Shown here: one piece after another, positions 1 to 64,000 of the stretch
How positions within the stretch are numbered: the stretch's first letter is position 1
How the letters are laid out: each line of letters starts with the position of its first letter
Source: a virus
Taxonomy: Duplodnaviria > Heunggongvirae > Uroviricota > Caudoviricetes
Reading direction: 5' to 3' (one strand)
Virus record (IMG/VR): IMGVR_UViG_3300021387_001477
Length of the DNA: 64,000 nucleotides
The notes under the pieces: generated by a model
Told to the model about the DNA's origin: nothing
The model's input: the letters and a program-made list of their open reading frames with translations, nothing else
Databases searched by the model: none
Made by a program: the position numbers and the translations under genes

Positions 1-937
1 TCCTAGCTATCTTTTCAATGTCATCTATGGTTATTCCTTTAGCTCCTGGTATTCTTCCTACAAAAAGCTTAGGACCAGACTCATCCGTAATATCTTCTAT
101 ATAAACCTTTCCGTCCTCCACCAATTTTTTAAACTGTTTCAGCTTTGGAGTAAATATTGCTGTATCTCCCTCGAAAAGTATGCCTTCAGATTTTCCATCA
201 TCTGACATTTTTCTTGAGATCTTATACGAATATATAACCCTGCCTTTACCGGTAGTCCAAAGTCGTTGAAGTTCAGAATTAGCTTTATCAATGAAGATAT
301 CAATATTTGGTTCAAGTAGAGAGGGGTCATTCTTTTTATAAGCAGCAAACATAGATTTTGGTGAGAAGTTCGGGTATTCACTCATAACACCAACACCCAA
401 ACCACTTACCAAACCTCCTTTAAGATACATACATAAAGGAAGTGGAAGAGGTATGTGTATTGGTTCTATTCCACCCTGAGGAGATTCAATCATAGGAACC
501 TCTTTTACAATATCTCCTATGATTCCCCAATATAAGTCACTAAGTCTGTTTTTTGTATACCTAGTTGCTGCATGGGGATTTTCTACTCCATCAATCTGTT
601 TATTTCCAAAGAATCCATGGCCACTAAATATTCCAGAATTAACCAGATTTGCATTAAGTCCCTCACATCCAGTGGTACCATGAGGATGCCACTTAGACAA
701 AGATGCAATCAGATTCATAGTTGGAATATCCTGACCTTTCGGATATTGGAGAGCTGCCCATATTAAGCGTTTATAGGATATTTTCATTCCATCAGCTATA
801 TTTGCAATGGCCCTGAAATTATTTACATATGCTCCAAAATAAGTATAACATTCCTCTGCTATTTGTCCAATTGGTTTTGTTAATTGTTCTGGAGTAGCTT
901 GAGGTAATTCTATTTGTTTTTTCTTCCTAGGCATTAT
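1..937 (-). CDS. DNA topoisomerase II DNA-cleavage subunit (GyrA/ParC/T4 gp52-like), N-terminal part; ORF runs off window start
   Basis: Hand translation of minus strand from ATG at 937-935 gives MPRKKKQIELPQ...RAIANIADGMKISYKRLIWAALQYP...WHPHGTTGCEG (GyrA active-site region and HPHG motif); no stop before position 1, so absent from the complete-ORF track. Confidence 0.8.
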   Translation of the reverse strand, partial: MMPRKKKQIELPQATPEQLTKPIGQIAEECYTYFGAYVNNFRAIANIADGMKISYKRLIWAALQYPKGQDIPTMNLIASLSKWHPHGTTGCEGLNANLVNSGIFSGHGFFGNKQIDGVENPHAATRYTKNRLSDLYWGIIGDIVKEVPMIESPQGGIEPIHIPLPLPLCMYLKGGLVSGLGVGVMSEYPNFSPKSMFAAYKKNDPSLLEPNIDIFIDKANSELQRLWTTGKGRVIYSYKISRKMSDDGKSEGILFEGDTAIFTPKLKQFKKLVEDGKVYIEDITDESGPKLFVGRIPGAKGITIDDIEKIAR

Positions 938-939
938 TA

Positions 940-1187
940 TAAATCTTTAAAATTATATGGATTGCTAAGAATTCCTTTGTCATATAATAGTTTCTTTCTG
1001 GCGTCGATATCTTCTACTAAGTTCATAGCGAAATCAATACCGTCTGTTGTAACTTGAAATAGTCTACGTTTTGATTTATCGTAGAATGCATTATAGACGT
1101 CCTCCCTATCAAGGGAGCCTACCTTGTTGTTTATCTTAGGTCGCCTAATCCTAAGACGAGTTTCCTCCTCATAGTTTCCCATGAGAG
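940..1187 (-). CDS. topoisomerase II large subunit (GyrB/T4 gp39+gp60-like), putative exon 3 (C-terminal tail); 5' boundary approximate
   Basis: ORF 937..1182 (...RRLFQVTTDGIDFAMNLVEDIDARKK) resembles GyrB C-terminal region; preceded by group I intron 3' S-element GAAAATATAGTCT. Confidence 0.45.
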
Positions 1188-1425
1188 CAGACTATATTTT
1201 CATCTTCAGCATTACCTGGTCAGATGTCCTACCTTTCGAACAGTCATTAAGACTTACTGTCCTACTCTCTTTCGAGATAGTCGTTGTAGTTATTTCTAAC
1301 TGCGGATTGTCCCTACTACTTTGCTTGTTACTATTGACTTTATAGTACAAAGTATTTAACAGGAGTTTCCCGCTTTCAATAGGATTATACGGTATATATT
1401 TCTATATACTAGGACTCGCTATGAA
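1188..1425 (-). mobile_element. group I intron 2 of topoisomerase II large-subunit gene (ORF-less); boundaries approximate
   Basis: 5' part GTCCTAGTATATAGAAATATATACCGTATAATCCTATTGAAAGCGGGAAACTCCTG shared with intron 1; 3' part CAACGACTATCTCGAAAGAGAGTAGG ... GAAGATGAAAATATAGTCT (R/S-like P7). Confidence 0.55.
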
Positions 1426-1638
1426 TCCTTTAAATCGTCTAAAATGCTTAGCCGGATTCAGACCTACCGGGAATTGAGTTCCTGGCTGTCTTGGATCGGA
1501 AGGGTAGAAGTATTGTCCACCTTGCTCAAAAATTGGTGATTCGGCTATATAAATTAACCCGAAATCAAGCATAAATCTGGCAAACTTACTGATAGCATAT
1601 AACAACCCGTTTTGGATTGCAAGACCATCTTCATCAGC
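1426..1638 (-). CDS. topoisomerase II large subunit exon 2 (ADEDGLAI...YIAESPIF = GyrB DADVDGSHI...YIAQPPLY block); 3' end approximate
   Basis: Exon1 ends ...IIATD and this exon starts ADEDG, reconstituting the IMTDADxDG motif; exon1 last nt is U and intron last nt is G. Confidence 0.7.
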
Positions 1639-3134
1639 CAATTATGTTTACTTTAGGCCGTCTACTCCTAAAGCGAGAGTATCTCTCCACCTAGTTTCCT
1701 AGCGTGTTCAGACTATATTTTCATCTTCAGCATTACCTGGTCAGATGTCCTATCTTTCGAGTGGCCATAAGACTTGCCGCCCTACTCTCTTTCGAGATAG
1801 TCGTTGAAAGCGCAGTATTATATAAATCTAAATTCTGGTTGAAATTTACTTTTTATTCTGTAGTTTATTGCCTGTCTTTTTAGTCCATAGAATTTTGCAC
1901 ATTCTGTTATAGATCCAAAAATTTTCCCTTCAGCATATACTTGTTTTCTTAGTTTTTTCCTAGTACTTGGGTTATTCATGTTATCAACTCTAGTACATAT
2001 TCTAAGATTTGTTACGCGATTGTTTAATGGGTCAGTGTCTATGTGGTCTACCTGAAGATCGCTGCTCAGAGGCTGATTGTTATTTAGGAATACTTCAGCC
2101 ACTAGTCTATGAACTGGTAGCTTAGAGAGATATTGTCTATATCCGTTTTTCTTGCTTCCAAGAGTTATTCCTCGTTTTCCATTAATTATTCCTAATGGAT
2201 GAACTGAGAAGTTTCCGGAATAGTGTTGTACCCACAGAGAGCTGTCAATAGTCTCACCATCTAGCAGGTAATTTTCTAGTTCAACATCTACTATTTTCCA
2301 ATATCTTCCTCTATACCTCTTCCCGGCCTTAGCTTGATCACATAATGGATGTTTCATTAAATCGCTATTATATAATTCTTCTTCCGTATACGAAACATCA
2401 AACTTTGTAAGTTCTTTATCAAAATATGCTTCATATCTGTGATTTTTTACATATTTTGGTATTGATTTGTTTGAATTGTTTTCCTTAACGGTTACCCACC
2501 TTAGATTACTTAAAGAATAATCTAAAATGTTTCTATTTATATGATCGATTGACGTTTTTGTTTCTGGACAGTCCACTGGGATAAATAACTTTGCTAACAT
2601 TCTATGAATCATCACTTTTTTATCCTTAGTATAAGATCCAGTCGGAATTGAATACATAGGATAACCAGATTTATTAAATAATATGGTTTTGTATTGTGTT
2701 CCTTGTTTCCCCTGCTTTATAAATTCTCCTTTTCGATTAATTAGAAAAGCATTTACAACATTCATCTCAGGGTACAGGTACTTTTTTATATCGAACCACT
2801 CTTGATTAATATCATCATAGAAATAGTCCATCACTTCTCCACTTGTGGTGTTCCAACATAAAACTTCGTTTTTTATTTTTATAACTTGATATCCTACTTG
2901 ATCAACTCCTTCTCTGAATGGGATTGAGTTTTCAATAAGGAATTCTCTAGTTATTGTTTTCATTATGTCATGTCTTATCATAAGTATACTTATTTTAAAT
3001 ACTGCGCTTGCGGATTGTCCTTACTATATGAGTTTTTACTGTCAACCCAGTATCATATATTTAACAGGAGTTCCCCGCTTTTAATAGGATTATACGGTAT
3101 ATATTTCTATATACTAGGACAACTGTTACATTTT
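1639..3134 (-). mobile_element. group I intron 1 of topoisomerase II large-subunit gene, carrying an HNH homing-endonuclease ORF
   Basis: Interrupts IMTDADVDG motif; conserved intron 5' module repeated at 3055-3120 and 1350-1420; 3' R/S-like elements at 1700-1810; splice junction gaU|...G|gct. Confidence 0.7.
1818..2981 (-). CDS. HNH homing endonuclease (intron-encoded), paralog of 10386..11894
   Basis: HNH motif (HRLVAEVF...; DHIDTD...N) plus second HNH-like block HINRNILDYSLSNLRWVTVKEN; lies inside intron. Confidence 0.7.
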   Translation of the reverse strand: MIRHDIMKTITREFLIENSIPFREGVDQVGYQVIKIKNEVLCWNTTSGEVMDYFYDDINQEWFDIKKYLYPEMNVVNAFLINRKGEFIKQGKQGTQYKTILFNKSGYPMYSIPTGSYTKDKKVMIHRMLAKLFIPVDCPETKTSIDHINRNILDYSLSNLRWVTVKENNSNKSIPKYVKNHRYEAYFDKELTKFDVSYTEEELYNSDLMKHPLCDQAKAGKRYRGRYWKIVDVELENYLLDGETIDSSLWVQHYSGNFSVHPLGIINGKRGITLGSKKNGYRQYLSKLPVHRLVAEVFLNNNQPLSSDLQVDHIDTDPLNNRVTNLRICTRVDNMNNPSTRKKLRKQVYAEGKIFGSITECAKFYGLKRQAINYRIKSKFQPEFRFI

Positions 3135-4799
3135 ATCCGTTGCTATAATCACTTTGCCAAATCTTGAATATCGTTTAATTTTTTCATATGCCTCTTCAGG
3201 ACTACTACACCCAGTGGTTACGTTGTTTACGTCAATTCCAAGTCCGATGACTCTGAATATAGTAAACAATTCTCTATTATCCATCATAGAATCAGCTGTA
3301 TCAGAAACTACATTCTTGACACGGCCTCTTAAAGGAATGACAGCCGTATACTTCGTACTCTTTCGTGCAGCCTTTAGAGAACCACCAGGAGATAGACCTT
3401 CAACTATAAATGCCTCACAGTCCCATCTTTCTCCAGGTCCGGCAGTTGCATCACTAAGTCCCTCAATCATCTCGGTCTTAGCTTTGTATACTCCACGACC
3501 AGCCGCTTCATCCATAATCCTCTGAGCTTTATCTGCAGCTCCTAAATTTTTCATAGAGTCCGCTAGATAGTTAAGTCTATCTACATGTGCATCCCAATAA
3601 TCTGGATTCTTCTTAAATATCTTCTGGAATTCTTTTACAATTGGATCAAAGTCTGACTGTTTAACTTTGGCGAAATTCTTTAGCTTCTCTTTTGTTTGGC
3701 TATTGAATACTGTTTCTGCCGCTAAAGCTACAACACACATCTTTAGTCCATTGGTTACGTACCTGTGTTTAATTCCATAGGTTTCACGAAGAGCCCTAAT
3801 GAAACAGTCCTCTACATAATTGATATGAACACCAGAGTCTACTACGAGCGAATTTACAGATCCACAATATTCCTTCGGGCTTAACTCTTCATCGACTCCA
3901 AAAGATACAAACAAGTCAATATATTCATTCATGCTAGTATCTTCTGGAATGATTCTCTTCATAAATTCAAACCCATAGCCAACAAACCCAGACCCCAAGA
4001 GCTCCTTTCCCTCAACTTCAATTCTTGCCTTTCTCTTATAAAATTTTTCTAAGATAAGTAAGAAATATTGAAGATTTTGAATAGGAACTGCCATCTTTTT
4101 GATAACAGCTGGTTCATAGATTTCGGGATCTGGTTTAAAAAGAATTATGGTTGACATACCACTAGGAAGCTGTTTTTCAAACTTTTTACCAAATGCTGCT
4201 TTTTCAAGATCAGCTTTCTTCATGGCTCCCTCATAGTATTTATATCCTTTCTTATACCAAACTATATAAAACAGATCTTTCTTACTCCTAGGTCCTGCAT
4301 TATTCCAGAGGTCATATACTGCTTTTGTAGATTTATCCCAGTTAAGAGGAGTAATTCTAGACATTAGTATATAATCTTCAGAAACTGCATTAACAGCACT
4401 AGAGCCAACACCATTCATTCCAACGGTTGCTACTTTACTGTCTGAAAATTTGGAACCAGAGTGAAGGGTACTTATAGATAGGTCCGCTTGAATAATTGGA
4501 GCTCCATCTTCCCCAATCTCTGATGAAGGGTATATTGGAATACCGCGCCCATCATCTGCAACCATAGCATAACCGTTCATATATCTATCAATGATTATAT
4601 TTTGGGCAGAATGATAGCACTCATCAACAGAGTTATCAATTATTTCTCTCAAAAGTGTATCACAGCTGTCAGTTCCCGAAAGATACATTCCGATACGCTG
4701 ACGTATAGCCTGTGGAAACTTTAAGAGTTTAATCTCATCTGGATTTTCTAAATTATTAAATTCATCATTCATATTATTATAAATTAAATTAATATTCAA
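3135..4799 (-). CDS. topoisomerase II large subunit exon 1: GHKL ATPase + TOPRIM (GyrB/T4 gp39-like)
   Basis: MNGVGSSAVNAVS (GyrB GLHGVG region), EGLSPGGS (TOPRIM EGDSAGGS), ends ...IIATD at splice site; in-frame stop 2 codons into intron. Confidence 0.85.
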
Positions 4800-4879
4800 A
4801 AATCTGAGAGAACACTTTTAATATTCCCTCAGATATAAGAAAATAACCTTCTTGGAAGAGCAAAAAAAAAGAATAGGGA

Positions 4880-5473
4880 TTATACTCCCCATTCTTCTGA
4901 TAATTCATATAAATCTACGACACTATCCCAACTCCCTCCGATTAGGCTTGGAGAGTGTGTTGCTATAATAACTTGGCCTGGATATTTACCTTCTGCCAAT
5001 ATCTTTTGAATGATATTTTGTACTCCTATATGTACATGAGTTTCTGGAAGATCAAAAAGCAATACTCCAGGAAAACAAGATAGATAATGAAGTACAAGAA
5101 GGGCATTATATTCACCAGGAGATGGAGGAAATCCCGTCTTCTTCTCAAGTGCTCCATTCTTTTCTATCCACTTATGCTCTAGGTAATCGTCATCAAAAGC
5201 CTCAGGAAATTTATTTAAAATATCTGAGGAAATTGGAACATTTTTATATGGATCTAAGAAATCACAGTAAAAGAATTTCTCTGGCTTATTATTTTTCCAT
5301 GTAAGCTCTAATTCCATTCCCTCGTCTGGACCATATGCTAAGGACCGAAGTAGGTGAGTTTTTCCATATCCATTCGGCCCAGTTACGAATGTCACTTTTC
5401 CTGGGAGCTTTATGTTTAGCTCTTTATCACCATAAATTAATGATTTCTTTATCTTTATCTTTTCTAGTTTCAT
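4880..5473 (-). CDS. small P-loop ATPase (ABC/RecF-like, AAA_21-type)
   Basis: Walker A GPNGYGKTHLL, Walker B LLFDLPE, ATHSP. Confidence 0.55.
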   Translation of the reverse strand: MKLEKIKIKKSLIYGDKELNIKLPGKVTFVTGPNGYGKTHLLRSLAYGPDEGMELELTWKNNKPEKFFYCDFLDPYKNVPISSDILNKFPEAFDDDYLEHKWIEKNGALEKKTGFPPSPGEYNALLVLHYLSCFPGVLLFDLPETHVHIGVQNIIQKILAEGKYPGQVIIATHSPSLIGGSWDSVVDLYELSEEWGV

Positions 5474-5480
5474 ATCTCGA

Positions 5481-5650
5481 AAAATAAAGGGAGGAACTTA
5501 ATCCTCCCTAAGGGTGCGGCAAATCCACTGGCGTACATCTGGGCCTGAATAGTACCGGCGTGGCTGCGGGCGGTGGTGTATAACCAGGGCCAAGCGTCTT
5601 CGGGTGCCGGTTTTGCGCAAAGGTTGGGGTAGGGCCACAACGCCATGTCG
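5481..5650 (-). ncRNA. candidate small RNA or structured attenuator leader: GC-rich ~170-nt promoter-to-terminator unit
   Basis: Promoter core CATATATAAGG (5657-5667, minus orientation) then atypically GC-rich segment, ending in hairpin GGGAGGAACTTAATCCTCCC + T-run immediately before ATG of 4880..5473; only R/P-rich spurious ORFs. Confidence 0.4.
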
Positions 5651-5670
5651 CATCCTCATATATAAGGATT

Positions 5671-6171
5671 TCAGGGGTTTTGAATTTCCTGGCACTCTTT
5701 ATATCCATATCCTTTTCTTAGAATATTGAGTGGGATTTGCTTTAAATATCCCACAAAATATATTATAGAAAATATTTCAAATATCTGAGGAATTTCTACT
5801 AGCGGTTTCCATTTTGAACCCTCCCCAAGCTTTGCAGAAAAATCTAAAAGGCTTCGTTCTATTCGTTCACAGTTGGTCCGAGTATTGTATATATACTTAC
5901 TATCGGTTGTTATATGTGGCACACTTTCCATTTCATATTCGAGTTTTATACACCGCTCTTCTACTAGTTCTGTAACTAAATAGAATTCTCCGGCTCCATT
6001 TTTAAAGTCTTCTAAAATATCTGGGCATATTTGGAGAATAGAGGGTAAGTACAGTAGATCAATTTCTATAAGATATCCCTCAGTATACTCTACTATCCCT
6101 AGAGAGATTTTAAATGCCCACATATCTACTTTGTTAGAGATTATTCTTAATGATCTTATTTTAATCATCAC
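5671..6171 (-). CDS. hypothetical protein
   Basis: 166-aa ORF, typical AT-rich codon usage. Confidence 0.5.
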   Translation of the reverse strand: MMIKIRSLRIISNKVDMWAFKISLGIVEYTEGYLIEIDLLYLPSILQICPDILEDFKNGAGEFYLVTELVEERCIKLEYEMESVPHITTDSKYIYNTRTNCERIERSLLDFSAKLGEGSKWKPLVEIPQIFEIFSIIYFVGYLKQIPLNILRKGYGYKECQEIQNP

Positions 6172-6192
6172 TTATAAGAAAAGAAAGGGGAC

Positions 6193-6402
6193 CTATAGTC
6201 CCCTGGTTATGTCATAGGTATTCCATGGAGTTCGAATTATTCTCCATGAGTCCCTATAACTATTAATAACACCGATAACAACACTTGATCTTTCTTTTCT
6301 TGGAATTAATAATACTCCAAGAAGCCCTATTGTATATTCCAGTAAAAAACATACCGGCCACATAATTATACAATAGGCAAGTTTAAAAATATTTTTTATC
6401 AT
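6193..6402 (-). CDS. small membrane protein (start corrected to internal Met; tracked ORF start overlaps promoter motif)
   Basis: ORF 6193..6432 begins ATGCCTTATATATG which is the promoter core; hydrophobic 69-aa product from MIKNIF. Confidence 0.45.
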   Translation of the reverse strand: MIKNIFKLAYCIIMWPVCFLLEYTIGLLGVLLIPRKERSSVVIGVINSYRDSWRIIRTPWNTYDITRGL

Positions 6403-6418
6403 AGCTTTGTTGTTTATA

Positions 6419-6429
6419 CATATATAAGG
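6419..6429 (-). promoter_or_regulatory. conserved phage promoter core CCTTATATATG (minus orientation)
   Basis: Motif plus upstream TTTTTTTTCCGTCTCATA element; preceded by hairpin terminator of upstream gene. Confidence 0.55.
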
Positions 6430-6638
6430 CAATGAAAAGATATGAGACGGAAAAAAAAATAAGAGGGCTTATATAATACCCTCCTCAAACATAAATAAAG
6501 CCTTTCATAGATAAAAAAAAAGACTTCTCGCTGGATCACTCGTTTATCACAGGCACTTCTCTCTTCATCATAATCTCTCTCCTCTGTCCTGCTTCGGTTC
6601 CATTCCACACGAAGTCTTATAATATTTATATTTCTTTA

Positions 6639-6649
6639 CATATATAAGG
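6639..6649 (-). promoter_or_regulatory. conserved promoter core (minus orientation)
   Basis: ACATATATAAGGG + GACGGAAAAAAAAA + hairpin AGGGCTAACGTAGCCCT (terminator-promoter cassette). Confidence 0.5.
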
Positions 6650-6692
6650 GTTTGAAGGAATTATAGACGGAAAAAAAAAGAAAGGGCTAACG

Positions 6693-6863
6693 TAGCCCTA
6701 ATCTTTTAAGCTCTAAATATAAATTCAAGCCCACTTCTAAATCTATCACTTGATCATAGTCAGGACAGGTACAACAACCGACCATTCCTTTATAGTCTGG
6801 CATCCCATCCTCAAAAATTTTTTCTGTAGGGTTTATTCTGCTTTTGTAATATCCACAGTCCAT
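6693..6863 (-). CDS. small Cys-rich protein (56 aa, below ORF-track cutoff)
   Basis: Hand translation MDCGYYKSRINPTEKIFEDGMPDYKGMVGCCTCPDYDQVIDLEV...; follows promoter at ~6945. Confidence 0.35.
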
Positions 6864-7249
6864 ACTATTTTGGTTTTAGTGTGTGTTAAACAAAAAACGT
6901 AAGAGTCTTAACCAAATTTTTCTCTCTAGGTATTCTCTTACAATAATAAGGGTTTGGGGGATTATGAGCGGTAAAAAATCTAGCACCATATAAATAATAA
7001 AAAATAGAAAAGATCGTAGTTGTCTTCTCTATTTCTTTCTTCGTAAAAAATAACCACCGCCTATACTTTTGGCAGTGGTTTAAGTTTCTACTCCTTATGG
7101 TACACTCACTTTTTCTTACGTATAAGATATTCCAGCATGTTAACTGGGATAAGCTGCTTGGCCAATAATACAGCTTTCTTATTATAAGGTGGTTCCATCT
7201 CTCAGGAAGTAGAGTTAGTTTTGTTAAATTTTCGAAAGATTTTTTATTA

Positions 7250-7260
7250 CATATATAAGG
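7250..7260 (-). promoter_or_regulatory. conserved promoter core (minus orientation) for 6886-7240 small gene(s)
   Basis: ACATATATAAGGG + GACGGAATAAAAAAA + hairpin. Confidence 0.45.
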
Positions 7261-7298
7261 GTTTAAAGGAATTATAGACGGAATAAAAAAAGAGGACA

Positions 7299-7850
7299 TC
7301 AATCCTCTTTCCTCTCAATTTTAAGACCCCAAGGAGATTCTTTACTTGGAACTAACAGAGACGTCTTCTTTTCAGAAAATTTAAGTCCCTTACTTGCAAG
7401 CTGATTCTTAAGGAATTCGAAGGTCTTCTTTCCAATTAAATAATAACCGCAGTTAGACCAGTTATCAACGAACATTTTATATTGTTCCTCTGTTAAGCTT
7501 AATAGGTCAGATACAGTACGAATCCCAGTATCCCCTCCTCTAAGAAAGTTTAACAATCTCGCTCTGGTATTCTTATCTCCTCTAGTTACTAGAGGCAAGT
7601 TGAGAAGAAAAACATCAACTCCCCTAGTCTTCCAATACTCTTGTTCTGCTTCAGATATATTTTCCGGATTCAAGATATCATTAAACTTATCACTTTGTTT
7701 CACTCTCTCCTCTATCTCAGATATCATTACAAGTTTGGTTTGTAGTTTTCTTAAGAACTCTTCGTCCAGCTTTTTTCTCTTATCCAAGAACCTATCTTCT
7801 AGCTCTTGTCTCTTTTTTAAATAGTCTTCTAAAATCTCTTTTTCGTTCAT
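7299..7850 (-). CDS. hypothetical coiled-coil protein
   Basis: 183-aa ORF with promoter CTATATATAAGG at 7872-7882. Confidence 0.5.
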   Translation of the reverse strand: MNEKEILEDYLKKRQELEDRFLDKRKKLDEEFLRKLQTKLVMISEIEERVKQSDKFNDILNPENISEAEQEYWKTRGVDVFLLNLPLVTRGDKNTRARLLNFLRGGDTGIRTVSDLLSLTEEQYKMFVDNWSNCGYYLIGKKTFEFLKNQLASKGLKFSEKKTSLLVPSKESPWGLKIERKED

Positions 7851-8028
7851 ATCATTTTGTTTTAATTGTTTCTATATATAAGGCAATAGGTAGATCTGGG
7901 ACGGTAAAGAGAGAGAGCCCACCAATTGACTCCCCCCTAGGCGAGGAGTCTATTCCACTGCCTAATCAAATCGGTAATGTGACTCTTTAGTAAAGACTCC
8001 CGGGCTTTGTTTTTTTTTTCTTAAAATT

Positions 8029-8039
8029 CTTATATATAG
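8029..8039 (+). promoter_or_regulatory. conserved promoter core (plus orientation)
   Basis: CTTATATATAG 21 nt upstream of ATG 8060, no SD. Confidence 0.5.
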
Positions 8040-8059
8040 AAACTAAAGTTAAAATAACA

Positions 8060-8674
8060 ATGATGACGCAGAAAGAAGCTATAGATGAATTGATCCTAAA
8101 GGTTGATTATCTCTTAGACGAAATCGAACAACATGAAAAATTTGAAGACGAAGAACAAGGAGAGTTTCAAATCATGGCCTACGAAGAAAACAAAAAGAGG
8201 GTTGAAGCTTATCTTGTAACTCTAGGTGCACTGGATCCATCCTTATCTACTATTGAAGGATTGCGAGCTAGATGTAGTCAGGTTAAAGAGGAGAGATATG
8301 GTTCTTCTGATGCCTTTAAACAACCGGAACCCAATGATATAGAGAAGGAGCTGGCTGAAATTCTAACTCCATGGTATAAGGAGGAGGTTAAGAATAATGG
8401 CGGCTACGGAACACAGTTGGATTTAGAGACTGATGAAAACGCAATCCTCGCCAAAATTTATATGGAGAAAGGAGAAAAGCAGGTGGTTATTGGTAATGAA
8501 CCGGATGACGTAGACGAGCCGTGCGATTCTGATACTTTTGCATTCTATCCGTATCGAGGGAGAGTCCAGGTGATCTATAATGAATATGCTGACGGAGACT
8601 TTTATAGCTATCCGATAGAGTTCCAAGAAAAGGCGCTTGAAATTATTAAGAAAAAATTAAAAGAGGGGAAATAA
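8060..8674 (+). CDS. hypothetical acidic protein
   Basis: 204-aa ORF. Confidence 0.5.
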   Translation: MMTQKEAIDELILKVDYLLDEIEQHEKFEDEEQGEFQIMAYEENKKRVEAYLVTLGALDPSLSTIEGLRARCSQVKEERYGSSDAFKQPEPNDIEKELAEILTPWYKEEVKNNGGYGTQLDLETDENAILAKIYMEKGEKQVVIGNEPDDVDEPCDSDTFAFYPYRGRVQVIYNEYADGDFYSYPIEFQEKALEIIKKKLKEGK

Positions 8675-8742
8675 TCCTCTCTTTCTTTTGTCTTCTGGTA
8701 AAAAAAAGAAGACTGTATGATTCAATCTTCTTTGTTTCTAAT

Positions 8743-9363
8743 TTACATCCAAGAGTAAGTTCCCGTTTCTCTACGTTTATAATTGTAGAAAGTCTGAGCA
8801 CATCTATCCATATCACCAGTTCTGTAATTATTTAATCTATTCCAATCCCATGCATTAGATTGAATAAAGTACATGATGGCGGCATTTCGTTTTATACCAA
8901 TATCATTGATGTCAGTGAATCTGTCGTCATACCATCTCCTTTCTAAGTAATGATATAAAAGACCTGATACACGATGTATTCCATGACCATATAGTGCTCC
9001 CTTTATAGACATATCAAATTCAGAGATATCCCATATACTTACTTCAGGATCTACCCGAAGTGGCCAATTATGCCTCAGCATGTTGAAATATTGATTATAA
9101 TGATAATTATATAAGTTCTCAAGACGCTGCTCTTCTTTTCTCTGCTCCTCTTGAATTGCTCTTTGTCGTTCGGCTTCTATTCTTTCAGCCTCTCTTCTCT
9201 TTCTCCTTTCTTCGCGCTCTTTTTCCTTCTTTTCCATCCATGCGCAAAGTTTTGGATTCTTTTTTAGTATTGATCTTCCTGATTTTGTTGCTCCAAGAAA
9301 AACCAAAGTCCCAGATACTAAAATAGTAGTACCAAGACTAATTATTTTTGTTGACGTTTTCAT
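8743..9363 (-). CDS. hypothetical membrane-anchored/secreted coiled-coil protein
   Basis: N-terminal hydrophobic segment, EKEREERRKRREAERIEAERQR coiled coil; promoter 9381-9391. Confidence 0.5.
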   Translation of the reverse strand: MKTSTKIISLGTTILVSGTLVFLGATKSGRSILKKNPKLCAWMEKKEKEREERRKRREAERIEAERQRAIQEEQRKEEQRLENLYNYHYNQYFNMLRHNWPLRVDPEVSIWDISEFDMSIKGALYGHGIHRVSGLLYHYLERRWYDDRFTDINDIGIKRNAAIMYFIQSNAWDWNRLNNYRTGDMDRCAQTFYNYKRRETGTYSWM

Positions 9364-9428
9364 AACTTTTTTTCTTTAATCATATATAAGGCAATGGAAA
9401 GATATAAGACGGAAAAAAGAGGTGGATT

Positions 9429-10055
9429 CTAAAGTTCCACCCCATCAAAGAATTTACGAATCTTTTTAGTCTCTAAAGTTCTAGTATCGATGTAGTACAT
9501 CTCTTTAAGTACACTACCAAAATCAATAGGACAATCATAATCATAGTTATTCTTCTCTACTAATAGAATAACCTCATGAGCTGAAACATCAATGTAAACT
9601 TTATGTCCACGATAACTCTTTCCAGTAAAAGAGATTGGATATATTGCAACTGGACAATAGGAGTTATCTGATGCCCTAGTTACTATGAGATTATCAACGA
9701 TCGTAAAGTTCGCATAAATGAGACGACTAACTTTGAGGTTGCCTCTTTCGTTTTTACATATATAAAAATGATACCCGAATACTGAGTCGTGTTCAAACAC
9801 AAATACGGATTCTGGAAATCTCTTTCTCAGAATCTTAAGGTTTTCCTGAGTAATCTTACCTTCAATTTTTAGATAAACTTCCTCTCTGGCATTAAAACTA
9901 ATAAGAGTTGATGCACTAAAGATTATTGATCTTTTATTAAACGACACTCCGCAACTTCTTTCTGATTTCTTTCCTTCTCTTGTCAAGGGAACTAGTTTTA
10001 CACCACCACAGTTATCCCTCTCTTCGACAAGTTTTTCTTTTTTATAAATTTCCAT
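9429..10055 (-). CDS. hypothetical protein
   Basis: 208-aa ORF; promoter CATATATAAGG at 10125-10135. Confidence 0.5.
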   Translation of the reverse strand: MEIYKKEKLVEERDNCGGVKLVPLTREGKKSERSCGVSFNKRSIIFSASTLISFNAREEVYLKIEGKITQENLKILRKRFPESVFVFEHDSVFGYHFYICKNERGNLKVSRLIYANFTIVDNLIVTRASDNSYCPVAIYPISFTGKSYRGHKVYIDVSAHEVILLVEKNNYDYDCPIDFGSVLKEMYYIDTRTLETKKIRKFFDGVEL

Positions 10056-10385
10056 ATTTTCTAAATTTTAATTAAATAAAAATGTAAGAGTCTTAACCAA
10101 ATTTTCTCTTTAGGTATTCTCTTACATATATAAGGCAATAAAGTCTTCTGAAACGGGTAATTTGCGCTTTTGAAGGAGGGAAAGTCTTATAGGTGAAGGA
10201 GAACAACGTAGGTGAGAGTTTATTGTTGTTTCTTCTTAAATCATTTCAAATCATATTCTTGGGAGGTGGAAAGGAAGTAGCTAGCCTCGAAACCTCCCCT
10301 TAAAAGAATATTGATATGGCGAGACAATAACAACTTAGATCCGGTTTGTGTGTTCCGGGATTAAAATGAAAAACACTAAGAAAAT

Positions 10386-11894
10386 ATGGTTTGTAATGAA
10401 CTAAAAGACAAATTACCTGAAGGATGGAGAGAAAAATTTGTACATAGAGACTGTGACCAAGCTAACTATGAATTCGCTATGTTTGAGATTGATGGGAAGA
10501 ATAAGATACTAGTCCGAAACCCAGATACCGACGACATAATGGAATACTACTATGATGATTTTGATGAATGGATTGAGATAGATAAAAAAGTTATGAGATC
10601 TCTAATAAATAAAGACACAGAGTCCAAAGTTTATATTAGTCCTGATGGAAAGTATATAAAACATATTGGAAGAAAGAAAAGAGAACTATCTTCAAAATTA
10701 GTAGATAGGTGCCCGTACCCAATAATATCCATATGTAGTTGTCAAGTAAAAACCCACAGACTTATAGCTTTTATATTTATTCCAAACCCATATCCAGAAA
10801 AATATAATATAGTTAATCATAAAGATCTAAGCAGAACAAACTTTAGCAAAGAGAACTTAGAATGGTGTGATGCTAAATGGAATGCAAAAAGAGAGAATCA
10901 AAAGAAATATATTCCTGGAACAGTTTATGAAAGACTATCAGATGGGAGAAGATTTTCTTCTGCTGATTTGGCCGAAGAGTATAAGAATAAGCAATCAAGC
11001 TCGGCAGTTTTGGGAGCAATTAGCCGCGGAAAAACTTATCATGGGAGTACATGGAGAGTAATAGACCTTTCATTAGAAGATTATTTATCACGACACCCGC
11101 TGACAGATAGTTGGATCCAACACCCTACACTAAAAGATGTTTATGTAAATAGCTGTGGAGTACTTAGGATAAAAGATAAAATAGTTGTTGGAAATAAACA
11201 CGAGTGTTTATATTATTCAATAAGTATTGAAGGGAAACTATATAAGACCCACAGAATAATAATGGAAGCCATTCTTAATAGAGAGCTCCTAAACACAGAG
11301 GTAGTTGATCATATTATTCCTGTTTCTAAAGATGACATAAACAATGAAATATCTAATCTTAGAGTAGGAACGCAAAAAGATAACCTAAATAATGAACATA
11401 CACGTATTAAGTGGATTAAGAAGGGATCGCTTAAAAAATTTTCATTATTTGGTGACTTTGTAGAAGAATATAAAACTATAGATGATGCGCTTAAGGCGAA
11501 TAGTGAGATAAAAAGTAAAGTCTTGCTTATTAGGGCAACTGAGCTAGGCGCTGGAGCACTTATTTCTGCTGGAAACTTTCTCTGGTGTTTTGAAGGAGAG
11601 GAGGATAGAGTAAAAGATAGACTAGATTTTATATACTACAAAACGCCAGTAAACTCCTTAACAATAAAACCAGAATCCGCCTCAATAAATCTCAAAGATC
11701 TATCCAAAGAAATCCCAATTAATAAACTCAACAAAGTACTGAACACAGGATTTCCCTTAAATGGATACGTTTACCAGCGGGGAAAACCTAATGATATCCT
11801 CATTGATAAATCTAATACAGCATTGGAGAAGAAACGAGATAATATATCATGGAGAGAGTTTACAGGAAGAAATAAAAATAGAGAAGACAACTAA
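10386..11894 (+). CDS. free-standing HNH homing-type endonuclease (paralog of 1818..2981)
   Basis: Shared N-terminal region (YYYDDFDEW vs YFYDDINQEW) and HNH blocks (THRLIAFIF...N; THRIIMEAIL...DHIIP...N). Confidence 0.65.
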   Translation: MVCNELKDKLPEGWREKFVHRDCDQANYEFAMFEIDGKNKILVRNPDTDDIMEYYYDDFDEWIEIDKKVMRSLINKDTESKVYISPDGKYIKHIGRKKRELSSKLVDRCPYPIISICSCQVKTHRLIAFIFIPNPYPEKYNIVNHKDLSRTNFSKENLEWCDAKWNAKRENQKKYIPGTVYERLSDGRRFSSADLAEEYKNKQSSSAVLGAISRGKTYHGSTWRVIDLSLEDYLSRHPLTDSWIQHPTLKDVYVNSCGVLRIKDKIVVGNKHECLYYSISIEGKLYKTHRIIMEAILNRELLNTEVVDHIIPVSKDDINNEISNLRVGTQKDNLNNEHTRIKWIKKGSLKKFSLFGDFVEEYKTIDDALKANSEIKSKVLLIRATELGAGALISAGNFLWCFEGEEDRVKDRLDFIYYKTPVNSLTIKPESASINLKDLSKEIPINKLNKVLNTGFPLNGYVYQRGKPNDILIDKSNTALEKKRDNISWREFTGRNKNREDN

Positions 11895-11912
11895 ATCTTC
11901 TCTATTTCTTTT

Positions 11913-12323
11913 TTATCTAATTCTTCTAAACCTAACTACGTACTTGCTTTCATCTCTCCTAACTTGGGCCCCTTTTTCTCGAATGAATCTAAGAATTGGA
12001 TGGGTAATCCAGTTAGGAACTAAATCCTCTCGTTTAGTATCACACTCTACTTTAAGATCTTTGCAATTCATAATCTTATCATACATTCTTGTCATTGCAT
12101 ATGCACTCCCCTCAAATTCGATTGTATTTTCATCAATCATTTTCATAGGCATAGCACATTCATATGCATCCCCAGCTAATAGATCAAATAATAACTTAAT
12201 CTTTGGCCCATAACTCGCACAATATGACGTGTAATACTGATCATAGAACTTTCTAATCTCAAATATCTTAGAAGTTGGTACATAGTTTGTATTTGAATCC
12301 GTTATTACTTTATGTTTCCACAA
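11913..12323 (-). CDS. DNA polymerase A, terminal exon (motif C region and C-terminus)
   Basis: CASYGPKIKLLFDLLAGDAYECAMPMKMIDE ~ T7 gp5 LQSAGALICKLW...AYMAWVHDE; ECDTKREDLVPNWITHP ~ T7 DTEGKMGPNWAICH; preceded by intron S-element and G. Confidence 0.65.
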   Translation of the reverse strand: MWKHKVITDSNTNYVPTSKIFEIRKFYDQYYTSYCASYGPKIKLLFDLLAGDAYECAMPMKMIDENTIEFEGSAYAMTRMYDKIMNCKDLKVECDTKREDLVPNWITHPILRFIREKGAQVRRDESKYVVRFRRIR

Positions 12324-12640
12324 AGACTAGACTATATCATTATCCATATTTCAGGATAGATCGCGCTTCGAGAGCAGGACTTTCACCTGATCTCTACTTC
12401 CTTTCAGAATAGTCGTTACACCTTCCATTTCTGGCTTGGCTCGGGATTAGCATGCATTTCTGTTTAGCTTTCCCCGATAGCAAGATTTCTCTCACACCCT
12501 ATATTTCTAGGTTCACGATCTTTTGCACTCTAGAATTACCCCTAGAGGCCACAATTTTACTTATGGACTACAATAATTGGTTGGAGTGGTTGTTTCCAGC
12601 CCTCTTGTATTGATTCACGTATATTATTAAAGAATCCTGA
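12324..12640 (-). mobile_element. group I intron in polA (canonical core); 5' boundary approximate
   Basis: CGGGGAAAGCTAAACAGAAATGCATGCTAATCCCGAGCCAAGCC ... GTGTAACGACTATTCTGAAAGG ... AATGATATAGTCTAGTC ... G| then exon. Confidence 0.55.
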
Positions 12641-12669
12641 GGCCATGATTGAGGCAGTGCCACCTTGTC

Positions 12670-12700
12670 GTTATTACTTTATGTTTCCACAAAGACTAGA
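12670..12700 (-). repeat. duplicate of the 31-nt intron-3'-tail/exon-start sequence CTAGTCTTTGTGGAAACATAAAGTAATAACG (other copy 12298-12328)
   Basis: Exact-looking repeat directly after a second intron S-element but not followed by coding sequence. Confidence 0.5.
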
Positions 12701-12925
12701 TCATATCATTATCCACATTCATGGATAGGCTGCGCTTCGGAATACAGAATTTCACTGTAAACCTACTCCTTTCGGATGATCGTTACACTTTCTCTATCTC
12801 TAGAGCTTAGCACGGGATTGGCATATTATTACTAACTTAGCTTTCCCCGTTAGCAAGATCTCTCACACCTAAGATTTCTTAGTTCACAGCCTGTTTCATA
12901 TAGGATTACTCCTATAAGCTACAAT
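12700..12925 (-). mobile_element. group I intron in polA (canonical core); boundaries approximate
   Basis: CGGGGAAAGCTAAGTTAGTAATAATATGCCAATCCCGTGCTAAGC ... GTGTAACGATCATCCGAAAGG ... AATGATATGATCTAGTC. Confidence 0.5.
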
Positions 12926-13209
12926 TTTATTTATAGGAAGATTCACGCCTAATCTTTCACACCTCGCCTTTAGATTATTCTTCTCTCTGGAATTTGCTTT
13001 TAGCCACAGATCATATTCTTTAATTTTTAATTTATCGCCCATTATTGAATTAATATATCCATCATGGCTAAATGGATACTGTTGTTGAGAGGCCACATAC
13101 TCTCTCAATTTAGGGAAACTTGTATAAAGTCCCTGTATAATATCATCAGCTTCCTCTTCTGAGCAAAATAGTCTTTCAGCCAATGATTTCTTTCCTAGAC
13201 CATAAAGAA
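12896..13209 (-). CDS. DNA polymerase A internal exon (palm: end of motif B to QG region); true 3' splice end near 12926
   Basis: SLAERLFCSEEEADDIIQGLYTSFPKLREYV ~ Klenow [31 protein letters not shown]; ...ARCERLGVNLPIN ~ AAERAAINAPMQG; naive join to micro-exon is out of frame by one nt (see findings). Confidence 0.6.
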
Positions 13210-13464
13210 CCGTTTTGTTATCCTAGAAGTTTTTTTATCTCCTAGCTCTAGTAATTCATTTCTTACTAGTCCAGCATATATTTTCAACTCATATTTTCGA
13301 GTTGGTGGGCTCTCTTGGAAGGATTATATTTATTCACCTTCTATGCGTTACACTAGATTAAAGCCTCTCGCAATCTTTAACCTTAGCACGGGGTTTGGAT
13401 TCTCACCATTCACCGTTTTAGTCCACTTATCATCTATAATATCACTACTATAGACGGCATTTCT
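13210..13464 (-). mobile_element. family-B small group I intron (copy 2), 255 nt
   Basis: GTCTATAGTAGTGATATTATAGATGATAA...ACGGTGAATGGTGAG...GTAACGCATAGAAGGTGAATAAATATAATCCTTCC...GGATAACAAAACG; >80% identical to copies at 13485, 14242, 26113, 29352, 55218. Confidence 0.65.
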
Positions 13465-13484
13465 ACCTAAGAAGACAGTTTTGA
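13465..13484 (-). CDS. polA micro-exon (~20 nt, TCAAAACTGTCTTCTTAGGT) encoding core of polymerase motif B (KTVFLG ~ T7 AKTFIYG)
   Basis: Sits between two tandem family-B introns; with upstream exon gives RKRSF|KTVFLG; exact splice points uncertain. Confidence 0.45.
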
Positions 13485-13739
13485 CGTCTGTTATCCTATA
13501 GGCTTTTTATCCTATAGCTCTATTAGTTCATTTCCTAATAGTCCAGCATATATTTTCATCATTTCTTTTATGATGTCGAGCTCTCGTGGAAGGATTATAT
13601 TCTATTTATAGTTTCACCTTCTATGCGTTACGCTGCTATAGACTCTTTATTTCTATAGTTAGCACGGTATTAGGAATCTCACCCTTCACCGTTTTAGCTC
13701 GATTATCATCTATAGTATCACTACTATAGACGGCCCAAA
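13485..13739 (-). mobile_element. family-B small group I intron (copy 1), 255 nt
   Basis: Same conserved 5' GTCTATAGT..TATAG module, core and 3' GGATAACAGACG. Confidence 0.65.
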
Positions 13740-13740
13740 A

Positions 13741-13830
13741 TGACCTTTTTCTCCACATCTTCTTGTCTTTCTTGTCTAGTTTATCAAATTTATCGCCTAG
13801 ATAGAGCTTGGCGGTATATATATAACAATG
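13741..13830 (-). CDS. polA exon fragment (...TAKLYLGDKFDKLDKKDKKMWRKRS); 5' boundary unknown
   Basis: Open frame upstream of intron B1 ending in R-x-x-x-(F)K that completes motif B with the micro-exon. Confidence 0.35.
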
Positions 13831-13849
13831 TGTTCAGAGAGTGTCGTTA

Positions 13850-14143
13850 CTTCTCTCTGGTTCTCTTATGAACTCCTGTATATTTCTATACAGATCAGAC
13901 TATATCTTCACCTCAATACCGAGGGCTTACCGTTTCCACTACACGAACTTTGTAGTGTACTCTCTTTCGAGATAGTCGTTGGGGTTTTGATACAGAGCTA
14001 GTTAGTCATACTAGCCTTAATTTTATAAATATTTATCAAAACCTGCTGATTGGCCTTATTCTTTGATTTCTTACGGAAGTGACTAAATCTTCTCGTACCA
14101 AAGACTTAACGGGCGTTTCCAGCATTTAGTAAGTTTATTTTTC
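13850..14143 (-). mobile_element. group I intron (family C-like) in polA; boundaries approximate
   Basis: CAACGACTATCTCGAAAGAGAGTACAC ... GAAGATATAGTCTGATCTGTATAGAAATATACAGGAGTTCATAAGAGAACC tail (tail duplicated at 14530-14570). Confidence 0.45.
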
Positions 14144-14144
14144 T

Positions 14145-14241
14145 TGGGATCACTCCCAAGCGATACTTAAATCTAATATCTTCGCCTTTATTAAACTTAT
14201 CAATCAAGTCGGGATCTCCGCTTGCGAAACCTGCAGCTTTT
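14145..14241 (-). CDS. polA exon fragment between motifs A and B (KAAGFASGDPDLIDKFNKGEDIRFKYRLGV...)
   Basis: Follows G of intron B3; resembles Klenow LLTAFAEGKDIH region; ends at 20-nt hairpin repeat CTTGGGAGTGATCCCAAG. Confidence 0.4.
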
Positions 14242-14498
14242 CAGTTATGTTATCCTAAGAGCTTTTTATCTCTTAGTTCTATAGATTCTTATTTATATTC
14301 TCTATAGCTCGGCGTACATTTTTAACTATCGCTAGTTATCGGACACTCTTGGAGATACTATATTTATTCAATCTCTACGCTCTACATTACTAGAGTGCCT
14401 TTCGAAATCACTCTAGTTAACTCGGTATTTAGATTCACACTATTTACCGATTTTGCCCGATTATACTCTATAGTGTTTCCACTATAGACGGCATTTCT
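14242..14498 (-). mobile_element. family-B small group I intron (copy 3)
   Basis: GTCTATAGTGGAAACACTATAGAGTATAATCG...CGGTAAATAGTGTGAATC...GTAGAGCGTAGAGATTGAATAAATATAGTATCTCC...GGATAACATAACTG. Confidence 0.6.
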
Positions 14499-14509
14499 AC
14501 CTCTGCACT

Positions 14510-14741
<232 letters not shown>

Positions 14742-17423
14742 TTAGTTTTTCTTGGGATCACTCCCAAGTGACACCAATAATTTATTTTCAATGTCAAAAT
14801 AAGTTTCAATAAAGTCTTCATCTACTATATTCCCATTCTCGTCAATATGATATGGCGTTCGAACACAATCTTTAAAATCTGCATGACTAACCAAGACATG
14901 GAACGCACTAGACCACCTCTTTGAACTCTTTGTGTTGACCTCATAATGACAAAAGCATTTATGTACTGCTCCTGGCTCATTAGGGTCAGCTTCACGAATA
15001 GGAATATGTTTTTCGTCCTCAATTACCCACTTTCCCTCTTTCAGCATTCCATCAATATAGGTCGATAGAACCTTTGAATATTTTTTGAAGAGCAGATAAT
15101 TGATGACCATTTTTCTCATAAAATAGAATCTGTTATCAAAGTCAGATTCATTGAAGATCTTTCCATAATCTTCATATTGATCAGAAACATACTTAAAGAA
15201 CTGTTCCTGAGCGATATATCCATTAAAGTTACTCCACACCTCTTTTACCTGATCACATCCTAAGTCATTATAGAATTGATCAAACAGGACATATACTTTT
15301 TCTGGATAACTGGTTTGCCCTACTGGAGTTCCTTGATAAAGTTTTGTATAGTTCTCTCCAAAATGAGCAAATCCATCTTCAACTGTTTTTATACCGAGTT
15401 GTTCATAATATTTTTCTGCGCCTGGAAGTTGCTGCGCACTTTCAAACATTGCAGCGAGATATGCAGACTCGGTAGGATACAGTTGAGCAAATTCCAAACA
15501 GATCTCATCATTTTCAATGGGGGACTTACACTTAAAGAAGTTATCCGATACATAATCTGAATAACTAATTAAATCCCATTTTTGTCCAAATGCATAGATC
15601 TCTTGAGGAATGTTTTGTATGTCATTAAGTTGATTCTTTGAGACTTTCATTAACTCATTGAACGCTCTTTCATAATATAGATACTTCTCAAGCTCTATGT
15701 GTTTGTCATTTATCTTTATTTTATCTAGTCCGATTATAGGAATTAGTTTATCTCCCAAGACCTGTTGGATCTTCTTCTTTCCGCCAATTCCTGAATCAAT
15801 CTTAGACTTCAATACTTTCTGACCTGTTTTCTTATAGAGTTTTATCATTCCTACCTCTTCCATTGCTTCTCTTAGGACTTTCATAAAATTGGTAGCAAAG
15901 TCTGGACCATACTTCATTAATAATTGGCCCTCGTTTATACCAAGTTCATAAGCATCCATAGTATCAACATTAGAAGTCAGAAGATACTTAGCTATTTCAG
16001 CCGGATTTCCATTAAAGAAGGTATTATCATGCAGCAGTTTCTTGGCAATATCAGAATAATTATCTATATTTGCCATCTTTTTCTTGTGCTTATCCATCTT
16101 TATTTTACACCTAGCTTCACTACAAAACGTAATGCTCCACGCAATCATCTCTTTCGACTTCTTTTCATACTCCAATCTAAATGGCTCGTCAATATATAGG
16201 CCACAATTATGAAGTCTGGCGCCCAATCTTGCATTATCCATAAAGGTTCTAATACAATCTTCAGAGAATTTATCTTTCTCTACCAGATGTATCATAAGAG
16301 TATAGAAAGCGTCAAGATTACAATAATACCCTAATATTTCTGATGGAACACACATAAATGAACTCTTGTCCCAGTATTCAAGTATTAAAGCTTCAAATTC
16401 ATTTATATAACTTGGGTATCTTGCGCATATCTCAGCCCATTCCGGAGTTGTTTTAAAATCAGAGGGAGTAATTTTTAGAACTTTCTTCTTATCTTTCTTA
16501 AGTTTCCCTACTTCTTCATAAAACATGCTTTCAACAAGATCTGAGATTCTGTCAAACTCGGTATCCCAGACAGTAGCCTGAAGTATCATTTGGGCTGACC
16601 ACTTTAAGGAATATTTCTTTAAGTGATTTCCCTCAATGACATTATAAACAGACGCATCTATAAGATTATATAGGTCTACTCCAAACATTCTATGAGATAC
16701 GGCCTGTTCATATTGCATATTATAAGTTACAAGATGACTCTGCCTATGATTCAAAAAATCTCCAAATCTTTTACATATCATTCCGTATTGTTCAGGACTA
16801 CATGTATGTCTAAGATCTGTAAAACTTATAAATCCTCCGAAGTTTTTTGTACACAGTGATGCCCCAGATATATCAAACCATACATCCAAAGCCATACCAG
16901 ATGCCTCGAAGTCAAAGCCTAGGTCCTCAGTCTCTGGAAGATTACAAAGCCAGTCTAAAAATTTCATTGCTCCAGTAAAATCATGAATAACTTTACTTTG
17001 GAACCAGGAAAAATCAACGGGCTGTGTAAATCCTGGAGACATAAAATCTCTAATTATGTCTGGAGAAGGAGGATCTAGAACTACCTTAACAAAAGCTCCG
17101 CCCTCTATACTTAACCTTCGAAGTTTGGACACATCGAAGTAATTCTCTGACCTAACCCCAAAGTGATAGAACTGGTTTAGATATCGATAAGGTTCTGCCC
17201 CCACCAACATAACAGCATCACTTGGGCCTAATGTCAGAAACTCTCTTTTTGCATCATCGGACATAGATTCAATATTCTCAACCGTAAAGATCTGAGATGA
17301 ATCCAGCCCTATTCCATAATAATCCACCACGTAATTTGGTGTTTCTTTAGCTGAAATTAATACAAATCGTTTGTTCATAAATCTAAATATTAATATACCT
17401 TTGAGCCGATATCTTACATACAC
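14742..17423 (-). CDS. DNA polymerase A exon 1 (N-terminal region incl. 3'-5' exonuclease-like domain, no polymerase motifs A/B/C)
   Basis: 893-aa ORF; GFDFEASGMALDVWFD exo-like block; last codons overlap the 20-nt hairpin repeat so true 5' splice site may lie slightly upstream of the stop. Confidence 0.65.
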   Translation of the reverse strand: MYVRYRLKGILIFRFMNKRFVLISAKETPNYVVDYYGIGLDSSQIFTVENIESMSDDAKREFLTLGPSDAVMLVGAEPYRYLNQFYHFGVRSENYFDVSKLRRLSIEGGAFVKVVLDPPSPDIIRDFMSPGFTQPVDFSWFQSKVIHDFTGAMKFLDWLCNLPETEDLGFDFEASGMALDVWFDISGASLCTKNFGGFISFTDLRHTCSPEQYGMICKRFGDFLNHRQSHLVTYNMQYEQAVSHRMFGVDLYNLIDASVYNVIEGNHLKKYSLKWSAQMILQATVWDTEFDRISDLVESMFYEEVGKLKKDKKKVLKITPSDFKTTPEWAEICARYPSYINEFEALILEYWDKSSFMCVPSEILGYYCNLDAFYTLMIHLVEKDKFSEDCIRTFMDNARLGARLHNCGLYIDEPFRLEYEKKSKEMIAWSITFCSEARCKIKMDKHKKKMANIDNYSDIAKKLLHDNTFFNGNPAEIAKYLLTSNVDTMDAYELGINEGQLLMKYGPDFATNFMKVLREAMEEVGMIKLYKKTGQKVLKSKIDSGIGGKKKIQQVLGDKLIPIIGLDKIKINDKHIELEKYLYYERAFNELMKVSKNQLNDIQNIPQEIYAFGQKWDLISYSDYVSDNFFKCKSPIENDEICLEFAQLYPTESAYLAAMFESAQQLPGAEKYYEQLGIKTVEDGFAHFGENYTKLYQGTPVGQTSYPEKVYVLFDQFYNDLGCDQVKEVWSNFNGYIAQEQFFKYVSDQYEDYGKIFNESDFDNRFYFMRKMVINYLLFKKYSKVLSTYIDGMLKEGKWVIEDEKHIPIREADPNEPGAVHKCFCHYEVNTKSSKRWSSAFHVLVSHADFKDCVRTPYHIDENGNIVDEDFIETYFDIENKLLVSLGSDPKKN

Positions 17424-17472
17424 GGCTCAGATATAAGGAAAAGAGAATATTGGGGAAGCAAAATTCTTATAA

Positions 17473-17937
17473 TTGAATGATATGAAAATCAAAAGTGTAG
17501 TAGACGTAATTACAAACTCAAGTACAGAGGTTTTTATAATGAAACTTTCTGACTATAATGAAATGAAGGCTGAAATTGGAGAACTTGAGCCGAAGATTTC
17601 TAAATTTAATATATTTGAAACCATAAATGATGTTCTTGATTATTCCGAAAGATATAGCAGGCCAGATTTTGGTTTAATACCAGGGAAGTATGAATTATCG
17701 GACAGAACGAGAAAAATTTTAAAGGATTTTGGCCATTCTGAAGAAGAAATCGATAATTATATAAACAAGAAGCAGAAGGAAAAAAGAGAACTCCTAAAGG
17801 GTAATGAAAAATATAAAAATCTGGTTGGTACTGCAGCATTGGCATCTGATCATTGTGGAGGCTTAGGAAGAAACAGTCTCGTCGATAAATGGATGGAAGA
17901 ACACGGGAAAACTTATATAAGACGAGAATATGACTAA
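17473..17937 (+). CDS. hypothetical protein
   Basis: 154-aa ORF. Confidence 0.5.
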   Translation: MNDMKIKSVVDVITNSSTEVFIMKLSDYNEMKAEIGELEPKISKFNIFETINDVLDYSERYSRPDFGLIPGKYELSDRTRKILKDFGHSEEEIDNYINKKQKEKRELLKGNEKYKNLVGTAALASDHCGGLGRNSLVDKWMEEHGKTYIRREYD

Positions 17938-18355
17938 CGAAGAGCTTAAACGATATCCTAAAACTCATCAGGAAGGAGATATTGTCTATTTCGTAATTCT
18001 ACTCTATGACTCTTTCCGCCCGTACAAAAAGCCTGGAGGAATATTAGAGCTACATTATAAATCATCCGGTGATAGTGGAATGATAGTTTCTGAGGATGTA
18101 GGTTCATTGATAAAAGAAACTATCTCAGGAAATTTTATATGGTATGGCAGTAAGAACAAAATATCAAATATATCAAGTTTATTTGGGACTAAAGAAGAGG
18201 CACAGAAATATTTCGATAAACTTAAAAGACGATATAAAGGAGAAATTAAGAGGTACCGAACTAGAGCCTTAAATAAAATCAAAATGTTGGAGAAAGAAAT
18301 AGAATCATTAAAAAAGGAGATTAAAATTTGTGATGATATATTGAAATGTATATAG
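17930..18355 (+). CDS. hypothetical protein
   Basis: 141-aa ORF, overlapping start/stop with neighbours. Confidence 0.5.
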   Translation: MTNEELKRYPKTHQEGDIVYFVILLYDSFRPYKKPGGILELHYKSSGDSGMIVSEDVGSLIKETISGNFIWYGSKNKISNISSLFGTKEEAQKYFDKLKRRYKGEIKRYRTRALNKIKMLEKEIESLKKEIKICDDILKCI

Positions 18356-18834
18356 TTATTAATAATATTCCAATCAAGGACAGTAGTATTAAGGAAATTT
18401 CTAAGATACAGAAGCTTGACTCAAAACTATATAAGAATTTGGTACATAATCTTTTCAAGTATCCGAAATTTGATGTAGACAGATGGCGAGAGGGTCAAAA
18501 TTATGACTGTTATCAAAATGATGTTCTTAGGTATCTGGATAATTTGATAAAAGCTAATCCAGATTATGTTTATGGAAGCTGTACTGATGGGATACTTACA
18601 GTTCGGGGTATAGATATGACGTTACCAAATTTATACAATAGGCCAGAAACAGCATTCATAGATTCGATTCGGATTAATTGGAAAAATATGCCAGAATTAT
18701 ATTTTTATACTCTACAAACTGAATCAACCACTTTCTTATCTCAAATATATTTTTCAAAGGAAGAGGCAGAAAATAGTCAGGATAAATTATTAAATATATT
18801 AAATGATGGTGTCTTATTTAAAATTTTGCTCTAA
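18346..18834 (+). CDS. hypothetical protein
   Basis: 162-aa ORF. Confidence 0.5.
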   Translation: MYIVINNIPIKDSSIKEISKIQKLDSKLYKNLVHNLFKYPKFDVDRWREGQNYDCYQNDVLRYLDNLIKANPDYVYGSCTDGILTVRGIDMTLPNLYNRPETAFIDSIRINWKNMPELYFYTLQTESTTFLSQIYFSKEEAENSQDKLLNILNDGVLFKILL

Positions 18835-18848
18835 TTTTGACATCATTT

Positions 18849-18859
18849 CCTTATATATG
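18849..18859 (+). promoter_or_regulatory. conserved promoter core CCTTATATATG, 2 nt before ATG (leaderless-type)
   Basis: TTCCTTATATATGTTATGAAA. Confidence 0.5.
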
Positions 18860-18861
18860 TT

Positions 18862-19194
18862 ATGAAAGAAAAATATAAACCAAAAAAGCCTTGGGAGAGA
18901 TTACAGGATGGTGAAACATTCGTAAACTCTGAACCAGGGAATTCAATGACACCTATTCTAAAGAGTAGGCAGAGAGTAGTATTAGCCCCGACAACATGGG
19001 AAGACGTTGAAATAGGGGATATTGTTTATGCTAAAGTTGCTGGTAGACATTATACTCACAAAGTAACTGGCAAAAATGAGAAAAGAGGTGTCCAGATATC
19101 AAATAATCATGGACACGTAAATGGGTGGACTAAAAATGTCTACGGAAAAGTTATTAAAATCCTAGATGATGATGAAGTCTGGGAAGGGGAATAG
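18862..19194 (+). CDS. hypothetical protein
   Basis: 110-aa ORF. Confidence 0.5.
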   Translation: MKEKYKPKKPWERLQDGETFVNSEPGNSMTPILKSRQRVVLAPTTWEDVEIGDIVYAKVAGRHYTHKVTGKNEKRGVQISNNHGHVNGWTKNVYGKVIKILDDDEVWEGE

Positions 19195-19224
19195 AAACCC
19201 CATTATTTTTTAGCCCTTGAAATT

Positions 19225-19388
19225 CTTATATATGAAAAGGAAGAATTAAAATGCGCTTCGAAACATCTATTTTGGGCTAGTTGTGCTAAGACATGGCTCG
19301 AGCCCGTCCGCGCTGGCATTCTCGGGGTCCAGCAAAAATGTCGAAGTTTCTTCCTGGGAGAGGTCTATAAAGTGGCCTCTCCTTTTTT
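19225..19388 (+). ncRNA. candidate small RNA: promoter-to-terminator unit without ORF
   Basis: Promoter CTTATATATG at 19225-19234; GC-rich body GGCTCGAGCCCGTCCGCGCTGG...; terminator hairpin GGGAGAGGTCTATAAAGTGGCCTCTCC + TTTTTT; longest ORF 9 codons. Confidence 0.4.
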
Positions 19389-19409
19389 CCGTCTATAATA
19401 ATTTAAATG

Positions 19410-19420
19410 CCTTATATATA
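19410..19420 (+). promoter_or_regulatory. conserved promoter with full upstream element
   Basis: TTTTTTCCGTCTATAATAATTTAAATGCCTTATATATAG, 20 nt before ATG 19441. Confidence 0.55.
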
Positions 19421-19440
19421 GAACAATAAAACACTATTAT

Positions 19441-19740
19441 ATGAAAGTAAAAATTAATAAAAAGGACACAGAAGATGAGCTGCTTGTCATTGATAATGTA
19501 GACAATATTTATCAATCAGACAACATGCTTCACATTGAGGTCCTAAAAGAGGGAACTAATGCTGAAGTACTGAAATTTCTGGAAATGCTTCAGAGCTTCG
19601 AATGCTTAGATGATGATGCTAAAGAAGACACGCCGTGGGAATTTGTATTATCTCCGGCCAAAGAAAAGTATAATCTTAGCATTATCGAGCTCAAACTTAA
19701 CCAAGAAATTTTTGAGCTCTTCAGTGTTAAAGAAAATTAA
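19441..19740 (+). CDS. hypothetical acidic protein
   Basis: 99-aa ORF. Confidence 0.5.
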   Translation: MKVKINKKDTEDELLVIDNVDNIYQSDNMLHIEVLKEGTNAEVLKFLEMLQSFECLDDDAKEDTPWEFVLSPAKEKYNLSIIELKLNQEIFELFSVKEN

Positions 19741-19767
19741 GAGAGGTTTAATCCTCTCTTTTTTTTA
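19741..19767 (+). terminator. intrinsic terminator (hairpin GAGAGGTTTAATCCTCTC + T8)
   Basis: Perfect stem with AATT-type loop followed by T-run. Confidence 0.6.
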
Positions 19768-19805
19768 TCATAAAAAAAGAAAGTTCTGATATTTCTCAGA
19801 ACTTA

Positions 19806-19879
19806 GTAGCGGGGATCAGGATCGAACTGATGACCTCAACGGGTTATGAGCCCGGAATGCTACCACTGCACTACCCCGC
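19806..19879 (-). tRNA. tRNA-Met (CAU); some non-canonical pairs (acceptor/anticodon stem), possibly initiator-like GGG/CCC anticodon stem
   Basis: Cloverleaf on minus strand: anticodon loop CUCAUAA, T-arm ATCAG/TTCGATC/CTGAT. Confidence 0.55.
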
Positions 19880-19883
19880 GATA

Positions 19884-19958
19884 TTGGTACTCGGAAGGGG
19901 AATTGAACCCCTATTGTGGGAATGAAAATCCCAAGTACTAGCCGTTATACGATCCGAG
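19884..19958 (-). tRNA. tRNA-Glu (UUC), CCA encoded
   Basis: Acceptor GCTCGGA/TCCGAGT, anticodon stem TGGGA/TCCCA loop UUUUCAU, T-arm AGGGG/TTCAATT/CCCCT. Confidence 0.75.
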
Positions 19959-19962
19959 CATT

Positions 19963-19972
19963 ACATATATAA
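19963..19972 (-). promoter_or_regulatory. promoter core (minus orientation) upstream of minus-strand tRNA-Glu/Met pair
   Basis: TTACATATATAAGAAT. Confidence 0.45.
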
Positions 19973-20027
19973 GAATTTGGTCCTTTCTAAGTCGCAAAAA
20001 AAGAAAACCTAGATTATATTTCTAGGT

Positions 20028-20771
20028 TTAATTTTCTCTGCCAATGAAAATTTTAGCTATTTTCCAGGCCTTGTCAGAGAGTTTAAATAGATACTTGTCA
20101 TCGTTATAATTAGGATCCATGATGTCTTTTATAATCTTGGTTCCTAGGATCTCTCTCACTTCTTCACATGCGTCGTGATAAGCTTGGAGATATAAACTCG
20201 ACTCTATTACTTCTCTTGGCGCGTTCTTATAGCATTCAAGATATTTCAATTCTTTTGGTTCGTTTATATCTTCTTCACTCTCCTCCAATACTCCTTCAAT
20301 TCGCCGGTAAAGAAATCCGAGTTTACCAGAATAATCATAAGGGCTGTAGTTATCTGGCACATATTCTAATGGACTAGAAAAAGTAGGTCTTGATACTTTC
20401 CATTGATTTCCACACCCCTTACACTCATTCACTCTAAAGGATTCTAGGTCTGGTTCTTCATCGGCCGAATATGAAAAGCTATTCTTAGAGAGTTTCTGGC
20501 CAAAGACGTATTTATTTATCACATCTTCGCAACCACACTTAGGACATTTAGAGTTTTTGGCTTCACACTCTTTTATATCTTTCCCCATACTCTCTTTCCC
20601 AAGCTTTTCTCTTTCGGCCGTATGTTTTTCCAGCCAAGAGTTAATTAAATTCTTTCTATACTCTTTTCTCTTTTCAACCTCCCACTTTGCTTTTTTCAAC
20701 TCAGCCTTTTTCTTCTCTTCCTTCTTAGCTTTTCTTCTTTTAATTCCAAACCAATCTATCATAACGAACAA
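20028..20771 (-). CDS. hypothetical zinc-ribbon protein
   Basis: CPKCGCED...CKGCGNQW; Lys/Glu-rich N-terminus. Confidence 0.5.
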   Translation of the reverse strand: MFVMIDWFGIKRRKAKKEEKKKAELKKAKWEVEKRKEYRKNLINSWLEKHTAEREKLGKESMGKDIKECEAKNSKCPKCGCEDVINKYVFGQKLSKNSFSYSADEEPDLESFRVNECKGCGNQWKVSRPTFSSPLEYVPDNYSPYDYSGKLGFLYRRIEGVLEESEEDINEPKELKYLECYKNAPREVIESSLYLQAYHDACEEVREILGTKIIKDIMDPNYNDDKYLFKLSDKAWKIAKIFIGREN

Positions 20772-21451
20772 TATTTTTGAAGATCTGAATATAATTGGTT
20801 GACAATCTGAAATAGATTGTAATCAAATACCCCAATATTAAAATCCAACAGCTCTCTTAGTGCTTTCATCTGTTCCTTGCTGGGCTTCCAATGAGACTGA
20901 AGATTAAACCTTTTAGGAAGATAATCAATCCATTCTAGGCATTCTTCTACGCATCCTACTCTATTTGGATCAATTATGTTTTCATTAACAAAATCACGAA
21001 TATTCTTAAGTATGAATTCATCTTTCTCACTCCACTCTGCTGACTTAGGATTCTCTTTTGCAAGTCTTTTAAGAATTACTTTAGCCTCATTGACATTATT
21101 ATAGGCATCCTCTACACCTTTTACATATCCGCGATTGTGAATATCCTCTAGAGACTCTGTGAGTTTTTGCTCTTTCTGCTTTTCGAGGTAGTCCGACATT
21201 TCTCTATATGACGTTTCAGAAATACGTTCAGAAATGGCAGCATCTCGTAAAGTGTTCTTAATCATTTGCCTTATCCTTTCATCTTCATTCTCCTTTAGTT
21301 CGGGGAAGAGAGATTCTAGGGCACGTTTTGTTTCATCACTAGCGGTTTCGTATATAACCCTAGCTTCTTCTAATTTTTCTTTCATATCATTTATAAGAAT
21401 TTGAAAGAAAAAAAACGGTCGGAGCATCATCACCCGGACCGTTCCAAACAT
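20759..21451 (-). CDS. hypothetical protein
   Basis: 230-aa ORF; promoter CCATATATAAGG at 21479-21490. Confidence 0.5.
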   Translation of the reverse strand: MFGTVRVMMLRPFFFFQILINDMKEKLEEARVIYETASDETKRALESLFPELKENEDERIRQMIKNTLRDAAISERISETSYREMSDYLEKQKEQKLTESLEDIHNRGYVKGVEDAYNNVNEAKVILKRLAKENPKSAEWSEKDEFILKNIRDFVNENIIDPNRVGCVEECLEWIDYLPKRFNLQSHWKPSKEQMKALRELLDFNIGVFDYNLFQIVNQLYSDLQKYCSL

Positions 21452-21492
21452 AGAAAGGCAGCTCTATGCTTATTAAGACCATATATAAGGAT

Positions 21493-21870
21493 TTAAGGTT
21501 CTTCAGGAAATATTGTCTTGTAATATCGTATGATCTCCTCCAACTCAATTTTTCTTCTCCTTACAAGATCTTTATATAAATTCTCTGCATCTTCCTTAGA
21601 GGTCCTACAGATTATAAGATCACCAAACTTAAATTCATCATATCCTTCACTATTGAGACAAGAGCAAGAATAATACCTACTATATATTATCATGTTTATC
21701 CTGTGTCTCTTATTAGTTTCGAGAACTGTATATTTGAATCGTAGATAGGTGGTTTCTTGAGAGGATTTTATATTAATAACTCTCTCCTCCTGAATGGCAT
21801 ATCCTATAGCATCACCTTTCTCGTTAAATTTAGGAACGAGCACCCAAATCTTTTCTATATTATTCCACAT
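21493..21870 (-). CDS. hypothetical protein
   Basis: 125-aa ORF. Confidence 0.5.
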   Translation of the reverse strand: MWNNIEKIWVLVPKFNEKGDAIGYAIQEERVINIKSSQETTYLRFKYTVLETNKRHRINMIIYSRYYSCSCLNSEGYDEFKFGDLIICRTSKEDAENLYKDLVRRRKIELEEIIRYYKTIFPEEP

Positions 21871-21927
21871 AGCATTTATAAGGGAAATAAATCCACCTGA
21901 AATCCTTATAGTTGACAGTAAATGTCT

Positions 21928-22225
21928 GGTCCATTAATTCAGTGGTTAGAATGGCTGACTCATGATTATTACGATTGTGTGCTTAGGAAGGAAACGCCTA
22001 AGTAGATTCCCCCAAATTCGGTGAAAGCTAAGGAGAAATCTATGCTAATACCGAGCCAAGCAGGTATATATAATAAATACTGGGCGTGTGTAGAGACTAG
22101 ATGGAGGAGGCCTAAGTAGAAATATATGGTCGTGGTATAGTCCAGTTCAGCAAACATGAAATTATGGCACGAAAGTGTAGTTGAAACGAATCAGTAAGTC
22201 GCAGGTTCAAATCCTGCATGGACCA
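21928..22225 (+). tRNA. tRNA-Met/Ile (CAU) interrupted by a 225-nt group I intron (21964..22188) between positions 36 and 37
   Basis: Exon1 GGTCCAT..GCTGA-CUCAU (ends in U); exon2 AA-TCAGT-AAGTC-GCAGGTTCAAATCCTGC-ATGGACC-A; intron ends in G. Confidence 0.7.
21964..22188 (+). mobile_element. group I intron (ORF-less) in tRNA-Met
   Basis: TTCGGTGAAAGCTAAGG...GCTAATACCGAGCCAAG...TGTAGAGACTAGATGGAGG (R element)...GGTATAGTCC (S element). Confidence 0.75.
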
Positions 22226-22296
22226 CAAATAAAAAATCTAATAGTCCGATAGCTAGAGATATCGTCTCTCGGACTATTTTCGAAACAATAACAGAC

Positions 22297-22596
22297 GGCC
22301 CGATAGTTCAGAGGATAGAACGACAGCCTTGAAGCGCTAAAAATGATATTAGCATTAGGAGTGCACTGAGGGAAACTTCAGATGTAGAACTCTTCAAATT
22401 CGGGGAAAGCGTAATAGCCAATCCCGAGCCAAGCCTAGAAAATCGTTCTAGGAAGGTGTAGAGACTAGACGGAGAGGGCCTAAAAGATTATTTGATAATC
22501 TCATGGTCAAGGGATAGTCCGAGATGAGAATTATTATTAATTATTCTCATTGAGCTAAGCTGTAAGTCCTGCGTTCGAATCGCAGTCGGGCCGCCA
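22297..22596 (+). tRNA. tRNA-Arg (UCU, inferred from splice rules) interrupted by a 224-nt group I intron (22331..22554); CCA encoded
   Basis: GGCCCGA-TA-GTTC-AGAGGATA-GAAC-G-ACAGC-CUU|intron|CUAA-GCTGT-AAGTC-CTGCG-TTCGAAT-CGCAG-TCGGGCC-G-CCA; anticodon assignment depends on exact junction. Confidence 0.6.
22331..22554 (+). mobile_element. group I intron (ORF-less) in tRNA-Arg
   Basis: GAGTGCACTGAGGGAAACTTCAGATGTAGAAC...TTCGGGGAAAGCG...CCCGAGCCAAGCC...GGTGTAGAGACTAGACGGAGAGGGCCTAA...GGGATAGTCCGAG. Confidence 0.75.
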
Positions 22597-22737
22597 ATAA
22601 AAACCATTTGGAGTTAACATTCAATAAGATTCGTAAAGAGTGAGAATGTGAATAGCAGAAAACGCTAGCTCCTCAACATAAAATTAACAAATCCAGATAT
22701 AGATCTTCTGCTTATACAGAATTCTAATCTGGACAGA

Positions 22738-22808
22738 AGCAGGATTGGTGTAATGGTAGCATTTGACACCTCCAATGTCACGGTAGGATTTCGAATATCC
22801 TATCCTGC
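22738..22808 (+). tRNA. tRNA-Gly (UCC)
   Basis: Acceptor GCAGGAT/ATCCTGC perfectly paired, anticodon stem TGACA/TGTCA loop CCUCCAA, T-arm AGGAT/TTCGAAT/ATCCT. Confidence 0.75.
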
Positions 22809-22894
22809 TCGAATCCGACAAAGGATAACTTAGTCATATCTCCTTAAAGGAGATGTTTCTTTTTTATTTATCCGGGAAGCGGTAAAGTTAAGTT

Positions 22895-24136
22895 ATGACA
22901 TTAGACGAGTTTAAAAATCTAAGCGATGAAGAACTAATTGGTCTATTTAAAGATTTTGGGTATAGTGCTAAGAATATAAACAACGCTTTTGGTTTTTCCA
23001 GAAATACAACGGAAAGGCTATTCAACAAAAGAGGAATTGATCGTAATAAACTAATAGAAGGCCACGATAATGAAGCAAAAGAAGAATATGAAAAGAATCC
23101 AAAGATTTGTAAATACTGTGGTAACCCAATGCCTTGGGAAAAGCGAAGAAATATGTATTGTAATAGTTCCTGCGCTGCTTCTGAAAACAATAAAGGAGTG
23201 GTCAGAAATGTGGAAGGAAATATTGTTAATCTTAAGAAAGCAAATCCTAATATAGGAAATGCAAAATATCCTGGGGAGCTAAGCGAAGCAAGAAGAAGAC
23301 AAGTCGAGCACAATAATATTATAAAGAATCATGAAGATTTAGATATTCCTGAAATAGGCTTGGGGTGTTGCTTTATTTGTGGACAAAAAGAGTGTTCTAG
23401 TGAATTTTGTAAAGAACATAACTTTAGCCAGCTTATTGGTTTATCGTATCGTTATGGACTAGATTCAAAATTAATAGGAACTGTTAATATATTTAATGAG
23501 TTTACAAGAATCAGAGAGTTAGTATATGACCTATATTGGAATCAGGGACTCTCAGGACGAGACTTGTCAGAACGATTTGGGGTTCCAGAATCTACTATAA
23601 TATCACAAGATTTTGATGTTTTAGATATTCCAAGACGATCAGCAGAAGAGTCAGTAAGAAACTCGCTACTTCAAGGAAAACGGCTTCCACCTCTAAACTC
23701 AAAGATTGGAATACAGGAATGGCATACTACTTGGACAGGAGAACGCGTATTCCTTAGAAGCTCTTATGAGACAGACTATGCAAATTGGCTTGATGAAAAC
23801 CAAATATCATATTCAGTTGAAGAGCTTAGAATAGAATATTATGATACTCAACAAAATAAAACTAGAATAGCTATACCAGACTTTTACTTATCCAGCACTA
23901 ATGAGATAGTTGAAATCAAATCAGATTTTACACTAGACATACAAGAAATGCTAGATAAGTTTAATGCATATAAAGAGAATGGCTATATTCCAAAATTAGT
24001 TCTTGAAGGAAAAGAGGTAGATATCTATAGAATTGAGGAAGAGATTGATGAAAAAAGAATTAATAAGATAAAAACAAAAAATATTAATTCATTCAGAAAC
24101 AATGGAAACTCAGATATAGATCGAGATAAGACTTAA
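22895..24136 (+). CDS. hypothetical nuclease-like protein: N-terminal HTH-like, Cys4 zinc ribbon, C-terminal putative PD-(D/E)xK motif
   Basis: CKYCGNPMPW...CNSSC; IPDFYL...EIVEIKSD pattern. Confidence 0.4.
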   Translation: MTLDEFKNLSDEELIGLFKDFGYSAKNINNAFGFSRNTTERLFNKRGIDRNKLIEGHDNEAKEEYEKNPKICKYCGNPMPWEKRRNMYCNSSCAASENNKGVVRNVEGNIVNLKKANPNIGNAKYPGELSEARRRQVEHNNIIKNHEDLDIPEIGLGCCFICGQKECSSEFCKEHNFSQLIGLSYRYGLDSKLIGTVNIFNEFTRIRELVYDLYWNQGLSGRDLSERFGVPESTIISQDFDVLDIPRRSAEESVRNSLLQGKRLPPLNSKIGIQEWHTTWTGERVFLRSSYETDYANWLDENQISYSVEELRIEYYDTQQNKTRIAIPDFYLSSTNEIVEIKSDFTLDIQEMLDKFNAYKENGYIPKLVLEGKEVDIYRIEEEIDEKRINKIKTKNINSFRNNGNSDIDRDKT

Positions 24137-24232
24137 ACTGCTTATCTCCCTCTTTTCTTTTTTTTTGCGGAAATAAACCTCCCAAATTCTTATATTTGTT
24201 AATGAGACTAATTCTCGTTAACAAGGAATAAT

Positions 24233-24469
24233 ATGAATGAAAACAATAAGAAAACATTAATGCAATTCTTAAAGGTCCTGAGTGTATTTCTCTTAGGATT
24301 TATAGCATTGATTCCTAACGTGGAAATTTTCAATATGGCTGCAAAGCACTATACTGACGGTTTTCACGTGGTAGTCGCTATCTTAAATCTTATTGCTGAA
24401 GGTTTTGGTATTTACTTCTACCAGAAAGCAATTGGAGCATTTAGCGAGTTTAAGGGAGGCAGTAAATAA
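24233..24469 (+). CDS. small membrane protein
   Basis: 78-aa ORF with two hydrophobic helices; followed by hairpin GGCCTGG...CCAGGCC. Confidence 0.45.
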   Translation: MNENNKKTLMQFLKVLSVFLLGFIALIPNVEIFNMAAKHYTDGFHVVVAILNLIAEGFGIYFYQKAIGAFSEFKGGSK

Positions 24470-24544
24470 GACTTCCTCCCCATAAACCAAAAGGCCTGGT
24501 AATTGTTTGAACTCTCCCAGGCCGCGACACATATTATAACAAAA

Positions 24545-24617
24545 GTCCCAGTAGGCAAGTGATTAAGCCAAGAATCTGCAAAATTCTTAATCGTTGGTTT
24601 GAATCCAGCCTGGGACT
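24545..24617 (+). tRNA. tRNA-Cys (GCA)
   Basis: Acceptor GTCCCAG/CTGGGAC, anticodon stem AGAAT/ATTCT loop CUGCAAA, T-arm GTTGG/TTTGAAT/CCAGC. Confidence 0.7.
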
Positions 24618-24762
24618 CTTTCAAAATAAATGACAACAAACACATTATCGACAACATATGAAAAGAATTTATTTTTTCGGCTAGGTACTAGGTATCGAAG
24701 CCGTGTGTGTCGAGATTAGTTTTACGCCTCCATAATTTTAGATTTAGTAAACTTTCAAAATC

Positions 24763-25278
24763 ATGGAACTAATTAAATCGAAAAATAACTTTAAAATATT
24801 TGTAATTATGGAAACTAGAATAAATCTTGACTCAGCTATCAATCTCAGCATTATCAACACCAAAGATTTCGTACTTTGGTTAAAACAAGAAATCAAAAGT
24901 CTCGTAGAGGATCAAAAAATATCCAAACGAGATAGAAAAGATGTCAATCATCCTTGTCCAGAAAAGAGAAAGTATCGTTGCTACGAAGCTATGTTCAGAG
25001 TAATTAATAATAGAAGCACTTTGAGATACTACTACGCTCTATACTATGCTCTTAGACACTGCAAGGACATCGATTGGAGTAGCTTTTCTTATACAAACAA
25101 TAAGTGGAGCAGTTGGGAGGGTGGATTTGTTGCTGCTATAATGAATGCAACTAAATCCATTGATGAAAACCTTAACAACTACTACTATTCGTTTGCTAAA
25201 GAAATTGGAGATCTTGTTTATAGATATGCAGAGAAAATCGTTAGAGAAGGGACAGAGAAGGCTTTATGTAATTGTTGA
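24763..25278 (+). CDS. hypothetical protein
   Basis: 171-aa ORF; 3' end overlaps next gene in another frame. Confidence 0.45.
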   Translation: MELIKSKNNFKIFVIMETRINLDSAINLSIINTKDFVLWLKQEIKSLVEDQKISKRDRKDVNHPCPEKRKYRCYEAMFRVINNRSTLRYYYALYYALRHCKDIDWSSFSYTNNKWSSWEGGFVAAIMNATKSIDENLNNYYYSFAKEIGDLVYRYAEKIVREGTEKALCNC

Positions 25279-25537
25279 CGAAAGCCTTGACCCAATTTAT
25301 GGCTGTGTTCAAGGAGGTCATGCTTTAGCGCAATATCTACTTGACTATGGCTATGAAAATTGGGAAAACGAATATCTGATCTACTTATACGGAAATACAG
25401 AATACTGGAAAGACGTATTAACTATGAGAGGAATGAAGTTTGCAGAATTTCATGAACCTGATCTTAACGATAAACTCACGGCTCTAGCAGTCGTTAATGA
25501 TGGGGGCATGTTTAGGAAATTGAAAATAGTCTCCTAA
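25226..25537 (+). CDS. putative peptidyl-tRNA hydrolase PTH2-like protein (start inferred at internal Met)
   Basis: YVIVDESLDPIYGCVQGGHALAQYLL resembles PTH2 signature (VxVVRxDLxMGxGKxxAQxxHA); adjacent to tRNA cluster. Confidence 0.35.
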   Translation: MQRKSLEKGQRRLYVIVDESLDPIYGCVQGGHALAQYLLDYGYENWENEYLIYLYGNTEYWKDVLTMRGMKFAEFHEPDLNDKLTALAVVNDGGMFRKLKIVS

Positions 25538-25593
25538 CGCCCTGAACACCCTTTCCTTGGTTGTGGGGACCTAGAGTCAAACAACCAGGCTAT

Positions 25594-25665
25594 GATCCAT
25601 TAGTTCAACGATAGAACAACTGTCCCTAAAACAGCACGTTGTCGGTTTGAATCCGACATGGATCA
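25594..25665 (+). tRNA. tRNA with anticodon CUA (amber-suppressor-like; anticodon loop CCCUAAA with C33 and a 27-43 mismatch)
   Basis: GATCCAT-TA-GTTC-AACGATA-GAAC-A-ACTGT-CCCUAAA-ACAGC-ACGTT-GTCGG-TTTGAAT-CCGAC-ATGGATC-A; otherwise canonical 72-nt cloverleaf. Confidence 0.5.
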
Positions 25666-25702
25666 CAAAGGACCTAAAATCCTTATAAAAGAAAATAAAT
25701 AA

Positions 25703-25775
25703 GCCTCAGTAGATCAATTGGTAGATCAAATCACTTGTAATGATTAGGTTGCGGGATCATACCCTGCCTGAGGCT
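25703..25775 (+). tRNA. tRNA-Thr (UGU)
   Basis: Acceptor GCCTCAG/CTGAGGC, anticodon stem AATCA/TGATT loop CUUGUAA, T-arm GCGGG/ATCATAC/CCTGC. Confidence 0.75.
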
Positions 25776-25783
25776 CAGAAAAT

Positions 25784-25857
25784 GGGCTCGTAGTTCAATT
25801 GGTAGAATTCCTGATTTGCATTCAGGGGGTTTGGGGAATCGTGCTCCCCCGGGTCCA
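25784..25857 (+). tRNA. tRNA-Ala (UGC) with G3:U70
   Basis: Acceptor GGGCTCG/CGGGTCC (G3-U70 wobble), anticodon stem CCTGA/TCAGG loop UUUGCAU. Confidence 0.65.
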
Positions 25858-25878
25858 CAATCGAAACAAAATAACAAC

Positions 25879-25938
25879 GGAAAGTAGTGCTAACGGCGAC
25901 TTTTAATAGGGTATGTAGTTCGATGCCACTGCTTTCCG
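25879..25938 (+). pseudogene. 60-nt truncated tRNA-like element (acceptor GGAAAGT/GCTTTCC paired, too short for a cloverleaf)
   Basis: Acceptor-like pairing and TTCGATG T-loop-like block but missing arm(s); same acceptor design as following tRNA-Ser. Confidence 0.3.
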
Positions 25939-25950
25939 CAAAAACTATAT

Positions 25951-26038
25951 GGAAGGTTATTTCACCCGGCGGTGGACCTAGTCTTGAAAATTAGTGGTAC
26001 GTAAGCATTCGTATGGGGATCGACACCTCAGCCTTCCG
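25951..26038 (+). tRNA. tRNA-Ser (UGA), type II with long variable arm
   Basis: Acceptor GGAAGGT/GCCTTCC, anticodon stem CTAGT/ATTAG loop CUUGAAA, variable stem TACG/CGTA, 88 nt. Confidence 0.5.
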
Positions 26039-26057
26039 CTCAAAACAAAATAACAAT

Positions 26058-26390
26058 CGGGATGTAGCGCAGTTGGTAGCGCATGTGGTTTGGGACCACA
26101 GGGTCGCAGGTTTATTTTTACAATGGACGTCTATAGTGGAAACATTATAGAGAATAATTGGGCAAAAACGGTGAAGGCTGAGATTGCTAACGCCGTGCTA
26201 ACTAGATATATTGCGAAAGGATATCTAGCAGCGTAACGCATAGGAAGTGAATAAATATAATCTTCCCACGAGTGTCCAACAGCCACAGTAGATGTGGTTG
26301 AAAACGTATGCTGGACTAATACAAAATGAAGTATTAGAACATAGAGATAAAAAGCTTTATGGTTAACATTCGCGAGTCCTGTCATCCCGA
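26058..26390 (+). tRNA. tRNA-Pro (UGG) interrupted in the T-loop by a 260-nt family-B group I intron (26113..26372)
   Basis: Exon1 CGGGATG-TA-GCGC-AGTTGGTA-GCGC-A-TGTGG-UUUGGGA-CCACA-GGGTC-GCAGG-TT (ends U); exon2 CGAGT-CCTGT-CATCCCG-A restores T-loop TTCGAGT and acceptor; intron ends ...AACATTCG. Confidence 0.7.
26113..26372 (+). mobile_element. family-B small group I intron in tRNA-Pro T-loop
   Basis: GACGTCTATAGTGGAAACATTATAGAG...ACGGTGAAGGCTGAGATTGCTAACGCCGTGCTAACTAG...GCGTAACGCATAGGAAGTGAATAAATATAATCTTCC. Confidence 0.65.
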
Positions 26391-26411
26391 CTAAAAGAAA
26401 ATAGGTAGAAA

Positions 26412-26990
26412 TTGAATCTACCTATTATTTTCCTTATTTATGTTATGAAGAGTATAATTGAAAAACTAGAATTACCTAATCTTAATAAGAAGAGAGATTG
26501 GAAAGCTGAAGAAATCAAAGAACTTCATGAGAAAGTCGAGACCTATGTGAGAGAACTGGAGAACTATACTGACAAACTGCACGGTTTAGTAGTTAAAGTA
26601 GTTAACATTCCAAAGATGAAGGAACTCTTGGGTGAATTTTTTAACAGTCATCCAGAAATCAAGTTTATAGGGTTTGTTAATCGTGTTTGTGGAGATGACG
26701 ACTCTGGAAATTGTTCTTGGGAAGACTCTGAATGGGATCAAATCTTCATAGACAATAACGATGAAGTAGTTGAGATATCCAAAGAGCAACTTTCAGAACA
26801 TATCAGAGAGCAGGCAAGTGATCTGTTTACTGAATCTTTCCCAGGGCTTTCTTTTGATGGTGGAGACAATGCATCTTGGGATTCGAGAGCTGATCAATGG
26901 TATGGCATAACTCGTGATATGAAGCCAGCATTTTGGGCAGATTATGACGAAGATGAAGATAATGATACTCCAGTTTTTGAAATTATTTGA
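26412..26990 (+). CDS. hypothetical acidic protein
   Basis: 192-aa ORF. Confidence 0.5.
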   Translation: MNLPIIFLIYVMKSIIEKLELPNLNKKRDWKAEEIKELHEKVETYVRELENYTDKLHGLVVKVVNIPKMKELLGEFFNSHPEIKFIGFVNRVCGDDDSGNCSWEDSEWDQIFIDNNDEVVEISKEQLSEHIREQASDLFTESFPGLSFDGGDNASWDSRADQWYGITRDMKPAFWADYDEDEDNDTPVFEII

Positions 26991-27387
26991 TATGTTTTAT
27001 AAAGTAAGAGGATATCATAATAATCTTACTCCAAGTGAATTAGATTTTGATGAGGACGAGTATGGTGATGTTATTCCTAAGACTGTACTTGCAAATAGTA
27101 TAGAAGAAGCAAGAGAGAAGATACTACTAAGCGTAATTCAAAATATACAGCTTGAGTTCCCGGAATTAAACACATCACACCTTAAAAGATATGTAGACTC
27201 GGCCGGTAAGAAGGAGTGGATGCTTAATGGATATAGGTACATTTGTTTTGAAATTGTAGTGGGCCCAGATGATATAGACCCAGACGGCTTAATAGATGAA
27301 GATGTTGATAGTTATGAGGATTTCTTAGACGGGAAGTATATTCATATCCTAGTTGATGAAAACCCGATAAAACTCGACGTAAATTAA
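26944..27387 (+). CDS. hypothetical acidic protein
   Basis: 147-aa ORF (true start may be internal). Confidence 0.45.
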   Translation: MTKMKIMILQFLKLFDMFYKVRGYHNNLTPSELDFDEDEYGDVIPKTVLANSIEEAREKILLSVIQNIQLEFPELNTSHLKRYVDSAGKKEWMLNGYRYICFEIVVGPDDIDPDGLIDEDVDSYEDFLDGKYIHILVDENPIKLDVN

Positions 27388-27394
27388 AATAAAA

Positions 27395-27428
27395 AGAGTA
27401 GATTTTAATTTCTACTCTTTCTTTTTAT
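27395..27428 (+). terminator. bidirectional intrinsic terminator (AGAGTAGATTTTAATTTCTACTCT + T-run) between convergent genes
   Basis: Perfect hairpin flanked by A-run and T-run. Confidence 0.55.
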
Positions 27429-27762
27429 TCTTTCTTATATCCTTTCTTAACTCTTCCCATTCCGCTTCTCCTCCAGGCATATCCCATAATCCCATCTTTC
27501 GTCCAGCATAAGCAATAAACATAAGGTGAGGTGCATATTGTGGGTCAGCTTTCCAGAGATAATAATGAAGAGTGCAATGATCTATAAAATTTACATACAG
27601 CCAATTATTACGATCATTCTTTAGGCTCGGATCTATTTTCTTAGGTATTATATGATGAACACCTATCGACTGAGGAGACCACGAGCCAGGATCTTGATCG
27701 TTTCTTTTTGGCTGTGTTTTCATAAAAATTTTATTTTCTTGTTCGTGTTTTTCTACCTCCAA
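27412..27762 (-). CDS. small HNH nuclease domain protein
   Basis: GVHHIIPKKIDPSLKNDRNNWLYVNFIDHCTLH (H-N-H). Confidence 0.5.
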   Translation of the reverse strand: MEVEKHEQENKIFMKTQPKRNDQDPGSWSPQSIGVHHIIPKKIDPSLKNDRNNWLYVNFIDHCTLHYYLWKADPQYAPHLMFIAYAGRKMGLWDMPGGEAEWEELRKDIRKNKKKE

Positions 27763-27863
27763 AACAAGATTATTATATTTGTCTATCCAAGAATTATTTT
27801 GTGGATTTGGAAATAAATATCTATAAGAAAGTAAAACTCTTATACATGTAAAGAAAAAAAATT

Positions 27864-28784
27864 ATGTGTTTATATACTGGAAATAAAGAAGGTTTTATAG
27901 CAACCGTAGATATTAAATGCTATAAGAGATTAATTAAAGTTGAGGATAATAACTGGCGAACTCCTTGTCAAAATTGGCCAGTTAAATTGGGGACTACTCT
28001 AATTCCAGATAGCCCTCAGCCCGATATTAGTGAGTTAGGATATAAATGGAAAATAGACGGTGGGGTAATACATTGTTATTCTGGCCTGATTCTAAAAGAA
28101 GATTCTGATCTATTTGAAGCAACAATTCCGGCAGGGACTAGACTTTGGATACAGGACGATCTTAGAGAGTTTGCGGCAGAAAAACTAGTTCTCTCTGATA
28201 AAGTTGCGAAGAATATTGATATAGACATAAAATCTCTCTTCTATCTTGGGGCTGATGTTCTATTAAAGGACGGAAGTAGAAAAAGTGTATTAGATTCCTA
28301 TGACAAAAATGACGTTATCGGAATATATGCATACGACGATCAGGCTATATCAGTAGATGTAAATCTATCTGGAATTAAATTTTCCGAAGATCCTCTCACT
28401 GGATTAGAGAAAAGTAAGAAACTTTGCTATGAGGAAGAAGCTGAGAAGGATAAAGATGGAGAGAAAAATACAGAATACTTAGAGAAGAATTCTTCTAAGG
28501 CTCAATTGAATGCTATAGACTGGTGTAGACAACGAGGAGGATTTTTGCCTTCCGTTGATCAGTTAGTAAGGGCATTTAAGAACTTGATATCAATAAATCT
28601 AACACGAAGATATCTTGGCCTCGAAAAAATTCCATTTTCCTGGTTCTGGTCCTCTACTGTGAAAGATGAGAGTTCAGTGTGGTACGTTGACTCTGGCAAT
28701 TATTACAACTACTGGGGTTGGTACTCGTCTGATATTTGCTGGGATGATCTCTACGTTATTGCGTTTCTCAGTTCTCACAAATAA
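27864..28784 (+). CDS. hypothetical protein with DUF1566-like C-terminal domain
   Basis: GGFLPSVDQLVRAF...FSWFWSSTVKDESSVWYVD pattern. Confidence 0.35.
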   Translation: MCLYTGNKEGFIATVDIKCYKRLIKVEDNNWRTPCQNWPVKLGTTLIPDSPQPDISELGYKWKIDGGVIHCYSGLILKEDSDLFEATIPAGTRLWIQDDLREFAAEKLVLSDKVAKNIDIDIKSLFYLGADVLLKDGSRKSVLDSYDKNDVIGIYAYDDQAISVDVNLSGIKFSEDPLTGLEKSKKLCYEEEAEKDKDGEKNTEYLEKNSSKAQLNAIDWCRQRGGFLPSVDQLVRAFKNLISINLTRRYLGLEKIPFSWFWSSTVKDESSVWYVDSGNYYNYWGWYSSDICWDDLYVIAFLSSHK

Positions 28785-28840
28785 TAAAAGGGTAAATTTA
28801 CCCTTTTATTTTTTTTATCCGTAATTTAGGGAGACCGAAA

Positions 28841-28852
28841 TCCTTATACATG
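28841..28852 (+). promoter_or_regulatory. promoter variant TCCTTATACATG with TTTTTTTTATCCGTAAT upstream element, driving tRNA-Leu(UAA)
   Basis: 9 nt upstream of tRNA 5' end. Confidence 0.45.
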
Positions 28853-28900
28853 AAAATTGTAGACTCGGCTTGGTGGTGGAATGGTAGACACGAGGGACTT

Positions 28901-29319
28901 TAACGTTACTTAAAGGGAAATTATTTCCAACTTATTAAGTATAATTTGAGTGCACTGAAGGAAACTTTAGATGTAGAACCTCCCTAATTCGGTGAAAGCT
29001 AAGCGCAACGCTGCAAAACGCTCCCTGAAATACGGTTAGCGCCTATAGGATAAAGATGCGTATAAATTGCGTATGCTAATACCGAGCCAATGTTTAAAGA
29101 CAGTGTGTAGAGACGAGATACGGGAGGGACCTAAGTTGAAATTTATAAACGTAGTGGGTGGGAATTACCACGTTAAATCCAAAACCTGAGATAAAAGGCA
29201 TTTATAATCTTGCAAGATTTCAATATGGTTAAGATACAGTCCAGACCACAAACAGATTAAGAGCAGAACCAACCTGTATATCAAAGATTTAATCTGGTAG
29301 CGAAAGCTATAGTGGTAAG
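28901..29319 (+). mobile_element. group I intron at the classical tRNA-Leu(UAA) U34/A35 site
   Basis: GAGTGCACTGAAGGAAACTTTAGATGTAGAAC...TTCGGTGAAAGCTAAGC...ACCGAGCCAATG...GTGTAGAGACGAGATACGGGAGGGACCTAA...GATACAGTCC. Confidence 0.65.
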
Positions 29320-29351
29320 AAAATCCCTTGGGCAGAAGTGCCCGTGTGGGT

Positions 29352-29605
29352 TCTCAATCGAGCCGTCTATAGTGGAAACATTATAGATTATAACTGAGCA
29401 AAATCGGTGAAAGCTGAGATGCCAATACCGAGGTAACTATGGGAATATCGAAAGGTCCTATAGCACCGTAGAGCATAGAAGGTGAATAAATATAATCCTT
29501 CCAAGAGTGTTCAGCATCATGGAAGAAGTGATGAAGATATATGCCGAACTATTAGGAAATGAACTAATAGAGCACAGAGATAAAAAACTCTGTGGATAAC
29601 AAATT
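29352..29605 (+). mobile_element. family-B small group I intron in tRNA-Leu T-loop
   Basis: Near-identical to 26113..26372 and 55218..55455 copies; ends GGATAACAAATTG. Confidence 0.6.
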
Positions 29606-29697
29606 GTCGAATCCCATCCGAGCTACAATATAGCCCTGAAATAGTAAAAACGCTATTTTCAGGGTTTCTTTTCCTTATTAATGAAAGGATATCAATT

Positions 29698-29708
29698 CCT
29701 TATATATG
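29698..29708 (+). promoter_or_regulatory. promoter core TTCCTTATATATG for tRNA-Leu(UAG)
   Basis: 4 nt upstream of tRNA start. Confidence 0.45.
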
Positions 29709-29711
29709 TGA

Positions 29712-29795
29712 TCCCCCATTGGAGAAATCGGTATACTCGTATCATTTAGAATGATATCTGGAAACAGTTCCGCGTTCGAGCCGCGGATGGGGGAC
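29712..29795 (+). tRNA. tRNA-Leu (UAG), type II
   Basis: Acceptor TCCCCCA/TGGGGGA, anticodon stem TATCA/TGATA loop UUUAGAA, variable stem CTG/CAG, T-arm CCGCG/TTCGAGC/CGCGG. Confidence 0.55.
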
Positions 29796-29944
29796 TTTTT
29801 AAATTTAACAAAAAAACTATTCAAAAACAACTAGCGCCAGGCCGAGTACGTACAACACTAACCTGGAAGTGCGGTTGTTTTTTTTTTCTTTACCCCTTTA
29901 AGGCCTTATTAATGTAATGAAAACAATAAATAATTTTAGACAAT

Positions 29945-30466
29945 ATGGATATTAATACTTTTTGGGGTTGGTTGTTTATAATCACTGCAGCATTGGTGTT
30001 GATTCAGTTGATTATGAGTATTATTAACGGGACGGACTTGGACATTGATCTAGACGGCGATGGTTTTGGAGACTTTGATCTTGGTACTATTGTCTCTCCG
30101 AAGGGTATTTTACATTTTATCTTCGGTGGGTCTGGATATCTTACTCTAATTGGTCCTGAAAAATGGAATGTCTGGGGTTATCTGATCGCAGTCTTGGTTG
30201 GTATCTTGGTGGCTGGTATCTTATTCTTAGTATATTGGGGGATGAGCAAGCTGGCGGACGAGAAGAAACAAGAGCCAGTGGAAAGTTTGGTTGGTAGATC
30301 TGGAAGCGTCTATCTTCCTATTTCCGGTGATAAGTATGAAATAACTATCACTAGGAATGGAAGACAGCAAAACATCACGGCGGTATCTAAATCAGGGAAG
30401 ACATATTCTACTGGCGATATTGTTACGGTGATTGAGGTTTCTGGAACAATTATTTATATTGACTAA
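29945..30466 (+). CDS. NfeD-like membrane protein (YqiJ-like): TM helices + C-terminal OB-fold
   Basis: Hydrophobic N-terminal half; C-terminal VGRSGSVYLPISGDKYEITITRNGRQQNITAVS; immediately upstream of SPFH gene. Confidence 0.5.
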   Translation: MDINTFWGWLFIITAALVLIQLIMSIINGTDLDIDLDGDGFGDFDLGTIVSPKGILHFIFGGSGYLTLIGPEKWNVWGYLIAVLVGILVAGILFLVYWGMSKLADEKKQEPVESLVGRSGSVYLPISGDKYEITITRNGRQQNITAVSKSGKTYSTGDIVTVIEVSGTIIYID

Positions 30467-30468
30467 AG

Positions 30469-31020
30469 ATGAAACAGTCACAATTTATAGGTTGGGTTAA
30501 AAAAGCATACCCAGATATAACAATTCAGAGACGAGATAATGGTGATTTCTGGCTTTCGGATTCTAGATATCTTCAGGTAATTGCAAGAACTGATAATATA
30601 ATTGAGTTCAGGAAGAATAAAAATAATAAACTTCCTGAACCTATGCTTGTTGAAGATGATGTCGAGATAGTAAATAATATTAGAGGTTTGTGGGGAGATC
30701 CTGGCGTTGCTTTCTCTCTTCCTCAACCACATAAAGCAGAAGTTGAGAAGAGAGAAGAGAGTAAATCAGAGCCGAGACATAAACAGCCTGAAAATAAAGA
30801 GGCACAAGATAGAGATTCGATTATACAGCTTCTTAAGGATACATTTCCAGGGCCGATCGAAGTAATTAAAGTGCCAGGAGGAAAGGCTGTGAAAGTTGGC
30901 GGCTCTAAATTAACTCTTTATGATTATGGCATTTCTTCAAAACCTAGTGAGTTTATTCCTTGGGCCAGAACAGAAGAGGTGAAACAATGTGTAACCAAAT
31001 TTATCTCCTTAAATAAATAA
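30469..31020 (+). CDS. hypothetical protein in NfeD-SPFH operon
   Basis: 183-aa ORF, 2-nt gaps to both neighbours. Confidence 0.45.
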   Translation: MKQSQFIGWVKKAYPDITIQRRDNGDFWLSDSRYLQVIARTDNIIEFRKNKNNKLPEPMLVEDDVEIVNNIRGLWGDPGVAFSLPQPHKAEVEKREESKSEPRHKQPENKEAQDRDSIIQLLKDTFPGPIEVIKVPGGKAVKVGGSKLTLYDYGISSKPSEFIPWARTEEVKQCVTKFISLNK

Positions 31021-31024
31021 CATT

Positions 31025-32992
31025 ATGAACAGTTTAACTACTATGCTGATCATTATTGCAGCAATTGTTGTAATGGTGATTCTGACTGTCTGGGGAATTC
31101 TCAGTCGGTACAAAAAGGTGAAGTCTGATGAGATCCTTGTGGTCTACGGTAAGACGAAAGGCAATTCTTCGGCAAAGTGCCTGCACGGAGGTAGTTCCTT
31201 CATATGGCCTATTATCCAGGGGGCTACCGTGATGTCAACTAAGCCAGTGACGATTCAGTGCAATCTTCAGGGAGCAATTTCTAGCCAAAAGATTAAGGTA
31301 AATGTTAACACAACAATTACCGCGGCGATATCTACTGTTCCTGAGATTATGCAGAATGCGGCTGTTCGTCTTTTAACGATGTCGCCGTCTGAGATTGAAG
31401 GACAAATTAAGGATGTTGCGTATGGACAGCTTCGTCTTATCATCGCTACACTAACTATTGAAGAGTTAGTGAATGACAGGGAAAAGTTCCTTCAGGCATG
31501 TAAGACTGGTATTGACGAAGAGCTGAAGAAATTTGGTCTGACTGTGCTCAATGTAAACTTGTCTGAGGTTTCCGACGAAGGGAACTATCTGGAGAATCTC
31601 TCTAGAGACGAGATCGCAAAAGCTGCCGCAGTAGCTGAGGCAAGTATTGCTGCCCGCGAAAAAGAGGGCGCCACAAGGACGGCAGATCAGAAAAAGCAGA
31701 AGGAGGTACAGCTCGCTCAGATTGAGAAGGACAAGCAGATTCAGGTTGCTGAAAACCAGTCTGAGCAGGCTACGCGCACTGCTGAGATCTCCAAAGAGAA
31801 GAATACTAAGGTCTCTGAGCAAAAGAAAGAGGAGACCGTAAGAATCCGTGAGATCCAGAAGGAGCAGAGCGTTGAGACTGCTAATCAGGAGCAGGAAGAG
31901 GCAATTAAGCTGGCCGAAATCGAGAAGATCAGAGAGGTTGAGATCGCAACCAAAGAGTCTGAACAAAAACAGGCAGTTGCAGAGCAGAACCGTCTTCGCG
32001 ATACTGTTATTGCTGAAAAGAAGGCTGCTACTGTATCTAGCGTAGCAAAAGCAGAAAATGATGCAGAAGCTACGAAGGCAGAAGCTGAAAAGGCTAAAGA
32101 GGCTCGTATTGTCGCTGCCGGACACCTGGCTGAACAGAATAAGAAGAAGGCAGAACAGGAGAGAGAAGCCGCTGAGTCTGAGTTTGAAAGTTCTCGTCGT
32201 CAAAGAGCGGCTGATGCTGAAAAGCAGGCAAAGATCAGCGAGAATAAAGCAGGTATTGAAGTAGCTAAGTCTGATGCTGTTCTTGGTAAGGAGAAAGCTG
32301 AGGCAGAGAAGGTCATTGGTGAATCTGAAGCCGCTGCTGAGAAGGCTATTGGTATCGCCAAGGCTCAGAAAGACAAAGAAGTTGCTCTTGCCCGCGCTGA
32401 AGCTAAGAGAGCAGAACTCGAAGCTGATCTGATCTCTGGCGCTGAGAAGGAAGCCGAGAGAAAGAAAGTGGAGGCTGAGGGTATCAAGAACAAGATCACG
32501 ATCGAGGCTGAGGCTGAGGCTGAGAAGATCCTGGCCATCGCAAAAGCAGAAGCAGAGAAGATTCGTCTCACTAAACTTGCTGAGGCTGAGGGTGAACTGA
32601 GAATGGCCGAAGTTAAGAAGGCTCTCGGTCAGGCAGAAACTGAGAATATCGCCAACATGGTCCGCGCCGGGCTTGGCGAAGCTGCTGCCATCTCCTTCAT
32701 TCTCAGAGATAAGTATGAGGGAATCATCGGTGCAGAGCAGGCCAAGTTCGAGCACATCAATCTCGGCGAAGTTAAGGTTGTCGGTGATGCTTCACAAGCC
32801 TCCAGTTTCCTTACCAAGATCGTCGACGGTGTTCAGAAGTCTAGTGTTCTTGGAGACCTGATTCCCGGACTTACTGGTCTTCTTGCTGCTGGTACAAAAT
32901 TCGACCAAAAGCAGTTGAACGGCACAAAGCCCGAAGATCCAAAACCGGACGATAAAGGCCCGAAAAACAACCCTAATTCTGAAGAAGAATAA
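31025..32992 (+). CDS. SPFH/band-7 flotillin-like protein (YqiK-like) with long Ala/Glu/Lys coiled coil
   Basis: N-terminal TM, SPFH block VVYGKTKGNS...IWPIIQGATVM...IKVNVNTTIT, then ~400 aa AEAEAEKI-type coiled coil. Confidence 0.7.
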   Translation: MNSLTTMLIIIAAIVVMVILTVWGILSRYKKVKSDEILVVYGKTKGNSSAKCLHGGSSFIWPIIQGATVMSTKPVTIQCNLQGAISSQKIKVNVNTTITAAISTVPEIMQNAAVRLLTMSPSEIEGQIKDVAYGQLRLIIATLTIEELVNDREKFLQACKTGIDEELKKFGLTVLNVNLSEVSDEGNYLENLSRDEIAKAAAVAEASIAAREKEGATRTADQKKQKEVQLAQIEKDKQIQVAENQSEQATRTAEISKEKNTKVSEQKKEETVRIREIQKEQSVETANQEQEEAIKLAEIEKIREVEIATKESEQKQAVAEQNRLRDTVIAEKKAATVSSVAKAENDAEATKAEAEKAKEARIVAAGHLAEQNKKKAEQEREAAESEFESSRRQRAADAEKQAKISENKAGIEVAKSDAVLGKEKAEAEKVIGESEAAAEKAIGIAKAQKDKEVALARAEAKRAELEADLISGAEKEAERKKVEAEGIKNKITIEAEAEAEKILAIAKAEAEKIRLTKLAEAEGELRMAEVKKALGQAETENIANMVRAGLGEAAAISFILRDKYEGIIGAEQAKFEHINLGEVKVVGDASQASSFLTKIVDGVQKSSVLGDLIPGLTGLLAAGTKFDQKQLNGTKPEDPKPDDKGPKNNPNSEEE

Positions 32993-33004
32993 AAAAAACA
33001 CGAT

Positions 33005-33035
33005 AAACAGAGGAGATTTACCTCTGTTTATTTTT
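33005..33035 (+). terminator. intrinsic terminator (AAACAGAGGAGATTTACCTCTGTTT + T-run)
   Basis: Hairpin plus TTTTT immediately after SPFH stop; next promoter follows. Confidence 0.6.
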
Positions 33036-33053
33036 CCGCCTATAAAGATTTTA

Positions 33054-33239
33054 TTGCCTTATATATGTAATAAAATAAACGAAACAATGAAAGAGAAATT
33101 TAAATTTATTGGTAGTATTATTAGTGATACTGCTGCCCTTGCTCTTATTGTAGCTGGGATTACCTTAGGAGTTCGACTTGGTGTTAAGCTCGGGAATACA
33201 ATTTCGGATACAATTGATAAGATCGGGAAGAAGCAGTAA
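33054..33239 (+). CDS. small membrane protein
   Basis: 61-aa ORF with one TM segment; promoter GCCTTATATATG 6 nt upstream region. Confidence 0.4.
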   Translation: MPYICNKINETMKEKFKFIGSIISDTAALALIVAGITLGVRLGVKLGNTISDTIDKIGKKQ

Positions 33240-33322
33240 ATCTATCTACCAGAACTAGAGAGAATATTCACTTTACGTGTGGGTATTCTCTTATTTTTCG
33301 AAACTATTAAAATAACAAAATC

Positions 33323-33841
33323 ATGGAAGAAAACAAAACAGCAACAATCATTATACTATCTATGGTGGTAATAATGATGATTTTGGGTATTAGAAATGAG
33401 CCCAAAGCGGAAATAGACCCAGATGCAAAATTCTGGATGGAAAACGAAATAGCGCTAAGAGATATGCGCACCTATATGGAAGAACATCCTGAAGAATTTA
33501 TGGATGAAGAAAACGTTACTTCCTATACGGTTACGGCAACAGTATACAATCCGGTGTCTAAACAGTGTGACTCTACTCCTCTTATTACGGCAGACTCAAG
33601 TAAAATTGACCTTACCAAATTAGAAAATGGTGAGATTAGGTGGATTGCAGTATCAAGAGACCTACTTGAGCACTTTAGTTATGGGGAGAAAGTCATGATA
33701 TCCGGACATGATGATATTTCAGGAATATATGAAATACACGACACAATGAATAGGCGGTACAGCAAATGTATAGATATTCTTATGCCTAGTTCAAAAACAA
33801 CCGGAAAATGGAAAAATGTAACGATTGAAAAAATAAATTAA
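33323..33841 (+). CDS. 3D-domain protein (MltA/RlpA-like cell-wall binding/hydrolase fold) with N-terminal TM anchor
   Basis: TATVYNPVSKQCDSTPLITADSS...IAVSRDLL...SGIYEIHDTMNRRYSKCIDILM (three conserved Asp pattern). Confidence 0.55.
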   Translation: MEENKTATIIILSMVVIMMILGIRNEPKAEIDPDAKFWMENEIALRDMRTYMEEHPEEFMDEENVTSYTVTATVYNPVSKQCDSTPLITADSSKIDLTKLENGEIRWIAVSRDLLEHFSYGEKVMISGHDDISGIYEIHDTMNRRYSKCIDILMPSSKTTGKWKNVTIEKIN

Positions 33842-33858
33842 AGGGGAGATTATCCTCT

Positions 33859-34320
33859 TTAATTTTTCTTCCATTCCTCTATATCTATTCCGTTTTCTCT
33901 AAAATATCTAAGAAGCTCTATTCTTTCACTACATGGATTGTCAGGAACCTCATACACCATCAATATTATCTCTGGCTCCTCTTGAAATCCCTCCGTCTGT
34001 TGTATAAAATCTGCCACCTTCTGTAAATAATCCATTATGTCAGAAAATTTCCAAGACCTAAGTCCCTTTGCATATGATCTCAGAAACCAACATTCTTCAG
34101 GATTTTTTACTTTACATGGACATCCTCCGGCATTACATCCTTCTGGGTTAAGTGCCTCAAACCTTATTCCATTCCATACATTATTTTGATCTTTCCACAC
34201 ATGATCTTTCCCTTTTCCGTCGTGAAACCACTTAGGATCCCACACGGCAGTTGATACAGGAATTTGCCAAGGCTTAAAGAAACGTATATTATAAAAATAG
34301 GAAGTATATATTTTCATCAA
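33859..34320 (-). CDS. hypothetical Cys/Trp-rich protein
   Basis: 153-aa ORF. Confidence 0.45.
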   Translation of the reverse strand: MMKIYTSYFYNIRFFKPWQIPVSTAVWDPKWFHDGKGKDHVWKDQNNVWNGIRFEALNPEGCNAGGCPCKVKNPEECWFLRSYAKGLRSWKFSDIMDYLQKVADFIQQTEGFQEEPEIILMVYEVPDNPCSERIELLRYFRENGIDIEEWKKN

Positions 34321-34349
34321 TTATTAGAGTCTTAGGCCCTTATTTATGT

Positions 34350-34769
34350 ATGATAGAACTATATTGTCTTAGTATAGAAAATTGGATAAAGTATAAAGAA
34401 GAAATTATAAAAGTAAACTCCATTTCTGGTCCAGGAGTAATAAATGGAGATATAAAACCTGAAGATGTAGAGGGAATTCCAATATCAATCGGGTTTGTAA
34501 ATACTCTTCTTAACCTTGGATTTGAGAAAGACATGGATATTGAGTCCTATTATGATGAAGAGCATTATAGAGATAAGAGCCACAGGATTACTCTAACGAA
34601 AACAGAGTATATGGTAAATCGTGGTGGTAGTCTTCCGGCCTGGAGAATTCACGTAGACAATAACTGTTTTGATACCATTGGCTCTGGTGATGTAGTTTTT
34701 ATACATGAGATTCAAAACTTTATACATTCAGTAGGAGTATGCTTGAAAGAATTATTAGTGAAGGAATAG
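34350..34769 (+). CDS. hypothetical protein
   Basis: 139-aa ORF. Confidence 0.45.
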   Translation: MIELYCLSIENWIKYKEEIIKVNSISGPGVINGDIKPEDVEGIPISIGFVNTLLNLGFEKDMDIESYYDEEHYRDKSHRITLTKTEYMVNRGGSLPAWRIHVDNNCFDTIGSGDVVFIHEIQNFIHSVGVCLKELLVKE

Positions 34770-34948
34770 AAACCATACGAGAAGATCAACCGGGAGTATA
34801 TACAGTAATAACAAAGAAATCTTGGGAAAAGCTTAAAGAAAATAGTTATTATTTTGGTTGGCCTGAGTGGATAAAAGAAATTAATCGAAAGCACGTAGAT
34901 GAAATTAGGAAATATAATCCAAACATCGACAAAATGATAAAAGAGTAG
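34739..34948 (+). CDS. hypothetical protein
   Basis: 69-aa ORF. Confidence 0.35.
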   Translation: MLERIISEGIETIREDQPGVYTVITKKSWEKLKENSYYFGWPEWIKEINRKHVDEIRKYNPNIDKMIKE

Positions 34949-34965
34949 AAATTTAATCTACTCTT

Positions 34966-35316
34966 TTAATTTTTCTCAAATAGAAGAAAATCATTGTCAT
35001 AATCATACCCCACCAAATAACAACCAGACTTACATATTCTCCTAACCATACTATAAAGCCCGGTTGTTCTAAAGTTCACGGCTAATTTTGAATATCCCTT
35101 ATCTAGCATAAAAGCCAGAGTATTTTTTACAAACTTTTCTTCTAAGAAATATTTTGGAACATATAAGACATCATCTGGCAATTCTCTATTGTCTTTATCC
35201 CAAGGGTGGTAGAAGCACAGATAATAACATATATACTCTTCGATATTTGATGTTCCCGGCTCTTTTTCTGGTCTACCATCCGGATAATACTCTTTTCTTA
35301 ATTTATTGTTTAGCAT
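34966..35316 (-). CDS. hypothetical protein
   Basis: 116-aa ORF. Confidence 0.45.
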   Translation of the reverse strand: MLNNKLRKEYYPDGRPEKEPGTSNIEEYICYYLCFYHPWDKDNRELPDDVLYVPKYFLEEKFVKNTLAFMLDKGYSKLAVNFRTTGLYSMVRRICKSGCYLVGYDYDNDFLLFEKN

Positions 35317-36268
35317 CTTCGTCTAATTTGCCTATAGCTCCTTCTCCCAGGATCTCTACAATCTTATCAAGGGTCATGTCACAGTATTCATCAACCCAGG
35401 AGTCAATATAGTATAATTTATCTGAACCACATATTACACCAAAAAGAATCGGATCTCTTCTTCTCTCTTCCTCCTTCTTTTTCTGCGTCTCTGTCTTTTC
35501 TGTGGCTTTATTTTCTGGATCATAATGAAGAATAACGTAATTATCAAATACTCCTAATTGATCTGCCCTATCTTTTTTATCGGCAACAGAATCAGGAATT
35601 ATATGCACATAATTTTCTATATAATCCAAACTAAGGTCTCTAGAACATTTAGATTGAAGAGACTTTAAAGTACCAAGTGCTATATATCTGTTATAACCAC
35701 TAACACTAAGAATACTTTCGTATATATGAACTACAAGCCTCTTAAGTAACGACTCCTCATTGGCCTTCTGATGTAATCTTTGACTCTTTCTGATAAGGGA
35801 TAGGTATTCTTTTACCCTATTAATAAATTCTTGTTCTTTTCCAACCAGAACCTTTATCGTAGAGAAGACATCAGTGACATCAAGAATATAATTTTTTCTA
35901 AGCTTTCTTTCAGAAAAATATGATTTTATTTTTGAAATTACAGTCTTTATTCTTGACCTTTCTCTTCTTCCTCCTGAGTCAGAAATTAAAGGCTCTTCTC
36001 CCCACCAGTTATTATCTTTAGATAGTTTCCTTAGATAGTTGGAAATCACAACGTTAAATGTCCCAGCATCCTCACTTCTTACATAACTGTCGAAATCAAT
36101 TGTAGTAAGGTCTGGGAAATCAACTTTACCTACTGTATTTTCATATACAAGATCATCAGGATAACTATTTTCAGCAGGGGCACTTTTCTTTAAACTAAGT
36201 CTTTTGTATTTAAGCAGTTCTTTATCAGTCACCCACCTAAGCTCTTCATTTATATTTCTTACTTTCAT
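35303..36268 (-). CDS. hypothetical protein
   Basis: 321-aa ORF; promoter CATATATAAG at 36271-36280. Confidence 0.5.
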   Translation of the reverse strand: MKVRNINEELRWVTDKELLKYKRLSLKKSAPAENSYPDDLVYENTVGKVDFPDLTTIDFDSYVRSEDAGTFNVVISNYLRKLSKDNNWWGEEPLISDSGGRRERSRIKTVISKIKSYFSERKLRKNYILDVTDVFSTIKVLVGKEQEFINRVKEYLSLIRKSQRLHQKANEESLLKRLVVHIYESILSVSGYNRYIALGTLKSLQSKCSRDLSLDYIENYVHIIPDSVADKKDRADQLGVFDNYVILHYDPENKATEKTETQKKKEEERRRDPILFGVICGSDKLYYIDSWVDEYCDMTLDKIVEILGEGAIGKLDEDAKQ

Positions 36269-36336
36269 AACATATATAAGAAATTGCGCTTCAGGAGTTT
36301 CTATTTCTTTATTTATGAATTAAATTAAAACAAACA

Positions 36337-37887
36337 ATGCTAAAAGAAAAAGTATTATATTCATTGCGGGATATTTCTATAATTCCCGCAGTATCGACTA
36401 GTATTAGATCAAGAAAAGAATGTGACCCCTATAGAAAAAGTATAGAGGGAGAACCCGGATGGTACCCTTTGATTGCCTCTCCTATGGACTCTGTTATGGA
36501 TGATACGAATTGGAAATATTACTGGGATAATAAAATATCCTGTGTTATTCCAAGATCTATCCCACAGAGTTACCAAGAAAAAGGGTATGAGGATGGAGGA
36601 TATGAGGCTTGGTTTGAAGAAAGGAGAAAATTATGCTCTAAGGTATTTTGTGCATTTAGTTTGAAGGAAGCTAAGTGGTTCCTGGATAACTCTTATGACT
36701 ATAGTGATAAAAGCTTTAGTGATGGCCTGAGGATTTATGTCTTAATTGATATAGCCAATGGTAGTATGCAAGAGGAGATAGACCTTGGAAAAGAACTAAA
36801 GAGGAAGTATGGAGAAGGAATAATATTAATGGGAGGAAATATTGGAAATCCCCAGACGTACCTTCTTTATGATCAAGCCGGGTTTGATTTTCTTAGAGTG
36901 GGAATCGGAAGCGGACAGGGGTGTTTAGCCGGAAATACTAAAATTCCCATGTCTGATGGAACTACAAAGAATATAAAGGACTTAGTTGTTGGCGATCATA
37001 TTAAGACTATTACAGGAGACCAAAGAGTCAATGAGATTATACAAAATACCTCTGATCAGTTAGTAACAATAAATAAAGAACTGACATGTACACCAAATCA
37101 TAAATTATTTGTAATTGACAAAGACAACGGGGATCTAGTGACTAAAGAAAATATAATTTCCTTAGGACATTATGTAGAGGCTGGAGACCTAGATAAGGGG
37201 AAACATTTATTAGTCAAATTAAAGACGGAAAATTTAAAGGAAAAACTTAATAACAATATAGGATTTAATAACCCCTATAAAGCAATGGATTTTAGGCTTG
37301 AAGAAATAACCTCAATAGAAAAGATTGAAAAAGCCGTATCTACGTTTGATATAGTAGTTTCCGGAGAAGAGCACTCATTTATTACAGAGGATGGATATAT
37401 CGTTCACAACTGCCTAACTTCCACCTCAACGGCAATCCACTATCCTTACGCATCTCTGATAAGTGAAATATCTGAAATGAAGGATAGATATCATAGTCAC
37501 TGTAAAATTATAGCCGATGGAGGAATGGCATGGTATAGCGATATAATTAAGTCTCTTGCCCTTGGTGCTGATTATGTTATGTGTGGAAAAATATTCTCAC
37601 AGGCAGCAAAGACACCAGAAGAAGTAGGCCAGACATTGGTATATCGAGGAATGTCTACTAAAGCTGCTCAGGCTGGGATGGGGAATACAGGAACTCTTAA
37701 GACCGCCGAAGGAAAGAGTATGGAAGTCGTGAAGGAATATACTCTCTCGGGGTGGACGGAAAACTTTGATTCTTATCTCAGAAGTGCTATGTCCTATTGT
37801 GACTCTAGATCATTGAAAGAATTTAGGGAAAAGGCCATATGTCAGGTTATCTCTCCGAACGCCTCTTCACAAATAAATAATAAATAA
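36337..37887 (+). CDS. GMP reductase/IMP dehydrogenase-family (GuaC-like) protein interrupted by a mini-intein
   Basis: VGIGSGQG-C[intein]-LTSTSTAIHYPYASLISEI and IIADGGMAWYSDIIKSLALGADYVMCG match IMPDH/GuaC active-site loop and ADGG/ALGA motifs; extein ~353 aa. Confidence 0.6.
   Translation: MLKEKVLYSLRDISIIPAVSTSIRSRKECDPYRKSIEGEPGWYPLIASPMDSVMDDTNWKYYWDNKISCVIPRSIPQSYQEKGYEDGGYEAWFEERRKLCSKVFCAFSLKEAKWFLDNSYDYSDKSFSDGLRIYVLIDIANGSMQEEIDLGKELKRKYGEGIILMGGNIGNPQTYLLYDQAGFDFLRVGIGSGQGCLAGNTKIPMSDGTTKNIKDLVVGDHIKTITGDQRVNEIIQNTSDQLVTINKELTCTPNHKLFVIDKDNGDLVTKENIISLGHYVEAGDLDKGKHLLVKLKTENLKEKLNNNIGFNNPYKAMDFRLEEITSIEKIEKAVSTFDIVVSGEEHSFITEDGYIVHNCLTSTSTAIHYPYASLISEISEMKDRYHSHCKIIADGGMAWYSDIIKSLALGADYVMCGKIFSQAAKTPEEVGQTLVYRGMSTKAAQAGMGNTGTLKTAEGKSMEVVKEYTLSGWTENFDSYLRSAMSYCDSRSLKEFREKAICQVISPNASSQINNK
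36922..37410 (+). mobile_element. mini-intein (163 aa, no homing-endonuclease domain) in the catalytic Cys loop of GuaC-like protein
   Basis: Begins CLAGNTKIPMSDGTTKNIKDLVVGDHI (Hint block A), ends ...FITEDGYIVHN followed by extein Cys. Confidence 0.6.
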
Positions 37888-38177
37888 TGGAAATAACGCC
37901 AGAATTACTAAAACTCTTTCCAAAATATATGAGATGGAAAGATGAGATCACACTAAAAGAATCTGGATTTCATTTCTTTGATCCAGAGACATTAGTTATA
38001 CTTAGAATTAATGTAGAGAAAGATGGCAGAATAAGAGTATGCCTTGTTCCTGGGAGCGATAACACAATACGATATGCTACTCCTGAAGAAAAAGAAAAAT
38101 TTTATAGCCAGTCTAATGTTGTATATCTAGATAAAGACGAAATATCTGATTTTTATAGACATGAACACGCTAACTGA
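37887..38177 (+). CDS. hypothetical protein
   Basis: 96-aa ORF. Confidence 0.45.
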   Translation: MEITPELLKLFPKYMRWKDEITLKESGFHFFDPETLVILRINVEKDGRIRVCLVPGSDNTIRYATPEEKEKFYSQSNVVYLDKDEISDFYRHEHAN

Positions 38178-38646
38178 TTTACTTAGAGAATTATCAAAAA
38201 TATCAAAAGTAGAGGGATTACGACTAAGGTCTTGGGCACATGGTGAAGTTTTTCTATCTTCGTACACCAAAGATAAAATTGTATGTAAGAATTTGGGAGG
38301 GGAAGTTTTTGAATATGATGAAAATGGAAAAATACACCCCGCCGGAATGACAGTACTATATCCTTGGGAAGGAGATTGGCAGAAATTCCTTAAGAAAGCC
38401 TATGAAGACTGGGACATGCAAAATCTAAAAGATGGAGAAATATGTTTGGTTAAGAGAGAATATTTAGCTCCGTGGATTTTGGCAGTCTATTCATATCGAC
38501 TTGATGGAAAGATTTATGCCAAGACGGGAAAAGAAAATGAAACTTTTGAGTGGTGTATATCTTGGTTAGGAAATAAAGACTACCTTGGAAGAGAAAGTTT
38601 CCCGGATTGGATAGATCCTGGAGTTGAAGAAATGAAGGAGAGTTAA
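38161..38646 (+). CDS. hypothetical protein
   Basis: 161-aa ORF. Confidence 0.45.
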   Translation: MNTLTDLLRELSKISKVEGLRLRSWAHGEVFLSSYTKDKIVCKNLGGEVFEYDENGKIHPAGMTVLYPWEGDWQKFLKKAYEDWDMQNLKDGEICLVKREYLAPWILAVYSYRLDGKIYAKTGKENETFEWCISWLGNKDYLGRESFPDWIDPGVEEMKES

Positions 38647-38736
38647 TTTCTCCTTCTTTTTTTTATCGTCGAAAAAAAAAATAAAGAGCCTGAGACTTTT
38701 AAAATCCCAGACTCAAACACATAATAATAAACAACG

Positions 38737-39468
38737 TTATTCTACAACTCTAGCACCGTGATACTCGACAGCCTCCTTGAAAATCTTAAGACTTTCTGCA
38801 GATTCGTCTATAGTAGCCATGCAAGAATCGAGGAAAACAAGTTTATTTTCATACATCGAAGAGAATACCATATCTCTTACGGTTCTAGCCACGCAAACAT
38901 CCTTAGCTACCCCAGCCACATAGATTTCATCATACTCATTGAAGAGATTTACAGGATAATCGTTTGTGAACATTGAGAAGCATTCAACATATGGATTCAA
39001 ACCTTTCTGGAGAATTCCATAAGATTTCTGAAGTCCATAATCAATCTGACGGTCATTCAGTGCTTTAATCAAGGAGTCGGGGAATGCCCAACCCCAAGAA
39101 CCGAGGATACAGTGTTCTGGCCAAATTGTAATTCCACCATTAGATTTTGCCTGATTGATGAGAAGCTCAGTGCGGCCTGAATCGGAATTGTTTCCAAAAC
39201 AGGGAACACAACGTCCTTTTTCAATGTCCTCAGCCATAATCTTCTGGAACTCCTGTAGTTTGTCTTCGGTTTTCCAAAAACAGGCATGGCCAAGGTTATA
39301 TCTATAGTGAGAATCCTGTGTGAGAATAATATCAATATCTTCTTTTATATTCTTAACGAAGCTAATGATATTCTCAACAGCCTTATCCCCTCCGTTTACA
39401 TAGAGACTTCCTTTAGGGTCTACGAAATCGTTTTGGGGATCTACGATGAGAAGCAGTTTCTTAGGCAT
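38737..39468 (-). CDS. pncA: isochorismatase-family hydrolase, nicotinamidase (PncA)-like
   Basis: LLLIVDPQNDF...; catalytic Cys context VAGVAKDVCVARTVRD; adjacent to pncB-like gene. Confidence 0.5.
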   Translation of the reverse strand: MPKKLLLIVDPQNDFVDPKGSLYVNGGDKAVENIISFVKNIKEDIDIILTQDSHYRYNLGHACFWKTEDKLQEFQKIMAEDIEKGRCVPCFGNNSDSGRTELLINQAKSNGGITIWPEHCILGSWGWAFPDSLIKALNDRQIDYGLQKSYGILQKGLNPYVECFSMFTNDYPVNLFNEYDEIYVAGVAKDVCVARTVRDMVFSSMYENKLVFLDSCMATIDESAESLKIFKEAVEYHGARVVE

Positions 39469-39859
39469 TCTTAAGAACCTTCTTGCGATATTCGCTGTTT
39501 CTCTTTCTCACCCCGGCTGTCTTATCCTCCATAAATTTGGAGAGATTTTCGAGGATCTCGCTGAAGTGTTCAGCCTTCTCCTTTACCGTGTTGTAGAAAC
39601 AGGTATAGGCTGCGTCCTTGGCCCGGGATCTTGCCAGCTTTTTACCAACCTTAACGTCGTAGGTATCATTGGGGTCACACACAGCAACTCCAACTGCCCG
39701 GCGATACTTCGAGGACAGACCGATTCCCTTTACGAAATCAACTCCACCGGCGCATTCAATTCCTTTCGGTCGGTAAACTAGAATACACGTAACTTTTTTC
39801 AGACCATCTTCGGTCGTTTCTTCCTGATAAACAGGCTCTCTAAATGATAATTTGAACAT
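39461..39859 (-). CDS. hypothetical protein in NAD-salvage operon
   Basis: 132-aa ORF between pncA- and pncB-like genes. Confidence 0.4.
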   Translation of the reverse strand: MFKLSFREPVYQEETTEDGLKKVTCILVYRPKGIECAGGVDFVKGIGLSSKYRRAVGVAVCDPNDTYDVKVGKKLARSRAKDAAYTCFYNTVKEKAEHFSEILENLSKFMEDKTAGVRKRNSEYRKKVLKNA

Positions 39860-39881
39860 AATTTATAAACGTTTATAAAGG

Positions 39882-41111
39882 TTATAGAGATATTCCAAGT
39901 TCAGTAGCTGCTCTCTGGAGTTCCGCTTCGTCTCCCATATGTTTCCCCAGATCGTCGGAGAGCTTTATACATTTTCTCCAATCCTCTCTTTCGCTAATTC
40001 TAACACTATCAAGTTTCATGACAATATTAGACGGCTTGAATTGTTCAATATTTCCGCAAAGATTTGTTCCAATACCAAACGAACACCTAATTCCCTTTCC
40101 GTCACAATATTGTTTTACTGTAACTGCTTTAGGAAAATCTAGTGCATTAGAGAATACTATAGTCTTTGTTCTGGGATCTATTCCAAGCTCACGATATCTT
40201 GCTATAGCTTTATCTACGAACTCAAATTCGTCTCCACTATCCTGTCGTATGGAATTGAAGAGGTTTGCATGTTTCTTTGAGAAATTCTTGAAGAATATAT
40301 CACTTCCAAATGTATCAGTGAGCATACACCCTAAATCACCATGATATACATCTGACCAACCCTCCATAACGATATAATTGGCCATTCGATATCCAAAGAA
40401 AGATGCAACTGCCATAACGACCTCATGTGCTAATGTTCCGATGGGCTTGAGACCATATTTCATAGCAAGATAGCAATTACTAGTTCCAGTACAATTATTT
40501 TTCCCTGAACCAGTTGCTAAAGTCTTCATAACATAATCCTGAACCTTAAAGCTTGATCTTCTCCTAGTTGAGAAATCTGCAACCTTAAGCTCATTGTCAT
40601 TCATTATAGTAATCTTCCGATCTAAGTTTTTCTTTACAATATCTAAATCATCAGACTCCCCTTGAACTTCATGATAAAGCTCTGAGACTAAAGCTAGGAT
40701 TGGTACCTCATAGAATGTCACCTTATATAGAAGATCACATACTGTAATATTAAGGTGTCCAGAATCATCCAGTTTTGCGCTAACCTTCTTTGGATCAAAT
40801 CTAAATCCTTTAAGCCACTCCCAATAGAATTGAGGAATATACTTAATAGTTTTCTTAGCCCACTCAAATTCTTCATCCTTCAGGGCCAGTTTTTCTAGAT
40901 TCTGTATCTCTTCGTTTAAACGCTCGATAAACTCTTCACTGTATACTCTATTATCTCTATCTTTAAATTTGAAAACACCTTCCGCCTCCGGATAGGTCTT
41001 CATATAAAAATAGCTCATAGAGAACTTATATAAATCATTATCTAAAATAGATACTATAAATTTATATTCTTTCATCTTATTTATAAGGATTTTAGTATGC
41101 TTCAAACTCAA
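39882..41111 (-). CDS. pncB: nicotinate phosphoribosyltransferase (PncB)-like
   Basis: N-terminal LDNDLYKFSMSYFYMKTYPEA ~ NAPRTase TDLYKxTM motif; ~400 aa as expected. Confidence 0.55.
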   Translation of the reverse strand: MSLKHTKILINKMKEYKFIVSILDNDLYKFSMSYFYMKTYPEAEGVFKFKDRDNRVYSEEFIERLNEEIQNLEKLALKDEEFEWAKKTIKYIPQFYWEWLKGFRFDPKKVSAKLDDSGHLNITVCDLLYKVTFYEVPILALVSELYHEVQGESDDLDIVKKNLDRKITIMNDNELKVADFSTRRRSSFKVQDYVMKTLATGSGKNNCTGTSNCYLAMKYGLKPIGTLAHEVVMAVASFFGYRMANYIVMEGWSDVYHGDLGCMLTDTFGSDIFFKNFSKKHANLFNSIRQDSGDEFEFVDKAIARYRELGIDPRTKTIVFSNALDFPKAVTVKQYCDGKGIRCSFGIGTNLCGNIEQFKPSNIVMKLDSVRISEREDWRKCIKLSDDLGKHMGDEAELQRAATELGISL

Positions 41112-41583
41112 GTCCGATTTCCCTCATCCGCTTTTCTATAAGATTGCACAAAACCGAATCTTTTCCTATATCCTGAAAGAAATAAACTACAGAGATCCCG
41201 TCTATAATTTTATCTTTGTCCAAGATAGGATAAATTTCCATAGTTCCAATATGATTTTCCCCATATATATTACTTGCTTGAGCCCTATGACTAACCACTG
41301 TTGTTTCACGCTTAATTGTTGGGGTATCGAAGGCATTTCCATCCATTTTTCTTGGCTCCTTAAAAGAGATTTTTCTTCGTTTATAGTAACTATTCTGTGT
41401 AGAGAGATAATAAAATGGAAGGCTAGAGTCATCAGGAACAATAATTCCAAACTTATATTTTTCAACCCCAGAAGGATATCCATGAATAAAGTAAAACCTC
41501 ATATTCTTCTCCTTAGCCATATCTACAAATTCATTTTTCATGGCCTTATCGACCTTCATCCAATCTGTTTCTATTAATTTCAT
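41092..41583 (-). CDS. hypothetical protein, first gene of NAD-salvage operon
   Basis: 163-aa ORF overlapping pncB start. Confidence 0.4.
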   Translation of the reverse strand: MKLIETDWMKVDKAMKNEFVDMAKEKNMRFYFIHGYPSGVEKYKFGIIVPDDSSLPFYYLSTQNSYYKRRKISFKEPRKMDGNAFDTPTIKRETTVVSHRAQASNIYGENHIGTMEIYPILDKDKIIDGISVVYFFQDIGKDSVLCNLIEKRMREIGLEFEAY

Positions 41584-41792
41584 TACATAAATAAGAAAAA
41601 GGCGGCGTGGATAGAGAAAATTCCTTATATCTGTGAAAAAGAAAAAGAAGAAAAAGTATGATCCTGTAAAATTAGCAGCAGGAGTACGACGAGAATTAGA
41701 AATAAAGGAACACGGAAAACAAATATCCTTTAGATCTGGTTCCGTATTTAAGTCAAAGAAAAATTATAAAAGATTAAAGAAGGTTGACCTAA

Positions 41793-42440
41793 ATGAAGCT
41801 GAAGAATAAGATCATAGATTCTGGGAATGTATACTTTATGTCTGATCTTCACTATAACCATGAAAATGTTTTAAAGATGAATAATAGAAATTTTAGTGGG
41901 ATTAGTGAGATGAATGAATATATTGTAGATACTCTCAAGAATACGATAAAGCCTGGAGATGTTATATTTGAACTTGGGGATCTCTTCTGGAGAACAGATA
42001 CAAAAGAATGTCAAAGCGTTCTTGAGTCTATTCCAACAAAAGAAATATATAAAATCATTGGCAATCACGATAAAATAAAGCTCTATGATAATGGAGAAAA
42101 TGAAGCTCCATTAAAGAAATATTTTAAAGTGATAACCGATATGCTTGATATTACCATTGAAAGCGGCGGGAAAAGTTATATGGTAACCCTAATGCATTAT
42201 CCGAGTATAGATTGGAATGGAATGTATCATGGCTCTCTTCATATTCACGGACATACTCACGGGCACTTGGATGAATTTGAAAAGAATCAGCCAAGACTTA
42301 TGGTTGATGTTGGTTTTGACGCTCAGATATGTAAGAATTATGGAAATTTTTTAATTCCATTTTCTGAAATCCTACGATATATGAACGAAAAGACCGGCGG
42401 AAAGGACTTTTATAAATGGGCAAAAGAAAATTATGGTTAA
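41793..42440 (+). CDS. calcineurin-like metallophosphoesterase
   Basis: DLHYNHEN, GDLFWR, GNHD, GHTHGH motifs. Confidence 0.6.
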   Translation: MKLKNKIIDSGNVYFMSDLHYNHENVLKMNNRNFSGISEMNEYIVDTLKNTIKPGDVIFELGDLFWRTDTKECQSVLESIPTKEIYKIIGNHDKIKLYDNGENEAPLKKYFKVITDMLDITIESGGKSYMVTLMHYPSIDWNGMYHGSLHIHGHTHGHLDEFEKNQPRLMVDVGFDAQICKNYGNFLIPFSEILRYMNEKTGGKDFYKWAKENYG

Positions 42441-42783
42441 CAAGAAAGAAGACTTAGTTCCAGGTAAAACATATTACTACTACTTAATTGTGCTTAATGA
42501 ACCCTATGTAAACCTGGAATACCCAAATCGAAATGCTAAAATTACTAACGTAATGGATATTTTTAGTAGTTTTGTACCTCCATGTCCAGTTGTATATAGT
42601 AGATCATACTATTTTACAAAAGAGGATGGTAATGATGTCTGGTGTAGCAATCTTTCCAGGATATATGAAAATTTGGAAGACTGCATAAAAGACTATAATG
42701 ACAGAATAGACCTTGTATTAGATTACGTTAGGGGATTTAAAGAAGAGATCGTTAAAATATCAAAAGCTGAAGTATTATTATGA
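42433..42783 (+). CDS. hypothetical protein
   Basis: 116-aa ORF. Confidence 0.45.
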   Translation: MVNKKEDLVPGKTYYYYLIVLNEPYVNLEYPNRNAKITNVMDIFSSFVPPCPVVYSRSYYFTKEDGNDVWCSNLSRIYENLEDCIKDYNDRIDLVLDYVRGFKEEIVKISKAEVLL

Positions 42784-43115
42784 TAGATAGTTCACAATTA
42801 CGTAAACTTTTAGAGTCTGGCGAAGCAAAGAATAAAGTTCTTTACTATGCTAAGGTAACTTTCTCATGGTCTCGGTCGGAATTTAAATCAATATCCATTA
42901 GAAAAGTGAGTATTAATGAAACATCACTTTGGTGGGGAAAGCCGAGAATGAAAAATCTAGACACCGGCACAATATTTAAGGCCAACTACAGTGAATTGTT
43001 CTTTACGATAGAAGAAGCCATAGAAAAAATAAAAGAACATCTTGGGCTTTTAAGGAATATGCTATCTGAATATTCTAATCTGTTGCCAGAGATAGAGGCC
43101 CTTAAGATAAAATAA
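42780..43115 (+). CDS. hypothetical protein
   Basis: 111-aa ORF. Confidence 0.45.
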   Translation: MIDSSQLRKLLESGEAKNKVLYYAKVTFSWSRSEFKSISIRKVSINETSLWWGKPRMKNLDTGTIFKANYSELFFTIEEAIEKIKEHLGLLRNMLSEYSNLLPEIEALKIK

Positions 43116-43150
43116 AGAGAGGATTAAATTTCCTCTCTTATCTTTTTTAT
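43116..43150 (+). terminator. bidirectional intrinsic terminator (AGAGAGGATTAAATTTCCTCTCT + T-run)
   Basis: Hairpin between convergent genes. Confidence 0.55.
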
Positions 43151-43873
43151 TGTAGTTTCTTTATCTAATTTCTCTCCATCTTTATTATATTCCATTGAGA
43201 ATACAATAGAGTCACCAATTTTTATAAATTGATTATATGTCCACTCATCTGTAGACAAGGCTAGGAGTAAAAATCCTTTTAAACTATCACAAACAATTCC
43301 TTTTTCTTCTTTGGAAAACTCTATGGCATTAGCTTCTCTAGACAATACAATATATCCACTATTATCCTTTGAATTATACCACGGCCTTACATCTAGTTCT
43401 CCAAATATATTCCGTATCTCATGAACTATGGCTATTCCTTTCTCTCTATTATCAAATTTTATAGATACTTGATTAAATAGGTAGTTATGTGGCACTTTAA
43501 ATCTCTCTTTAATTTCATAAAGCGTAATGACATGATCAGACCCGTCCTGAACCTGCCCAAAAGGAACGCTAACATATTTTCCTTCTCTAAGATCTCTGTT
43601 CTTAACTTTTGTCTGAAAAGAACTGCCAATCTTAGCTAATTCCAAGAAGTACTCTATATTCTTTACCGATAGAATGTAATTATCCAATTCTCCACCTAAT
43701 CTAAGAATATTATATTCTCGATCGGTGTAACATGAATAAGTTCCACTCTCTCCATTTGTTATTATAAAATTTCCAGTCGTATCTCCAACTTTCTGATATC
43801 CAATACATTCAAGGGTATTTCTAACCTCTTCTGTATTAATACCTGCCAAAATACAATTATAATTAAATTTCAT
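43124..43873 (-). CDS. hypothetical protein
   Basis: 249-aa ORF. Confidence 0.5.
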   Translation of the reverse strand: MKFNYNCILAGINTEEVRNTLECIGYQKVGDTTGNFIITNGESGTYSCYTDREYNILRLGGELDNYILSVKNIEYFLELAKIGSSFQTKVKNRDLREGKYVSVPFGQVQDGSDHVITLYEIKERFKVPHNYLFNQVSIKFDNREKGIAIVHEIRNIFGELDVRPWYNSKDNSGYIVLSREANAIEFSKEEKGIVCDSLKGFLLLALSTDEWTYNQFIKIGDSIVFSMEYNKDGEKLDKETTIKKIREEI

Positions 43874-44234
43874 ATCGTCTAAGAATGTTTTGTGCTGTTC
43901 CTGATGTCCACTTTCCTTTAGTTATAAATGCAATATCGAAATCACTATTCATGGTCATGGCCGAATCCCTCTCTATATCACTTTTATATCCTCCTGAGAG
44001 ATTAAAGTCCTGGCTGTATAAATGTCTAGGAGAATCAAACATATGATATACAGTTACTTTGGAATGATCATAGTTATTTCCGAGATATTCCTGTGCCATA
44101 TAATCGACGCCCTCGTAATCTCCTATAACAAAAGATGCGCCCTCAGACATAGCCTCATTTATTTTCGGAACATAATATTTGTCAAAGTCCTCTTTACTTA
44201 GATTTCTATGACCTGATATAAAATAAACTTTCAT
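43863..44234 (-). CDS. hypothetical Rossmann-like (SLOG/DprA-like?) protein
   Basis: MKVYFISGHRNL...SFVIGDYEGVDYMAQEYL. Confidence 0.35.
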   Translation of the reverse strand: MKVYFISGHRNLSKEDFDKYYVPKINEAMSEGASFVIGDYEGVDYMAQEYLGNNYDHSKVTVYHMFDSPRHLYSQDFNLSGGYKSDIERDSAMTMNSDFDIAFITKGKWTSGTAQNILRRYEI

Positions 44235-44236
44235 TC

Positions 44237-44270
44237 TATATATAAGAAAATCGAATTCCTTATATATAGA
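44237..44270 (+). promoter_or_regulatory. divergent back-to-back promoter pair (CTATATATAAG minus-oriented, TTCCTTATATATAG plus-oriented)
   Basis: Two opposed copies of the promoter core 10 nt apart. Confidence 0.5.
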
Positions 44271-44290
44271 TAAAACAAACTAATAACAAA

Positions 44291-44410
44291 ATGAACAACA
44301 GCAGTGATTATGTACGGTTTGATGCCGTAGAAGACGAACTTAAAGTAGAAAAAGAGGAGAAAAAGGCGGATACTTCCCTTATTAATGAGGAGGTTATCCA
44401 CTTTGGTTAA
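44291..44410 (+). CDS. small acidic ORF (39 aa) downstream of plus promoter
   Basis: Hand translation MNNSSDYVRFDAVEDELKVEKEEKKADTSLINEEVIHFG. Confidence 0.3.
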   Translation: MNNSSDYVRFDAVEDELKVEKEEKKADTSLINEEVIHFG

Positions 44411-44461
44411 ATTAAGAGTGGAGACTAATTCCACTCTTTTAATTTTTTAAAATATATTATT

Positions 44462-45031
44462 ATGGAGATTAAACCGTATATAGATTACTTACTTAATTCT
44501 AAAATTCAAAAGGATAAAGGTTTGGAGTTACTGAGAGGGGACGATAAACTTTCGGCTGATGAGAAAAACCTAATCTATGCATATTGTTATCCCCGTCAAT
44601 TATTGGATCGAGAGCTGCCGCAAAGATTTAAAGACTATAGATCTAAACATGATACAGCTCTTTCTATAATTGACTCCGGAGAAACAACCTTAATTGTAGA
44701 GGCTGGAAGAACACAACAGTATGGAAGATTCATTAAACACCTTATGCATGCTTTCGGAGATCCTAGAAAGATATTTCCAATCGAAGGAGTAGAAACTGAT
44801 GAATGCTCTATCTGTGGAAATATTCTTATGGAAAAAGACTTATGGACTGACAGAAAAGGGAGCGAATTAGAATTAGCCTATGGAAGTACAGAGTCTGGGA
44901 TTATACTATGTAAAAAATGTCTGCTAAATCTAATGAAGGCTAAGGAAATATTTGACTCCATAGATCCAGGATTCTTAGATTGGACAAAACGAGGGGCATG
45001 GGATAAATTAAACCCATTAAAACGCGCTTAA
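44462..45031 (+). CDS. hypothetical protein with CxxC...CxxC
   Basis: 189-aa ORF, CSICGN...CKKC. Confidence 0.45.
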   Translation: MEIKPYIDYLLNSKIQKDKGLELLRGDDKLSADEKNLIYAYCYPRQLLDRELPQRFKDYRSKHDTALSIIDSGETTLIVEAGRTQQYGRFIKHLMHAFGDPRKIFPIEGVETDECSICGNILMEKDLWTDRKGSELELAYGSTESGIILCKKCLLNLMKAKEIFDSIDPGFLDWTKRGAWDKLNPLKRA

Positions 45032-45135
45032 GAGGGGCTAAAAACATTATATGTAGAGAGGAGAGAAGATGAGAAATTAAATTTTACCATTTTCTCTCTT
45101 GATTTTAATTTTAACTAAATTTTACGTAAAGTTTT

Positions 45136-45798
45136 ATGCCTAATGATGTTATTTTAAATTCCAACGGTGTTGTAGTTGAAAACATCGGTTGGAACAAAAG
45201 ATCTGCAGATTTCTTAATTCAGAAGTTTATTAATGTGATCGATCAAGATCCTGAGTATAAACTTTCTGACGAGGAAATTGCATCAAATCCTGCTACCGCT
45301 ATTAGCAATGCAACTCCCGAGGTACTTTTTGTCGGAGAGTGGGGTAAACTGGCTGTTAAAGTTGTGCCATTTATCGCTGGAACTCCGAACCTTGTCTGGG
45401 AAAGTTCTAACCCTGCCGTCTTAGTTATTACTTCTGATGGTCATTTCAGAGCTCTTGCTACCGGAACTGCTACCATCACTGCCACGGATATTAATAATCC
45501 TGAAGTAACTATGGAAGCCAGTATCGAAGTTATTGCTGCTCTGACTAAGGCCACCGTAACTCTCGACAAAGAAGAGGCTAGTGTTGTAGTTGAAGCAACT
45601 GCACAACTTACCGCCGAGACTAACTCTACCGCCACTATTATTTTTGAATCTAGTGATGAAGAGGTAGCTACTGTAAGTGAGGAGGGTCTGATTACTGGTG
45701 TTGCTGCTGGTACTGCTGTTATCACTGCCAAGGTAGAGGCTGAAGGTAAATATACTTCTGCCGAAGCAACTTGTGCTGTGACCGTAACTGCAGAGTAG
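45136..45798 (+). CDS. Big_2 (bacterial Ig-like) domain protein, probable virion surface/structural protein
   Basis: Two repeats of ...VITSDGHFRALATGTATITATD / ...EGLITGVAAGTAVITAKV type. Confidence 0.55.
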   Translation: MPNDVILNSNGVVVENIGWNKRSADFLIQKFINVIDQDPEYKLSDEEIASNPATAISNATPEVLFVGEWGKLAVKVVPFIAGTPNLVWESSNPAVLVITSDGHFRALATGTATITATDINNPEVTMEASIEVIAALTKATVTLDKEEASVVVEATAQLTAETNSTATIIFESSDEEVATVSEEGLITGVAAGTAVITAKVEAEGKYTSAEATCAVTVTAE

Positions 45799-45849
45799 TT
45801 TTAAGTGGAGGAGGAAACCTAAACCTTCTTCCTCCACATCTATTTTATT

Positions 45850-46410
45850 ATGGAAGAAGAAAAATACTTAGAAACATTTACATTTCCAGATATACCTTGG
45901 CAGAAATATCCAGTCTTTAGCGTTTCTGATAAAGGGAATACATATAATCTTAAAAGTATCATATTCCCCTCTCCAAAATCAGCTAAAAAATTCACACGAA
46001 GGAAACAACTTGTATATAGATCACTACAAGCTAAAATATTTGATTCAATAATAAATATTGGATATTTTGATCCACTTCTTGTTGTACCAGAATTTCCAAT
46101 TATAATCCAGAATCACCTTCGTCTACCTGGTCTTAAGGGAGGATATTTCTTAATTGACTATTATTTTCCAACTCTTCGATTGGCGGTAGAACTTGATTCA
46201 GACCTTCATTCTGAGATAAAGGATGAGATCAGAGACGACTATTTGAAACAATTGGGAATAAATGTCTTTAGAATAAAGGATTTACAAAAACCGACTGTAC
46301 AAAAAACAAAATTTAAAGATTTAACAAAACTTATGAGGTCAATTAATCCTATTGAAAATCCGACGCCATTTTCTTTTACGGATAACGTACGATTGAAATA
46401 TAAGATATAG
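45850..46410 (+). CDS. DUF559-like PD-(D/E)xK endonuclease domain protein
   Basis: YFLIDYYFPTLRLAVELDSDLHSE...RDDYLKQLGINVFRI. Confidence 0.45.
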   Translation: MEEEKYLETFTFPDIPWQKYPVFSVSDKGNTYNLKSIIFPSPKSAKKFTRRKQLVYRSLQAKIFDSIINIGYFDPLLVVPEFPIIIQNHLRLPGLKGGYFLIDYYFPTLRLAVELDSDLHSEIKDEIRDDYLKQLGINVFRIKDLQKPTVQKTKFKDLTKLMRSINPIENPTPFSFTDNVRLKYKI

Positions 46411-46453
46411 GATAGACCTACAATTCCTTATACTTGAAAATACTAAATAAACG

Positions 46454-47038
46454 ATGAATATAACACCTAATTATAATCCGGTAGAAAGTAGAATGGAGTT
46501 TACTTTTACATGTAATCTCCTAAAAAAATATTTTTCTAATTTCTATGGCCTAGTAACAAAATATCCAGGTGTCCCAGAAGGCACTAATGTTACTCCCGGT
46601 CAAAATTCATCGCAAGCTGTTATAAGCTTCCCCGTAGATCAATCAATGGTAAAAGAAGACCCAAATAGAGATGGTGTTGGGGTATCTATAAGAAGAGATG
46701 AAATCGAGAAATTGAATGCAGCCATTAATGTATTTATAAATGGCGCACTAAAGAAAGAACTTAAAACAACAGAGTTCATTCCGCTCAAAGGATACGACAT
46801 TTCACTCTTGCAGGTTGATATAAAAGCAGCCATTGAAAACAAACGATCATACTGTATTATAAAGGATTTTGATGAATATCTCGAGTCCGGAAAAACTAGA
46901 ACCTATAACTTTAATCAGGTAATGGTTGAATATGGTACTCCGGAATGGGCAGATATATCAATTCTTATAGAAGAGGGAAATCTGGCAGCTTTAAAGAAAA
47001 AATATACTCCAAAACTTCAGTTTGTGGAGTGGGTTTAA
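46454..47038 (+). CDS. hypothetical protein
   Basis: 194-aa ORF. Confidence 0.5.
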   Translation: MNITPNYNPVESRMEFTFTCNLLKKYFSNFYGLVTKYPGVPEGTNVTPGQNSSQAVISFPVDQSMVKEDPNRDGVGVSIRRDEIEKLNAAINVFINGALKKELKTTEFIPLKGYDISLLQVDIKAAIENKRSYCIIKDFDEYLESGKTRTYNFNQVMVEYGTPEWADISILIEEGNLAALKKKYTPKLQFVEWV

Positions 47039-47091
47039 TGAGTAAAGATAGGAATTAAGTTTCCTGTCTTTTTTAATTTTAATATTTATTT

Positions 47092-47661
47092 ATGCTACAA
47101 ATAAATGAAAGAATTCTAGTATTATCCCCAGGTGATCAAATTCCCCAAGTTTCTGGAGATTCTATTAAATTATACTTAGCCGGAACTACAGATTTTGGCT
47201 CTGCCGAGAATGATTGGCAAGGTAAGTTTATAGACGGTCTTGTAAAACTGTCTGATCCACTGAAAGGATTACTTCTCATAAAGAACGTAAATTGGATTAT
47301 CTTCAACCCTAAGGCTCTTCCTACTAATGATATGGGTCCTTCTCTTGAAAATCCAGAGTTTGTAAATAATATCAGGTGGAGATTAATGGCACAAGATCAG
47401 GCAGATATGATTTTCTTGAATATCTTGAAAAAGTCTGTATCACCAATTCCAGTCTTAGAGTTTGGTTCTATGGTAACTTCCGGAAAGCTAGTTGTTCGGT
47501 GCAGTGAAGAGTATCAAATCTATCCACAAATTAGACTATATTGTGAAAAATTCCAGGTACCTCTTCTCACAGGAAAGACTAGTGTAAAGGATGTTATCTT
47601 AAGTGGAGGAAACTATATACAAAAATTCAGAGATCTTCAACAATATAATCTTCCTGAGTAA
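47092..47661 (+). CDS. hypothetical protein
   Basis: 189-aa ORF. Confidence 0.5.
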   Translation: MLQINERILVLSPGDQIPQVSGDSIKLYLAGTTDFGSAENDWQGKFIDGLVKLSDPLKGLLLIKNVNWIIFNPKALPTNDMGPSLENPEFVNNIRWRLMAQDQADMIFLNILKKSVSPIPVLEFGSMVTSGKLVVRCSEEYQIYPQIRLYCEKFQVPLLTGKTSVKDVILSGGNYIQKFRDLQQYNLPE

Positions 47662-48878
47662 TGAGGTCGATTATAATTCTGAAAGGTCTCGTGAAGGAAG
47701 ATAAAAAGAGGTGGGTCAGAGAAGAAAGACTAGAGAATTATTTTCTTGATATGGAAGTAGTTCGAAAGCTTTACTCCATGCCAGATCTTGTATCGCCGGA
47801 ACGTGGAGAAATATTATCAAGAGCTTTCGGAGATACTGTATATTCTAGGTTCATGGAAATCATAGTCTATAAGATGTCAAAGGGCTGTCTCTTGGTGGTA
47901 GATATGGATACAGAGCCAACAGAGGTCATAGAAAACTTGGCCATAATATTTGGATATACAGTGTTCTATGTGGTTCAAACAATTCCACAGGACTATCTCT
48001 CCTCCCCCAAAAAATATACCTTAAGCTATCAACTAACGAAGAAGAGGTCAGAACTGGAGAAAAATGTACAATGGTTTCTAAATATTCAATTTCAAGATAA
48101 GAAAAAGATATCAACTTTTCAGGATATTCTTGATTATTGGAAGAAAGAAGTTAAGCCATTATATATCGACGAAGATACAAAGATTCTTAATGTATCAGAT
48201 CTTCATTCAAACTGTGATCTCTATAAAAAACTTCCTAAAGATGGGTTTGATTATACCATATTTTACGGAGATTACATAGATGGGCCGGTACAAGGAGGAT
48301 CAAGAAGACTTACAGATCTTATTCTTAAAAATAAAGATCAAAATACAATCTTCTTAGAGGGAAATCATGAGATAAGATTAAGAAAATATCTTGGTTGGTT
48401 ATGGCTTAGTGGTGTAGGAAAGAAAGAATTACCAGACATCCTATATTCAACACTCCCCGATGATTTCTTAGCTACAACCTCTAAGGAATATAAAAATCTA
48501 AGTCCACAGGAGGCTAGAGATTATCTTCTAGGCCTTAATGAAAAGCTAAGGATGTTTCAAAGGATAGAGGATAAGGATGGAAATATTTTTATATCTACAC
48601 ATGCCGGATTTAAATATCTGGAACAACTAGACCCAAGATATATAGGTGGAGTTGTGTATGGAAATAGAGATATGAATAGATATGATAGAGAATTTTCAGA
48701 ATCCGGGAAAAAGCTTGGATTATGGTCTGTTCATGCTCATTGTAAATATCCTGATTCATGGGAAGTATTAAGATATGAAAACGTTGTAAATCTAGATCCT
48801 CCTTCCGAATCTTCTATCGTATATGGAATAATGAAAAATAAAAATTGGGATATATGTCTATTAGAAAAGCAACAATAA
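47661..48878 (+). CDS. two-domain protein with C-terminal calcineurin-like metallophosphoesterase
   Basis: LNVSDLHSN, FYGDYIDGP, LEGNHE, HAGF motifs in C-terminal half. Confidence 0.5.
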   Translation: MRSIIILKGLVKEDKKRWVREERLENYFLDMEVVRKLYSMPDLVSPERGEILSRAFGDTVYSRFMEIIVYKMSKGCLLVVDMDTEPTEVIENLAIIFGYTVFYVVQTIPQDYLSSPKKYTLSYQLTKKRSELEKNVQWFLNIQFQDKKKISTFQDILDYWKKEVKPLYIDEDTKILNVSDLHSNCDLYKKLPKDGFDYTIFYGDYIDGPVQGGSRRLTDLILKNKDQNTIFLEGNHEIRLRKYLGWLWLSGVGKKELPDILYSTLPDDFLATTSKEYKNLSPQEARDYLLGLNEKLRMFQRIEDKDGNIFISTHAGFKYLEQLDPRYIGGVVYGNRDMNRYDREFSESGKKLGLWSVHAHCKYPDSWEVLRYENVVNLDPPSESSIVYGIMKNKNWDICLLEKQQ

Positions 48879-49330
48879 AAAACGTAAATTCAATACTTGA
48901 GGCTGGAAAGATCATTGACTCTCTGAAATCTGCCGAATTTGAGTCTTTGGTGGGGAATGAATTATCTTTATCCTTTGAAGACACTGAGGATAATATGAAG
49001 TTCCTAGAGAATTATGACGTAACCATGGAAGACTCAGATCCATTTCGCATCTTATCTTTTGACAATTTATCTACTTATATTTATGTTATGTGGCAAGGAT
49101 CTAGGAATAACTTAGATATCCCCGATCTTATTTCAATGTATGTAGAAAAATCAGAAGAAACTCCAGATATAAACAAGACATTACTTAGAATGATTCTTCG
49201 AGCCTATTATTCTGAAGATCTTGACGCTGCTATTGAAGATGTAAAAAGAAAAATAAAGAAATATCATGACGAAATAGGAAAGCTGGAAACCCTTACTAGT
49301 GTATCTGATTATTTATTTAGGAGGATATGA
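48845..49330 (+). CDS. hypothetical protein
   Basis: 161-aa ORF. Confidence 0.45.
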   Translation: MGYMSIRKATIKNVNSILEAGKIIDSLKSAEFESLVGNELSLSFEDTEDNMKFLENYDVTMEDSDPFRILSFDNLSTYIYVMWQGSRNNLDIPDLISMYVEKSEETPDINKTLLRMILRAYYSEDLDAAIEDVKRKIKKYHDEIGKLETLTSVSDYLFRRI

Positions 49331-49790
49331 TATGGATGATTTTAGTATACCAAAAGAAGCATCAAGATATGCAAGTGATGGAGGAGATGGCAGTGGTGGA
49401 AAACTTACAAAAGAGATTAGAAAGAAATTACATTCCGGAAGAAGAATCTTGAATAGTTCCCTTGGCCTATTTCAATCTGGCGACCTGGTTTATGTAAAGA
49501 ATAGAAAAGAACATGGAATTATTCTTGGTCAGATGCCAGGAAGTGATGAGGAAAAGTATTTAGTCCTTACAGTATGGAGAGAGGATCAAAAAGATGAAAA
49601 CCCTCTTGAATATAGGATTAGATATTGTTATCCAAAACAAATAGATCTCATTGAATCCTCCGGAGAAAATAGGGAACCGCTGTATAATGTATTGGAATAT
49701 TGTGAAAATCAATGTATATTCCATCCAAACTGTGATGAATCTTGCGTTTTAAAAAAGATATATGAAAAATTAAAGAGAGAAAAGGGGTAG
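49299..49790 (+). CDS. hypothetical protein
   Basis: 163-aa ORF. Confidence 0.45.
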   Translation: MYLIIYLGGYDMDDFSIPKEASRYASDGGDGSGGKLTKEIRKKLHSGRRILNSSLGLFQSGDLVYVKNRKEHGIILGQMPGSDEEKYLVLTVWREDQKDENPLEYRIRYCYPKQIDLIESSGENREPLYNVLEYCENQCIFHPNCDESCVLKKIYEKLKREKG

Positions 49791-49819
49791 AAATACTCCT
49801 TTCTTTTCTTATAGATGAT

Positions 49820-50473
49820 ATGAAAAGTACAGTATATGTAGAAAATCAGCCAAAGAAGTCGCTGATGTCTATAATAATAATTAATAAAAATATAATTTCA
49901 CAGGAAGAACACGACTCTATTTCAAAACTAGGAGAAATATCAGATCTATTCTTCATATTTGGGAAAAACTCTAAAGGCATTAATCCGGAAAAATTTACAT
50001 CTCTTTGTGAGGGTTGTGCATGGATTAAAGAAAATAATTTAGTGTCTGGATTCCTAACAGCCCACTCCTATTCCTCAAATATATTTCAATGTCATCTTGG
50101 GTATCTTCTTTCTGATATAAATGATCTGGGAAGAGATATAAATACTGATGAGATATTAAGAATTCACGCCTTAGGTAATACTCTTCCTATAGTGAGGATA
50201 GAAAGAAAAACGGCTGAAGAACTTAGGGAGATATATGAGGAGAAAAAGAGTCTGTGGAAAAGAGATACAAAAATTGGAAAATACTCAACCTATAAGACAG
50301 ATTCATGGACAATATTTTTCAGAAAACTCCCAGAATCTTGCTTAGATAAAGAGTGGGTTTCTACATTTTCTCCGGAAGACCCTAAATCATTCTATATCAA
50401 TTCCCTAAGAAGAAGCGGAATTGGAAATATAAACGAAACTTGTGATGAAAGCAAAGCAAAGGGGGAAGAATAA
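49820..50473 (+). CDS. hypothetical protein
   Basis: 217-aa ORF. Confidence 0.45.
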   Translation: MKSTVYVENQPKKSLMSIIIINKNIISQEEHDSISKLGEISDLFFIFGKNSKGINPEKFTSLCEGCAWIKENNLVSGFLTAHSYSSNIFQCHLGYLLSDINDLGRDINTDEILRIHALGNTLPIVRIERKTAEELREIYEEKKSLWKRDTKIGKYSTYKTDSWTIFFRKLPESCLDKEWVSTFSPEDPKSFYINSLRRSGIGNINETCDESKAKGEE

Positions 50474-50744
50474 TAAGTTCCCATATATAATCGAGGTTTG
50501 GAAAAAGGGAGATCCAGTTCCAGAATGGCTTTCCGACAGAGCAAAGGTAAGCAGTATAGATAATTCCGGGCAACCAAATATTCAAACCAATAATATCGTA
50601 GGCGGTAGTGGTTATGAAATTATTGGGTCTGATGGAAAAAGCCTCATAATAACCAAGAATATTGATGATTATGTATGTCTTGGAGATAAGGGAATATTTG
50701 CATTAACTAAAATTCAATTTGACTTAATGTATGATAGTATTTAA
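50442..50744 (+). CDS. hypothetical protein
   Basis: 100-aa ORF. Confidence 0.4.
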   Translation: MMKAKQRGKNNKFPYIIEVWKKGDPVPEWLSDRAKVSSIDNSGQPNIQTNNIVGGSGYEIIGSDGKSLIITKNIDDYVCLGDKGIFALTKIQFDLMYDSI

Positions 50745-50988
50745 GACAAAATTCATAATAGAAGAAATTTTACCACACCGGCCAAAAGTAGGAAAATGGA
50801 GTGAAATAAAGGAGGGAAGTCTGGTAAAATTACAGACAGTACTAGGAGATAGGGGATGGAACGGAATTAGGCCAGCAATGATTCTAGTGGAAATTACAGA
50901 CCCCGATGGAAATATTATGGGATTCGAAATATCTCAATCATTTCTTAGTAGATTTGAGAAATATTTTAAAATTAAGGGAGAGGATTAA
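50731..50988 (+). CDS. hypothetical protein
   Basis: 85-aa ORF. Confidence 0.4.
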   Translation: MIVFKTKFIIEEILPHRPKVGKWSEIKEGSLVKLQTVLGDRGWNGIRPAMILVEITDPDGNIMGFEISQSFLSRFEKYFKIKGED

Positions 50989-51750
50989 ATGTGCCTCTCC
51001 TTTTTTTTGCGGGCCCGATCTTACTAAAACCAAAGAGTAGAACAATAGAGAATTTATCTGGAACGAAACCGGGCTGAGCGTAAGCGAAGGCCTGGTTGAG
51101 TGGAGGAATAGAATAAAAGAAAATAGAAGAAAATAATAATCAATATTCTTTCTGGGAAAACGCGAAGCGTTTTTTAGTTGATGTGACCTGGAGTGAATTC
51201 AACGAACTGAATGAGGAGACGTAGTCGACGAATGAAGGAGTTGAAGAGAGGGAGGTTTGGGGTCACATCTTTATTTAATTAAAAGAAAAGAACTTCGCTT
51301 TCACTAACGTTCAAGCGAAGTCCCAAATAAAAAGAAAAAATTGAATAAAATATATTAAAGTAAATAAAGAAGAATTCTTTATTCGGAGCCGGCCGAAACG
51401 TTAGTGTAGGCCGGGTTCTGTTGTTTTTTTTTGTTTATGGTAAAATGTTTTATGAGGCTTTGTAGGATACAAAGCCTCCAGTTAAAATAATTATTTGGTA
51501 AAATTATTTTCTATAAATGTAGGATATTGACGAGCCCGGAAACGGAGCGATAGCGGAGTGGAGGGCGAGGAAATTTAACATTTTTTCCAGAATTATATAT
51601 ATTATAAGTCAGTCATTGATTTTCTTAATAAATGTTAACTTTTTGCGTTTATTTTAAACTGAAATTCTTATCTATGAACAAACGAGGGCTACGCTTTTCC
51701 AACTTATTTTTAGCCCTCGTGAAAATGTAAACTATAAAAAATATTATATT
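50989..51750. other. 760-bp noncoding, locally GC-richer region with long inverted repeats and repeated GAGCG..GAGTGGAGG blocks (candidate replication origin or structured ncRNA)
   Basis: No ORF on either strand; GATGTGACC...GGTCACATC long-range inverted repeat, hairpins GAGGCTTTGTAGGATACAAAGCCTC and GAGGGCTACGC..TAGCCCTCG. Confidence 0.4.
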
Positions 51751-53832
51751 ATGGAAGTTAATAAATTAGAGGAACTGATTGGGTTAAAAGATACCCAACA
51801 GAAAATGAATGTTATAGAAATTCCAGTTCCGAGAGATGTAAACTTTATCTCGGAGTGGAAGGACTATTCATATCCACAAGGCCATTGTATAGTAGATAAA
51901 ACTATATGTGGCTGTGGATATACAGAATTTTGCTTAAGAAATGACATACCTACGATTCTTCTCTCCCCTAGAAAAGCACTTCTTGAGAATAAAGAGAGAC
52001 AACATAATCGGCCTGATGAGAATGGCCAAATTCTTTATCCTGTCTATTATTTCAGGAATGAGAAAGAGGCCCTGGTAGATTTTGATAATTCTCTTGTTCC
52101 AGATAAAGGCGAAGAGAAAAACGTTACCTCTCTTAGTTTCACGGTTATAGATAAAAACGCTATGGCCATAAGTCAAGAAGAGAAGGCACAGTATCTCATG
52201 AATCTTAAGATGCAACTTTCAAACTATCTACAAACAACCCAAACAACACCAAAAATCCTAGTTACTTATGATTCTCTCCCACATGTCCTTGATGTAATTG
52301 GTGATAAGGTTGGAATGTTTTCTGTGGTTGTAGACGAGTTCCAGAGCCTGTTTTCAGATTCTGTATTTAAGCCTGATGTAGAAATGACAACCATAGATTA
52401 CCTTAAGGATCTTCCAAATGTTCTTTATCTCTCTGCTACTCCCATGATGGATAGATATCTTGGAATGATAGATTATTTCAAGTCTCTTCCAATGTATAAA
52501 TTGATCTGGGATAATTCTAGAACTGAGAATATACGAATTGATCGGAGGGTTGTTAAATCTATTATAACGGAATGCACAGATATAATTCAATCCTATAAAA
52601 ATGGTATATTTCCTGAGAAAGTAGTTAAGGGAAAGATATATAAATCTAAAGAGGCAGTATTCTTTGTCAATTCGGTAAAGACTATATGTGATCTTATTAG
52701 GAAAAATAAACTTAACCCTTCTGAGGTTAATATTCTTTGCTCTCACTCTCCGAAGAATTTACAACGAATAAAGAAGCTTGGAAAAGGATTCGATTATGGA
52801 ACAATACCGCTAAAGGGAGAATATCATAAAATGTTTACCTTTTGTACTAGGACAACTTATCTTGGTGCAGATTTTTATTCTACTAATGCTATAACAATTA
52901 TCTGTTCTGACATAAATATAGATACACTTAACCTTGATATTGCTTTAGATCTTCCTCAAATTGTAGGTAGACAAAGACTTCCTGAGAATGTGTTTAGAAA
53001 CGAGATCATTTATATCTTCAGAGGAGCTAATAAAGGAGCTCTTGTGATAACCAAAGATCAATTTTTAGACCATATGAAGGAGAAGATGGACAGAACCTCA
53101 GATCTATTATATATTTATGATACTTCAGAGGGTCGAGTTAGAGATAGTTATGTTTATACGATTCGAGAAAACACAGAAACACATAAATATAAAAGTAATT
53201 TCGTCGGAATTCAGGGAGGAAATGGGTTGACAGAGAATTACCTTGTTATCCTTTCTGAGTGTAGGGCATATGAAATATCTAGGCCGGAATATCAGGACAA
53301 AGTTATAATTAAGAAGGAGCTTGATGCTAATGATGGTTTTATATACTCCGATTCAAAGAGTGTTGCCCAGGAAATAAATGATCTTGAGGCAGAGTTTAGA
53401 AAGGATAATAATTTTGAGAGAAGAATGAGGCTACTATGTGATTTTATAGATCATCGGCCAGAAACATATAAACAATATTCTGGTTATATGTCTTCGTTTA
53501 TTCCAATTGAGTATCAGAATTATCTCGAACTTTTAAGTACTTCTGAAATCAGGGCTGTTTCTTACCGTGAAGTTAATCTTAAGGAAAAGGTGGAAACTTT
53601 AAAAACACAAGACAACAGAAAATTAATCATTGTAGATAAATTTCCTATTGGGTCTAGGTGGCTACTCTCAACTATAAAAAATATATTAAGAGACGTGTAC
53701 GCTAGTCTTAATATATCTAAGTCGCCAAAGGCTAGTGATATTACTGAGTATCTGGAGGTGAAGGATGTAATTATGAATGACCCTTCTACTAATAAGAAGG
53801 CTCGAGGTTATGAAATTTTAAAGGTAAAGTAA
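51751..53832 (+). CDS. SF2 helicase-like protein with C-terminal ~150-aa module duplicated in next gene
   Basis: VVDEFQSL (DExx), LYLSATPM (SAT); C-terminus NNFERRMRLLCDFID...SEIRAVSYREVNLK...GYEILKVK. Confidence 0.5.
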   Translation: MEVNKLEELIGLKDTQQKMNVIEIPVPRDVNFISEWKDYSYPQGHCIVDKTICGCGYTEFCLRNDIPTILLSPRKALLENKERQHNRPDENGQILYPVYYFRNEKEALVDFDNSLVPDKGEEKNVTSLSFTVIDKNAMAISQEEKAQYLMNLKMQLSNYLQTTQTTPKILVTYDSLPHVLDVIGDKVGMFSVVVDEFQSLFSDSVFKPDVEMTTIDYLKDLPNVLYLSATPMMDRYLGMIDYFKSLPMYKLIWDNSRTENIRIDRRVVKSIITECTDIIQSYKNGIFPEKVVKGKIYKSKEAVFFVNSVKTICDLIRKNKLNPSEVNILCSHSPKNLQRIKKLGKGFDYGTIPLKGEYHKMFTFCTRTTYLGADFYSTNAITIICSDINIDTLNLDIALDLPQIVGRQRLPENVFRNEIIYIFRGANKGALVITKDQFLDHMKEKMDRTSDLLYIYDTSEGRVRDSYVYTIRENTETHKYKSNFVGIQGGNGLTENYLVILSECRAYEISRPEYQDKVIIKKELDANDGFIYSDSKSVAQEINDLEAEFRKDNNFERRMRLLCDFIDHRPETYKQYSGYMSSFIPIEYQNYLELLSTSEIRAVSYREVNLKEKVETLKTQDNRKLIIVDKFPIGSRWLLSTIKNILRDVYASLNISKSPKASDITEYLEVKDVIMNDPSTNKKARGYEILKVK

Positions 53833-53835
53833 ATT

Positions 53836-54807
53836 ATGCTGTATCTATTAAGATCTTTTGGAAGGAAGAAATCTATATTAAAGGTCGGATATGCCAGTGA
53901 TATAGATAGGAGAGTGAATACTTATTTTACGTATGCTCCCTATACAGAACTTATTAATACAAAAGAAGGGGATTTTACGGATGAGACTATGCTACATATT
54001 TATCTTCATTATCTTGGTTTTGGAAAATTGGGTAATGAATGGTATGAAGATTGTCAAGAGGTTATAGACGTATTTAATTCAGACCTTAATGATGTTTTAA
54101 AGGAGGTCTGGGATAAAAGGGATTCTATATTTTCCTTGATAGATTTAGACCAAGTATGTAAAGCAGAGGTATATAGAAGAGCACTGGAAAGATATAAACC
54201 GGCGGATTTTATTCCGGTAGATAGATTTTCATACGATGCAGATTCAGACAAGATACTTCGAATAAATAAGACAGGAGAAGCTATTGATGAAGCCTATCAG
54301 TTGAGATTGGATCAAGAAACTCTATTAAATAACCAAAACTTAAATCAAGAGGTTTCGAGCCTATATTCAGAATATTCGATAGACAGTAATTTTGAGAGAA
54401 GGATGAGATTATTGTGTGATTTTATAGACAATAATTCTGAATTCTATAAAAGTAATATCGATACCATTTCTGTATTAATGTATAGGCAGGTTCAATTTGC
54501 TGAATCATTAAGTACTTCTGAAATTAGAGCAGTTTCTTATCGAGAGGTTAATCTTAAGAAGATAATAGAAGTGCAGAAGACACAGGATAACAGAAAATCA
54601 ATCATCGTAGGTAAATTTTCTGTTGGGTCTAGGTATTCTCTTTCGTCAATTAAAGATACCCTAAGGGAGTCATATGCGCAACTCGGAATACTTAAGTCGC
54701 CGAAGGCTAGTGATATCTTAGAATTTCTTGAAGTAAAGAAAGTAAAAATCATTGACCCTAGTACAAAGGAGAAGATAAATGGTTATGAAATTTTAAAAGT
54801 GAAGTAA
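53836..54807 (+). CDS. putative GIY-YIG/T5orf172-like N-terminal domain protein sharing C-terminal module with upstream helicase
   Basis: KSILKVGYASDIDRRVNTYF...; C-terminus SNFERRMRLLCDFID...SEIRAVSYREVNLK...GYEILKVK. Confidence 0.4.
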   Translation: MLYLLRSFGRKKSILKVGYASDIDRRVNTYFTYAPYTELINTKEGDFTDETMLHIYLHYLGFGKLGNEWYEDCQEVIDVFNSDLNDVLKEVWDKRDSIFSLIDLDQVCKAEVYRRALERYKPADFIPVDRFSYDADSDKILRINKTGEAIDEAYQLRLDQETLLNNQNLNQEVSSLYSEYSIDSNFERRMRLLCDFIDNNSEFYKSNIDTISVLMYRQVQFAESLSTSEIRAVSYREVNLKKIIEVQKTQDNRKSIIVGKFSVGSRYSLSSIKDTLRESYAQLGILKSPKASDILEFLEVKKVKIIDPSTKEKINGYEILKVK

Positions 54808-55217
54808 TGTTAAATATTTACGTAGATAAGAATATAGGGAAAATAGTTCTAAAGACAGATGATTCTTCTGCTAGGTACCTTCTTGAAAAAACAGAGAAGG
54901 AAACTAAATTTATACCAAGGCTTAGGAAGTATGGAACTATAACCAGAACAACTAAGATTTATGATAATACAAGAGTGAGGCCGGATAAGGATGGTGTATG
55001 GACGTTTTATCTTGGTCTTGGTTGGGCTGGATATCTTGCAAGTGTGTTTTTTAAGTTTATGACAAAGGCAGAATATGACCAACTTCTTCTTGATGCCGTC
55101 TATTCTGATAACGTAAGAACAGTACCATTTCCAAATTTGCGAGATTACCAAAATTCCGATGCTCTCCACCTTTTAAAATATAAAATTGGTCTATTCAGTT
55201 GTTATACAAGTTACGGT
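54807..55217 (+). CDS. SF2 DNA helicase exon 1 (Q-motif LRDYQ and first part of Walker A ...GLFSCYTSYG)
   Basis: Exon ends TACGGT (U); tracked ORF terminates 2 codons later at TGA inside intron. Confidence 0.65.
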
Positions 55218-55455
55218 AAATGATTTGCCGCATTATATAATGATACTTCGGGTAAAAACGGTGAAGGGTGAGATTCCTAATACCGTGCTAACTACTGTAA
55301 TTACGAAAGGTATAGTAGTAGTGTAGAGCATAGAGGTTGAATAAATATAATACCTCCAAGAGTATCCGACATAGAGATATGAAAATATATGCCGAACTAA
55401 TACGAAATGAAGTATTAGAACTATAGGATAAAAAGCTTATAGGATAACAAAATTG
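55218..55455 (+). mobile_element. family-B small group I intron splitting the helicase Walker A motif; begins AAATGA (in-frame stop)
   Basis: ACGGTGAAGGGTGAGATTCCTAATACCGTGCTAACTAC...GTGTAGAGCATAGAGGTTGAATAAATATAATACCTCC...GGATAACAAAATTG; join gives TSYG|KTELIA = GxxxxGKT. Confidence 0.65.
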
Positions 55456-56550
55456 AAAACTGAATTAATAGCAACATTAGCCAATTATTTTTATGGTATT
55501 GGTAAGAAGGTTTTAATTGTTACACCAGGCCAAAAACCGAGACAAGAGGTGGAGAAAAGAATAAAAGAAAGATTTGGTATAGACGTCAAAAATTCTGGTG
55601 GTAGGATTATGTCTATTATAACATCTGGTCTTTTAAAGAGAAATGATATAAAAGACCCTGATCAATTAAAGAAGTTTGAAAATGAGCTTGCTTCCGTTGA
55701 CTGTCTCTTGGTTGATGAGGTTGAGTATACTATAAATGATTCGGGGATGTTTATATATGATAGGGTTATTCATGCAGATCATTTCTATGGATTTTCAGGA
55801 ACTGCCGATAAGAAAAAAGGCGAAATGATATCCTTTGTTAATGGTCTGGATGATTCAATTATACGAAATAAAGACCTTATAAAATACTTCGGCCCGTCTC
55901 TCGTATATAGAATGCCACTTGATCTTAAGGTCGATTATATCCGGGTTAAGACAAGTACATTGAATAGAGTTAAATTTTTACCGGAAGATTTTGCAGATAA
56001 TACTAATGTTTATAATAATGTGATATGCAGAATTTTCACGGATCCAGATGTATGTCGACTTGTTGTGAAGATAGCAAAGAGATATCCAAAAATCTATCTT
56101 CCAATGTATAACTTAACCTCCGTGATTAGTGAGTGGCTTAGCTATTTCTCTGCCGCTAAATTAAGGGTACTTCTCATATGTGGTGAGGGATTTCTTTATT
56201 ATGACGAGAATGGAGTGAAGACTAAACTCAAAGATCTAGCCGAAGCCTGTGAATATGTTAAAAATAATAGGGTAGATGTAATTCCTTCAACGTCAGCCGG
56301 TTTTCGTGCCCTTGATCTCCCTGGACTTGAAACTACACTCCTAACTATTGGAAAGATGGCAGGTGTTGTACTTCAGAGTGTGGGAAGAACGGCAAGAGGA
56401 AGCCATATGAACTTGATTACTCTTGAGCCCTTCCCTAAAAAGAAAATTCCAGTATATACAAGTGGAATGAAGGAAAGGGATGAGATGATTTTGCAATATT
56501 ATAAGTATTGTGATATAGTAGAAAGTGAAATTTTTGATAAGAACTTATGA
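55456..56550 (+). CDS. SF2 DNA helicase exon 2 (motifs Ia, II DEVE, III, VI QSVGRTARG)
   Basis: LLVDEVEY, FSGTA, VLQSVGRTARG; no in-window ATG start, begins right after intron G. Confidence 0.65.
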   Translation, partial: KTELIATLANYFYGIGKKVLIVTPGQKPRQEVEKRIKERFGIDVKNSGGRIMSIITSGLLKRNDIKDPDQLKKFENELASVDCLLVDEVEYTINDSGMFIYDRVIHADHFYGFSGTADKKKGEMISFVNGLDDSIIRNKDLIKYFGPSLVYRMPLDLKVDYIRVKTSTLNRVKFLPEDFADNTNVYNNVICRIFTDPDVCRLVVKIAKRYPKIYLPMYNLTSVISEWLSYFSAAKLRVLLICGEGFLYYDENGVKTKLKDLAEACEYVKNNRVDVIPSTSAGFRALDLPGLETTLLTIGKMAGVVLQSVGRTARGSHMNLITLEPFPKKKIPVYTSGMKERDEMILQYYKYCDIVESEIFDKNL

Positions 56551-56870
56551 AATACAAGAAAGGAGATGTAGTTTATATAGCTCAATTAATACCTGGAAAA
56601 ACATTGAGCAGATTAAATACAAAGATTTTACCAAAGAAGGTAGTTGTACAAGGGCCTTATGATACTGACTGTTATATGCTTTCTTATATTCCAGAGGGAG
56701 AAAAATATACATCCCGTGCATATAATTATGAAGGAAGTCTAATTGTCTCTTCTTCTATAGAGGAATGTATAGAAAAATTTAATGATCAGGTAGATAAGAT
56801 CATTAAGGAAAAGGAAGAGGCATTGGAGAAATGGAAGGAGAAAATGAAAAAATTAAAAATATTACTATGA
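56547..56870 (+). CDS. hypothetical protein
   Basis: 107-aa ORF. Confidence 0.45.
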   Translation: MKYKKGDVVYIAQLIPGKTLSRLNTKILPKKVVVQGPYDTDCYMLSYIPEGEKYTSRAYNYEGSLIVSSSIEECIEKFNDQVDKIIKEKEEALEKWKEKMKKLKILL

Positions 56871-57172
56871 AAAAGAAAGTTTGGATCACGACTCTTGAAT
56901 TAAATAAGGCTGGGAATAGAGTTTTACATAATATTCCACCGACCCTGGCAGAATGCGAAGGGGATAGGTATTGTCGATATACTCCTCTTGAAGGAAAGTA
57001 TAAAGGAAAGACGCTGTCCGAATATTCTTATGTTATAGATAGTTTTGATACTGTCGAAGAGGCGATAGATAATTACAATAATCTTATAAATGATTGTCTG
57101 GAGGAAATTCAGGACAGGAAGGAGGCATTAGAAGAAGCATATAAAAAATTGGAGAGTTTACGAATAAAATAA
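56831..57172 (+). CDS. hypothetical protein
   Basis: 113-aa ORF. Confidence 0.45.
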   Translation: MEGENEKIKNITMKKKVWITTLELNKAGNRVLHNIPPTLAECEGDRYCRYTPLEGKYKGKTLSEYSYVIDSFDTVEEAIDNYNNLINDCLEEIQDRKEALEEAYKKLESLRIK

Positions 57173-57173
57173 A

Positions 57174-57206
57174 AGAGGGATTTAATTTCCCTCTTTCTTC
57201 TTTTTA
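57174..57206 (+). terminator. bidirectional intrinsic terminator (AGAGGGATTTAATTTCCCTCT + T-run)
   Basis: Hairpin between convergent genes. Confidence 0.55.
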
Positions 57207-58615
57207 GTCTCTATTACAAATTTTTTCCAGGTTTTTAAGAAATTATTTGTTTTTATGTCTGTTATTATTTGGTTTCCCTTAAGATATGCTTGTTGAATTC
57301 TTATATCATATGTGAGTTCTACTGTTACATAAGATTTTTCCGGATTAGATTTTCTCCTCATAAAGAATATCATAGTTTCCCCTCTTGATACTCTACTCCA
57401 GTATGAAGCTACACAATTATGTTGCTGCAATGCCTCATCCGTGATATCATTCCGGTTCTCTACAGATCTTATAAAGAACTCATCATCTTCAAAGTTATAT
57501 TTTTTACACTCACTTATGATCTTTAGTGCGTCCAGGTCTTCTCTTTTTCTCCTTTCTTCCTCTAACTTAATTTGATTTTCACGATATAATTCAGCCACCA
57601 TATCATGATTTTGAATAAGATATTCTGGAGACTTATCAAATTTTATACCAAGCTCATCACACATTCTTTTATAATCCATGATCGTGTGAATGCTTATAAA
57701 TATATTACTGCCAAAAGTCTTTTTTAGATATTCTATGCACTTAGTGAACCAGATATATGGAGTTTTTAAATCATTTCCAAAATGCATTATTAGATAATGA
57801 TCTTTACTAAATGCGTCTCCTTTAATATTGAAATATCCTAAGTCTTTTCTCGTAAGTCCAGATTCAGCATACCACTTATATTCCTTCTCTGATATATTGT
57901 GAAGTTGAGAGATAAGACGAAGAAAATGACACCGCTCCAAGTCTGCGTCTTTGAGGTCTGGGAGAGCATAATTGGGAACCTTTAGAATAGACCTTGGATT
58001 TGTTCCCTTCATATTGCACAACCCTCTGATAGTTTTTATATTAAAGTCTTTCCCAGAGTCAATTATATCTTTTGCTAGCTTATATCCAGCTTTATAGAGA
58101 ATTTCTATCTTAGGAAAGCATATTCCAAGGAGCATATTCTGTTTATGCTCTTTAAGAAATTTATAAAGATATGGTTCATGTTCCTTAACCAAGTCCTCCA
58201 AGTCCTTCTTATCTTGGATAAAATCACTTTTTAGTAAGAATTTTTTATAACTCCCAGAAAAACTCGTGGGGGATTTATAACACCATACCTCATAGTCCGA
58301 CCAGCCATCGGGATTGCGGTAATGTTTTGCTATATTAATGCACGTTTCGTTCAGACAAAAGCTTGATTTAGCCTTGTCCCATGATATAGAGAAGCCCCTT
58401 AGCCATAGATTAGTATTGCATTCAAAGTTCTCGGAATATGGATTAATATATAAATTATCGTCGCTGATATAAAACTCCCCCACTCTTGGGGTTTTCCCCT
58501 TTCCTCTTGTATACTTCTGGAGACTATAGTTGTCTTTAAAGACCCTAATTTTTGATAAATCTATGTCCTCAGATACACTTGCTGTAACATCAAGTTTATA
58601 TTTTCTCACGCTCAT
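57182..58615 (-). CDS. hypothetical protein, paralog A (C-terminal domain possibly PcfJ-like)
   Basis: C-terminus HNCVASYWSRVSRGETMIFFMRRKSNPEKSYVTVE shared with next gene. Confidence 0.45.
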   Translation of the reverse strand: MSVRKYKLDVTASVSEDIDLSKIRVFKDNYSLQKYTRGKGKTPRVGEFYISDDNLYINPYSENFECNTNLWLRGFSISWDKAKSSFCLNETCINIAKHYRNPDGWSDYEVWCYKSPTSFSGSYKKFLLKSDFIQDKKDLEDLVKEHEPYLYKFLKEHKQNMLLGICFPKIEILYKAGYKLAKDIIDSGKDFNIKTIRGLCNMKGTNPRSILKVPNYALPDLKDADLERCHFLRLISQLHNISEKEYKWYAESGLTRKDLGYFNIKGDAFSKDHYLIMHFGNDLKTPYIWFTKCIEYLKKTFGSNIFISIHTIMDYKRMCDELGIKFDKSPEYLIQNHDMVAELYRENQIKLEEERRKREDLDALKIISECKKYNFEDDEFFIRSVENRNDITDEALQQHNCVASYWSRVSRGETMIFFMRRKSNPEKSYVTVELTYDIRIQQAYLKGNQIITDIKTNNFLKTWKKFVIETKKKKEGN

Positions 58616-60038
58616 ATCTCTCTATCTTTCTTTCAATTTTATCCCGATAGTTTATATAGCATTTCCACTCTTTAAGGAAATCTTGCGCAGGTTTGTTGTC
58701 TATTGATCTATTCCCGTGCATTAAGGCCTGGCGGATAGAGCCGGACTGATATTCTATGGTTATATATGATTTCTCAGGGGCAGTTATTTTTCGCATAAAG
58801 AAAATCATAGTCTCTCCCCTTGATACTCTATTCCAATATGAAGCTACACAGTTACTTTGTTGCTGCCCTTCATCTATGATATCCGGCTGACTTCTTACAC
58901 AACGGATGAAGAAATCACAGCCATCATACTCATACCTCTTCATGGCATCAATCCTGGCCTTAGCCTTCCTGTCCTCTTCGATCTTCATGTTATTTCTCTT
59001 TATTTCTGACACTCTTGTATGCTCTTCCCAGAAATATTTCGGATTTTCACCAACTTTGACATTGAGGTTATCACAGTCCTTGAGATAGTCTGCCAGTTGT
59101 CTATGCATTGTTGAGAGGTTATCTATACCGTGTGATTTAAAATCAATCTTAGAGAAGTACTTAAAATACCATAGATAAGGAGTTTTAGTTACTCTTCTCA
59201 TAGCGGTATAGAAATTTTGAGATTCATTTTGGTTATCTCCTCCATCGGGATTCCAGAATTCCTGTATCACCGGAGTAACTTTTAGTCCCAAGTCCCATAT
59301 ATAATTTACCTCAGCCTCTTGGATTCGATAATATCTAGTTAATGTTCGATATTTATATACTTCCTCCAATGGTAAAGATTTTATTTTCTTTAGTGCATAG
59401 TATGGAAGATCTATTATGGTTCTGGGGCTAGTTCCTTTTCCTTTAGATCCACTACATAATCCCCTCACTTCTTTTATTCTGAAATCATCACCTTCCACTA
59501 TTCTTTCGGCAAATTTATATCCTGCCTTATAAAGAATCTCCACCTTAGAAAATAGAAGTGCTTTTCTGAGATCAAAATTATTATCTACACAGAATTGATA
59601 GAGATATGGACTAATACTCTTAACCATATCACCAAGGACCTCATTACTTTGAAGACACGTAAAAGGTTCAAGCTCAGACCATAAGAAATTTCCGTTTCCA
59701 AAGGATAAGTATGTCGGAGCTTTCATTATATCAACGGAGTAATAATATTCTGTTCCTTCCTTGTGTTTAGATATCTTATAGAATAGCCTATTAATACTTC
59801 CGTCTTTGGATATAAGATACTGTCTCGGCGCTTGTTCTAAATCTGACAACGAGTCGTAAAATTCCTTCTCATCCTTCACTGAAATACAGCCATCTTTTAT
59901 TTTTCCTGGCTTATATTTACCACCCGAATAGATCACTAAGATGTCTTCTAGAAGTAAGTCTAAGGAAATATCTTTAGCACCTGGAATTTTTTCTAGAGCT
60001 TTATTAGTAAAATTTAATTTTATTTTTGCATCTATCAT
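58596..60038 (-). CDS. hypothetical protein, paralog B (C-terminal domain possibly PcfJ-like)
   Basis: C-terminus SNCVASYWNRVSRGETMIFFMRKITAPEKSYITIE; also shared internal KAGYK.A..I blocks. Confidence 0.45.
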   Translation of the reverse strand: MIDAKIKLNFTNKALEKIPGAKDISLDLLLEDILVIYSGGKYKPGKIKDGCISVKDEKEFYDSLSDLEQAPRQYLISKDGSINRLFYKISKHKEGTEYYYSVDIMKAPTYLSFGNGNFLWSELEPFTCLQSNEVLGDMVKSISPYLYQFCVDNNFDLRKALLFSKVEILYKAGYKFAERIVEGDDFRIKEVRGLCSGSKGKGTSPRTIIDLPYYALKKIKSLPLEEVYKYRTLTRYYRIQEAEVNYIWDLGLKVTPVIQEFWNPDGGDNQNESQNFYTAMRRVTKTPYLWYFKYFSKIDFKSHGIDNLSTMHRQLADYLKDCDNLNVKVGENPKYFWEEHTRVSEIKRNNMKIEEDRKAKARIDAMKRYEYDGCDFFIRCVRSQPDIIDEGQQQSNCVASYWNRVSRGETMIFFMRKITAPEKSYITIEYQSGSIRQALMHGNRSIDNKPAQDFLKEWKCYINYRDKIERKIERYEREKI

Positions 60039-60058
60039 ATCAAGTATAAGGAAAATAA

Positions 60059-60090
60059 AGAGGGAAATTAAATCCCTCTTAATATTTTTT
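60059..60090 (+). terminator. intrinsic terminator hairpin AAGAGGGAAATTAAATCCCTCTT + T-run
   Basis: Perfect hairpin between 60038 and 60068 gene ends. Confidence 0.5.
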
Positions 60091-62212
60091 CAGAATTTTT
60101 GAGAACATCAAGCTCTCCTCTACGTTCTTCCAAGTACGAAGATTTGAAATCCCCAAACTTATCTAAGTAGTCTTTGAACATCTCTTTTTCCATTTCTCCA
60201 TGTTCTCCAATCCATAAAGCACACTCGGCAATGAGTTTTTTATTCTTTTCTAGAACTTTAACTACCTCTTTACCTAAGTCATCGAGTTCTTTCTTTATGA
60301 GATTCTGGAGTTCTTTGTCCTCTAGGCCATCAGGAACACCACGTCCTGCTTGGATTTGATAGTTACTGTAAAGGCTTGGTGCGAAATATCCCGAATAATA
60401 GGCTACATCACTAAAGCTGTACCATACTCCCTCTAAGTCAGACCCAGAACCAAGGAGATTTAATCTAGGTGTATCGCCGAACATAACTTTTTCAGCATAA
60501 TACCCACCAAGACCTATCATAATATCATTTCTAATGTCTTCCTTGGTGGGTATTTCTCCAGTCCGATCTGAATCATAAGTAATACAGAATCCACCACCCT
60601 CTGCAGCTACACCAACAATTTTATCTGGTAATTTTCCAGTACACCAGGCCATCATAATTGCGTGCCCAGTTTCATGAACCCCATTTATAAATCTCGTCTT
60701 TATCCGTTTTGGAGATCGTAATTCACCAAGTTCAAGATGTATATTCTTCTCAATACACTCCTCTTTCTCATCTCCCTTTATTAGAAGAGTCGCATCAGGA
60801 ACTTTATATGTACTCCCTTCTGGTGACTTTACATCAATTATAATATCTTTACTATTCTTAAAGTGAAGTAAGATATCTGAGAATATAGGAGATAAGATGG
60901 TACCTATTGTTGTAAAAACTGGTCTAACACCTTGAACTGGAAATACAGACTCAAAATAGAGAAGATCATACATTCTATCACTCAGACTTACCTTTTTCTC
61001 AGAAATAGTCTCAAAACTGGTGCATAATCTCTCTACCTCTTTCCTAATTATTTTCTGGAAATGTTCTTTCTTGAGAGTAGGATATTTTATGAGGGAATTT
61101 CCAAATCTAGCTATTTGTTCTGCTCTAAATCTCTTCTTTAGTGCATTTTTGATATCTGATATGGTAACCTTTGACGTCTCATCATAAAATATATCTGCAT
61201 CTACGTCAGGATTTAAATCTCCCTCAACCTTAAAGGCTTCATCAAGATTTCCGACGATGAATACTAAAGCCTTCGAGCAATCAAGATATCTCGGTGCCAT
61301 AATCATAGTCTCATATTCCTGGAGTTTGTCAGAAAATTCTCTGGTAGTTGTACAGGAGTTTAGTTCGGCTACAATTTGTGATGCCTTATGGTCGGGAGAT
61401 ATCATTCCTAGTCTTCTGATAATGAATCGAAGTACATAGTCCTCAAGAATACTCAGAGGGCTTAATCTCTCTTCCTCAGTCATTTCTGCCTCATCAGATA
61501 CTCCAATGTATTTATTTCTTGGTTTCATTACATCTGGAACACCGCGATTATAATAGAAATATCCTAGAACACTGAGAGTCTTCTTTACGTCTTCAGGATC
61601 TTCTATTACCATGTTGTTTATCTTGATCTCAGGATATGTCTTAGCTAGTCCTGCAAAATCTTCAATAAAGTTTGTAGTTGAGGAAAGCTCATAGGTATTG
61701 TCGTTTATATCAAGGATTCCATTATCTATCATACTCCAGATTGGGCGAAGATTTGGTTTATCTACTTCACACCCTCCCTCATCTAAAGTTCTGGCGTATT
61801 GGAATTCATCAAGAATAAAGACAAGATCCTGAGAAAATTTATCTACGTTCTTCTCCGCTTCTTCTGTGCTAAGAAGATCACAAATTTTTCTGGATATTCC
61901 ACTAGAGGCTGCCGAATTATTTTCTAATCCACAGTCATAAAATAGACTTTTCCCAGACAGTCCAAGTTGTTCTACCAGTTCCCTAATTACGCTGGATTTC
62001 CCTGTTCCTGTCATTCCCCATAAAGAGATAACAACAGGTCTTTCGATAATTTCGGGGGTTACATACCAAGGAGTTATAGAAGAAATGATTTGATCGATGA
62101 TATTATCAAGGCCGACAAATTTTTCCTTTAGCCCGGCCCTGATTGTCTCAAGTCTTTGTATTCTTTCCTCCCTGTTTTTAGGTTTGTTATATTTATCTAC
62201 CATATTAAACAA
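60068..62212 (-). CDS. FtsH-like ATP-dependent zinc metalloprotease homolog without membrane anchor (divergent P-loop NTPase + M41-like peptidase)
   Basis: Walker A GMTGTGKSS; Walker B-like FILDEFQ; VHETGHAIM zinc motif followed by GGYYAEKVMFG...GSGSDLEGV resembling FtsH HEAGHA...GGRAAEE...GASND. Confidence 0.55.
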   Translation of the reverse strand: MFNMVDKYNKPKNREERIQRLETIRAGLKEKFVGLDNIIDQIISSITPWYVTPEIIERPVVISLWGMTGTGKSSVIRELVEQLGLSGKSLFYDCGLENNSAASSGISRKICDLLSTEEAEKNVDKFSQDLVFILDEFQYARTLDEGGCEVDKPNLRPIWSMIDNGILDINDNTYELSSTTNFIEDFAGLAKTYPEIKINNMVIEDPEDVKKTLSVLGYFYYNRGVPDVMKPRNKYIGVSDEAEMTEEERLSPLSILEDYVLRFIIRRLGMISPDHKASQIVAELNSCTTTREFSDKLQEYETMIMAPRYLDCSKALVFIVGNLDEAFKVEGDLNPDVDADIFYDETSKVTISDIKNALKKRFRAEQIARFGNSLIKYPTLKKEHFQKIIRKEVERLCTSFETISEKKVSLSDRMYDLLYFESVFPVQGVRPVFTTIGTILSPIFSDILLHFKNSKDIIIDVKSPEGSTYKVPDATLLIKGDEKEECIEKNIHLELGELRSPKRIKTRFINGVHETGHAIMMAWCTGKLPDKIVGVAAEGGGFCITYDSDRTGEIPTKEDIRNDIMIGLGGYYAEKVMFGDTPRLNLLGSGSDLEGVWYSFSDVAYYSGYFAPSLYSNYQIQAGRGVPDGLEDKELQNLIKKELDDLGKEVVKVLEKNKKLIAECALWIGEHGEMEKEMFKDYLDKFGDFKSSYLEERRGELDVLKNSEKILRGI

Positions 62213-62625
62213 GTATTGATGTACTCAAATGTTAATTCTTTTGCTTTATCTGGTCCGAAAGTTCCTAAGAAAAATGTTGCAACTCTTAACAGTTCTTCTA
62301 TTACAGAGTTTTCAATTTTCTTTTGATAAGCCAGAATGAGTGTGGTATCTGAATATTTTATAGGTTTCATAATATCCTCCGCGGCTGATTTTACAACTTC
62401 GAAGATTTCCCATAATAGATTATATCCAAGAGCATTATCAGTTGTATACGAAATTATTGTAAATTCCTTATCACCATATACTCTTTTTGTAAATACCATC
62501 CCCTTTTCTGCTTCAAACTCTTCCGGACTTCCAATTAAATTTAATGGATCTAGTTTTCCAAGTATTTCCCCAGAAGAATATTTATCCATCTCGGGTTTAA
62601 CTTTTAATATTATTCCTTTAACCAT
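62197..62625 (-). CDS. hypothetical protein (start may be internal: tracked start overlaps promoter core)
   Basis: 142-aa ORF; CATATATAAG at 62623-62632. Confidence 0.45.
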   Translation of the reverse strand: MVKGIILKVKPEMDKYSSGEILGKLDPLNLIGSPEEFEAEKGMVFTKRVYGDKEFTIISYTTDNALGYNLLWEIFEVVKSAAEDIMKPIKYSDTTLILAYQKKIENSVIEELLRVATFFLGTFGPDKAKELTFEYINTCLIW

Positions 62626-62641
62626 AAATCATATATAAGAA

Positions 62642-62653
62642 CTTAAAACCTTT
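62642..62653 (+). promoter_or_regulatory. promoter variant CCTTTATATGTG (plus) paired divergently with minus promoter at 62623-62632
   Basis: 8 nt upstream of ATG 62661. Confidence 0.4.
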
Positions 62654-62660
62654 ATATGTG

Positions 62661-64000
62661 ATGAAAAATGTACAAAAAATAGCGATAAAGAGAGGAAAAG
62701 TGTTTGTATCATTAAAAATCCCAGAGAAATTATCCGGAAAGCGACTTGATCTATATAAAAGGCTTCCAAAGAATACATGGGATTTTTGTGAATACTTAAG
62801 TTTGGAAGACCTTGAGGACCTTTTGCAGAATCCCCCTAAAGGACCTATAGATGGAACTATCCGGGAGGAAGATCTTAAGTATATTTTTGAAGATCTTTTA
62901 CGATTCTCAAGGTGTAATATGTCTGATGAAGAGGATATTATCTGGTTTCTTGAGAATTATCCTGATATTGAGATTAGGGAAAATATAATATCCTCACATA
63001 GGGTAAGATCATTAATATTCAAATATAGACCATCCCTGAAGATAGAAAATATAACAGATCTTCTCAGGTTTGGGATATATATGATAGGAGGAAATCCTGA
63101 CTTGCCTCACATAGAAAAGACGGTAATGGTAACAAGTGCATATGGAGAGACTGAAGAAATAGACAACCCTGAATATAAGTCCTTTCATAGTATATCAAGA
63201 GATTCTAGAAGAGATGTACTTTCCAGGATTGAGTCTTGGGGCGATAAATTATTTAGTCAATCTGTTTTATCTGAGATTAAAGAGTATCATCCAGCATGGA
63301 GGATATTTGTTAATAGATATCATCCTCGGGACTTTAAATCTCAGTTTCCACATGTATATAAACTATCTACTATCATTCTCAAAAAGAAATTTGATTCCGT
63401 AGAGACTTGGAGTTCTACATTAAATAATATTCAACGGGCCTGCGGAAAAGGGATAGAGTATGCAAAATTTATGTCATCAAGGCCGAAGGAGTTTCTTAAA
63501 AATTTAAAAGATTTATTAAGGTCTGATCTTGATGTCTTTGTAAAAACTGATATCGTAGATCTTATTTGGAACCTCAGAGGGGTAGATAATGTCAGTCTAT
63601 TTGAGTGTATGAATGACTTTGATAGGCTCTCCGCTGATGTCTTCATGAAGAATAAGACAGTAATAGATCCGGAGATTCTACAAATGGTACGTGATGCTCT
63701 GGGAGTTAAATTAAGAAATAATATTCGAGAAACCGTGGCTGGAGATAGATTTAAGAATAAGAAGGTATTTATTCCAGAAATACTCAGGAAAATGCCCATT
63801 GAAAAGACAGTATATTCCCCACGACCGACTATTAGGGTTGATGGTATAGAGAAAAGTACAGCCTTTGAAATAACCGGGAGCGATAATATAATTATAGATG
63901 GGGTTATGGGTGAATTACATCCTCATCAAATACTTGGAAAACATTTTTATGGAAATTTTATTAATACTTCGAAAGAGCTTGATAAAATATTCATTAGGTC
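62661..64000 (+). CDS. hypothetical large protein, 5' part; ORF runs off window end
   Basis: Hand translation MKNVQKIAIKRGKVFVSLKIPEKLSGKRLDLYKRLPKNTWDFCEYLS... with no in-frame stop to position 64000. Confidence 0.5.
   Translation, partial: MKNVQKIAIKRGKVFVSLKIPEKLSGKRLDLYKRLPKNTWDFCEYLSLEDLEDLLQNPPKGPIDGTIREEDLKYIFEDLLRFSRCNMSDEEDIIWFLENYPDIEIRENIISSHRVRSLIFKYRPSLKIENITDLLRFGIYMIGGNPDLPHIEKTVMVTSAYGETEEIDNPEYKSFHSISRDSRRDVLSRIESWGDKLFSQSVLSEIKEYHPAWRIFVNRYHPRDFKSQFPHVYKLSTIILKKKFDSVETWSSTLNNIQRACGKGIEYAKFMSSRPKEFLKNLKDLLRSDLDVFVKTDIVDLIWNLRGVDNVSLFECMNDFDRLSADVFMKNKTVIDPEILQMVRDALGVKLRNNIRETVAGDRFKNKKVFIPEILRKMPIEKTVYSPRPTIRVDGIEKSTAFEITGSDNIIIDGVMGELHPHQILGKHFYGNFINTSKELDKIFIR

Follow-up and report, generated by a model that had tools for sequence, protein, structure and literature searches.

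The classical bacterial amber suppressors are tRNAs with the anticodon CUA, such as the supE tRNA-Gln and supF tRNA-Tyr of E. coli, together with engineered versions of tRNA-Lys and others. Among phages, the Xanthomonas jumbo phage XacN1 (AP018399) encodes two tRNA-Sup(CUA) genes (36047-36122 and 36130-36205) within a large tRNA array, and in-silico read-through of its 18 amber stops gave no identifiable targets (PMC5852040). In the TAG-recoded phages, in-frame TAG codons are found in structural and lysis genes, TAG stops are depleted, and RF2 is sometimes encoded (bioRxiv 10.1101/2021.08.26.457843; jumbo-phage survey PMC13037316); standard-code relatives of these phages also carry suppressor tRNAs, possibly as a step before recoding (Borges et al., bioRxiv 10.1101/2021.08.26.457843). 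What purpose stop-codon suppressor tRNAs serve in phages with the standard code is a standing question, for which the family of CUA tRNAs described here offers a cleaner case, since a highly conserved CUA tRNA coexists in it with normal TAG stops.

The window – the whole 64,000-nucleotide stretch of DNA that was analysed – contains a 72-nucleotide tRNA gene with the anticodon CUA at 25594..25665 on the plus strand. ARAGORN calls this gene at 25594-25666 (+) with anticodon cta, as one of eight tRNA genes in the window, and Rfam model RF00005 matches 25594-25665 with 56.8 bits (gathering score 29; E=1.4e-9 for the whole window), a score that falls inside the range of the other tRNAs of the window (47.6-60.8 bits). 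The cloverleaf is both the minimum-free-energy and the centroid structure of the 72 nucleotides (-20.1 kcal/mol, z=-2.99).

Direct reading of the sequence gives an acceptor stem GATCCAT/ATGGATC, a D stem GTTC/GAAC closing the D-loop AACGATA, an anticodon stem ACTGT/ACAGC, and a T stem GTCGG/CCGAC closing the T-loop TTTGAAT. U8 and A9 link the acceptor and D stems, A26 lies between the D and anticodon stems, and the five-nucleotide variable loop, ACGTT, includes G46. This is the geometry of an elongator tRNA, with 7/4/5/5 stems, a seven-nucleotide anticodon loop and a covariance score above the gathering threshold, and the nucleotides of the tertiary interactions are present as U8, A14, G18, U54, U55, A58 and the G53-C61 pair. 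The G19-C56 pair is replaced by A19-U56, a matched change, and the resulting G18-A19/U56 variant is also found in the Cys tRNA of the window and a Gly tRNA of a relative (L017). The discriminator is A73, at 25665, and CCA is not encoded by the gene in the window.

The anticodon loop, CCCUAAA, reads C32 C33 C34 U35 A36 A37 A38, with the anticodon at 25626-25628 and a purine at position 37, which is the sequence of a Sup-CUA tRNA; no alternative register of the anticodon stem is possible. U33 is near-universal in elongator tRNAs, where it forms the anticodon U-turn. Here this position (25625) is C in all 10 copies of the gene, and it is T in all other tRNAs of the arrays. The anticodon stem has four Watson-Crick pairs plus an unpaired A27·C43 (25619 and 25635). 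The locus is a genuine phage tRNA gene, and C33 and A27·C43 are real. The initial annotation had described an otherwise canonical 72-nucleotide cloverleaf with loop CCCUAAA and anticodon CUA, which ARAGORN, the Rfam score, the minimum-free-energy fold and direct reading all bear out; neither a different anticodon nor a different fold emerged (ARAGORN gives cta, and the minimum-free-energy structure is the cloverleaf), and the C33 and A27-C43 mismatch that it had pointed out are not only present but invariant in the 10 contigs.

The gene is part of a cluster that continues with tRNA-Thr(UGU) (25703..25776, +) and tRNA-Ala(UGC) (25784..25858, +), and that includes, upstream, the tRNA-Cys(GCA) (24545..24618, +) with which the CUA tRNA shares its loop variant; all three are called by ARAGORN and Rfam. 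The CUA tRNA is probably co-transcribed with tRNA-Thr(UGU), the next gene, because no terminator-like site lies between them, and no sigma-70 promoter or terminator signals above chance were found around the CUA tRNA. A conserved hairpin, CTTGGTTGT...ACAACCAGG (25556..25589, +), identified in the RNAalifold consensus and the alignment, ends four nucleotides upstream of the 5' end of the tRNA; three of its pairs are changed on both sides between clades in the consensus, and it is possibly a precursor-processing or expression element. A second, small hairpin, AAGGA-N7-TCCTT (25668..25684, +), is seen in the alignment and the consensus fold just 3' of the tRNA, with a stem that is invariant in all copies, a variable loop, and no covariation. 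The array tRNA closest to the CUA tRNA is at most 68% identical to it, and we rejected an origin by duplication of an array tRNA because nothing exceeds this value. The recovered arrays, which are incomplete fragments, lack tRNA-Gln, tRNA-Trp and tRNA-His.

Through a neighbouring protein, the window was placed at positions 229,148-293,147, reversed, of ENA contig ERZ12302816 NODE_16 (317,399 bp), for which there is a sister assembly of 318,918 bp; the GC content of the window is 35.6%. The genome content is of the jumbo-phage type, with a split T4-type topoisomerase II, a family A DNA polymerase and HNH homing endonucleases, and the phage also encodes at least six group I introns, an intein, NAD-salvage and nucleotide enzymes, an RNA ligase, PTH2 and the tRNA cluster. 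A search for HNH paralogues found none on the contig of the window. Two gene candidates were set aside: the 122-aa ORF at 63431-63799(-) is a spurious antisense frame, and the assignment of P0241 (538 aa) as a portal is unsupported, its homologues being in PHROG 33734 (function not known) and its consensus motif appearing TerD-like by eye.

Megablast against 50,697 phage records identified no close deposited relative, and protein-level matches among deposited phages are either absent or at most 27.5% identical (topoisomerase). The CUA tRNA itself matches deposited phages only in the T-arm, and there to unrelated tRNA-Asp genes; IMG/VR gave no match to the tRNA patterns or the protein queries. 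A pattern of the T-arm plus acceptor had 0 matches in the 185,579 representative prokaryotic genomes of GTDB, and thus no host or prophage copy of the tRNA was found there. Metagenomic relatives are available, with the SPFH/flotillin protein (31025-32992) having a graded series from 89% down to 42% identity. One relative derives from a scaffold ('STEW19') of a rumen study. Among cellular homologues of the SPFH/flotillin protein the closest is in Parabacteroides (37%), no more than a weak hint of a Bacteroidota host.

The body of the CUA tRNA is kept in 10 contigs of the phage family, with the acceptor stem, the T arm, C33, the CUA anticodon and A27·C43 all unchanged; only the variable loop differs, being ACGTT, ATGTT or AAAGTT. 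A scan of JGI metagenomes with a pattern consisting of the D-arm and anticodon stem, and leaving all seven loop positions free, found seven contigs, and the loop is CCCTAAA in 7/7. The search pattern fixed 26 of the 72 positions in seven of the 10 copies, an ascertainment bias from which two protein-anchored contigs are free: L011 (96.6 kb) and L030 (43 kb), both retrieved via the SPFH protein, have an identical tRNA at the syntenic site.

Between the same contigs, the CUA tRNA is 96-100% identical, and the corresponding values are 77-93% for tRNA-Glu, 63-79% for tRNA-Ala, 62-65% for tRNA-Cys, 63% for tRNA-Thr, 47-73% for tRNA-Gly, 73-74% for the SPFH gene (nucleotides), and 60-62% for the 60 nucleotides upstream of the CUA tRNA. 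At 75% identity, the chance of all 41 unfixed positions outside the variable loop staying identical is about 1e-5 per comparison. The gene is kept both in the smallest array (eight tRNAs, in the window) and in the largest (16-17 tRNAs, in L019 and L023). The more distant relatives (L008, L012-L016 and L026-L028) have no tRNA array adjoining the anchor gene, so that no orthologue with a different anticodon was found in them. As judged from nucleotide identities, these comparisons show that purifying selection on the CUA tRNA body is far stronger than on the tRNAs and genes around it; since it is invariant while its neighbours diverge, the tRNA is a selected, functional RNA and not a decaying one. 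It is a core member of the tRNA array in a family of rumen-type jumbo phages, and the most conserved element of an array that is evolving fast.

TAG usage was examined in 82.5 kb (26%) of the genome, made up of the window with 8.2 kb of sequence preceding it (L005) and 10.3 kb following it (L024), and in about 170 kb of relatives; recognisable genes for the capsid, portal, terminase, tail and lysis fall in the other 74%. With the standard code, coding sequence takes up 84% of the window and, outside the tRNA arrays, 84-95% of the sampled loci. Treating TAG as a sense codon improves neither coding density nor ORF length beyond what the TGA-sense and TAA-sense controls give, whether in the window, in L005 and L024, or in the relatives. 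TAG is the stop of 16 of the 85 ORFs in the window, of 63/312 across the family loci, and of 42 of the 232 ORFs of at least 80 aa (18-20%); TAA is the main stop, with 55% in the family loci. Backup stops are not nearer after TAG, with a median distance of 12 codons as compared with 11 after TAA and 9 after TGA (Mann-Whitney p=0.71).

Only two same-strand ORF chains merge across TAG in the window. The candidate TAG-interrupted gene at 937-1641(-) was rejected, both of its TAGs being inside a group I intron (1168-1434(-); 45.2 bits, E=4e-10) that splits the gp60-like C-terminal part of a GyrB-like topoisomerase subunit ('...RFKG' / 'VGSLDREDV...'). Read-through extension of the ORF at 18862-19194 was likewise rejected, its 67-codon extension looking non-coding. 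The Ig-like Big_2 protein (45136-45798) is intact and ends TAG-TTT-TAA. A ClpP-family protein, which matches the PHROGs 'head maturation protease' (E=8e-38), is also intact and ends in TAG, with read-through adding eight residues; because it adjoins an FtsH-like protease it may act in proteostasis, not head maturation, and is not counted as a secure late gene. Its fusion to the next in-frame ORF was rejected, with several stops lying between the two.

Neither an aminoacyl-tRNA synthetase nor a release-factor or pyrrolysine gene is present among 69 window ORFs, and the gene tables of L001, L005 and L024 contain no RF2 or cognate aminoacyl-tRNA synthetase. The relative L008 encodes a GluRS-type enzyme, with no tRNA within 10 kb of its gene. 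Thus the sampled regions have none of the marks by which a recoded phage is recognised, namely genes with in-frame TAG, rare TAG stops and accessory genes. In all genes sampled from this phage and from its relatives, the code is standard and TAG serves as a normal stop. This agrees with two statements of the initial annotation, that all long ORFs of the window are intact under the standard code and that the TAG terminators at 18353 and 45796 are real (they end the ORFs at 17930-18355 and 45136-45798). Its broader suggestion, that a suppressor tRNA is the hallmark of a phage that recodes TAG, does not hold for what was sampled: no TAG-interrupted gene occurs in the 82.5 kb or in the approximately 170 kb of relatives, TAG stops are undepleted, and the release-factor or synthetase genes that it had proposed to look for are missing from the window. 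For annotation, this CUA tRNA alone should not trigger code-15 gene calling.

On balance, and with moderate confidence, we interpret the gene as encoding a functional amber suppressor, probably a weak one, in a jumbo phage that keeps to the standard code; on this reading the tRNA does not drive recoding of the whole genome. The tRNA would be processed, have CCA added, and then be aminoacylated by a host synthetase; the charged tRNA would decode UAG as an amber suppressor. Lys or Gln would be the most plausible amino acid, because the CUA anticodon carries U35, the anticodon nucleotide on which LysRS and GlnRS both chiefly depend under E. coli rules; CUA tRNAs with U35 tend to be charged by one of these two enzymes. 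A73 and acceptor pairs 1-5 (G-C, A-U, U-A, C-G, C-G) equal those of the tRNA-Lys(UUU) of L019, a match that leans towards Lys, and could be due to chance. The short variable arm excludes the bacterial Leu, Ser and Tyr types. The A36-A37-A38 context is typical of tRNAs that read U-initial codons.

The weakness of the proposed suppressor would come from C33 in the place of the U-turn and from the open 27-43 pair, and C33 may leave ribosomal function poor or absent. Weak suppression would make the strong conservation of the tRNA compatible with TAG at its observed share of stops and with the absence of a backup-stop signature. With efficient suppression one would expect TAG stops to be depleted, which they are not; the undepleted TAG stops fit a weak suppressor, and they fit equally well no suppression at all. 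Conservation of a substitution at the U-turn position suggests an activity that is tuned, and probably weak. The intended targets could be a few phage genes, host genes or competitors.

A more specific proposal, which we put forward tentatively and consider possible rather than probable, is that the invariant C33 and open 27-43 pair are themselves a selected design. They could define an attenuated or specialised UAG-reading tRNA that acts without recoding of the genome, or a nuclease-resistant or decoy tRNA, and in either case these tRNAs would constitute a conserved and functionally distinct phage 'stop-anticodon' class in standard-code jumbo phages. Attenuated reading of UAG might be used to programme a low level of read-through in one phage gene or a few, or for interference with host termination. 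Another possible use would be to interfere with, or to sense, co-infecting TAG-recoded phages, which are common in the same habitat.

Among the alternatives to a weak suppressor, an unlikely one, although the best of those that we considered, is a code switch in which TAG is reassigned to an amino acid (code-15-like) only in late structural and lysis genes, all within the 74% outside the sampled regions, while early and middle genes such as those seen here stay compatible with the standard code, a pattern described for Lak, crAss-like and other gut phages. In recoded phages the in-frame stops do concentrate in structural and lysis genes and the replication genes are standard (bioRxiv 10.1101/2021.08.26.457843), and the regions sampled here are mostly concerned with DNA and nucleotide metabolism, tRNAs and homing elements. 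A low-GC genome of rumen type is a setting in which recoding is common, and the strong conservation of the CUA tRNA would fit an essential role in a code switch. However, recoding by the published route begins with the depletion of TAG (bioRxiv 10.1101/2021.08.26.457843), whereas TAG is undepleted as a stop here (18-20%), and the nearest things to virion or late genes in the sample, the Big_2 and ClpP-type proteins, are intact and end in TAG. The window also lacks RF2 and GlnRS, and C33 would be odd in a tRNA required for the efficient decoding of many essential codons. If the late genes did prove to be recoded, these phages would add a new and deeply divergent jumbo-phage lineage to the recoded phages, and would indicate that normal TAG stops in early genes can coexist with recoding.

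We regard it as somewhat less likely still that the gene specifies a non-decoding tRNA-like RNA, serving as a decoy for, or a substrate resistant to, an anticodon nuclease of the host or another tRNA-targeting defence, as a regulator, or as a primer, so that C33 and CUA would be features of recognition or evasion rather than a surface for reading codons. With C33, the U-turn on which normal decoding depends should be disturbed, and TAG stops give no sign of selection from suppression. Anticodon-loop substitutions in phage tRNAs have been proposed to evade host tRNA nucleases (PMC10264068). The conserved flanking hairpins hint at a dedicated precursor, and tRNA-repair-type genes are nearby, with an RNA ligase-like gene at 47661-48878 in the window and RNA_ligase and PTH2 in L005. 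All other features of the molecule, however, are those of a working elongator tRNA, and its gene belongs to an ordinary tRNA array. Were it a decoy for a sense tRNA, one would moreover expect it to have the anticodon of that tRNA, and we know of no stop-anticodon decoy.

It is very unlikely that the loop is read differently, with a modification of C34, or a geometry altered by C33 and the open 27-43 pair, leading to the reading of a sense codon (or UAA). Modification of C34 can change codon specificity, as lysidine does in tRNA-Ile2, and with tRNA-Gln, tRNA-Trp and tRNA-His missing from the arrays the CUA tRNA might supply one of these isoacceptors. But the arrays are fragmentary, and the missing isoacceptors may be encoded elsewhere; only the C34-U35-A36 register fits the seven-nucleotide loop, both by direct reading and in ARAGORN, and no modification enzyme was found in the window. 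Reading of UAA would be highly deleterious, given that more than half of the stops are UAA.

A tRNA-Pyl serving pyrrolysine insertion is effectively refuted by the architecture of the molecule and the gene content of the window, 'Pyl' being merely the name that ARAGORN attaches to a CTA anticodon. The anticodon itself, a D-loop without G19 and a T-loop without C56 (direct reading) are what could suggest it, and these phages have the same G18-A19/U56 variant in Cys and Gly tRNAs of the ordinary kind. The architecture of tRNA-Pyl comprises a single nucleotide between the acceptor and D stems, a 6-bp anticodon stem, a three-nucleotide variable loop and a very small D-loop, whereas the CUA tRNA differs in all four, with the U8 A9 linker, five positions in the anticodon stem, a variable loop of five (or six) nucleotides and a D-loop of seven, leaving only the anticodon in common; no PylS/PylBCD-type or class II aminoacyl-tRNA synthetase family occurs among the window ORFs. 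A decaying pseudogene or chance cloverleaf, which C33 and the stem mismatch might suggest as defects of the types seen in tRNA pseudogenes, is refuted by the conservation data, the sequence having remained invariant while its flanks and neighbouring tRNAs diverged by 25-40%, and by an Rfam E-value of 1.4e-9.

The weak amber suppressor that we favour can be compared with each of the described systems. With the TAG-recoded gut and rumen phages (Lak, crAss-like, Garnet/Topaz and others) the window phage shares a CUA tRNA, low GC content, an animal-gut or rumen setting and a large genome, and it is unlike them in having no in-frame TAG in the sampled regions, TAG at 18-20% of stops, and no RF2 in the window. 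The classical amber suppressors combine an ordinary elongator body with a CUA anticodon and charging by a host synthetase, as is proposed for the tRNA of the window. They arise, however, from a sense tRNA by one mutation and still have U33, whereas the CUA tRNA has no identifiable sense parent (at most 68% identity) and is unchanged across diverged phages.

XacN1, like the window phage, is a jumbo phage that uses the standard code, and the anticodon loops of its CUA tRNAs (CUCUAAA) are the same as that of the window tRNA (CCCUAAA) at six of seven positions, the exception being U33 versus C33. The XacN1 tRNAs have the canonical U33, GG in the D-loop, a TTCGAAT T-loop and an encoded CCA; those of the window family have instead C33, A27·C43 and G18-A19/U56, with CCA not consistently encoded. 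The similarity between the two is only that generic to tRNAs, and the two phages are not related. A suppressor tRNA in a phage with the standard code is therefore of a known kind, and it is C33, together with exceptional conservation in an undescribed lineage, that sets the tRNA of the window apart.

Conserved hairpins flank the CUA tRNA gene (25594-25665, +) on each side, at 25556-25589 and 25668-25684 (+), and may act in its processing or expression. The upstream hairpin shows three compensatory pairs between clades and has invariant loop motifs, TGTGG and GTCAAACAAC; the stem of the downstream hairpin (AAGGA-N7-TCCTT) is invariant. All copies of the tRNA have an A73 that is able to pair with U-1. 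Several tRNAs of this phage family combine G18-A19 in the D-loop with U56 in the T-loop (TTTGA...), including the CUA tRNA itself (25607-25613 and 25646-25652), the tRNA-Cys at 24545-24618, and a tRNA-Gly at 8795-8866 of L017, a locus from a metagenomic relative. In these phage tRNAs, A19 and U56 look like a matched substitute for the usual G19-C56 tertiary pair. In L011, a locus from another relative, the stretch after the CUA tRNA (2630-2705, +) resembles a tRNA-Thr(UGU) but its T-loop is odd; ARAGORN made no call on it, and its sequence is very unlike that of the tRNA-Thr occupying this place in the window.

L011 and the window are 98-100% identical around the CUA tRNA, whereas the L011 SPFH gene is nearer to those of L017 and L019 (84-90% nucleotide identity) than to that of the window (76%); this mosaicism implies that the lineages have recombined. 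Two relatives, L011 and L030, also carry a reverse-transcriptase gene (RVT_1, 370-374 aa; 6012-7124 and 5622-6746, respectively, both on the minus strand), flanked by a 305-aa ORF and a tRNA-Leu, and the window has no reverse-transcriptase gene at this site. L008, a relative's locus on a 357-kb contig, encodes a 524-aa class Ic synthetase of the GluRS type (tRNA-synt_1c + Anticodon_2; 17148-18722); no tRNA lies within 10 kb of it, and it has no counterpart in the window.

Three genes for tRNA and translation maintenance were noted in or near the window: a PTH2 peptidyl-tRNA hydrolase and an RNA_ligase-family protein in L005, which extends the same genome beyond the window start (17557-17961 and 20044-20736), and a 405-aa RNA-ligase/phosphoesterase-like protein at 47661-48878. 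A gene cluster spans 57182-64000 and continues at 10001-12602 of L024, beyond the window end. Its members are two PcfJ-like paralogues, an FtsH-like AAA+/M41 protease of about 711 aa, a ClpP-family protease, and a 538-aa protein of PHROG 33734, a family with no assigned function, whose homologue consensus looks TerD-like; together they possibly constitute a phage proteostasis module. A 122-aa ORF at 63431-63799 (-) was rejected as a spurious antisense frame; the true gene there is on the plus strand, starts at about 62660 and continues past the window end, reaching 538 aa on the full contig.

Several window genes are interrupted. The IMPDH/GMP-reductase-like gene (36337-37887, +) contains an intein (Pfam Intein_splicing/Vint); the versions in L008, L011 and L030 are 352-353 aa and intein-free. 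Group I introns, with Rfam scores of 53.6-78.9 bits, interrupt the family A DNA polymerase gene (11913-17423, -) at four places: 12308-12572, 12677-12942, 13876-14185 and 14564-14800. The polymerase of L012, a further relative, is uninterrupted at 1179 aa; its residues 1-871 align at 73% with the 893-aa exon 1 of the window, and divergence starts precisely at the first intron.

The gene for a GyrB-like topoisomerase II subunit (937-4799, -) is likewise fragmented. Its first piece (3126-4799, -) is followed by an HNH endonuclease ORF (1818-2981), which adjoins a weak match to the 3′ end of a group I intron (1688-1800, 18 bits); then come two exons, at about 1435-1641 and at 937-1167 (-), separated by a group I intron (1168-1434) that scores 45.2 bits, under the Rfam gathering score. 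This arrangement resembles the gene 39/60 split of T4, but here introns do the splitting.

Follow-up and report, generated by a model that had tools for sequence, protein, structure and literature searches.

A phage tRNA-Pro(UGG) gene probably split in its T-loop by an ORF-less IA-like group I intron

To our knowledge, every group I intron described so far in a tRNA gene occupies the anticodon loop, with no gene holding more than one, and most of these introns are of the IC3 type. The known hosts, of bacterial, plastid or CPR origin, are the genes for tRNA-Leu(UAA), tRNA-fMet, tRNA-Ile(CAU) and tRNA-Arg(CCU). Archaeal tRNA introns interrupt the D-, anticodon- and T-loops, up to three per gene, but these short introns of the bulge-helix-bulge type depend on a protein endonuclease and a ligase for their removal; no ribozyme is involved, and neither sequence nor mechanism links them to the element analysed here. 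Insertion of group I introns into a T-loop has hitherto been seen as a peculiarity of tmRNA. Williams and co-workers (PMC11915505) have presented 883 sequences of group I introns located in tmRNA T-psi-C loops, distributed over four subsites and described as self-splicing. In that study the introns of subsite 3 all come from Bacteroidia and those of subsite 2 from Anaerolineae, with one exception. In a full-text literature search, which covers few subscription journals and is suggestive only, T-loop group I introns were described for tmRNA only, and there was no report of a true tRNA with such an intron in its T-loop, nor of a tRNA gene with two group I introns.

Many ORF-less group I introns, several of them in one gene, are found in intron-rich phages, as exemplified by td, nrdB and sunY of T4, orf142 of Twort and the crAss-like phages. 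In the zeta-group of crAss-like phages, group I introns and inteins reach what has been called an 'unprecedented density', and the same work describes suppressor tRNAs (Yutin et al., bioRxiv 10.1101/2020.07.20.212944). These reports on intron-rich phages concern protein-coding genes and mention no tRNA interrupted outside the anticodon loop.

In this work we have analysed a phage tRNA-Pro(UGG) locus and its surroundings in a window of 64,000 nucleotides (the whole stretch of DNA examined), which is part of a 317-kb contig (ENA ERZ12302816 NODE_16). Like the intron-rich phages listed above, the window has many ORF-less group I introns, and it shares with the crAss-like phages the combination of introns, an intein and a suppressor tRNA, here tRNA(CUA); the contig exceeds the 145-192 kb given for one crAss-like group (Yutin et al., bioRxiv 10.1101/2020.07.20.212944). 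The locus very probably represents a functional tRNA-Pro(UGG) gene in which an IA-like group I ribozyme without an ORF separates U55 from C56. Judging by its sequence, the insert belongs to the group I class, is homologous to the T-loop introns of tmRNA and resides in a new kind of host gene. It has in common with the tmRNA introns, as described in PMC11915505, the same loop of a tRNA-shaped domain, the U at position -1, the omega G and the P7.1 hairpin; by our own reading of the numbering used there, subsite 3 lies after U55, where the tRNA-Pro copy is inserted, and subsite 2 after U54, the position of a second copy in a tRNA-Leu gene. The hosts in the window are phage-encoded elongator tRNAs with anticodon arms, unlike the bacterial tmRNA. 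From the classical tRNA introns, of which the window also has three, these T-loop introns are set apart by their site, by a different, IA-like ribozyme family and by the presence of two introns in one gene.

The interrupted tRNA-Pro(UGG) gene

The locus (26058-26390 of the window, plus strand) reads CGGGATG TA GCGC AGTTGGTA GCGC A TGTGG TTTGGGA CCACA GGGTC GCAGG TT, then 260 nt, then CGAGT CCTGT CATCCCG A. As read from the sequence, the 5' exon (26058..26112, +) comprises the 5' strand of the acceptor stem, the D-arm, the anticodon arm with the loop TTTGGGA, the variable loop, the 5' strand of the T-stem (GCAGG), U54 and U55. The 3' exon (26373..26390, +) supplies C56-U60 (CGAGT), the 3' strand of the T-stem (CCTGT), the 3' strand of the acceptor stem (CATCCCG) and the discriminator A73; the CCA end is not encoded. 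The preliminary description had taken the locus for a tRNA 5' portion ending in GCAGG-TT, followed by 260 nt and by a 3' part that exactly completes the molecule, and its coordinates and length proved exact: when 26112 was joined to 26373, ARAGORN called a tRNA-Pro(tgg) of 75 nt, a canonical cloverleaf with the UGG anticodon, a 7-bp acceptor stem, the T-loop TTCGAGT and a 5-bp T-stem. In the unspliced segment 26058-26390 neither ARAGORN nor Rfam found a complete tRNA at normal thresholds, and the Rfam tRNA model matched the 5' part alone (25.4 bits). When, as a control, all 12 introns of the window were deleted one at a time and the flanks joined, a junction-spanning tRNA was obtained for three, namely the tRNA-Pro insert and two anticodon-loop introns; the eight protein-gene introns gave none. 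The T-loop intron of the tRNA-Leu gene yielded no tRNA in this single-deletion scan because a second deletion is needed there.

The in silico spliced tRNA-Pro aligned over 73/73 nt with uninterrupted annotated phage tRNA-Pro genes at up to 89% identity, and at least 80% of the query was covered in 413 records. The exact junction GCAGGTTCGAGTCCTGTCATCCCG without the insert was present in 11 IMG/VR contigs, and these empty-site alleles fix the insertion point between U55 and C56. Such agreement is well outside what chance could produce. The T-arm and the 3' strand of the acceptor stem are identical to those of uninterrupted phage genes; every stem of the exons is paired, and the conserved bases of the T-loop, D-loop and anticodon loop are intact. 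The spliced sequence also has C1-G72, A73, G35, G36 and G37, features of bacterial tRNA-Pro which we take to be identity or modification elements (E. coli ProRS, TrmD). A terminator-like hairpin of 10 bp, followed by a T-rich tail, lies directly 3' of the gene (26400..26436, +).

Exons without any defect are hardly what a dead gene would be expected to retain. Under that reading a mobile group I intron or its DNA copy would have landed in the T-loop of tRNA-Pro, the tRNA being either unmade or unneeded and the host tRNA-Pro serving in its place. It could draw on the two degenerate-looking tRNA-like sequences just upstream, on the short exon part of P1, on the finding that the matches listed include no orthologous intron-bearing tRNA-Pro in another phage, and on a tRNA-Leu relative (L081, see below) with an unexplained 86-nt insert. 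Besides the intact exons and the T-arm and acceptor strand shared with uninterrupted genes, it is opposed by the terminator after the gene, by an intron that keeps its core positions and has a guide sequence specifically adapted to G53-U54-U55, and by the compensatory exon changes in a pair of tRNA-Leu genes, which point to selection on the spliced product. On balance we consider a dead tRNA-Pro gene unlikely. A second, intact tRNA-Pro gene may lie in the part of the 317-kb genome beyond the 64 kb examined here.

The sharpness of the junctions bears equally on the possibility that a repeated element was misjoined into a tRNA gene during assembly. Six copies of the element are present in the window, and short contigs from other samples end near 26051-26054, as might be expected of an artefact. 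However, identities of just 66-77% among the six copies leave them too diverged to mislead an assembler. The element is inserted with single-base precision, exon, intron and exon are covered at 100% identity by two independent assemblies (Logan SRR873601 and GCA_001684375.1), and a third assembly at the locus ends inside the intron. A misassembly is thus scarcely credible, and a true interruption of the tRNA-Pro gene is the reading followed below.

Fold, boundaries and proposed splicing of the intron

The insert (26113..26372, +; 260 nt, no ORF, omega G at 26372) was assigned to a group of introns designated family B by covariation, Rfam RF00028 and nhmmer/BLAST family searches. RF00028 matched it in the P1-P9 layout with 26.1 bits (E 1.4e-4 in a local 601-nt search), below the gathering score of 50, and the other family-B copies of the window gave sub-threshold scores of 20.7-31.1 bits. 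Since these hits are sub-threshold, the fold was tested directly by covariation. A conserved-core pattern retrieved 54 IMG/VR loci, in which an HMM built from the 6 window copies delimited 63 introns; the covariation alignment comprised 49 distinct family-B sequences in 390 columns. On this alignment 95.5% of the 3217 cells of the group I structure are standard pairs, and compensatory changes on both sides occur in 54 of the 67 pairs, from P2 to P9.1 and including the P3/P7 pseudoknot. P3 is paired in 99.4% and P7 in 100% of cases, with A-U replaced by G-C in P7 of 22 of the 49 sequences. None of 500 shuffles was as good, and sliding the partners by 1-3 columns reduced pairing to 30-41%. The low RF00028 score is a matter of insensitivity of the detection model to the family-B subfamily and not a biological criterion.

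In the tRNA-Pro copy (all elements on the plus strand) the P1 hairpin at 26110..26128, read from the sequence, pairs G53-U54-U55 and the following U-A-U (26110-26115) with the guide sequence A-U-G-G-A-C (26123-26128). The P2 hairpin (26131..26150) has 8 bp and a GAAA loop, and all eight pairs show changes on both sides. The remaining helices were placed by the covariation alignment. P3 (26158-26164/26273-26279, span 26158..26279) encloses P4 (26168-26173/26191-26196), P5 (26176-26178/26186-26188), P6 (26197-26199/26230-26232), P6a (26202-26209/26221-26228), the 5' strand of P7 and P7.1 (26243-26247/26262-26266). P7 (26238-26242/26307-26311, span 26238..26311), presumed to be the guanosine-binding helix, crosses P3 to form the group I pseudoknot, and P8 (26280-26287/26293-26300) lies within its span; P9 (26316-26322/26331-26337) and P9.1 (26340-26346/26355-26361) together span 26316..26361. 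The P3/P7 pseudoknot, P7.1 and every family-invariant core position are kept in this copy. P7.1, a hairpin between P7 and the 3' strand of P3, is taken as the sign of an IA-like subgroup. The longest open stretch in the sense direction has 40 codons in the tRNA-Pro copy and at most 41 in any copy, so no homing-endonuclease gene is present. Public gene calls put an 84-aa ORF antisense to the tRNA-Pro intron (26131-26385, -); the antisense open stretch, which has 51-79 codons among the copies, is probably a by-product of an A-rich intron.

The sole boundaries that restore a 7-nt T-loop place U55 (26112) at -1 and G26372 at the end of the intron, so that both group I boundary rules, a U at -1 and an omega G, are obeyed. 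U55 is wobble-paired to G26126 in P1 and is flanked by the pairs U54-A and G53-C, the exon part of P1 amounting to 3 bp (G-C, U-A, U-G), and G26372 is aligned with the terminal G of other family-B members. By eye, no convincing complement to CGAGUC that could form P10 adjoins the guide sequence; many group I introns have a weak P10 or lack it altogether. Across family B the guide triplet covaries with an exon triplet 9-16 nt upstream: the common combination is GCC/GGT, the tRNA-Pro copy has GAC/GTT, two members (L003, L051) have GTC/GAT and one (L005) has GGC/GCT. Guide and exon triplets match in 18 of 45 members within the short flank available. Many of the family-B introns at the IMG/VR loci L002-L055 have coding sequence for ...IYLDRKY... 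in front of them, and the nearby flank contains no GGT exon triplet to match the guide. The covarying group I fold, the sub-threshold RF00028 match, the -1 U, the omega G and the restored T-loop uphold the earlier view of the insert as a precise intron in the T-loop of tRNA-Pro(UGG), whose excision we infer from the sequence.

Splicing may be envisaged as follows. In the primary transcript the guide G26126-A-C would pair with G53-U54-U55 and create P1 with its U55-G wobble; as U54, U55 and the 5' strand of the T-stem would be held in P1, the T-stem would not yet be formed at this stage. The core would fold into P3-P8 with the P3/P7 pseudoknot, joined by P7.1, P9 and P9.1, and a free guanosine bound in P7 would attack the bond after U55. 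The terminal G26372 would then take the place of the guanosine, and the 3'-OH of U55 would attack the bond before C56. Ligation of the exons would restore the T-loop TTCGAGT and let the T-arm fold, so that before ligation there would be neither a T-arm nor its elbow interaction with the D-loop, and the enzymes that modify U54 and U55 would have no substrate. Processing of the tRNA ends, CCA addition, modification (m5U54, pseudouridine 55) and charging would presumably follow. A precursor with its T-arm blocked until splicing would be well suited to a study of the order in which folding, RNase P cleavage, CCA addition and modification of U54 and U55 take place.

The guide sequence also suggests a likely reason for residence in the T-loop. 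In family B the guide is mostly GCC and would need an exon ending in GGU, which the near-universal G52/G53-U54 of T-arms could provide. This supply would apply to tRNA-Leu and tmRNA; in tRNA-Pro the guide GAC appears shifted by one base and matches G53-U54-U55. Such a match would be a simple reason for recurrent landing sites in T-loops, and possibly in D-loops, and would tie the tmRNA introns to a phage reservoir.

The fold and the boundaries of the intron weigh against processing without self-splicing, either by a protein enzyme in the bulge-helix-bulge style or from split tRNA halves kept in contact by base pairs. Protein-spliced introns do occur in the T-loops of archaeal tRNAs, several per gene; we know of no splicing endonuclease from bacterial hosts or phages. 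A precedent for the split form is found in the permuted two-piece tmRNAs, which exist according to PMC11915505. The full group I core with its strong covariation and the boundaries marked by the -1 U and the omega G point elsewhere, and a bulge-helix-bulge motif is not needed to explain the data. Protein-based or split processing is consequently very improbable, and self-splicing of a group I intron is the preferred reading.

Other intron copies and tRNA genes of the window

Two of the six family-B copies in the window are in T-loops, that of tRNA-Pro after U55 and that of tRNA-Leu(UAA) after U54. The remaining four lie in protein genes, three in the gene for a family A DNA polymerase and one at 55220-55455, which makes T-loops a recurrent but not the sole site of the family. 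The proposal made earlier that family B targets T-loops can thus be kept in part: it agrees with the two tRNA copies and goes too far in view of the four copies in protein genes and of the approximately 80 family-B copies fetched from IMG/VR, of which one, among the matches listed, is in a tRNA. The polymerase gene (about 11900-17423, -) has 7 group I introns, 4 detected by Rfam and 3 of family B; one of its exons (13474-13484) is 11 nt long, and the joined C-terminal exons match Pfam DNA_pol_A with 60.5 bits.

The tRNA-Leu(UAA) gene (28867..29625, +; exons 28867-28900, 29320-29351 and 29607-29625) is missed by standard tools. It contains a classical anticodon-loop intron at the U34/A35 site (intron A, 28901-29319, +; 419 nt, after U34, RF00028 41.6 bits) and a family-B intron in the T-loop (29352-29606, +; 255 nt, after U54, RF00028 31.1 bits), separated by a middle exon of 32 nt. 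After removal of both, ARAGORN called a tRNA-Leu(taa) of 86 nt, of class II and with A73. The split GGGT/...TTG/TCGAAT is the only one in this T-loop that obeys the rules of a -1 U and an omega G. A degenerate tRNA-like minihelix was considered as the host of 29352-29606 and dropped once a second intron was recognised, with the 5' half on its far side, about 450 nt upstream; a tmRNA was rejected as host on the grounds of the anticodon arm, the C3-G70 pair and the lack of an ARAGORN tmRNA call, ARAGORN having found no tmRNA in the window. One tRNA gene can thus hold two group I introns, both presumably spliced, and a ribozyme family known from tmRNA is found in the T-loops of ordinary tRNAs as well. 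The family-B copies of tRNA-Pro and tRNA-Leu are 71% identical, no closer to each other than to the polymerase copies, and on these identities we rejected the ideas that T-loop introns form one clade or that the two copies are recent duplicates.

The three classical anticodon-loop introns are placed after U34 in tRNA-Leu(UAA) and tRNA-Arg(UCU) and after U36 in tRNA(CAU). The tRNA(CAU) gene (21928..22226, +) is interrupted at 21964-22188 and the tRNA-Arg(UCU) gene (22297..22596, +) at 22331-22554; both introns are about 225 nt long and score just below the threshold in Rfam (48.3 and 49.7 bits, respectively). Four tRNA genes of the window identified here were missed by ARAGORN and Rfam, and since standard tools miss intron-split tRNA genes, tRNA counts for intron-rich phages are too low.

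Two further tRNA-like sequences, also missed by ARAGORN and Rfam, lie between tRNA-Ala and tRNA-Pro (25878-25939 and 25952-26039, +). The first shows a terminal helix of 12 bp and a TTCGATG loop, but no clear cloverleaf. The second can be drawn as a cloverleaf: its D-stem has 6 bp and closes a 4-nt loop, its anticodon loop is CTTGAAA (UGA), its variable arm is long and its T-stem has 4 bp. The suppressor-type tRNA with the anticodon CUA (25594-25666, +) is labelled 'Pyl' by ARAGORN, and open-frame statistics gave no signal of TAG recoding in the window. The Hint/intein domain is contained in an IMPDH/GMP-reductase-like ORF (36337-37887, +).

Relatives in other phages and in bacterial tmRNA genes

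Relatives of family B were found in crAss-like, Clostridioides, Bacillus and Staphylococcus phages. The exact 5' exon of the tRNA-Pro had no match in IMG/VR, the ORF downstream of the gene led to no relatives there, and the 63 IMG/VR family-B introns, when scanned for junction-spanning tRNAs, gave none. An ORF within the tRNA cluster led to one distant phage (L001, 47% aa identity), in which the region is without introns and without tRNA-Pro. IMG/VR, metagenomes and genomes were also scanned with a junction pattern composed of the intron 3' end and the 3' half of the T-loop, the resulting counts being lower bounds. It recovered at least one phage tRNA (L081) and at least three bacterial tmRNA genes (L166, L257 and L284). 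The latter have family-B-like introns after U54 of the tmRNA T-loop, with nhmmer E values of 6e-31 to 5e-18 and 49-67% identity.

The phage tRNA belongs to a 262-kb jumbo-phage contig (L081, IMGVR_UViG_3300011005_000050), where a tRNA-Leu-like gene at 4596-5317 has a family-B intron after U54, the subsite used in the tRNA-Leu of the window. The acceptor stems of the two genes (GGCGCCA/TGGCGCT in L081 versus GGCTTGG/CCGAGCT in the window) and their T-stems (ATCGG/CCGAT versus GTGGG/CCCAT) differ by five double changes that preserve pairing across the introns. Such compensatory changes in the exons argue for selection on the spliced RNA. The T-loop introns themselves are only 63% identical, so shared descent of the insertion is not established. 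The L081 gene is interrupted twice more. Its D-loop has a 285-nt group I-like insert after G18-G19-U20, with a GCC guide triplet and a core like that of the tRNA(CAU) intron of the window, and its anticodon loop has an 86-nt insert that starts with a perfect 6-bp hairpin (GGACTT/AAGTCC). For the latter, no join both obeys the group I rules and yields the anticodon UAA, and given this unexplained insert the L081 tRNA-Leu gene may be decaying.

It is tempting to speculate that in a jumbo-phage lineage group I introns have colonised all the loops of tRNA, the D-loop after G18-G19-U20, the anticodon loop and the T-loop, by way of conserved GGU motifs as P1 targets, so that two or three ribozymes in a gene would need a workable order of splicing and might be more than selfish DNA. 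We regard this as a rather doubtful proposition. If it were true, the introns could gate the maturation of phage tRNAs according to the level of guanosine nucleotides or the time after infection, or they could protect phage tRNA genes and precursors against nucleases, from the host or a competitor, for which tRNA loops are the recognition site.

Another phage (L446, IMGVR_UViG_3300027804_000038, 294 kb) carries at 11400-11910 an HNH-endonuclease-like ORF and a tRNA-Pro(UGG), followed directly by a 25-nt duplicate of the 3' part of tRNA-Pro. The sequence of this duplicate is exactly that of the T-arm and acceptor strand in the spliced tRNA-Pro of the window, and the duplicate looks like the scar of an endonuclease-driven gene replacement at the same tRNA.

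What the first reader, a model, noticed from the sequence alone, without database searches (positions are those of the whole stretch)
28862..29624. tRNA-Leu(UAA) with two group I introns: the classical U34/A35 intron plus a second intron in the T-loop
The exon sequences closely mirror cyanobacterial/plastid tRNA-Leu(UAA) (..GGTAGAC...GGGACUU | AAAAUCCCU..) with the first intron (419 nt, canonical R/S core) at exactly the ancient U34/A35 position. A second, family-B intron sits between T-loop positions 54/55. After the second intron is removed, a normal T-arm (GTGGG-TTCGAAT-CCCAT) and acceptor are obtained. Doubly interrupted bacterial-type tRNA genes are very unusual, and T-loop group I introns are not the usual location.
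Basis: partly seen in the sequence, partly recalled or inferred. Interest (0 to 1): 0.8.

Follow-up and report, generated by a model that had tools for sequence, protein, structure and literature searches.

The report
Phage tRNA-Leu gene with two introns
A jumbo-phage leucine tRNA gene is split by two self-splicing group I introns, one at the classical anticodon-loop site and one in the T-loop, where such introns had been reported only for tmRNA and not for a tRNA.

Summary
Window 28867-29625 (+) encodes tRNA-Leu(UAA) in three exons (28867-28900, 29320-29351, 29607-29625). Joining them gives an ARAGORN tRNA-Leu(taa) that is colinear with, and 91.8% identical to, an uninterrupted allele in another metagenome contig.

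Insert 1 (28901-29319, 419 nt) lies at U34/A35. It is homologous end to end to the classical bacterial tRNA-Leu(UAA) intron (profile E 3e-18).

Insert 2 (29352-29606, 255 nt) lies between T54 and T55. It belongs to an abundant phage group I intron family that otherwise splits protein genes. Its fold is strongly supported by covariation, and its guide sequence UCGAGCC pairs with the ligated exons GGU|UCGA.

Neither insert reaches Rfam's gathering score, and splicing itself is inferred, not shown.

The case is not isolated:
- The same window holds a tRNA-Pro(UGG) split at T-loop 55/56 by the same family.
- A 263-kb viral contig has a tRNA-Leu(UAA) with the same 54/55 intron.
- Lak-B megaphages carry D-loop plus anticodon introns in this gene.

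I found no published tRNA with two group I introns, or with one outside the anticodon loop; tmRNA T-loop introns are the closest precedent.

Verdict: a real new variant of a known kind, with fairly high interest.

The parts
28783..28810 (+). Terminator-like hairpin plus T-run that ends the upstream ORF (27864-28784). It marks the 5' boundary of the tRNA transcription unit.
28867..28900 (+). Exon 1 of tRNA-Leu(UAA): acceptor 5' strand, D-arm, anticodon stem 5' strand and C32 U33 U34.
28901..29319 (+). Intron 1, 419 nt and ORF-less. Group I intron of the classical tRNA-Leu(UAA) (IC3-like) type at U34/A35, ending in G at 29319.
   Evidence: Rfam RF00028 41.6 bits, E 6e-9, below the gathering score of 50. 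Profile of 90 bacterial tRNA-Leu introns: E 3.2e-18 over model positions 12-251 of 252. Structure counts.
28948..28951 (+). Internal guide GAGU of intron 1. It pairs with exon ACUU (28897-28900), giving the U.G wobble at the 5' splice site (P1).
   Evidence: The U.G pair at this column occurs in 11 of 13 aligned sequences.
29320..29351 (+). Exon 2, 32 nt: A35-A38, anticodon stem 3' strand, long variable arm, T-stem 5' strand and T54.
29352..29606 (+). Intron 2, 255 nt and ORF-less. Group I intron of a phage family that otherwise splits protein genes, inserted between T54 and T55 and ending in G at 29606 within the family-conserved terminus GATAACAAATTG.
   Evidence: Rfam RF00028 31.1 bits, E 8e-6, below gathering. 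BLAST relatives in crAss-like, Staphylococcus and Lak phages. Alignments A1 and A2. Covariation.
29358..29364 (+). Internal guide UCGAGCC of intron 2. GAGCC pairs with GGU|UC (P1, with U54.G wobble), and UCGA pairs with the 3' exon UCGA (P10). That makes 7 contiguous pairs with the ligated junction GGU|UCGA.
   Evidence: Sequence reading and comparison with other copies.
29473..29544 (+). Catalytic core segment of intron 2. P7 5' strand GCAUA (29473-29477) and 3' strand UAUGC (29540-29544) enclose P7.1, the P3 3' strand and P8. P7 forms a pseudoknot with P3.
   Evidence: P7 is 100% paired in 21 sequences, with an A-U to G-C compensatory pair.
29607..29625 (+). Exon 3: T55-T60, T-stem 3' strand, acceptor 3' strand and discriminator A73. 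No CCA is encoded.
29632..29675 (+). Terminator-like hairpin followed by UUUCUUUU, downstream of the gene.
   Evidence: MFE -16.2 kcal/mol, z -4.67. Not called by the consensus scan.

Best explanation
Window 28867-29625 is a jumbo-phage tRNA-Leu(UAA) gene interrupted by two independent, ORF-less, self-splicing group I introns.

Proposed pathway (the anatomy is shown; the chemistry is inferred):
1. The unit is transcribed as a roughly 760-nt precursor.
2. Intron 1 (IC3-like, the classical tRNA-Leu type) forms P1 between exon ACUU and its guide GAGU, and is excised between U34 and A35.
3. Intron 2, from a phage intron family whose guide ..GCC.. targets exon ..GGU, forms P1 with G52 G53 U54 of the T-stem and T-loop, forms P10 with U55 C56 G57 A58, and is excised between T54 and T55.
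4. Each reaction follows the usual mechanism: guanosine attacks after the U.G wobble, then the 5' exon attacks after the terminal G. The two reactions need no particular order.
5. The product is an 85-nt class II tRNA with A73, which receives CCA from the host enzyme and decodes UUA/UUG.

The introns are most likely selfish passengers tolerated because they splice. The T-loop was invaded because its GGU|UCGA sequence happens to match this family's guide rule. The same family sits in at least five other places in this genome, including a tRNA-Pro T-loop.
For: tRNA identity:
- Joined exons give tRNA-Leu(taa).
- They align without gaps, at 91.8% identity, to the uninterrupted allele L012. Four other intron-less alleles exist: L009, L011, L014 and L016.

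Intron 1:
- RF00028 41.6 bits, E 6e-9.
- The signature GTAGYGAAARCT-N10-G|AAAATCC retrieved at least 120 bacterial loci. Of these, 108 were verified as tRNA-Leu(taa) genes with an intron at U34/A35.
- A profile built from 90 of those introns matches window 28942-29327 at E 3.2e-18, nearly full length.
- For the proposed P1-P9 structure, 87.5% of cells are paired, against 31-47% when partners are slid. Compensatory changes occur in P2, P3, P6 and P9.
- Homologous introns lie at the same site in L013, L015 and Lak-B.

Intron 2:
- RF00028 31.1 bits, E 8e-6.
- Relatives split a helicase Walker A codon (GGT|AAA, restoring GSGKS) and terminase genes, and share the 3' terminus GATAACAAA(A)TTG.
- In a 21-sequence alignment, 92.6% of cells are paired against 68% in shuffles and 31-42% when slid. 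50 of 64 pairs show changes on both sides, and 0 of 500 shuffles reach the observed values. This includes the P3/P7 pseudoknot.
- All 64 pairs are standard pairs in the window copy.

Guide-exon covariation across copies: the guide is GCC opposite exon GGU in five window copies and L230, and GAC opposite GUU in the tRNA-Pro copy.

Recurrence: tRNA-Pro is split at 55/56, and L230 tRNA-Leu at 54/55.

The locus is present in independent assemblies and is bracketed by terminator-like hairpins.
Against: - No RNA data: splicing, order of splicing, CCA addition and aminoacylation are all inferred.
- Both introns score below Rfam's gathering threshold (41.6 and 31.1 bits against 50). However, that model also misses clear family members.
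- Intron 1's P1 has a U-U mismatch next to the wobble pair, plus a roughly 40-nt insertion in its loop.
- Intron 2's P1 has only 3 exon pairs plus 2 intron pairs.
- The window copy of intron 2 was among the 7 seed sequences of my family profile, so its own profile score is inflated.
- In L230 the anticodon loop carries an 86-nt insert that is not group I-sized, so that gene may be a pseudogene. This shows that invaded tRNA genes can decay.
- The part of the locus containing intron 2 is verified only in the long contigs.
Confidence: 0.85

Rival explanations
1. The gene is a decaying pseudogene. Two group I introns did insert, but one or both no longer splice, so no functional tRNA-Leu(UAA) is made from this locus.
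For: - There is no expression evidence.
- Both introns fall below Rfam gathering.
- Intron 1's P1 has a mismatch and a large loop insertion.
- L230 shows a related gene with what looks like a degenerated anticodon-loop insert.
- L005 shows an intron-1 homologue with non-matching exon halves.
Against: - All 64 proposed pairs of intron 2 and all listed helices of intron 1 are intact in the window copies.
- All family-invariant nucleotides are retained.
- The guide sequences match their own exons, including P10. The guide differs between paralogous copies exactly as their exons differ.
- The exons are 91.8% identical to an intact allele, with compensated stem changes.
- ARAGORN called no other tRNA-Leu(UAA) in the window. 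That tool misses split genes, and I did not search the rest of the 317-kb genome.
Confidence: 0.1
2. The inserts are removed by some other route, such as a protein-dependent endonuclease/ligase pathway or maturase-assisted splicing, so autonomous self-splicing does not produce the tRNA.
For: Many group I introns need protein cofactors in vivo (general knowledge). RNA ligase genes occur in a related phage contig.
Against: - The canonical U.G at -1 and the terminal G are exactly at the positions needed.
- P1 and P10 pair with the exons, and the full conserved core is present.
- No bulge-helix-bulge motif is evident.
- Neither intron contains an ORF.
Confidence: 0.03
3. The double interruption is an assembly chimera of a metagenomic contig.
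For: The window is metagenome-derived. Short contigs from other datasets cover only exon 1, and at most about 100 nt of intron 1.
Against: - It is 99.99% identical to a 317-kb ENA contig, and a second long contig of 318,918 nt carries the same neighbouring protein.
- The exons on both sides of each insert are complementary parts of one tRNA.
- The intron guides are matched to those exons.
- An independent phage (L230) has the same T-loop arrangement.
Confidence: 0.02

Closest known systems
Classical bacterial/plastid tRNA-Leu(UAA) group I intron (subgroup IC3; cyanobacteria, plastids and other bacteria)
   Same: Intron 1 has the same host gene, the same site (U34/A35) and the same U-1/terminal-G rule. 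Its core sequence is homologous across the whole length (profile E 3.2e-18), and it shares the P9 hairpin GUAGCGAAAGCU and the spacing to the 3' splice site.
   Different: It is phage-borne and longer (419 nt against about 220-310), with insertions in P1, P5, P8 and P9. By BLAST its nearest relatives are other phage or gut-metagenome copies and a gut Lachnospiraceae MAG contig, not cyanobacteria. It shares the gene with a second intron.
Group I introns in the T-psi-C loop of tmRNA genes (883 sequences, four loop subsites; PMC11915505)
   Same: A group I intron interrupts the T-loop of a tRNA-like domain. The reported subsites 2 and 3 correspond to 54/55 (window tRNA-Leu, L230) and 55/56 (window tRNA-Pro). 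The same U-1/terminal-G rules apply.
   Different: The host here is a genuine elongator tRNA, in a phage, and the gene carries a further intron.
Phage group I introns in protein-coding genes (crAss-like phage helicase, Staphylococcus phage terminase, phage DNA polymerase genes)
   Same: Intron 2 is a member of this family. It is 70-78% identical to copies in cr118_1, cr6_1, MT835539 and Staphylococcus phages. It has the same covariation-supported fold, the same 3' terminus, and the same ..GGU|/..GCC.. guide rule.
   Different: The target is a structural RNA loop, not a codon. Among about 147 family hits sampled, only three (two in this window, one in L230) lie in tRNAs.
'Enigmatic' tRNA introns of Lak megaphages (Devoto et al. 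2019, PMC6784885)
   Same: Introns occur in tRNA genes of very large gut phages. Lak-B genomes carry a homologue of this very gene with a homologue of intron 1.
   Different: That paper found its introns with tRNAscan in eukaryotic mode and lists one intron (tRNA-Tyr) for Lak-B. It does not describe group I introns, multiply split tRNAs, or T-loop/D-loop sites.
Multi-intron tRNA genes of Archaea (bulge-helix-bulge introns at non-canonical positions)
   Same: Several introns in one tRNA gene, including positions outside the anticodon loop (general knowledge, not checked here).
   Different: Those are removed by a protein endonuclease and a ligase. The introns here are ribozyme-type group I introns in a bacterial virus.

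Membership tests
tRNA-Leu(UAA) | Cloverleaf with anticodon UAA once the inserts are removed | tested here: met
   ARAGORN calls tRNA-Leu(taa) on the joined exons; it finds nothing in the raw sequence.
tRNA-Leu(UAA) | Class II features: long variable arm, 3-bp D-stem, discriminator A73 | tested here: met
   Read: variable arm TGGGCAGAAGTGCCCG, D-stem GTG/CAC, and A at 29625.
tRNA-Leu(UAA) | Colinear with uninterrupted homologues | tested here: met
   Gap-free, 91.8% identity to L012; 82-86% to four other intron-less alleles.
tRNA-Leu(UAA) | Mature, aminoacylated tRNA is produced | not testable with these tools
   Needs RNA data.
Group I intron (intron 1, 28901-29319) | U at -1 in a U.G wobble within P1, and G as the last intron nucleotide | tested here: met
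   ACUU/GAGU with U34.G; G at 29319. The wobble is conserved in 11 of 13 sequences.
Group I intron (intron 1, 28901-29319) | Conserved core P3-P8 with P7 pseudoknot, supported by covariation | tested here: met
   87.5% paired against 31-47% slid. P3 has 6 of 6 pairs with compensatory change; P7 and P8 are 100% paired.
Group I intron (intron 1, 28901-29319) | Reaches the Rfam RF00028 gathering score | tested here: not met
   41.6 bits against 50 (E 6e-9 in a 1.2-kb search). No hit in the whole-window gathering search.
Classical tRNA-Leu(UAA) intron (IC3 type) | Homology to bacterial tRNA-Leu(UAA) introns at the same site | tested here: met
   Profile of 90 verified bacterial introns: E 3.2e-18, model positions 12-251 of 252.
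Classical tRNA-Leu(UAA) intron (IC3 type) | Formal subgroup assignment (IC3) by a subgroup classifier | not tested
   No subgroup models were available. The assignment rests on homology to introns that the literature calls IC3.
Group I intron (intron 2, 29352-29606) | U at -1 in a U.G wobble within P1, and G as the last intron nucleotide | tested here: met
   GGU|UC/GAGCC with U54.G. G at 29606 lies at the family-conserved terminus.
Group I intron (intron 2, 29352-29606) | P10 pairing of the guide with the 3' exon | tested here: met
   UCGA/UCGA, 4 bp, read. It is weak or absent in L230 and the tRNA-Pro copy.
Group I intron (intron 2, 29352-29606) | Conserved core with P3/P7 pseudoknot, supported by covariation | tested here: met
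   92.6% paired; 50 of 64 pairs compensatory; 0 of 500 shuffles reach the observed values; slid controls 31-42%.
Group I intron (intron 2, 29352-29606) | Reaches the Rfam RF00028 gathering score | tested here: not met
   31.1 bits against 50. The model also gives no hit for the L230 copy.
Group I intron (both) | Self-splicing with guanosine cofactor | not testable with these tools
   Needs an in-vitro or in-vivo assay.
tmRNA T-loop group I introns | Host RNA is tmRNA | tested here: not met
   The host is an 85-nt elongator tRNA with an anticodon arm. So it works like that class but is not a member.
tmRNA T-loop group I introns | Insertion within the T-loop at a U-providing subsite | tested here: met
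   54/55 corresponds to subsite 2 of PMC11915505.

The most novel reading that the evidence does not exclude
Genuine tRNAs, not only tmRNA, are recurrent targets of group I introns outside the anticodon loop. A phage intron family with a ..GCC.. guide repeatedly colonises the GGU motifs of tRNA T-arms. D-loops (G18 G19 U20) are colonised the same way in Lak-B and L230, apparently by a different intron that also has a UUUGCC guide. The route is probably reverse splicing. The result is tRNA genes with two or three ribozyme introns in gut and rumen jumbo phages.

Such genes are invisible to ARAGORN, tRNAscan and Rfam thresholds, so phage tRNA repertoires are systematically under-counted. tRNA supply in these phages may depend on several ribozyme reactions.
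Probability: 0.45. Interest if true: 0.8.

Novelty: new variant of a known kind. Interest (0 to 1): 0.72.

Why it matters
Group I introns in bacterial-type tRNA genes are a textbook case of an ancient intron, and every survey I could find looks for them only in the anticodon loop.

This gene shows that a real tRNA can carry two ribozyme introns at once, and that the T-loop is a usable insertion site. Relatives show the same for the D-loop. This matters for three reasons:
- **New experimental system.** It offers a natural system for asking how two ribozymes fold and splice around a 32-nt exon, and whether tRNA structure helps or hinders them.
- **Annotation gap.** Standard tRNA finders missed four tRNA genes in this 64-kb window.
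- **Intron spread.** The match between one intron family's guide sequence and the universal GGU-UCGA T-arm sequence suggests how introns jump from protein genes into structural RNAs.

Tried and rejected
- **ARAGORN and Rfam at default thresholds** found nothing at the locus. Permissive Rfam gave only sub-threshold hits. The Rfam model proved insensitive for these families, missing the L230 T-loop intron and the Lak-B anticodon intron. I therefore relied on family alignments, profiles and pair counts.
- **Megablast of 20 kb around the locus** against deposited phages found no close relative. tblastn with the topoisomerase gave only about 27% identity hits, and the 893-aa ORF gave none.
- **Synteny route.** Homologues of the upstream protein in related large contigs (L371, L372) are not followed by a tRNA gene, so no intron-plus/intron-minus comparison came from that.
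- **Screen for other T-loop insertions** among family members. A loose T-arm test over long distances gave many chance matches, and all but the window's tRNA-Pro failed the ARAGORN test on joined exons. The pattern scan for a T-loop 3' exon returned 106 loci, of which only L230 was real.
- **Common origin of the window and L230 T-loop introns.** I considered that they mark one ancestral insertion. They are only 63% identical, and each is closer to non-tRNA copies, so separate invasions look more likely, though this is unproven.
- **Covariance model.** I did not build one, because models of about 250 positions were likely to exceed the calibration limit.
- **Homology of intron 2 to tmRNA introns** could not be tested.

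Full report
**1. What is in the sequence**

Reading 28600-29900 shows three pieces that together make a tRNA:
- 28867-28900: GGCTTGG TG GTG GAATGGTAGA CAC G AGGGA CTT.
- 29320-29351: AAAA TCCCT TGGGCAGAAGTGCCCG T GTGGG T.
- 29607-29625: TCGAAT CCCAT CCGAGCT A.

ARAGORN on the raw window finds eight other tRNAs but nothing here. On the joined pieces it calls tRNA-Leu(taa) with a long variable arm.

For each insert, only one junction satisfies U at -1 and G at the last intron base while also restoring canonical 7-nt loops. The inserts are 28901-29319 (419 nt) and 29352-29606 (255 nt). Neither contains an ORF of 50 codons or more.

**2. The exons are a real gene**

A scan of viral and metagenome contigs with the exon-2 sequence found three kinds of relatives:
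- Uninterrupted alleles: L009, L011, L012, L014 and L016.
- Alleles with only the anticodon-loop intron: L013 and L015.
- Lak-B megaphage alleles.

The spliced window sequence aligns to L012 without a gap at 91.8% identity. The differences are mostly compensated acceptor-stem changes.

The window is 99.99% identical to a 317,399-nt ENA contig, so this is a jumbo phage. The upstream gene plus the beginning of the split tRNA also appear in three other datasets. Terminator-like hairpins lie on both sides of the gene.

**3. Insert 1 is the classical tRNA-Leu(UAA) intron type**

- Rfam's group I model hits 28933-29263 at 41.6 bits (E 6e-9), below the gathering score of 50.
- The 3' signature GTAGYGAAARCT-N10-G|AAAATCC retrieved at least 120 bacterial loci, mostly cyanobacteria. 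I verified 108 of them as tRNA-Leu(taa) genes with an intron at U34/A35.
- A profile of 90 of those introns matches window 28942-29327 at E 3.2e-18 across model positions 12-251 of 252.
- On an alignment of 14 phage and bacterial introns, my P1-P9 structure has 87.5% of cells paired. The slid controls give 31-47%. Compensatory changes occur in P2, P3, P6 and P9, and the U.G wobble at the 5' splice site occurs in 11 of 13 sequences.
- The window copy is longer than bacterial ones because of insertions in peripheral loops. By BLAST, its nearest relatives are other phage or gut-metagenome copies.

**4. Insert 2 is a different group I intron, in the T-loop**

- Rfam gives 31.1 bits (E 8e-6), again below gathering.
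- BLAST finds relatives at 70-78% identity in crAss-like phages, Staphylococcus phages, Lak-A and others. There they split protein genes. In cr118_1, removing the intron restores a helicase Walker A motif (GGT|AAA, giving GSGKS).
- All relatives end in GATAACAAA(A)TTG, which places the terminal G of the window copy at 29606.
- On 21 non-redundant members, my structure (P2, P3, P4, P5, P6/6a, P7 as a pseudoknot, P7.1, P8, P9, P9.1) has 92.6% of cells paired. Shuffles give 68% and slid controls give 31-42%. 50 of 64 pairs show changes on both sides, and none of 500 shuffles reach the observed values.
- All 64 pairs are standard pairs in the window copy.
- The guide UCGAGCC (29358-29364) pairs with GGU|UC (P1, with U54.G) and with the 3' exon UCGA (P10). 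That is seven contiguous pairs with the ligated junction. By my rough estimate, the chance of this at a fixed position is about 0.001.

**5. The guide co-varies with the exon across copies**

The window contains six copies of this family:
- 29352-29606, in the tRNA-Leu T-loop.
- 26113-26372.
- 14243-14495, 13480-13737 and 13211-13461, on the minus strand.
- About 55215-55454.

Five window copies, and L230, have guide ..GCC.. opposite exon ..GGU|. The copy at 26113-26372 has GAC opposite GUU|. This is the pattern expected if P1 pairing is under selection, meaning the introns splice.

**6. The arrangement recurs**

- **tRNA-Pro in the same window.** The copy at 26113-26372 splits a tRNA-Pro(UGG) (26058-26112 plus 26373-26391) between T55 and C56. 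ARAGORN calls the 74-nt tRNA on the joined exons. Rfam sees the partial tRNA and a weak group I hit there.
- **L230.** In a 262,727-nt viral contig, a family member (E 1e-43) sits at 54/55 of another tRNA-Leu(UAA). That gene also has a D-loop intron and an odd 86-nt insert in the anticodon loop.
- **Lak-B1.** The homologous gene has a D-loop intron (Rfam 40.5 bits) plus the anticodon-loop intron.
- **Rarity within the family.** Among about 147 family hits sampled from viral contigs, only these lie in tRNAs.
- **Separate invasions.** The window and L230 T-loop introns are 63% identical, and each is closer to non-tRNA copies. This favours separate invasions.
- **Target specificity.** No other tRNA that ARAGORN called in the window has the GGT|TCGA target.

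**7. Mechanism**

*Shown:*
- the exon-intron anatomy;
- homology of both introns to group I families;
- covariation-supported cores;
- P1 and P10 pairing with the exons.

*Inferred:*
- both introns self-splice by the standard two-step guanosine-initiated pathway, in either order;
- the 85-nt product receives CCA and is charged with leucine;
- the introns are selfish elements that spread within the genome, perhaps by reverse splicing guided by the GCC/GGU rule, or with help from the free-standing HNH endonucleases encoded nearby.

**8. Comparison with what is known**

[quoted passage not shown] He notes the T-loop site for tmRNA only.
- The 2025 tmRNA database paper reports 883 tmRNA genes with T-loop introns at four subsites, including subsites 2 and 3, which correspond to 54/55 and 55/56.
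- The tRNAscan-SE 2.0 paper mentions only anticodon-loop group I introns, and says the program was not designed to detect them.
- Devoto et al. (2019) reported 'enigmatic' tRNA introns in Lak phages, but not this gene and not group I introns.
- Four further searches found no report of a tRNA with two group I introns, or with one in the T- or D-loop.
- The searchable library is incomplete, so absence of a report is not proof of novelty.

**9. Verdict**

The finding is real and correctly interpreted. It is a new variant of known kinds: the classical tRNA-Leu intron combined with a phage protein-gene intron family that has colonised a tRNA T-loop. It is also part of a wider, apparently undescribed pattern of multiply split tRNA genes in jumbo phages.

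The main uncertainty is the lack of RNA evidence for splicing.

Noticed in passing
window 26058-26391 (+): A second T-loop-split tRNA. tRNA-Pro(UGG) has exons 26058-26112 and 26373-26391, interrupted between T55 and C56 by a 260-nt copy of the insert-2 family (26113-26372). P1 is GUU|UAUU/AAUGGAC. ARAGORN did not call it on the raw sequence.
   Followed up: yes
window 21928-22226 (+) and 22297-22597 (+): Two more tRNA genes split by IC3-like introns in the anticodon loop. tRNA(CAU) has its intron at 21964-22188 (after position 36). tRNA-Arg(UCU) has its intron at 22331-22554 (34/35). ARAGORN missed both, and both fall just below Rfam gathering (48.3 and 49.7 bits).
   Followed up: yes
window ~12100-17423 (-): A family A DNA polymerase gene (exon peptides hit PF00476 at 54.3 bits) carries at least seven group I introns within about 2.6 kb. 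Four are detected by Rfam (12308-12572, 12677-12942, 13876-14185, 14564-14800). Three belong to the insert-2 family (13211-13461, 13480-13737, 14243-14495). One exon is only about 20 nt (13462-13481).
   Followed up: partly
window ~55215-55454 (+): A sixth copy of the insert-2 family, with 5' exon ..ACGGT| and guide UUUGCCG, just upstream of ORF 55453-56550. The interrupted gene was not identified.
   Followed up: partly
window 25879-26037 (+): Two tRNA-like stretches between tRNA-Ala and tRNA-Pro that ARAGORN does not call. 25951-26037 hits Rfam tRNA-Sec at 43.2 bits (below the gathering score of 47) and looks like a class II tRNA. 25879-25940 has complementary ends but no obvious cloverleaf.
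   Followed up: partly
window 25594-25666 (+): A tRNA with anticodon CUA (labelled Pyl by ARAGORN; 56.8 bits with the Rfam tRNA model). This is an amber-suppressor-type tRNA, suggesting TAG recoding in this phage.
   Followed up: no
L001 (Lak-B1 MK250020.1) 826-1577; same in L004, L006, L007, L010: The Lak-B tRNA-Leu(UAA) is also doubly split. One group I intron lies in the D-loop between U20 and A21 (L001 846-1154; Rfam 40.5 bits; P1 GGU|AAA/UUUGCC). The other lies in the anticodon loop. This gene is not among the tRNA introns listed for Lak-B by Devoto et al. 2019.
   Followed up: partly
L230 4596-5320 (IMGVR_UViG_3300011005_000050): A tRNA-Leu(UAA) with three interruptions: a D-loop intron (4616-4900), an 86-nt insert in the anticodon loop (4916-5001), and the T-loop intron (5033-5296). 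The 86-nt insert is too short for a group I intron and begins with a GGACUU/AAGUCC hairpin. It could be a degenerated intron, making the gene a pseudogene, or something else; this is unexplained.
   Followed up: partly
L005 (IMGVR_UViG_3300021399_001898), minus strand, ~280-800 of the reversed locus: A close homologue of intron 1 is followed by the Leu 3' exon but preceded by what looks like the 5' half of a class I tRNA (GGCTCCTTAGCTCAACAGCATAGAGCGTCAGACTT). That half cannot pair with the Leu 3' half. It may be a recombinant or chimeric gene.
   Followed up: no
L129 7110-7844 (contig binned as Wujia sp., gut MAG): The best BLAST match to intron 1 among the loci labelled as bacterial. It is a 735-nt version in a tRNA-Leu(UAA) gene of a 35-kb contig, which might itself be phage or prophage DNA.
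   Followed up: no
window 10386-11894 (+) and 22895-24136 (+): Free-standing HNH-type endonuclease genes lie next to the intron-rich polymerase gene and the tRNA cluster. They are candidates for helping the ORF-less introns to move.
   Followed up: no
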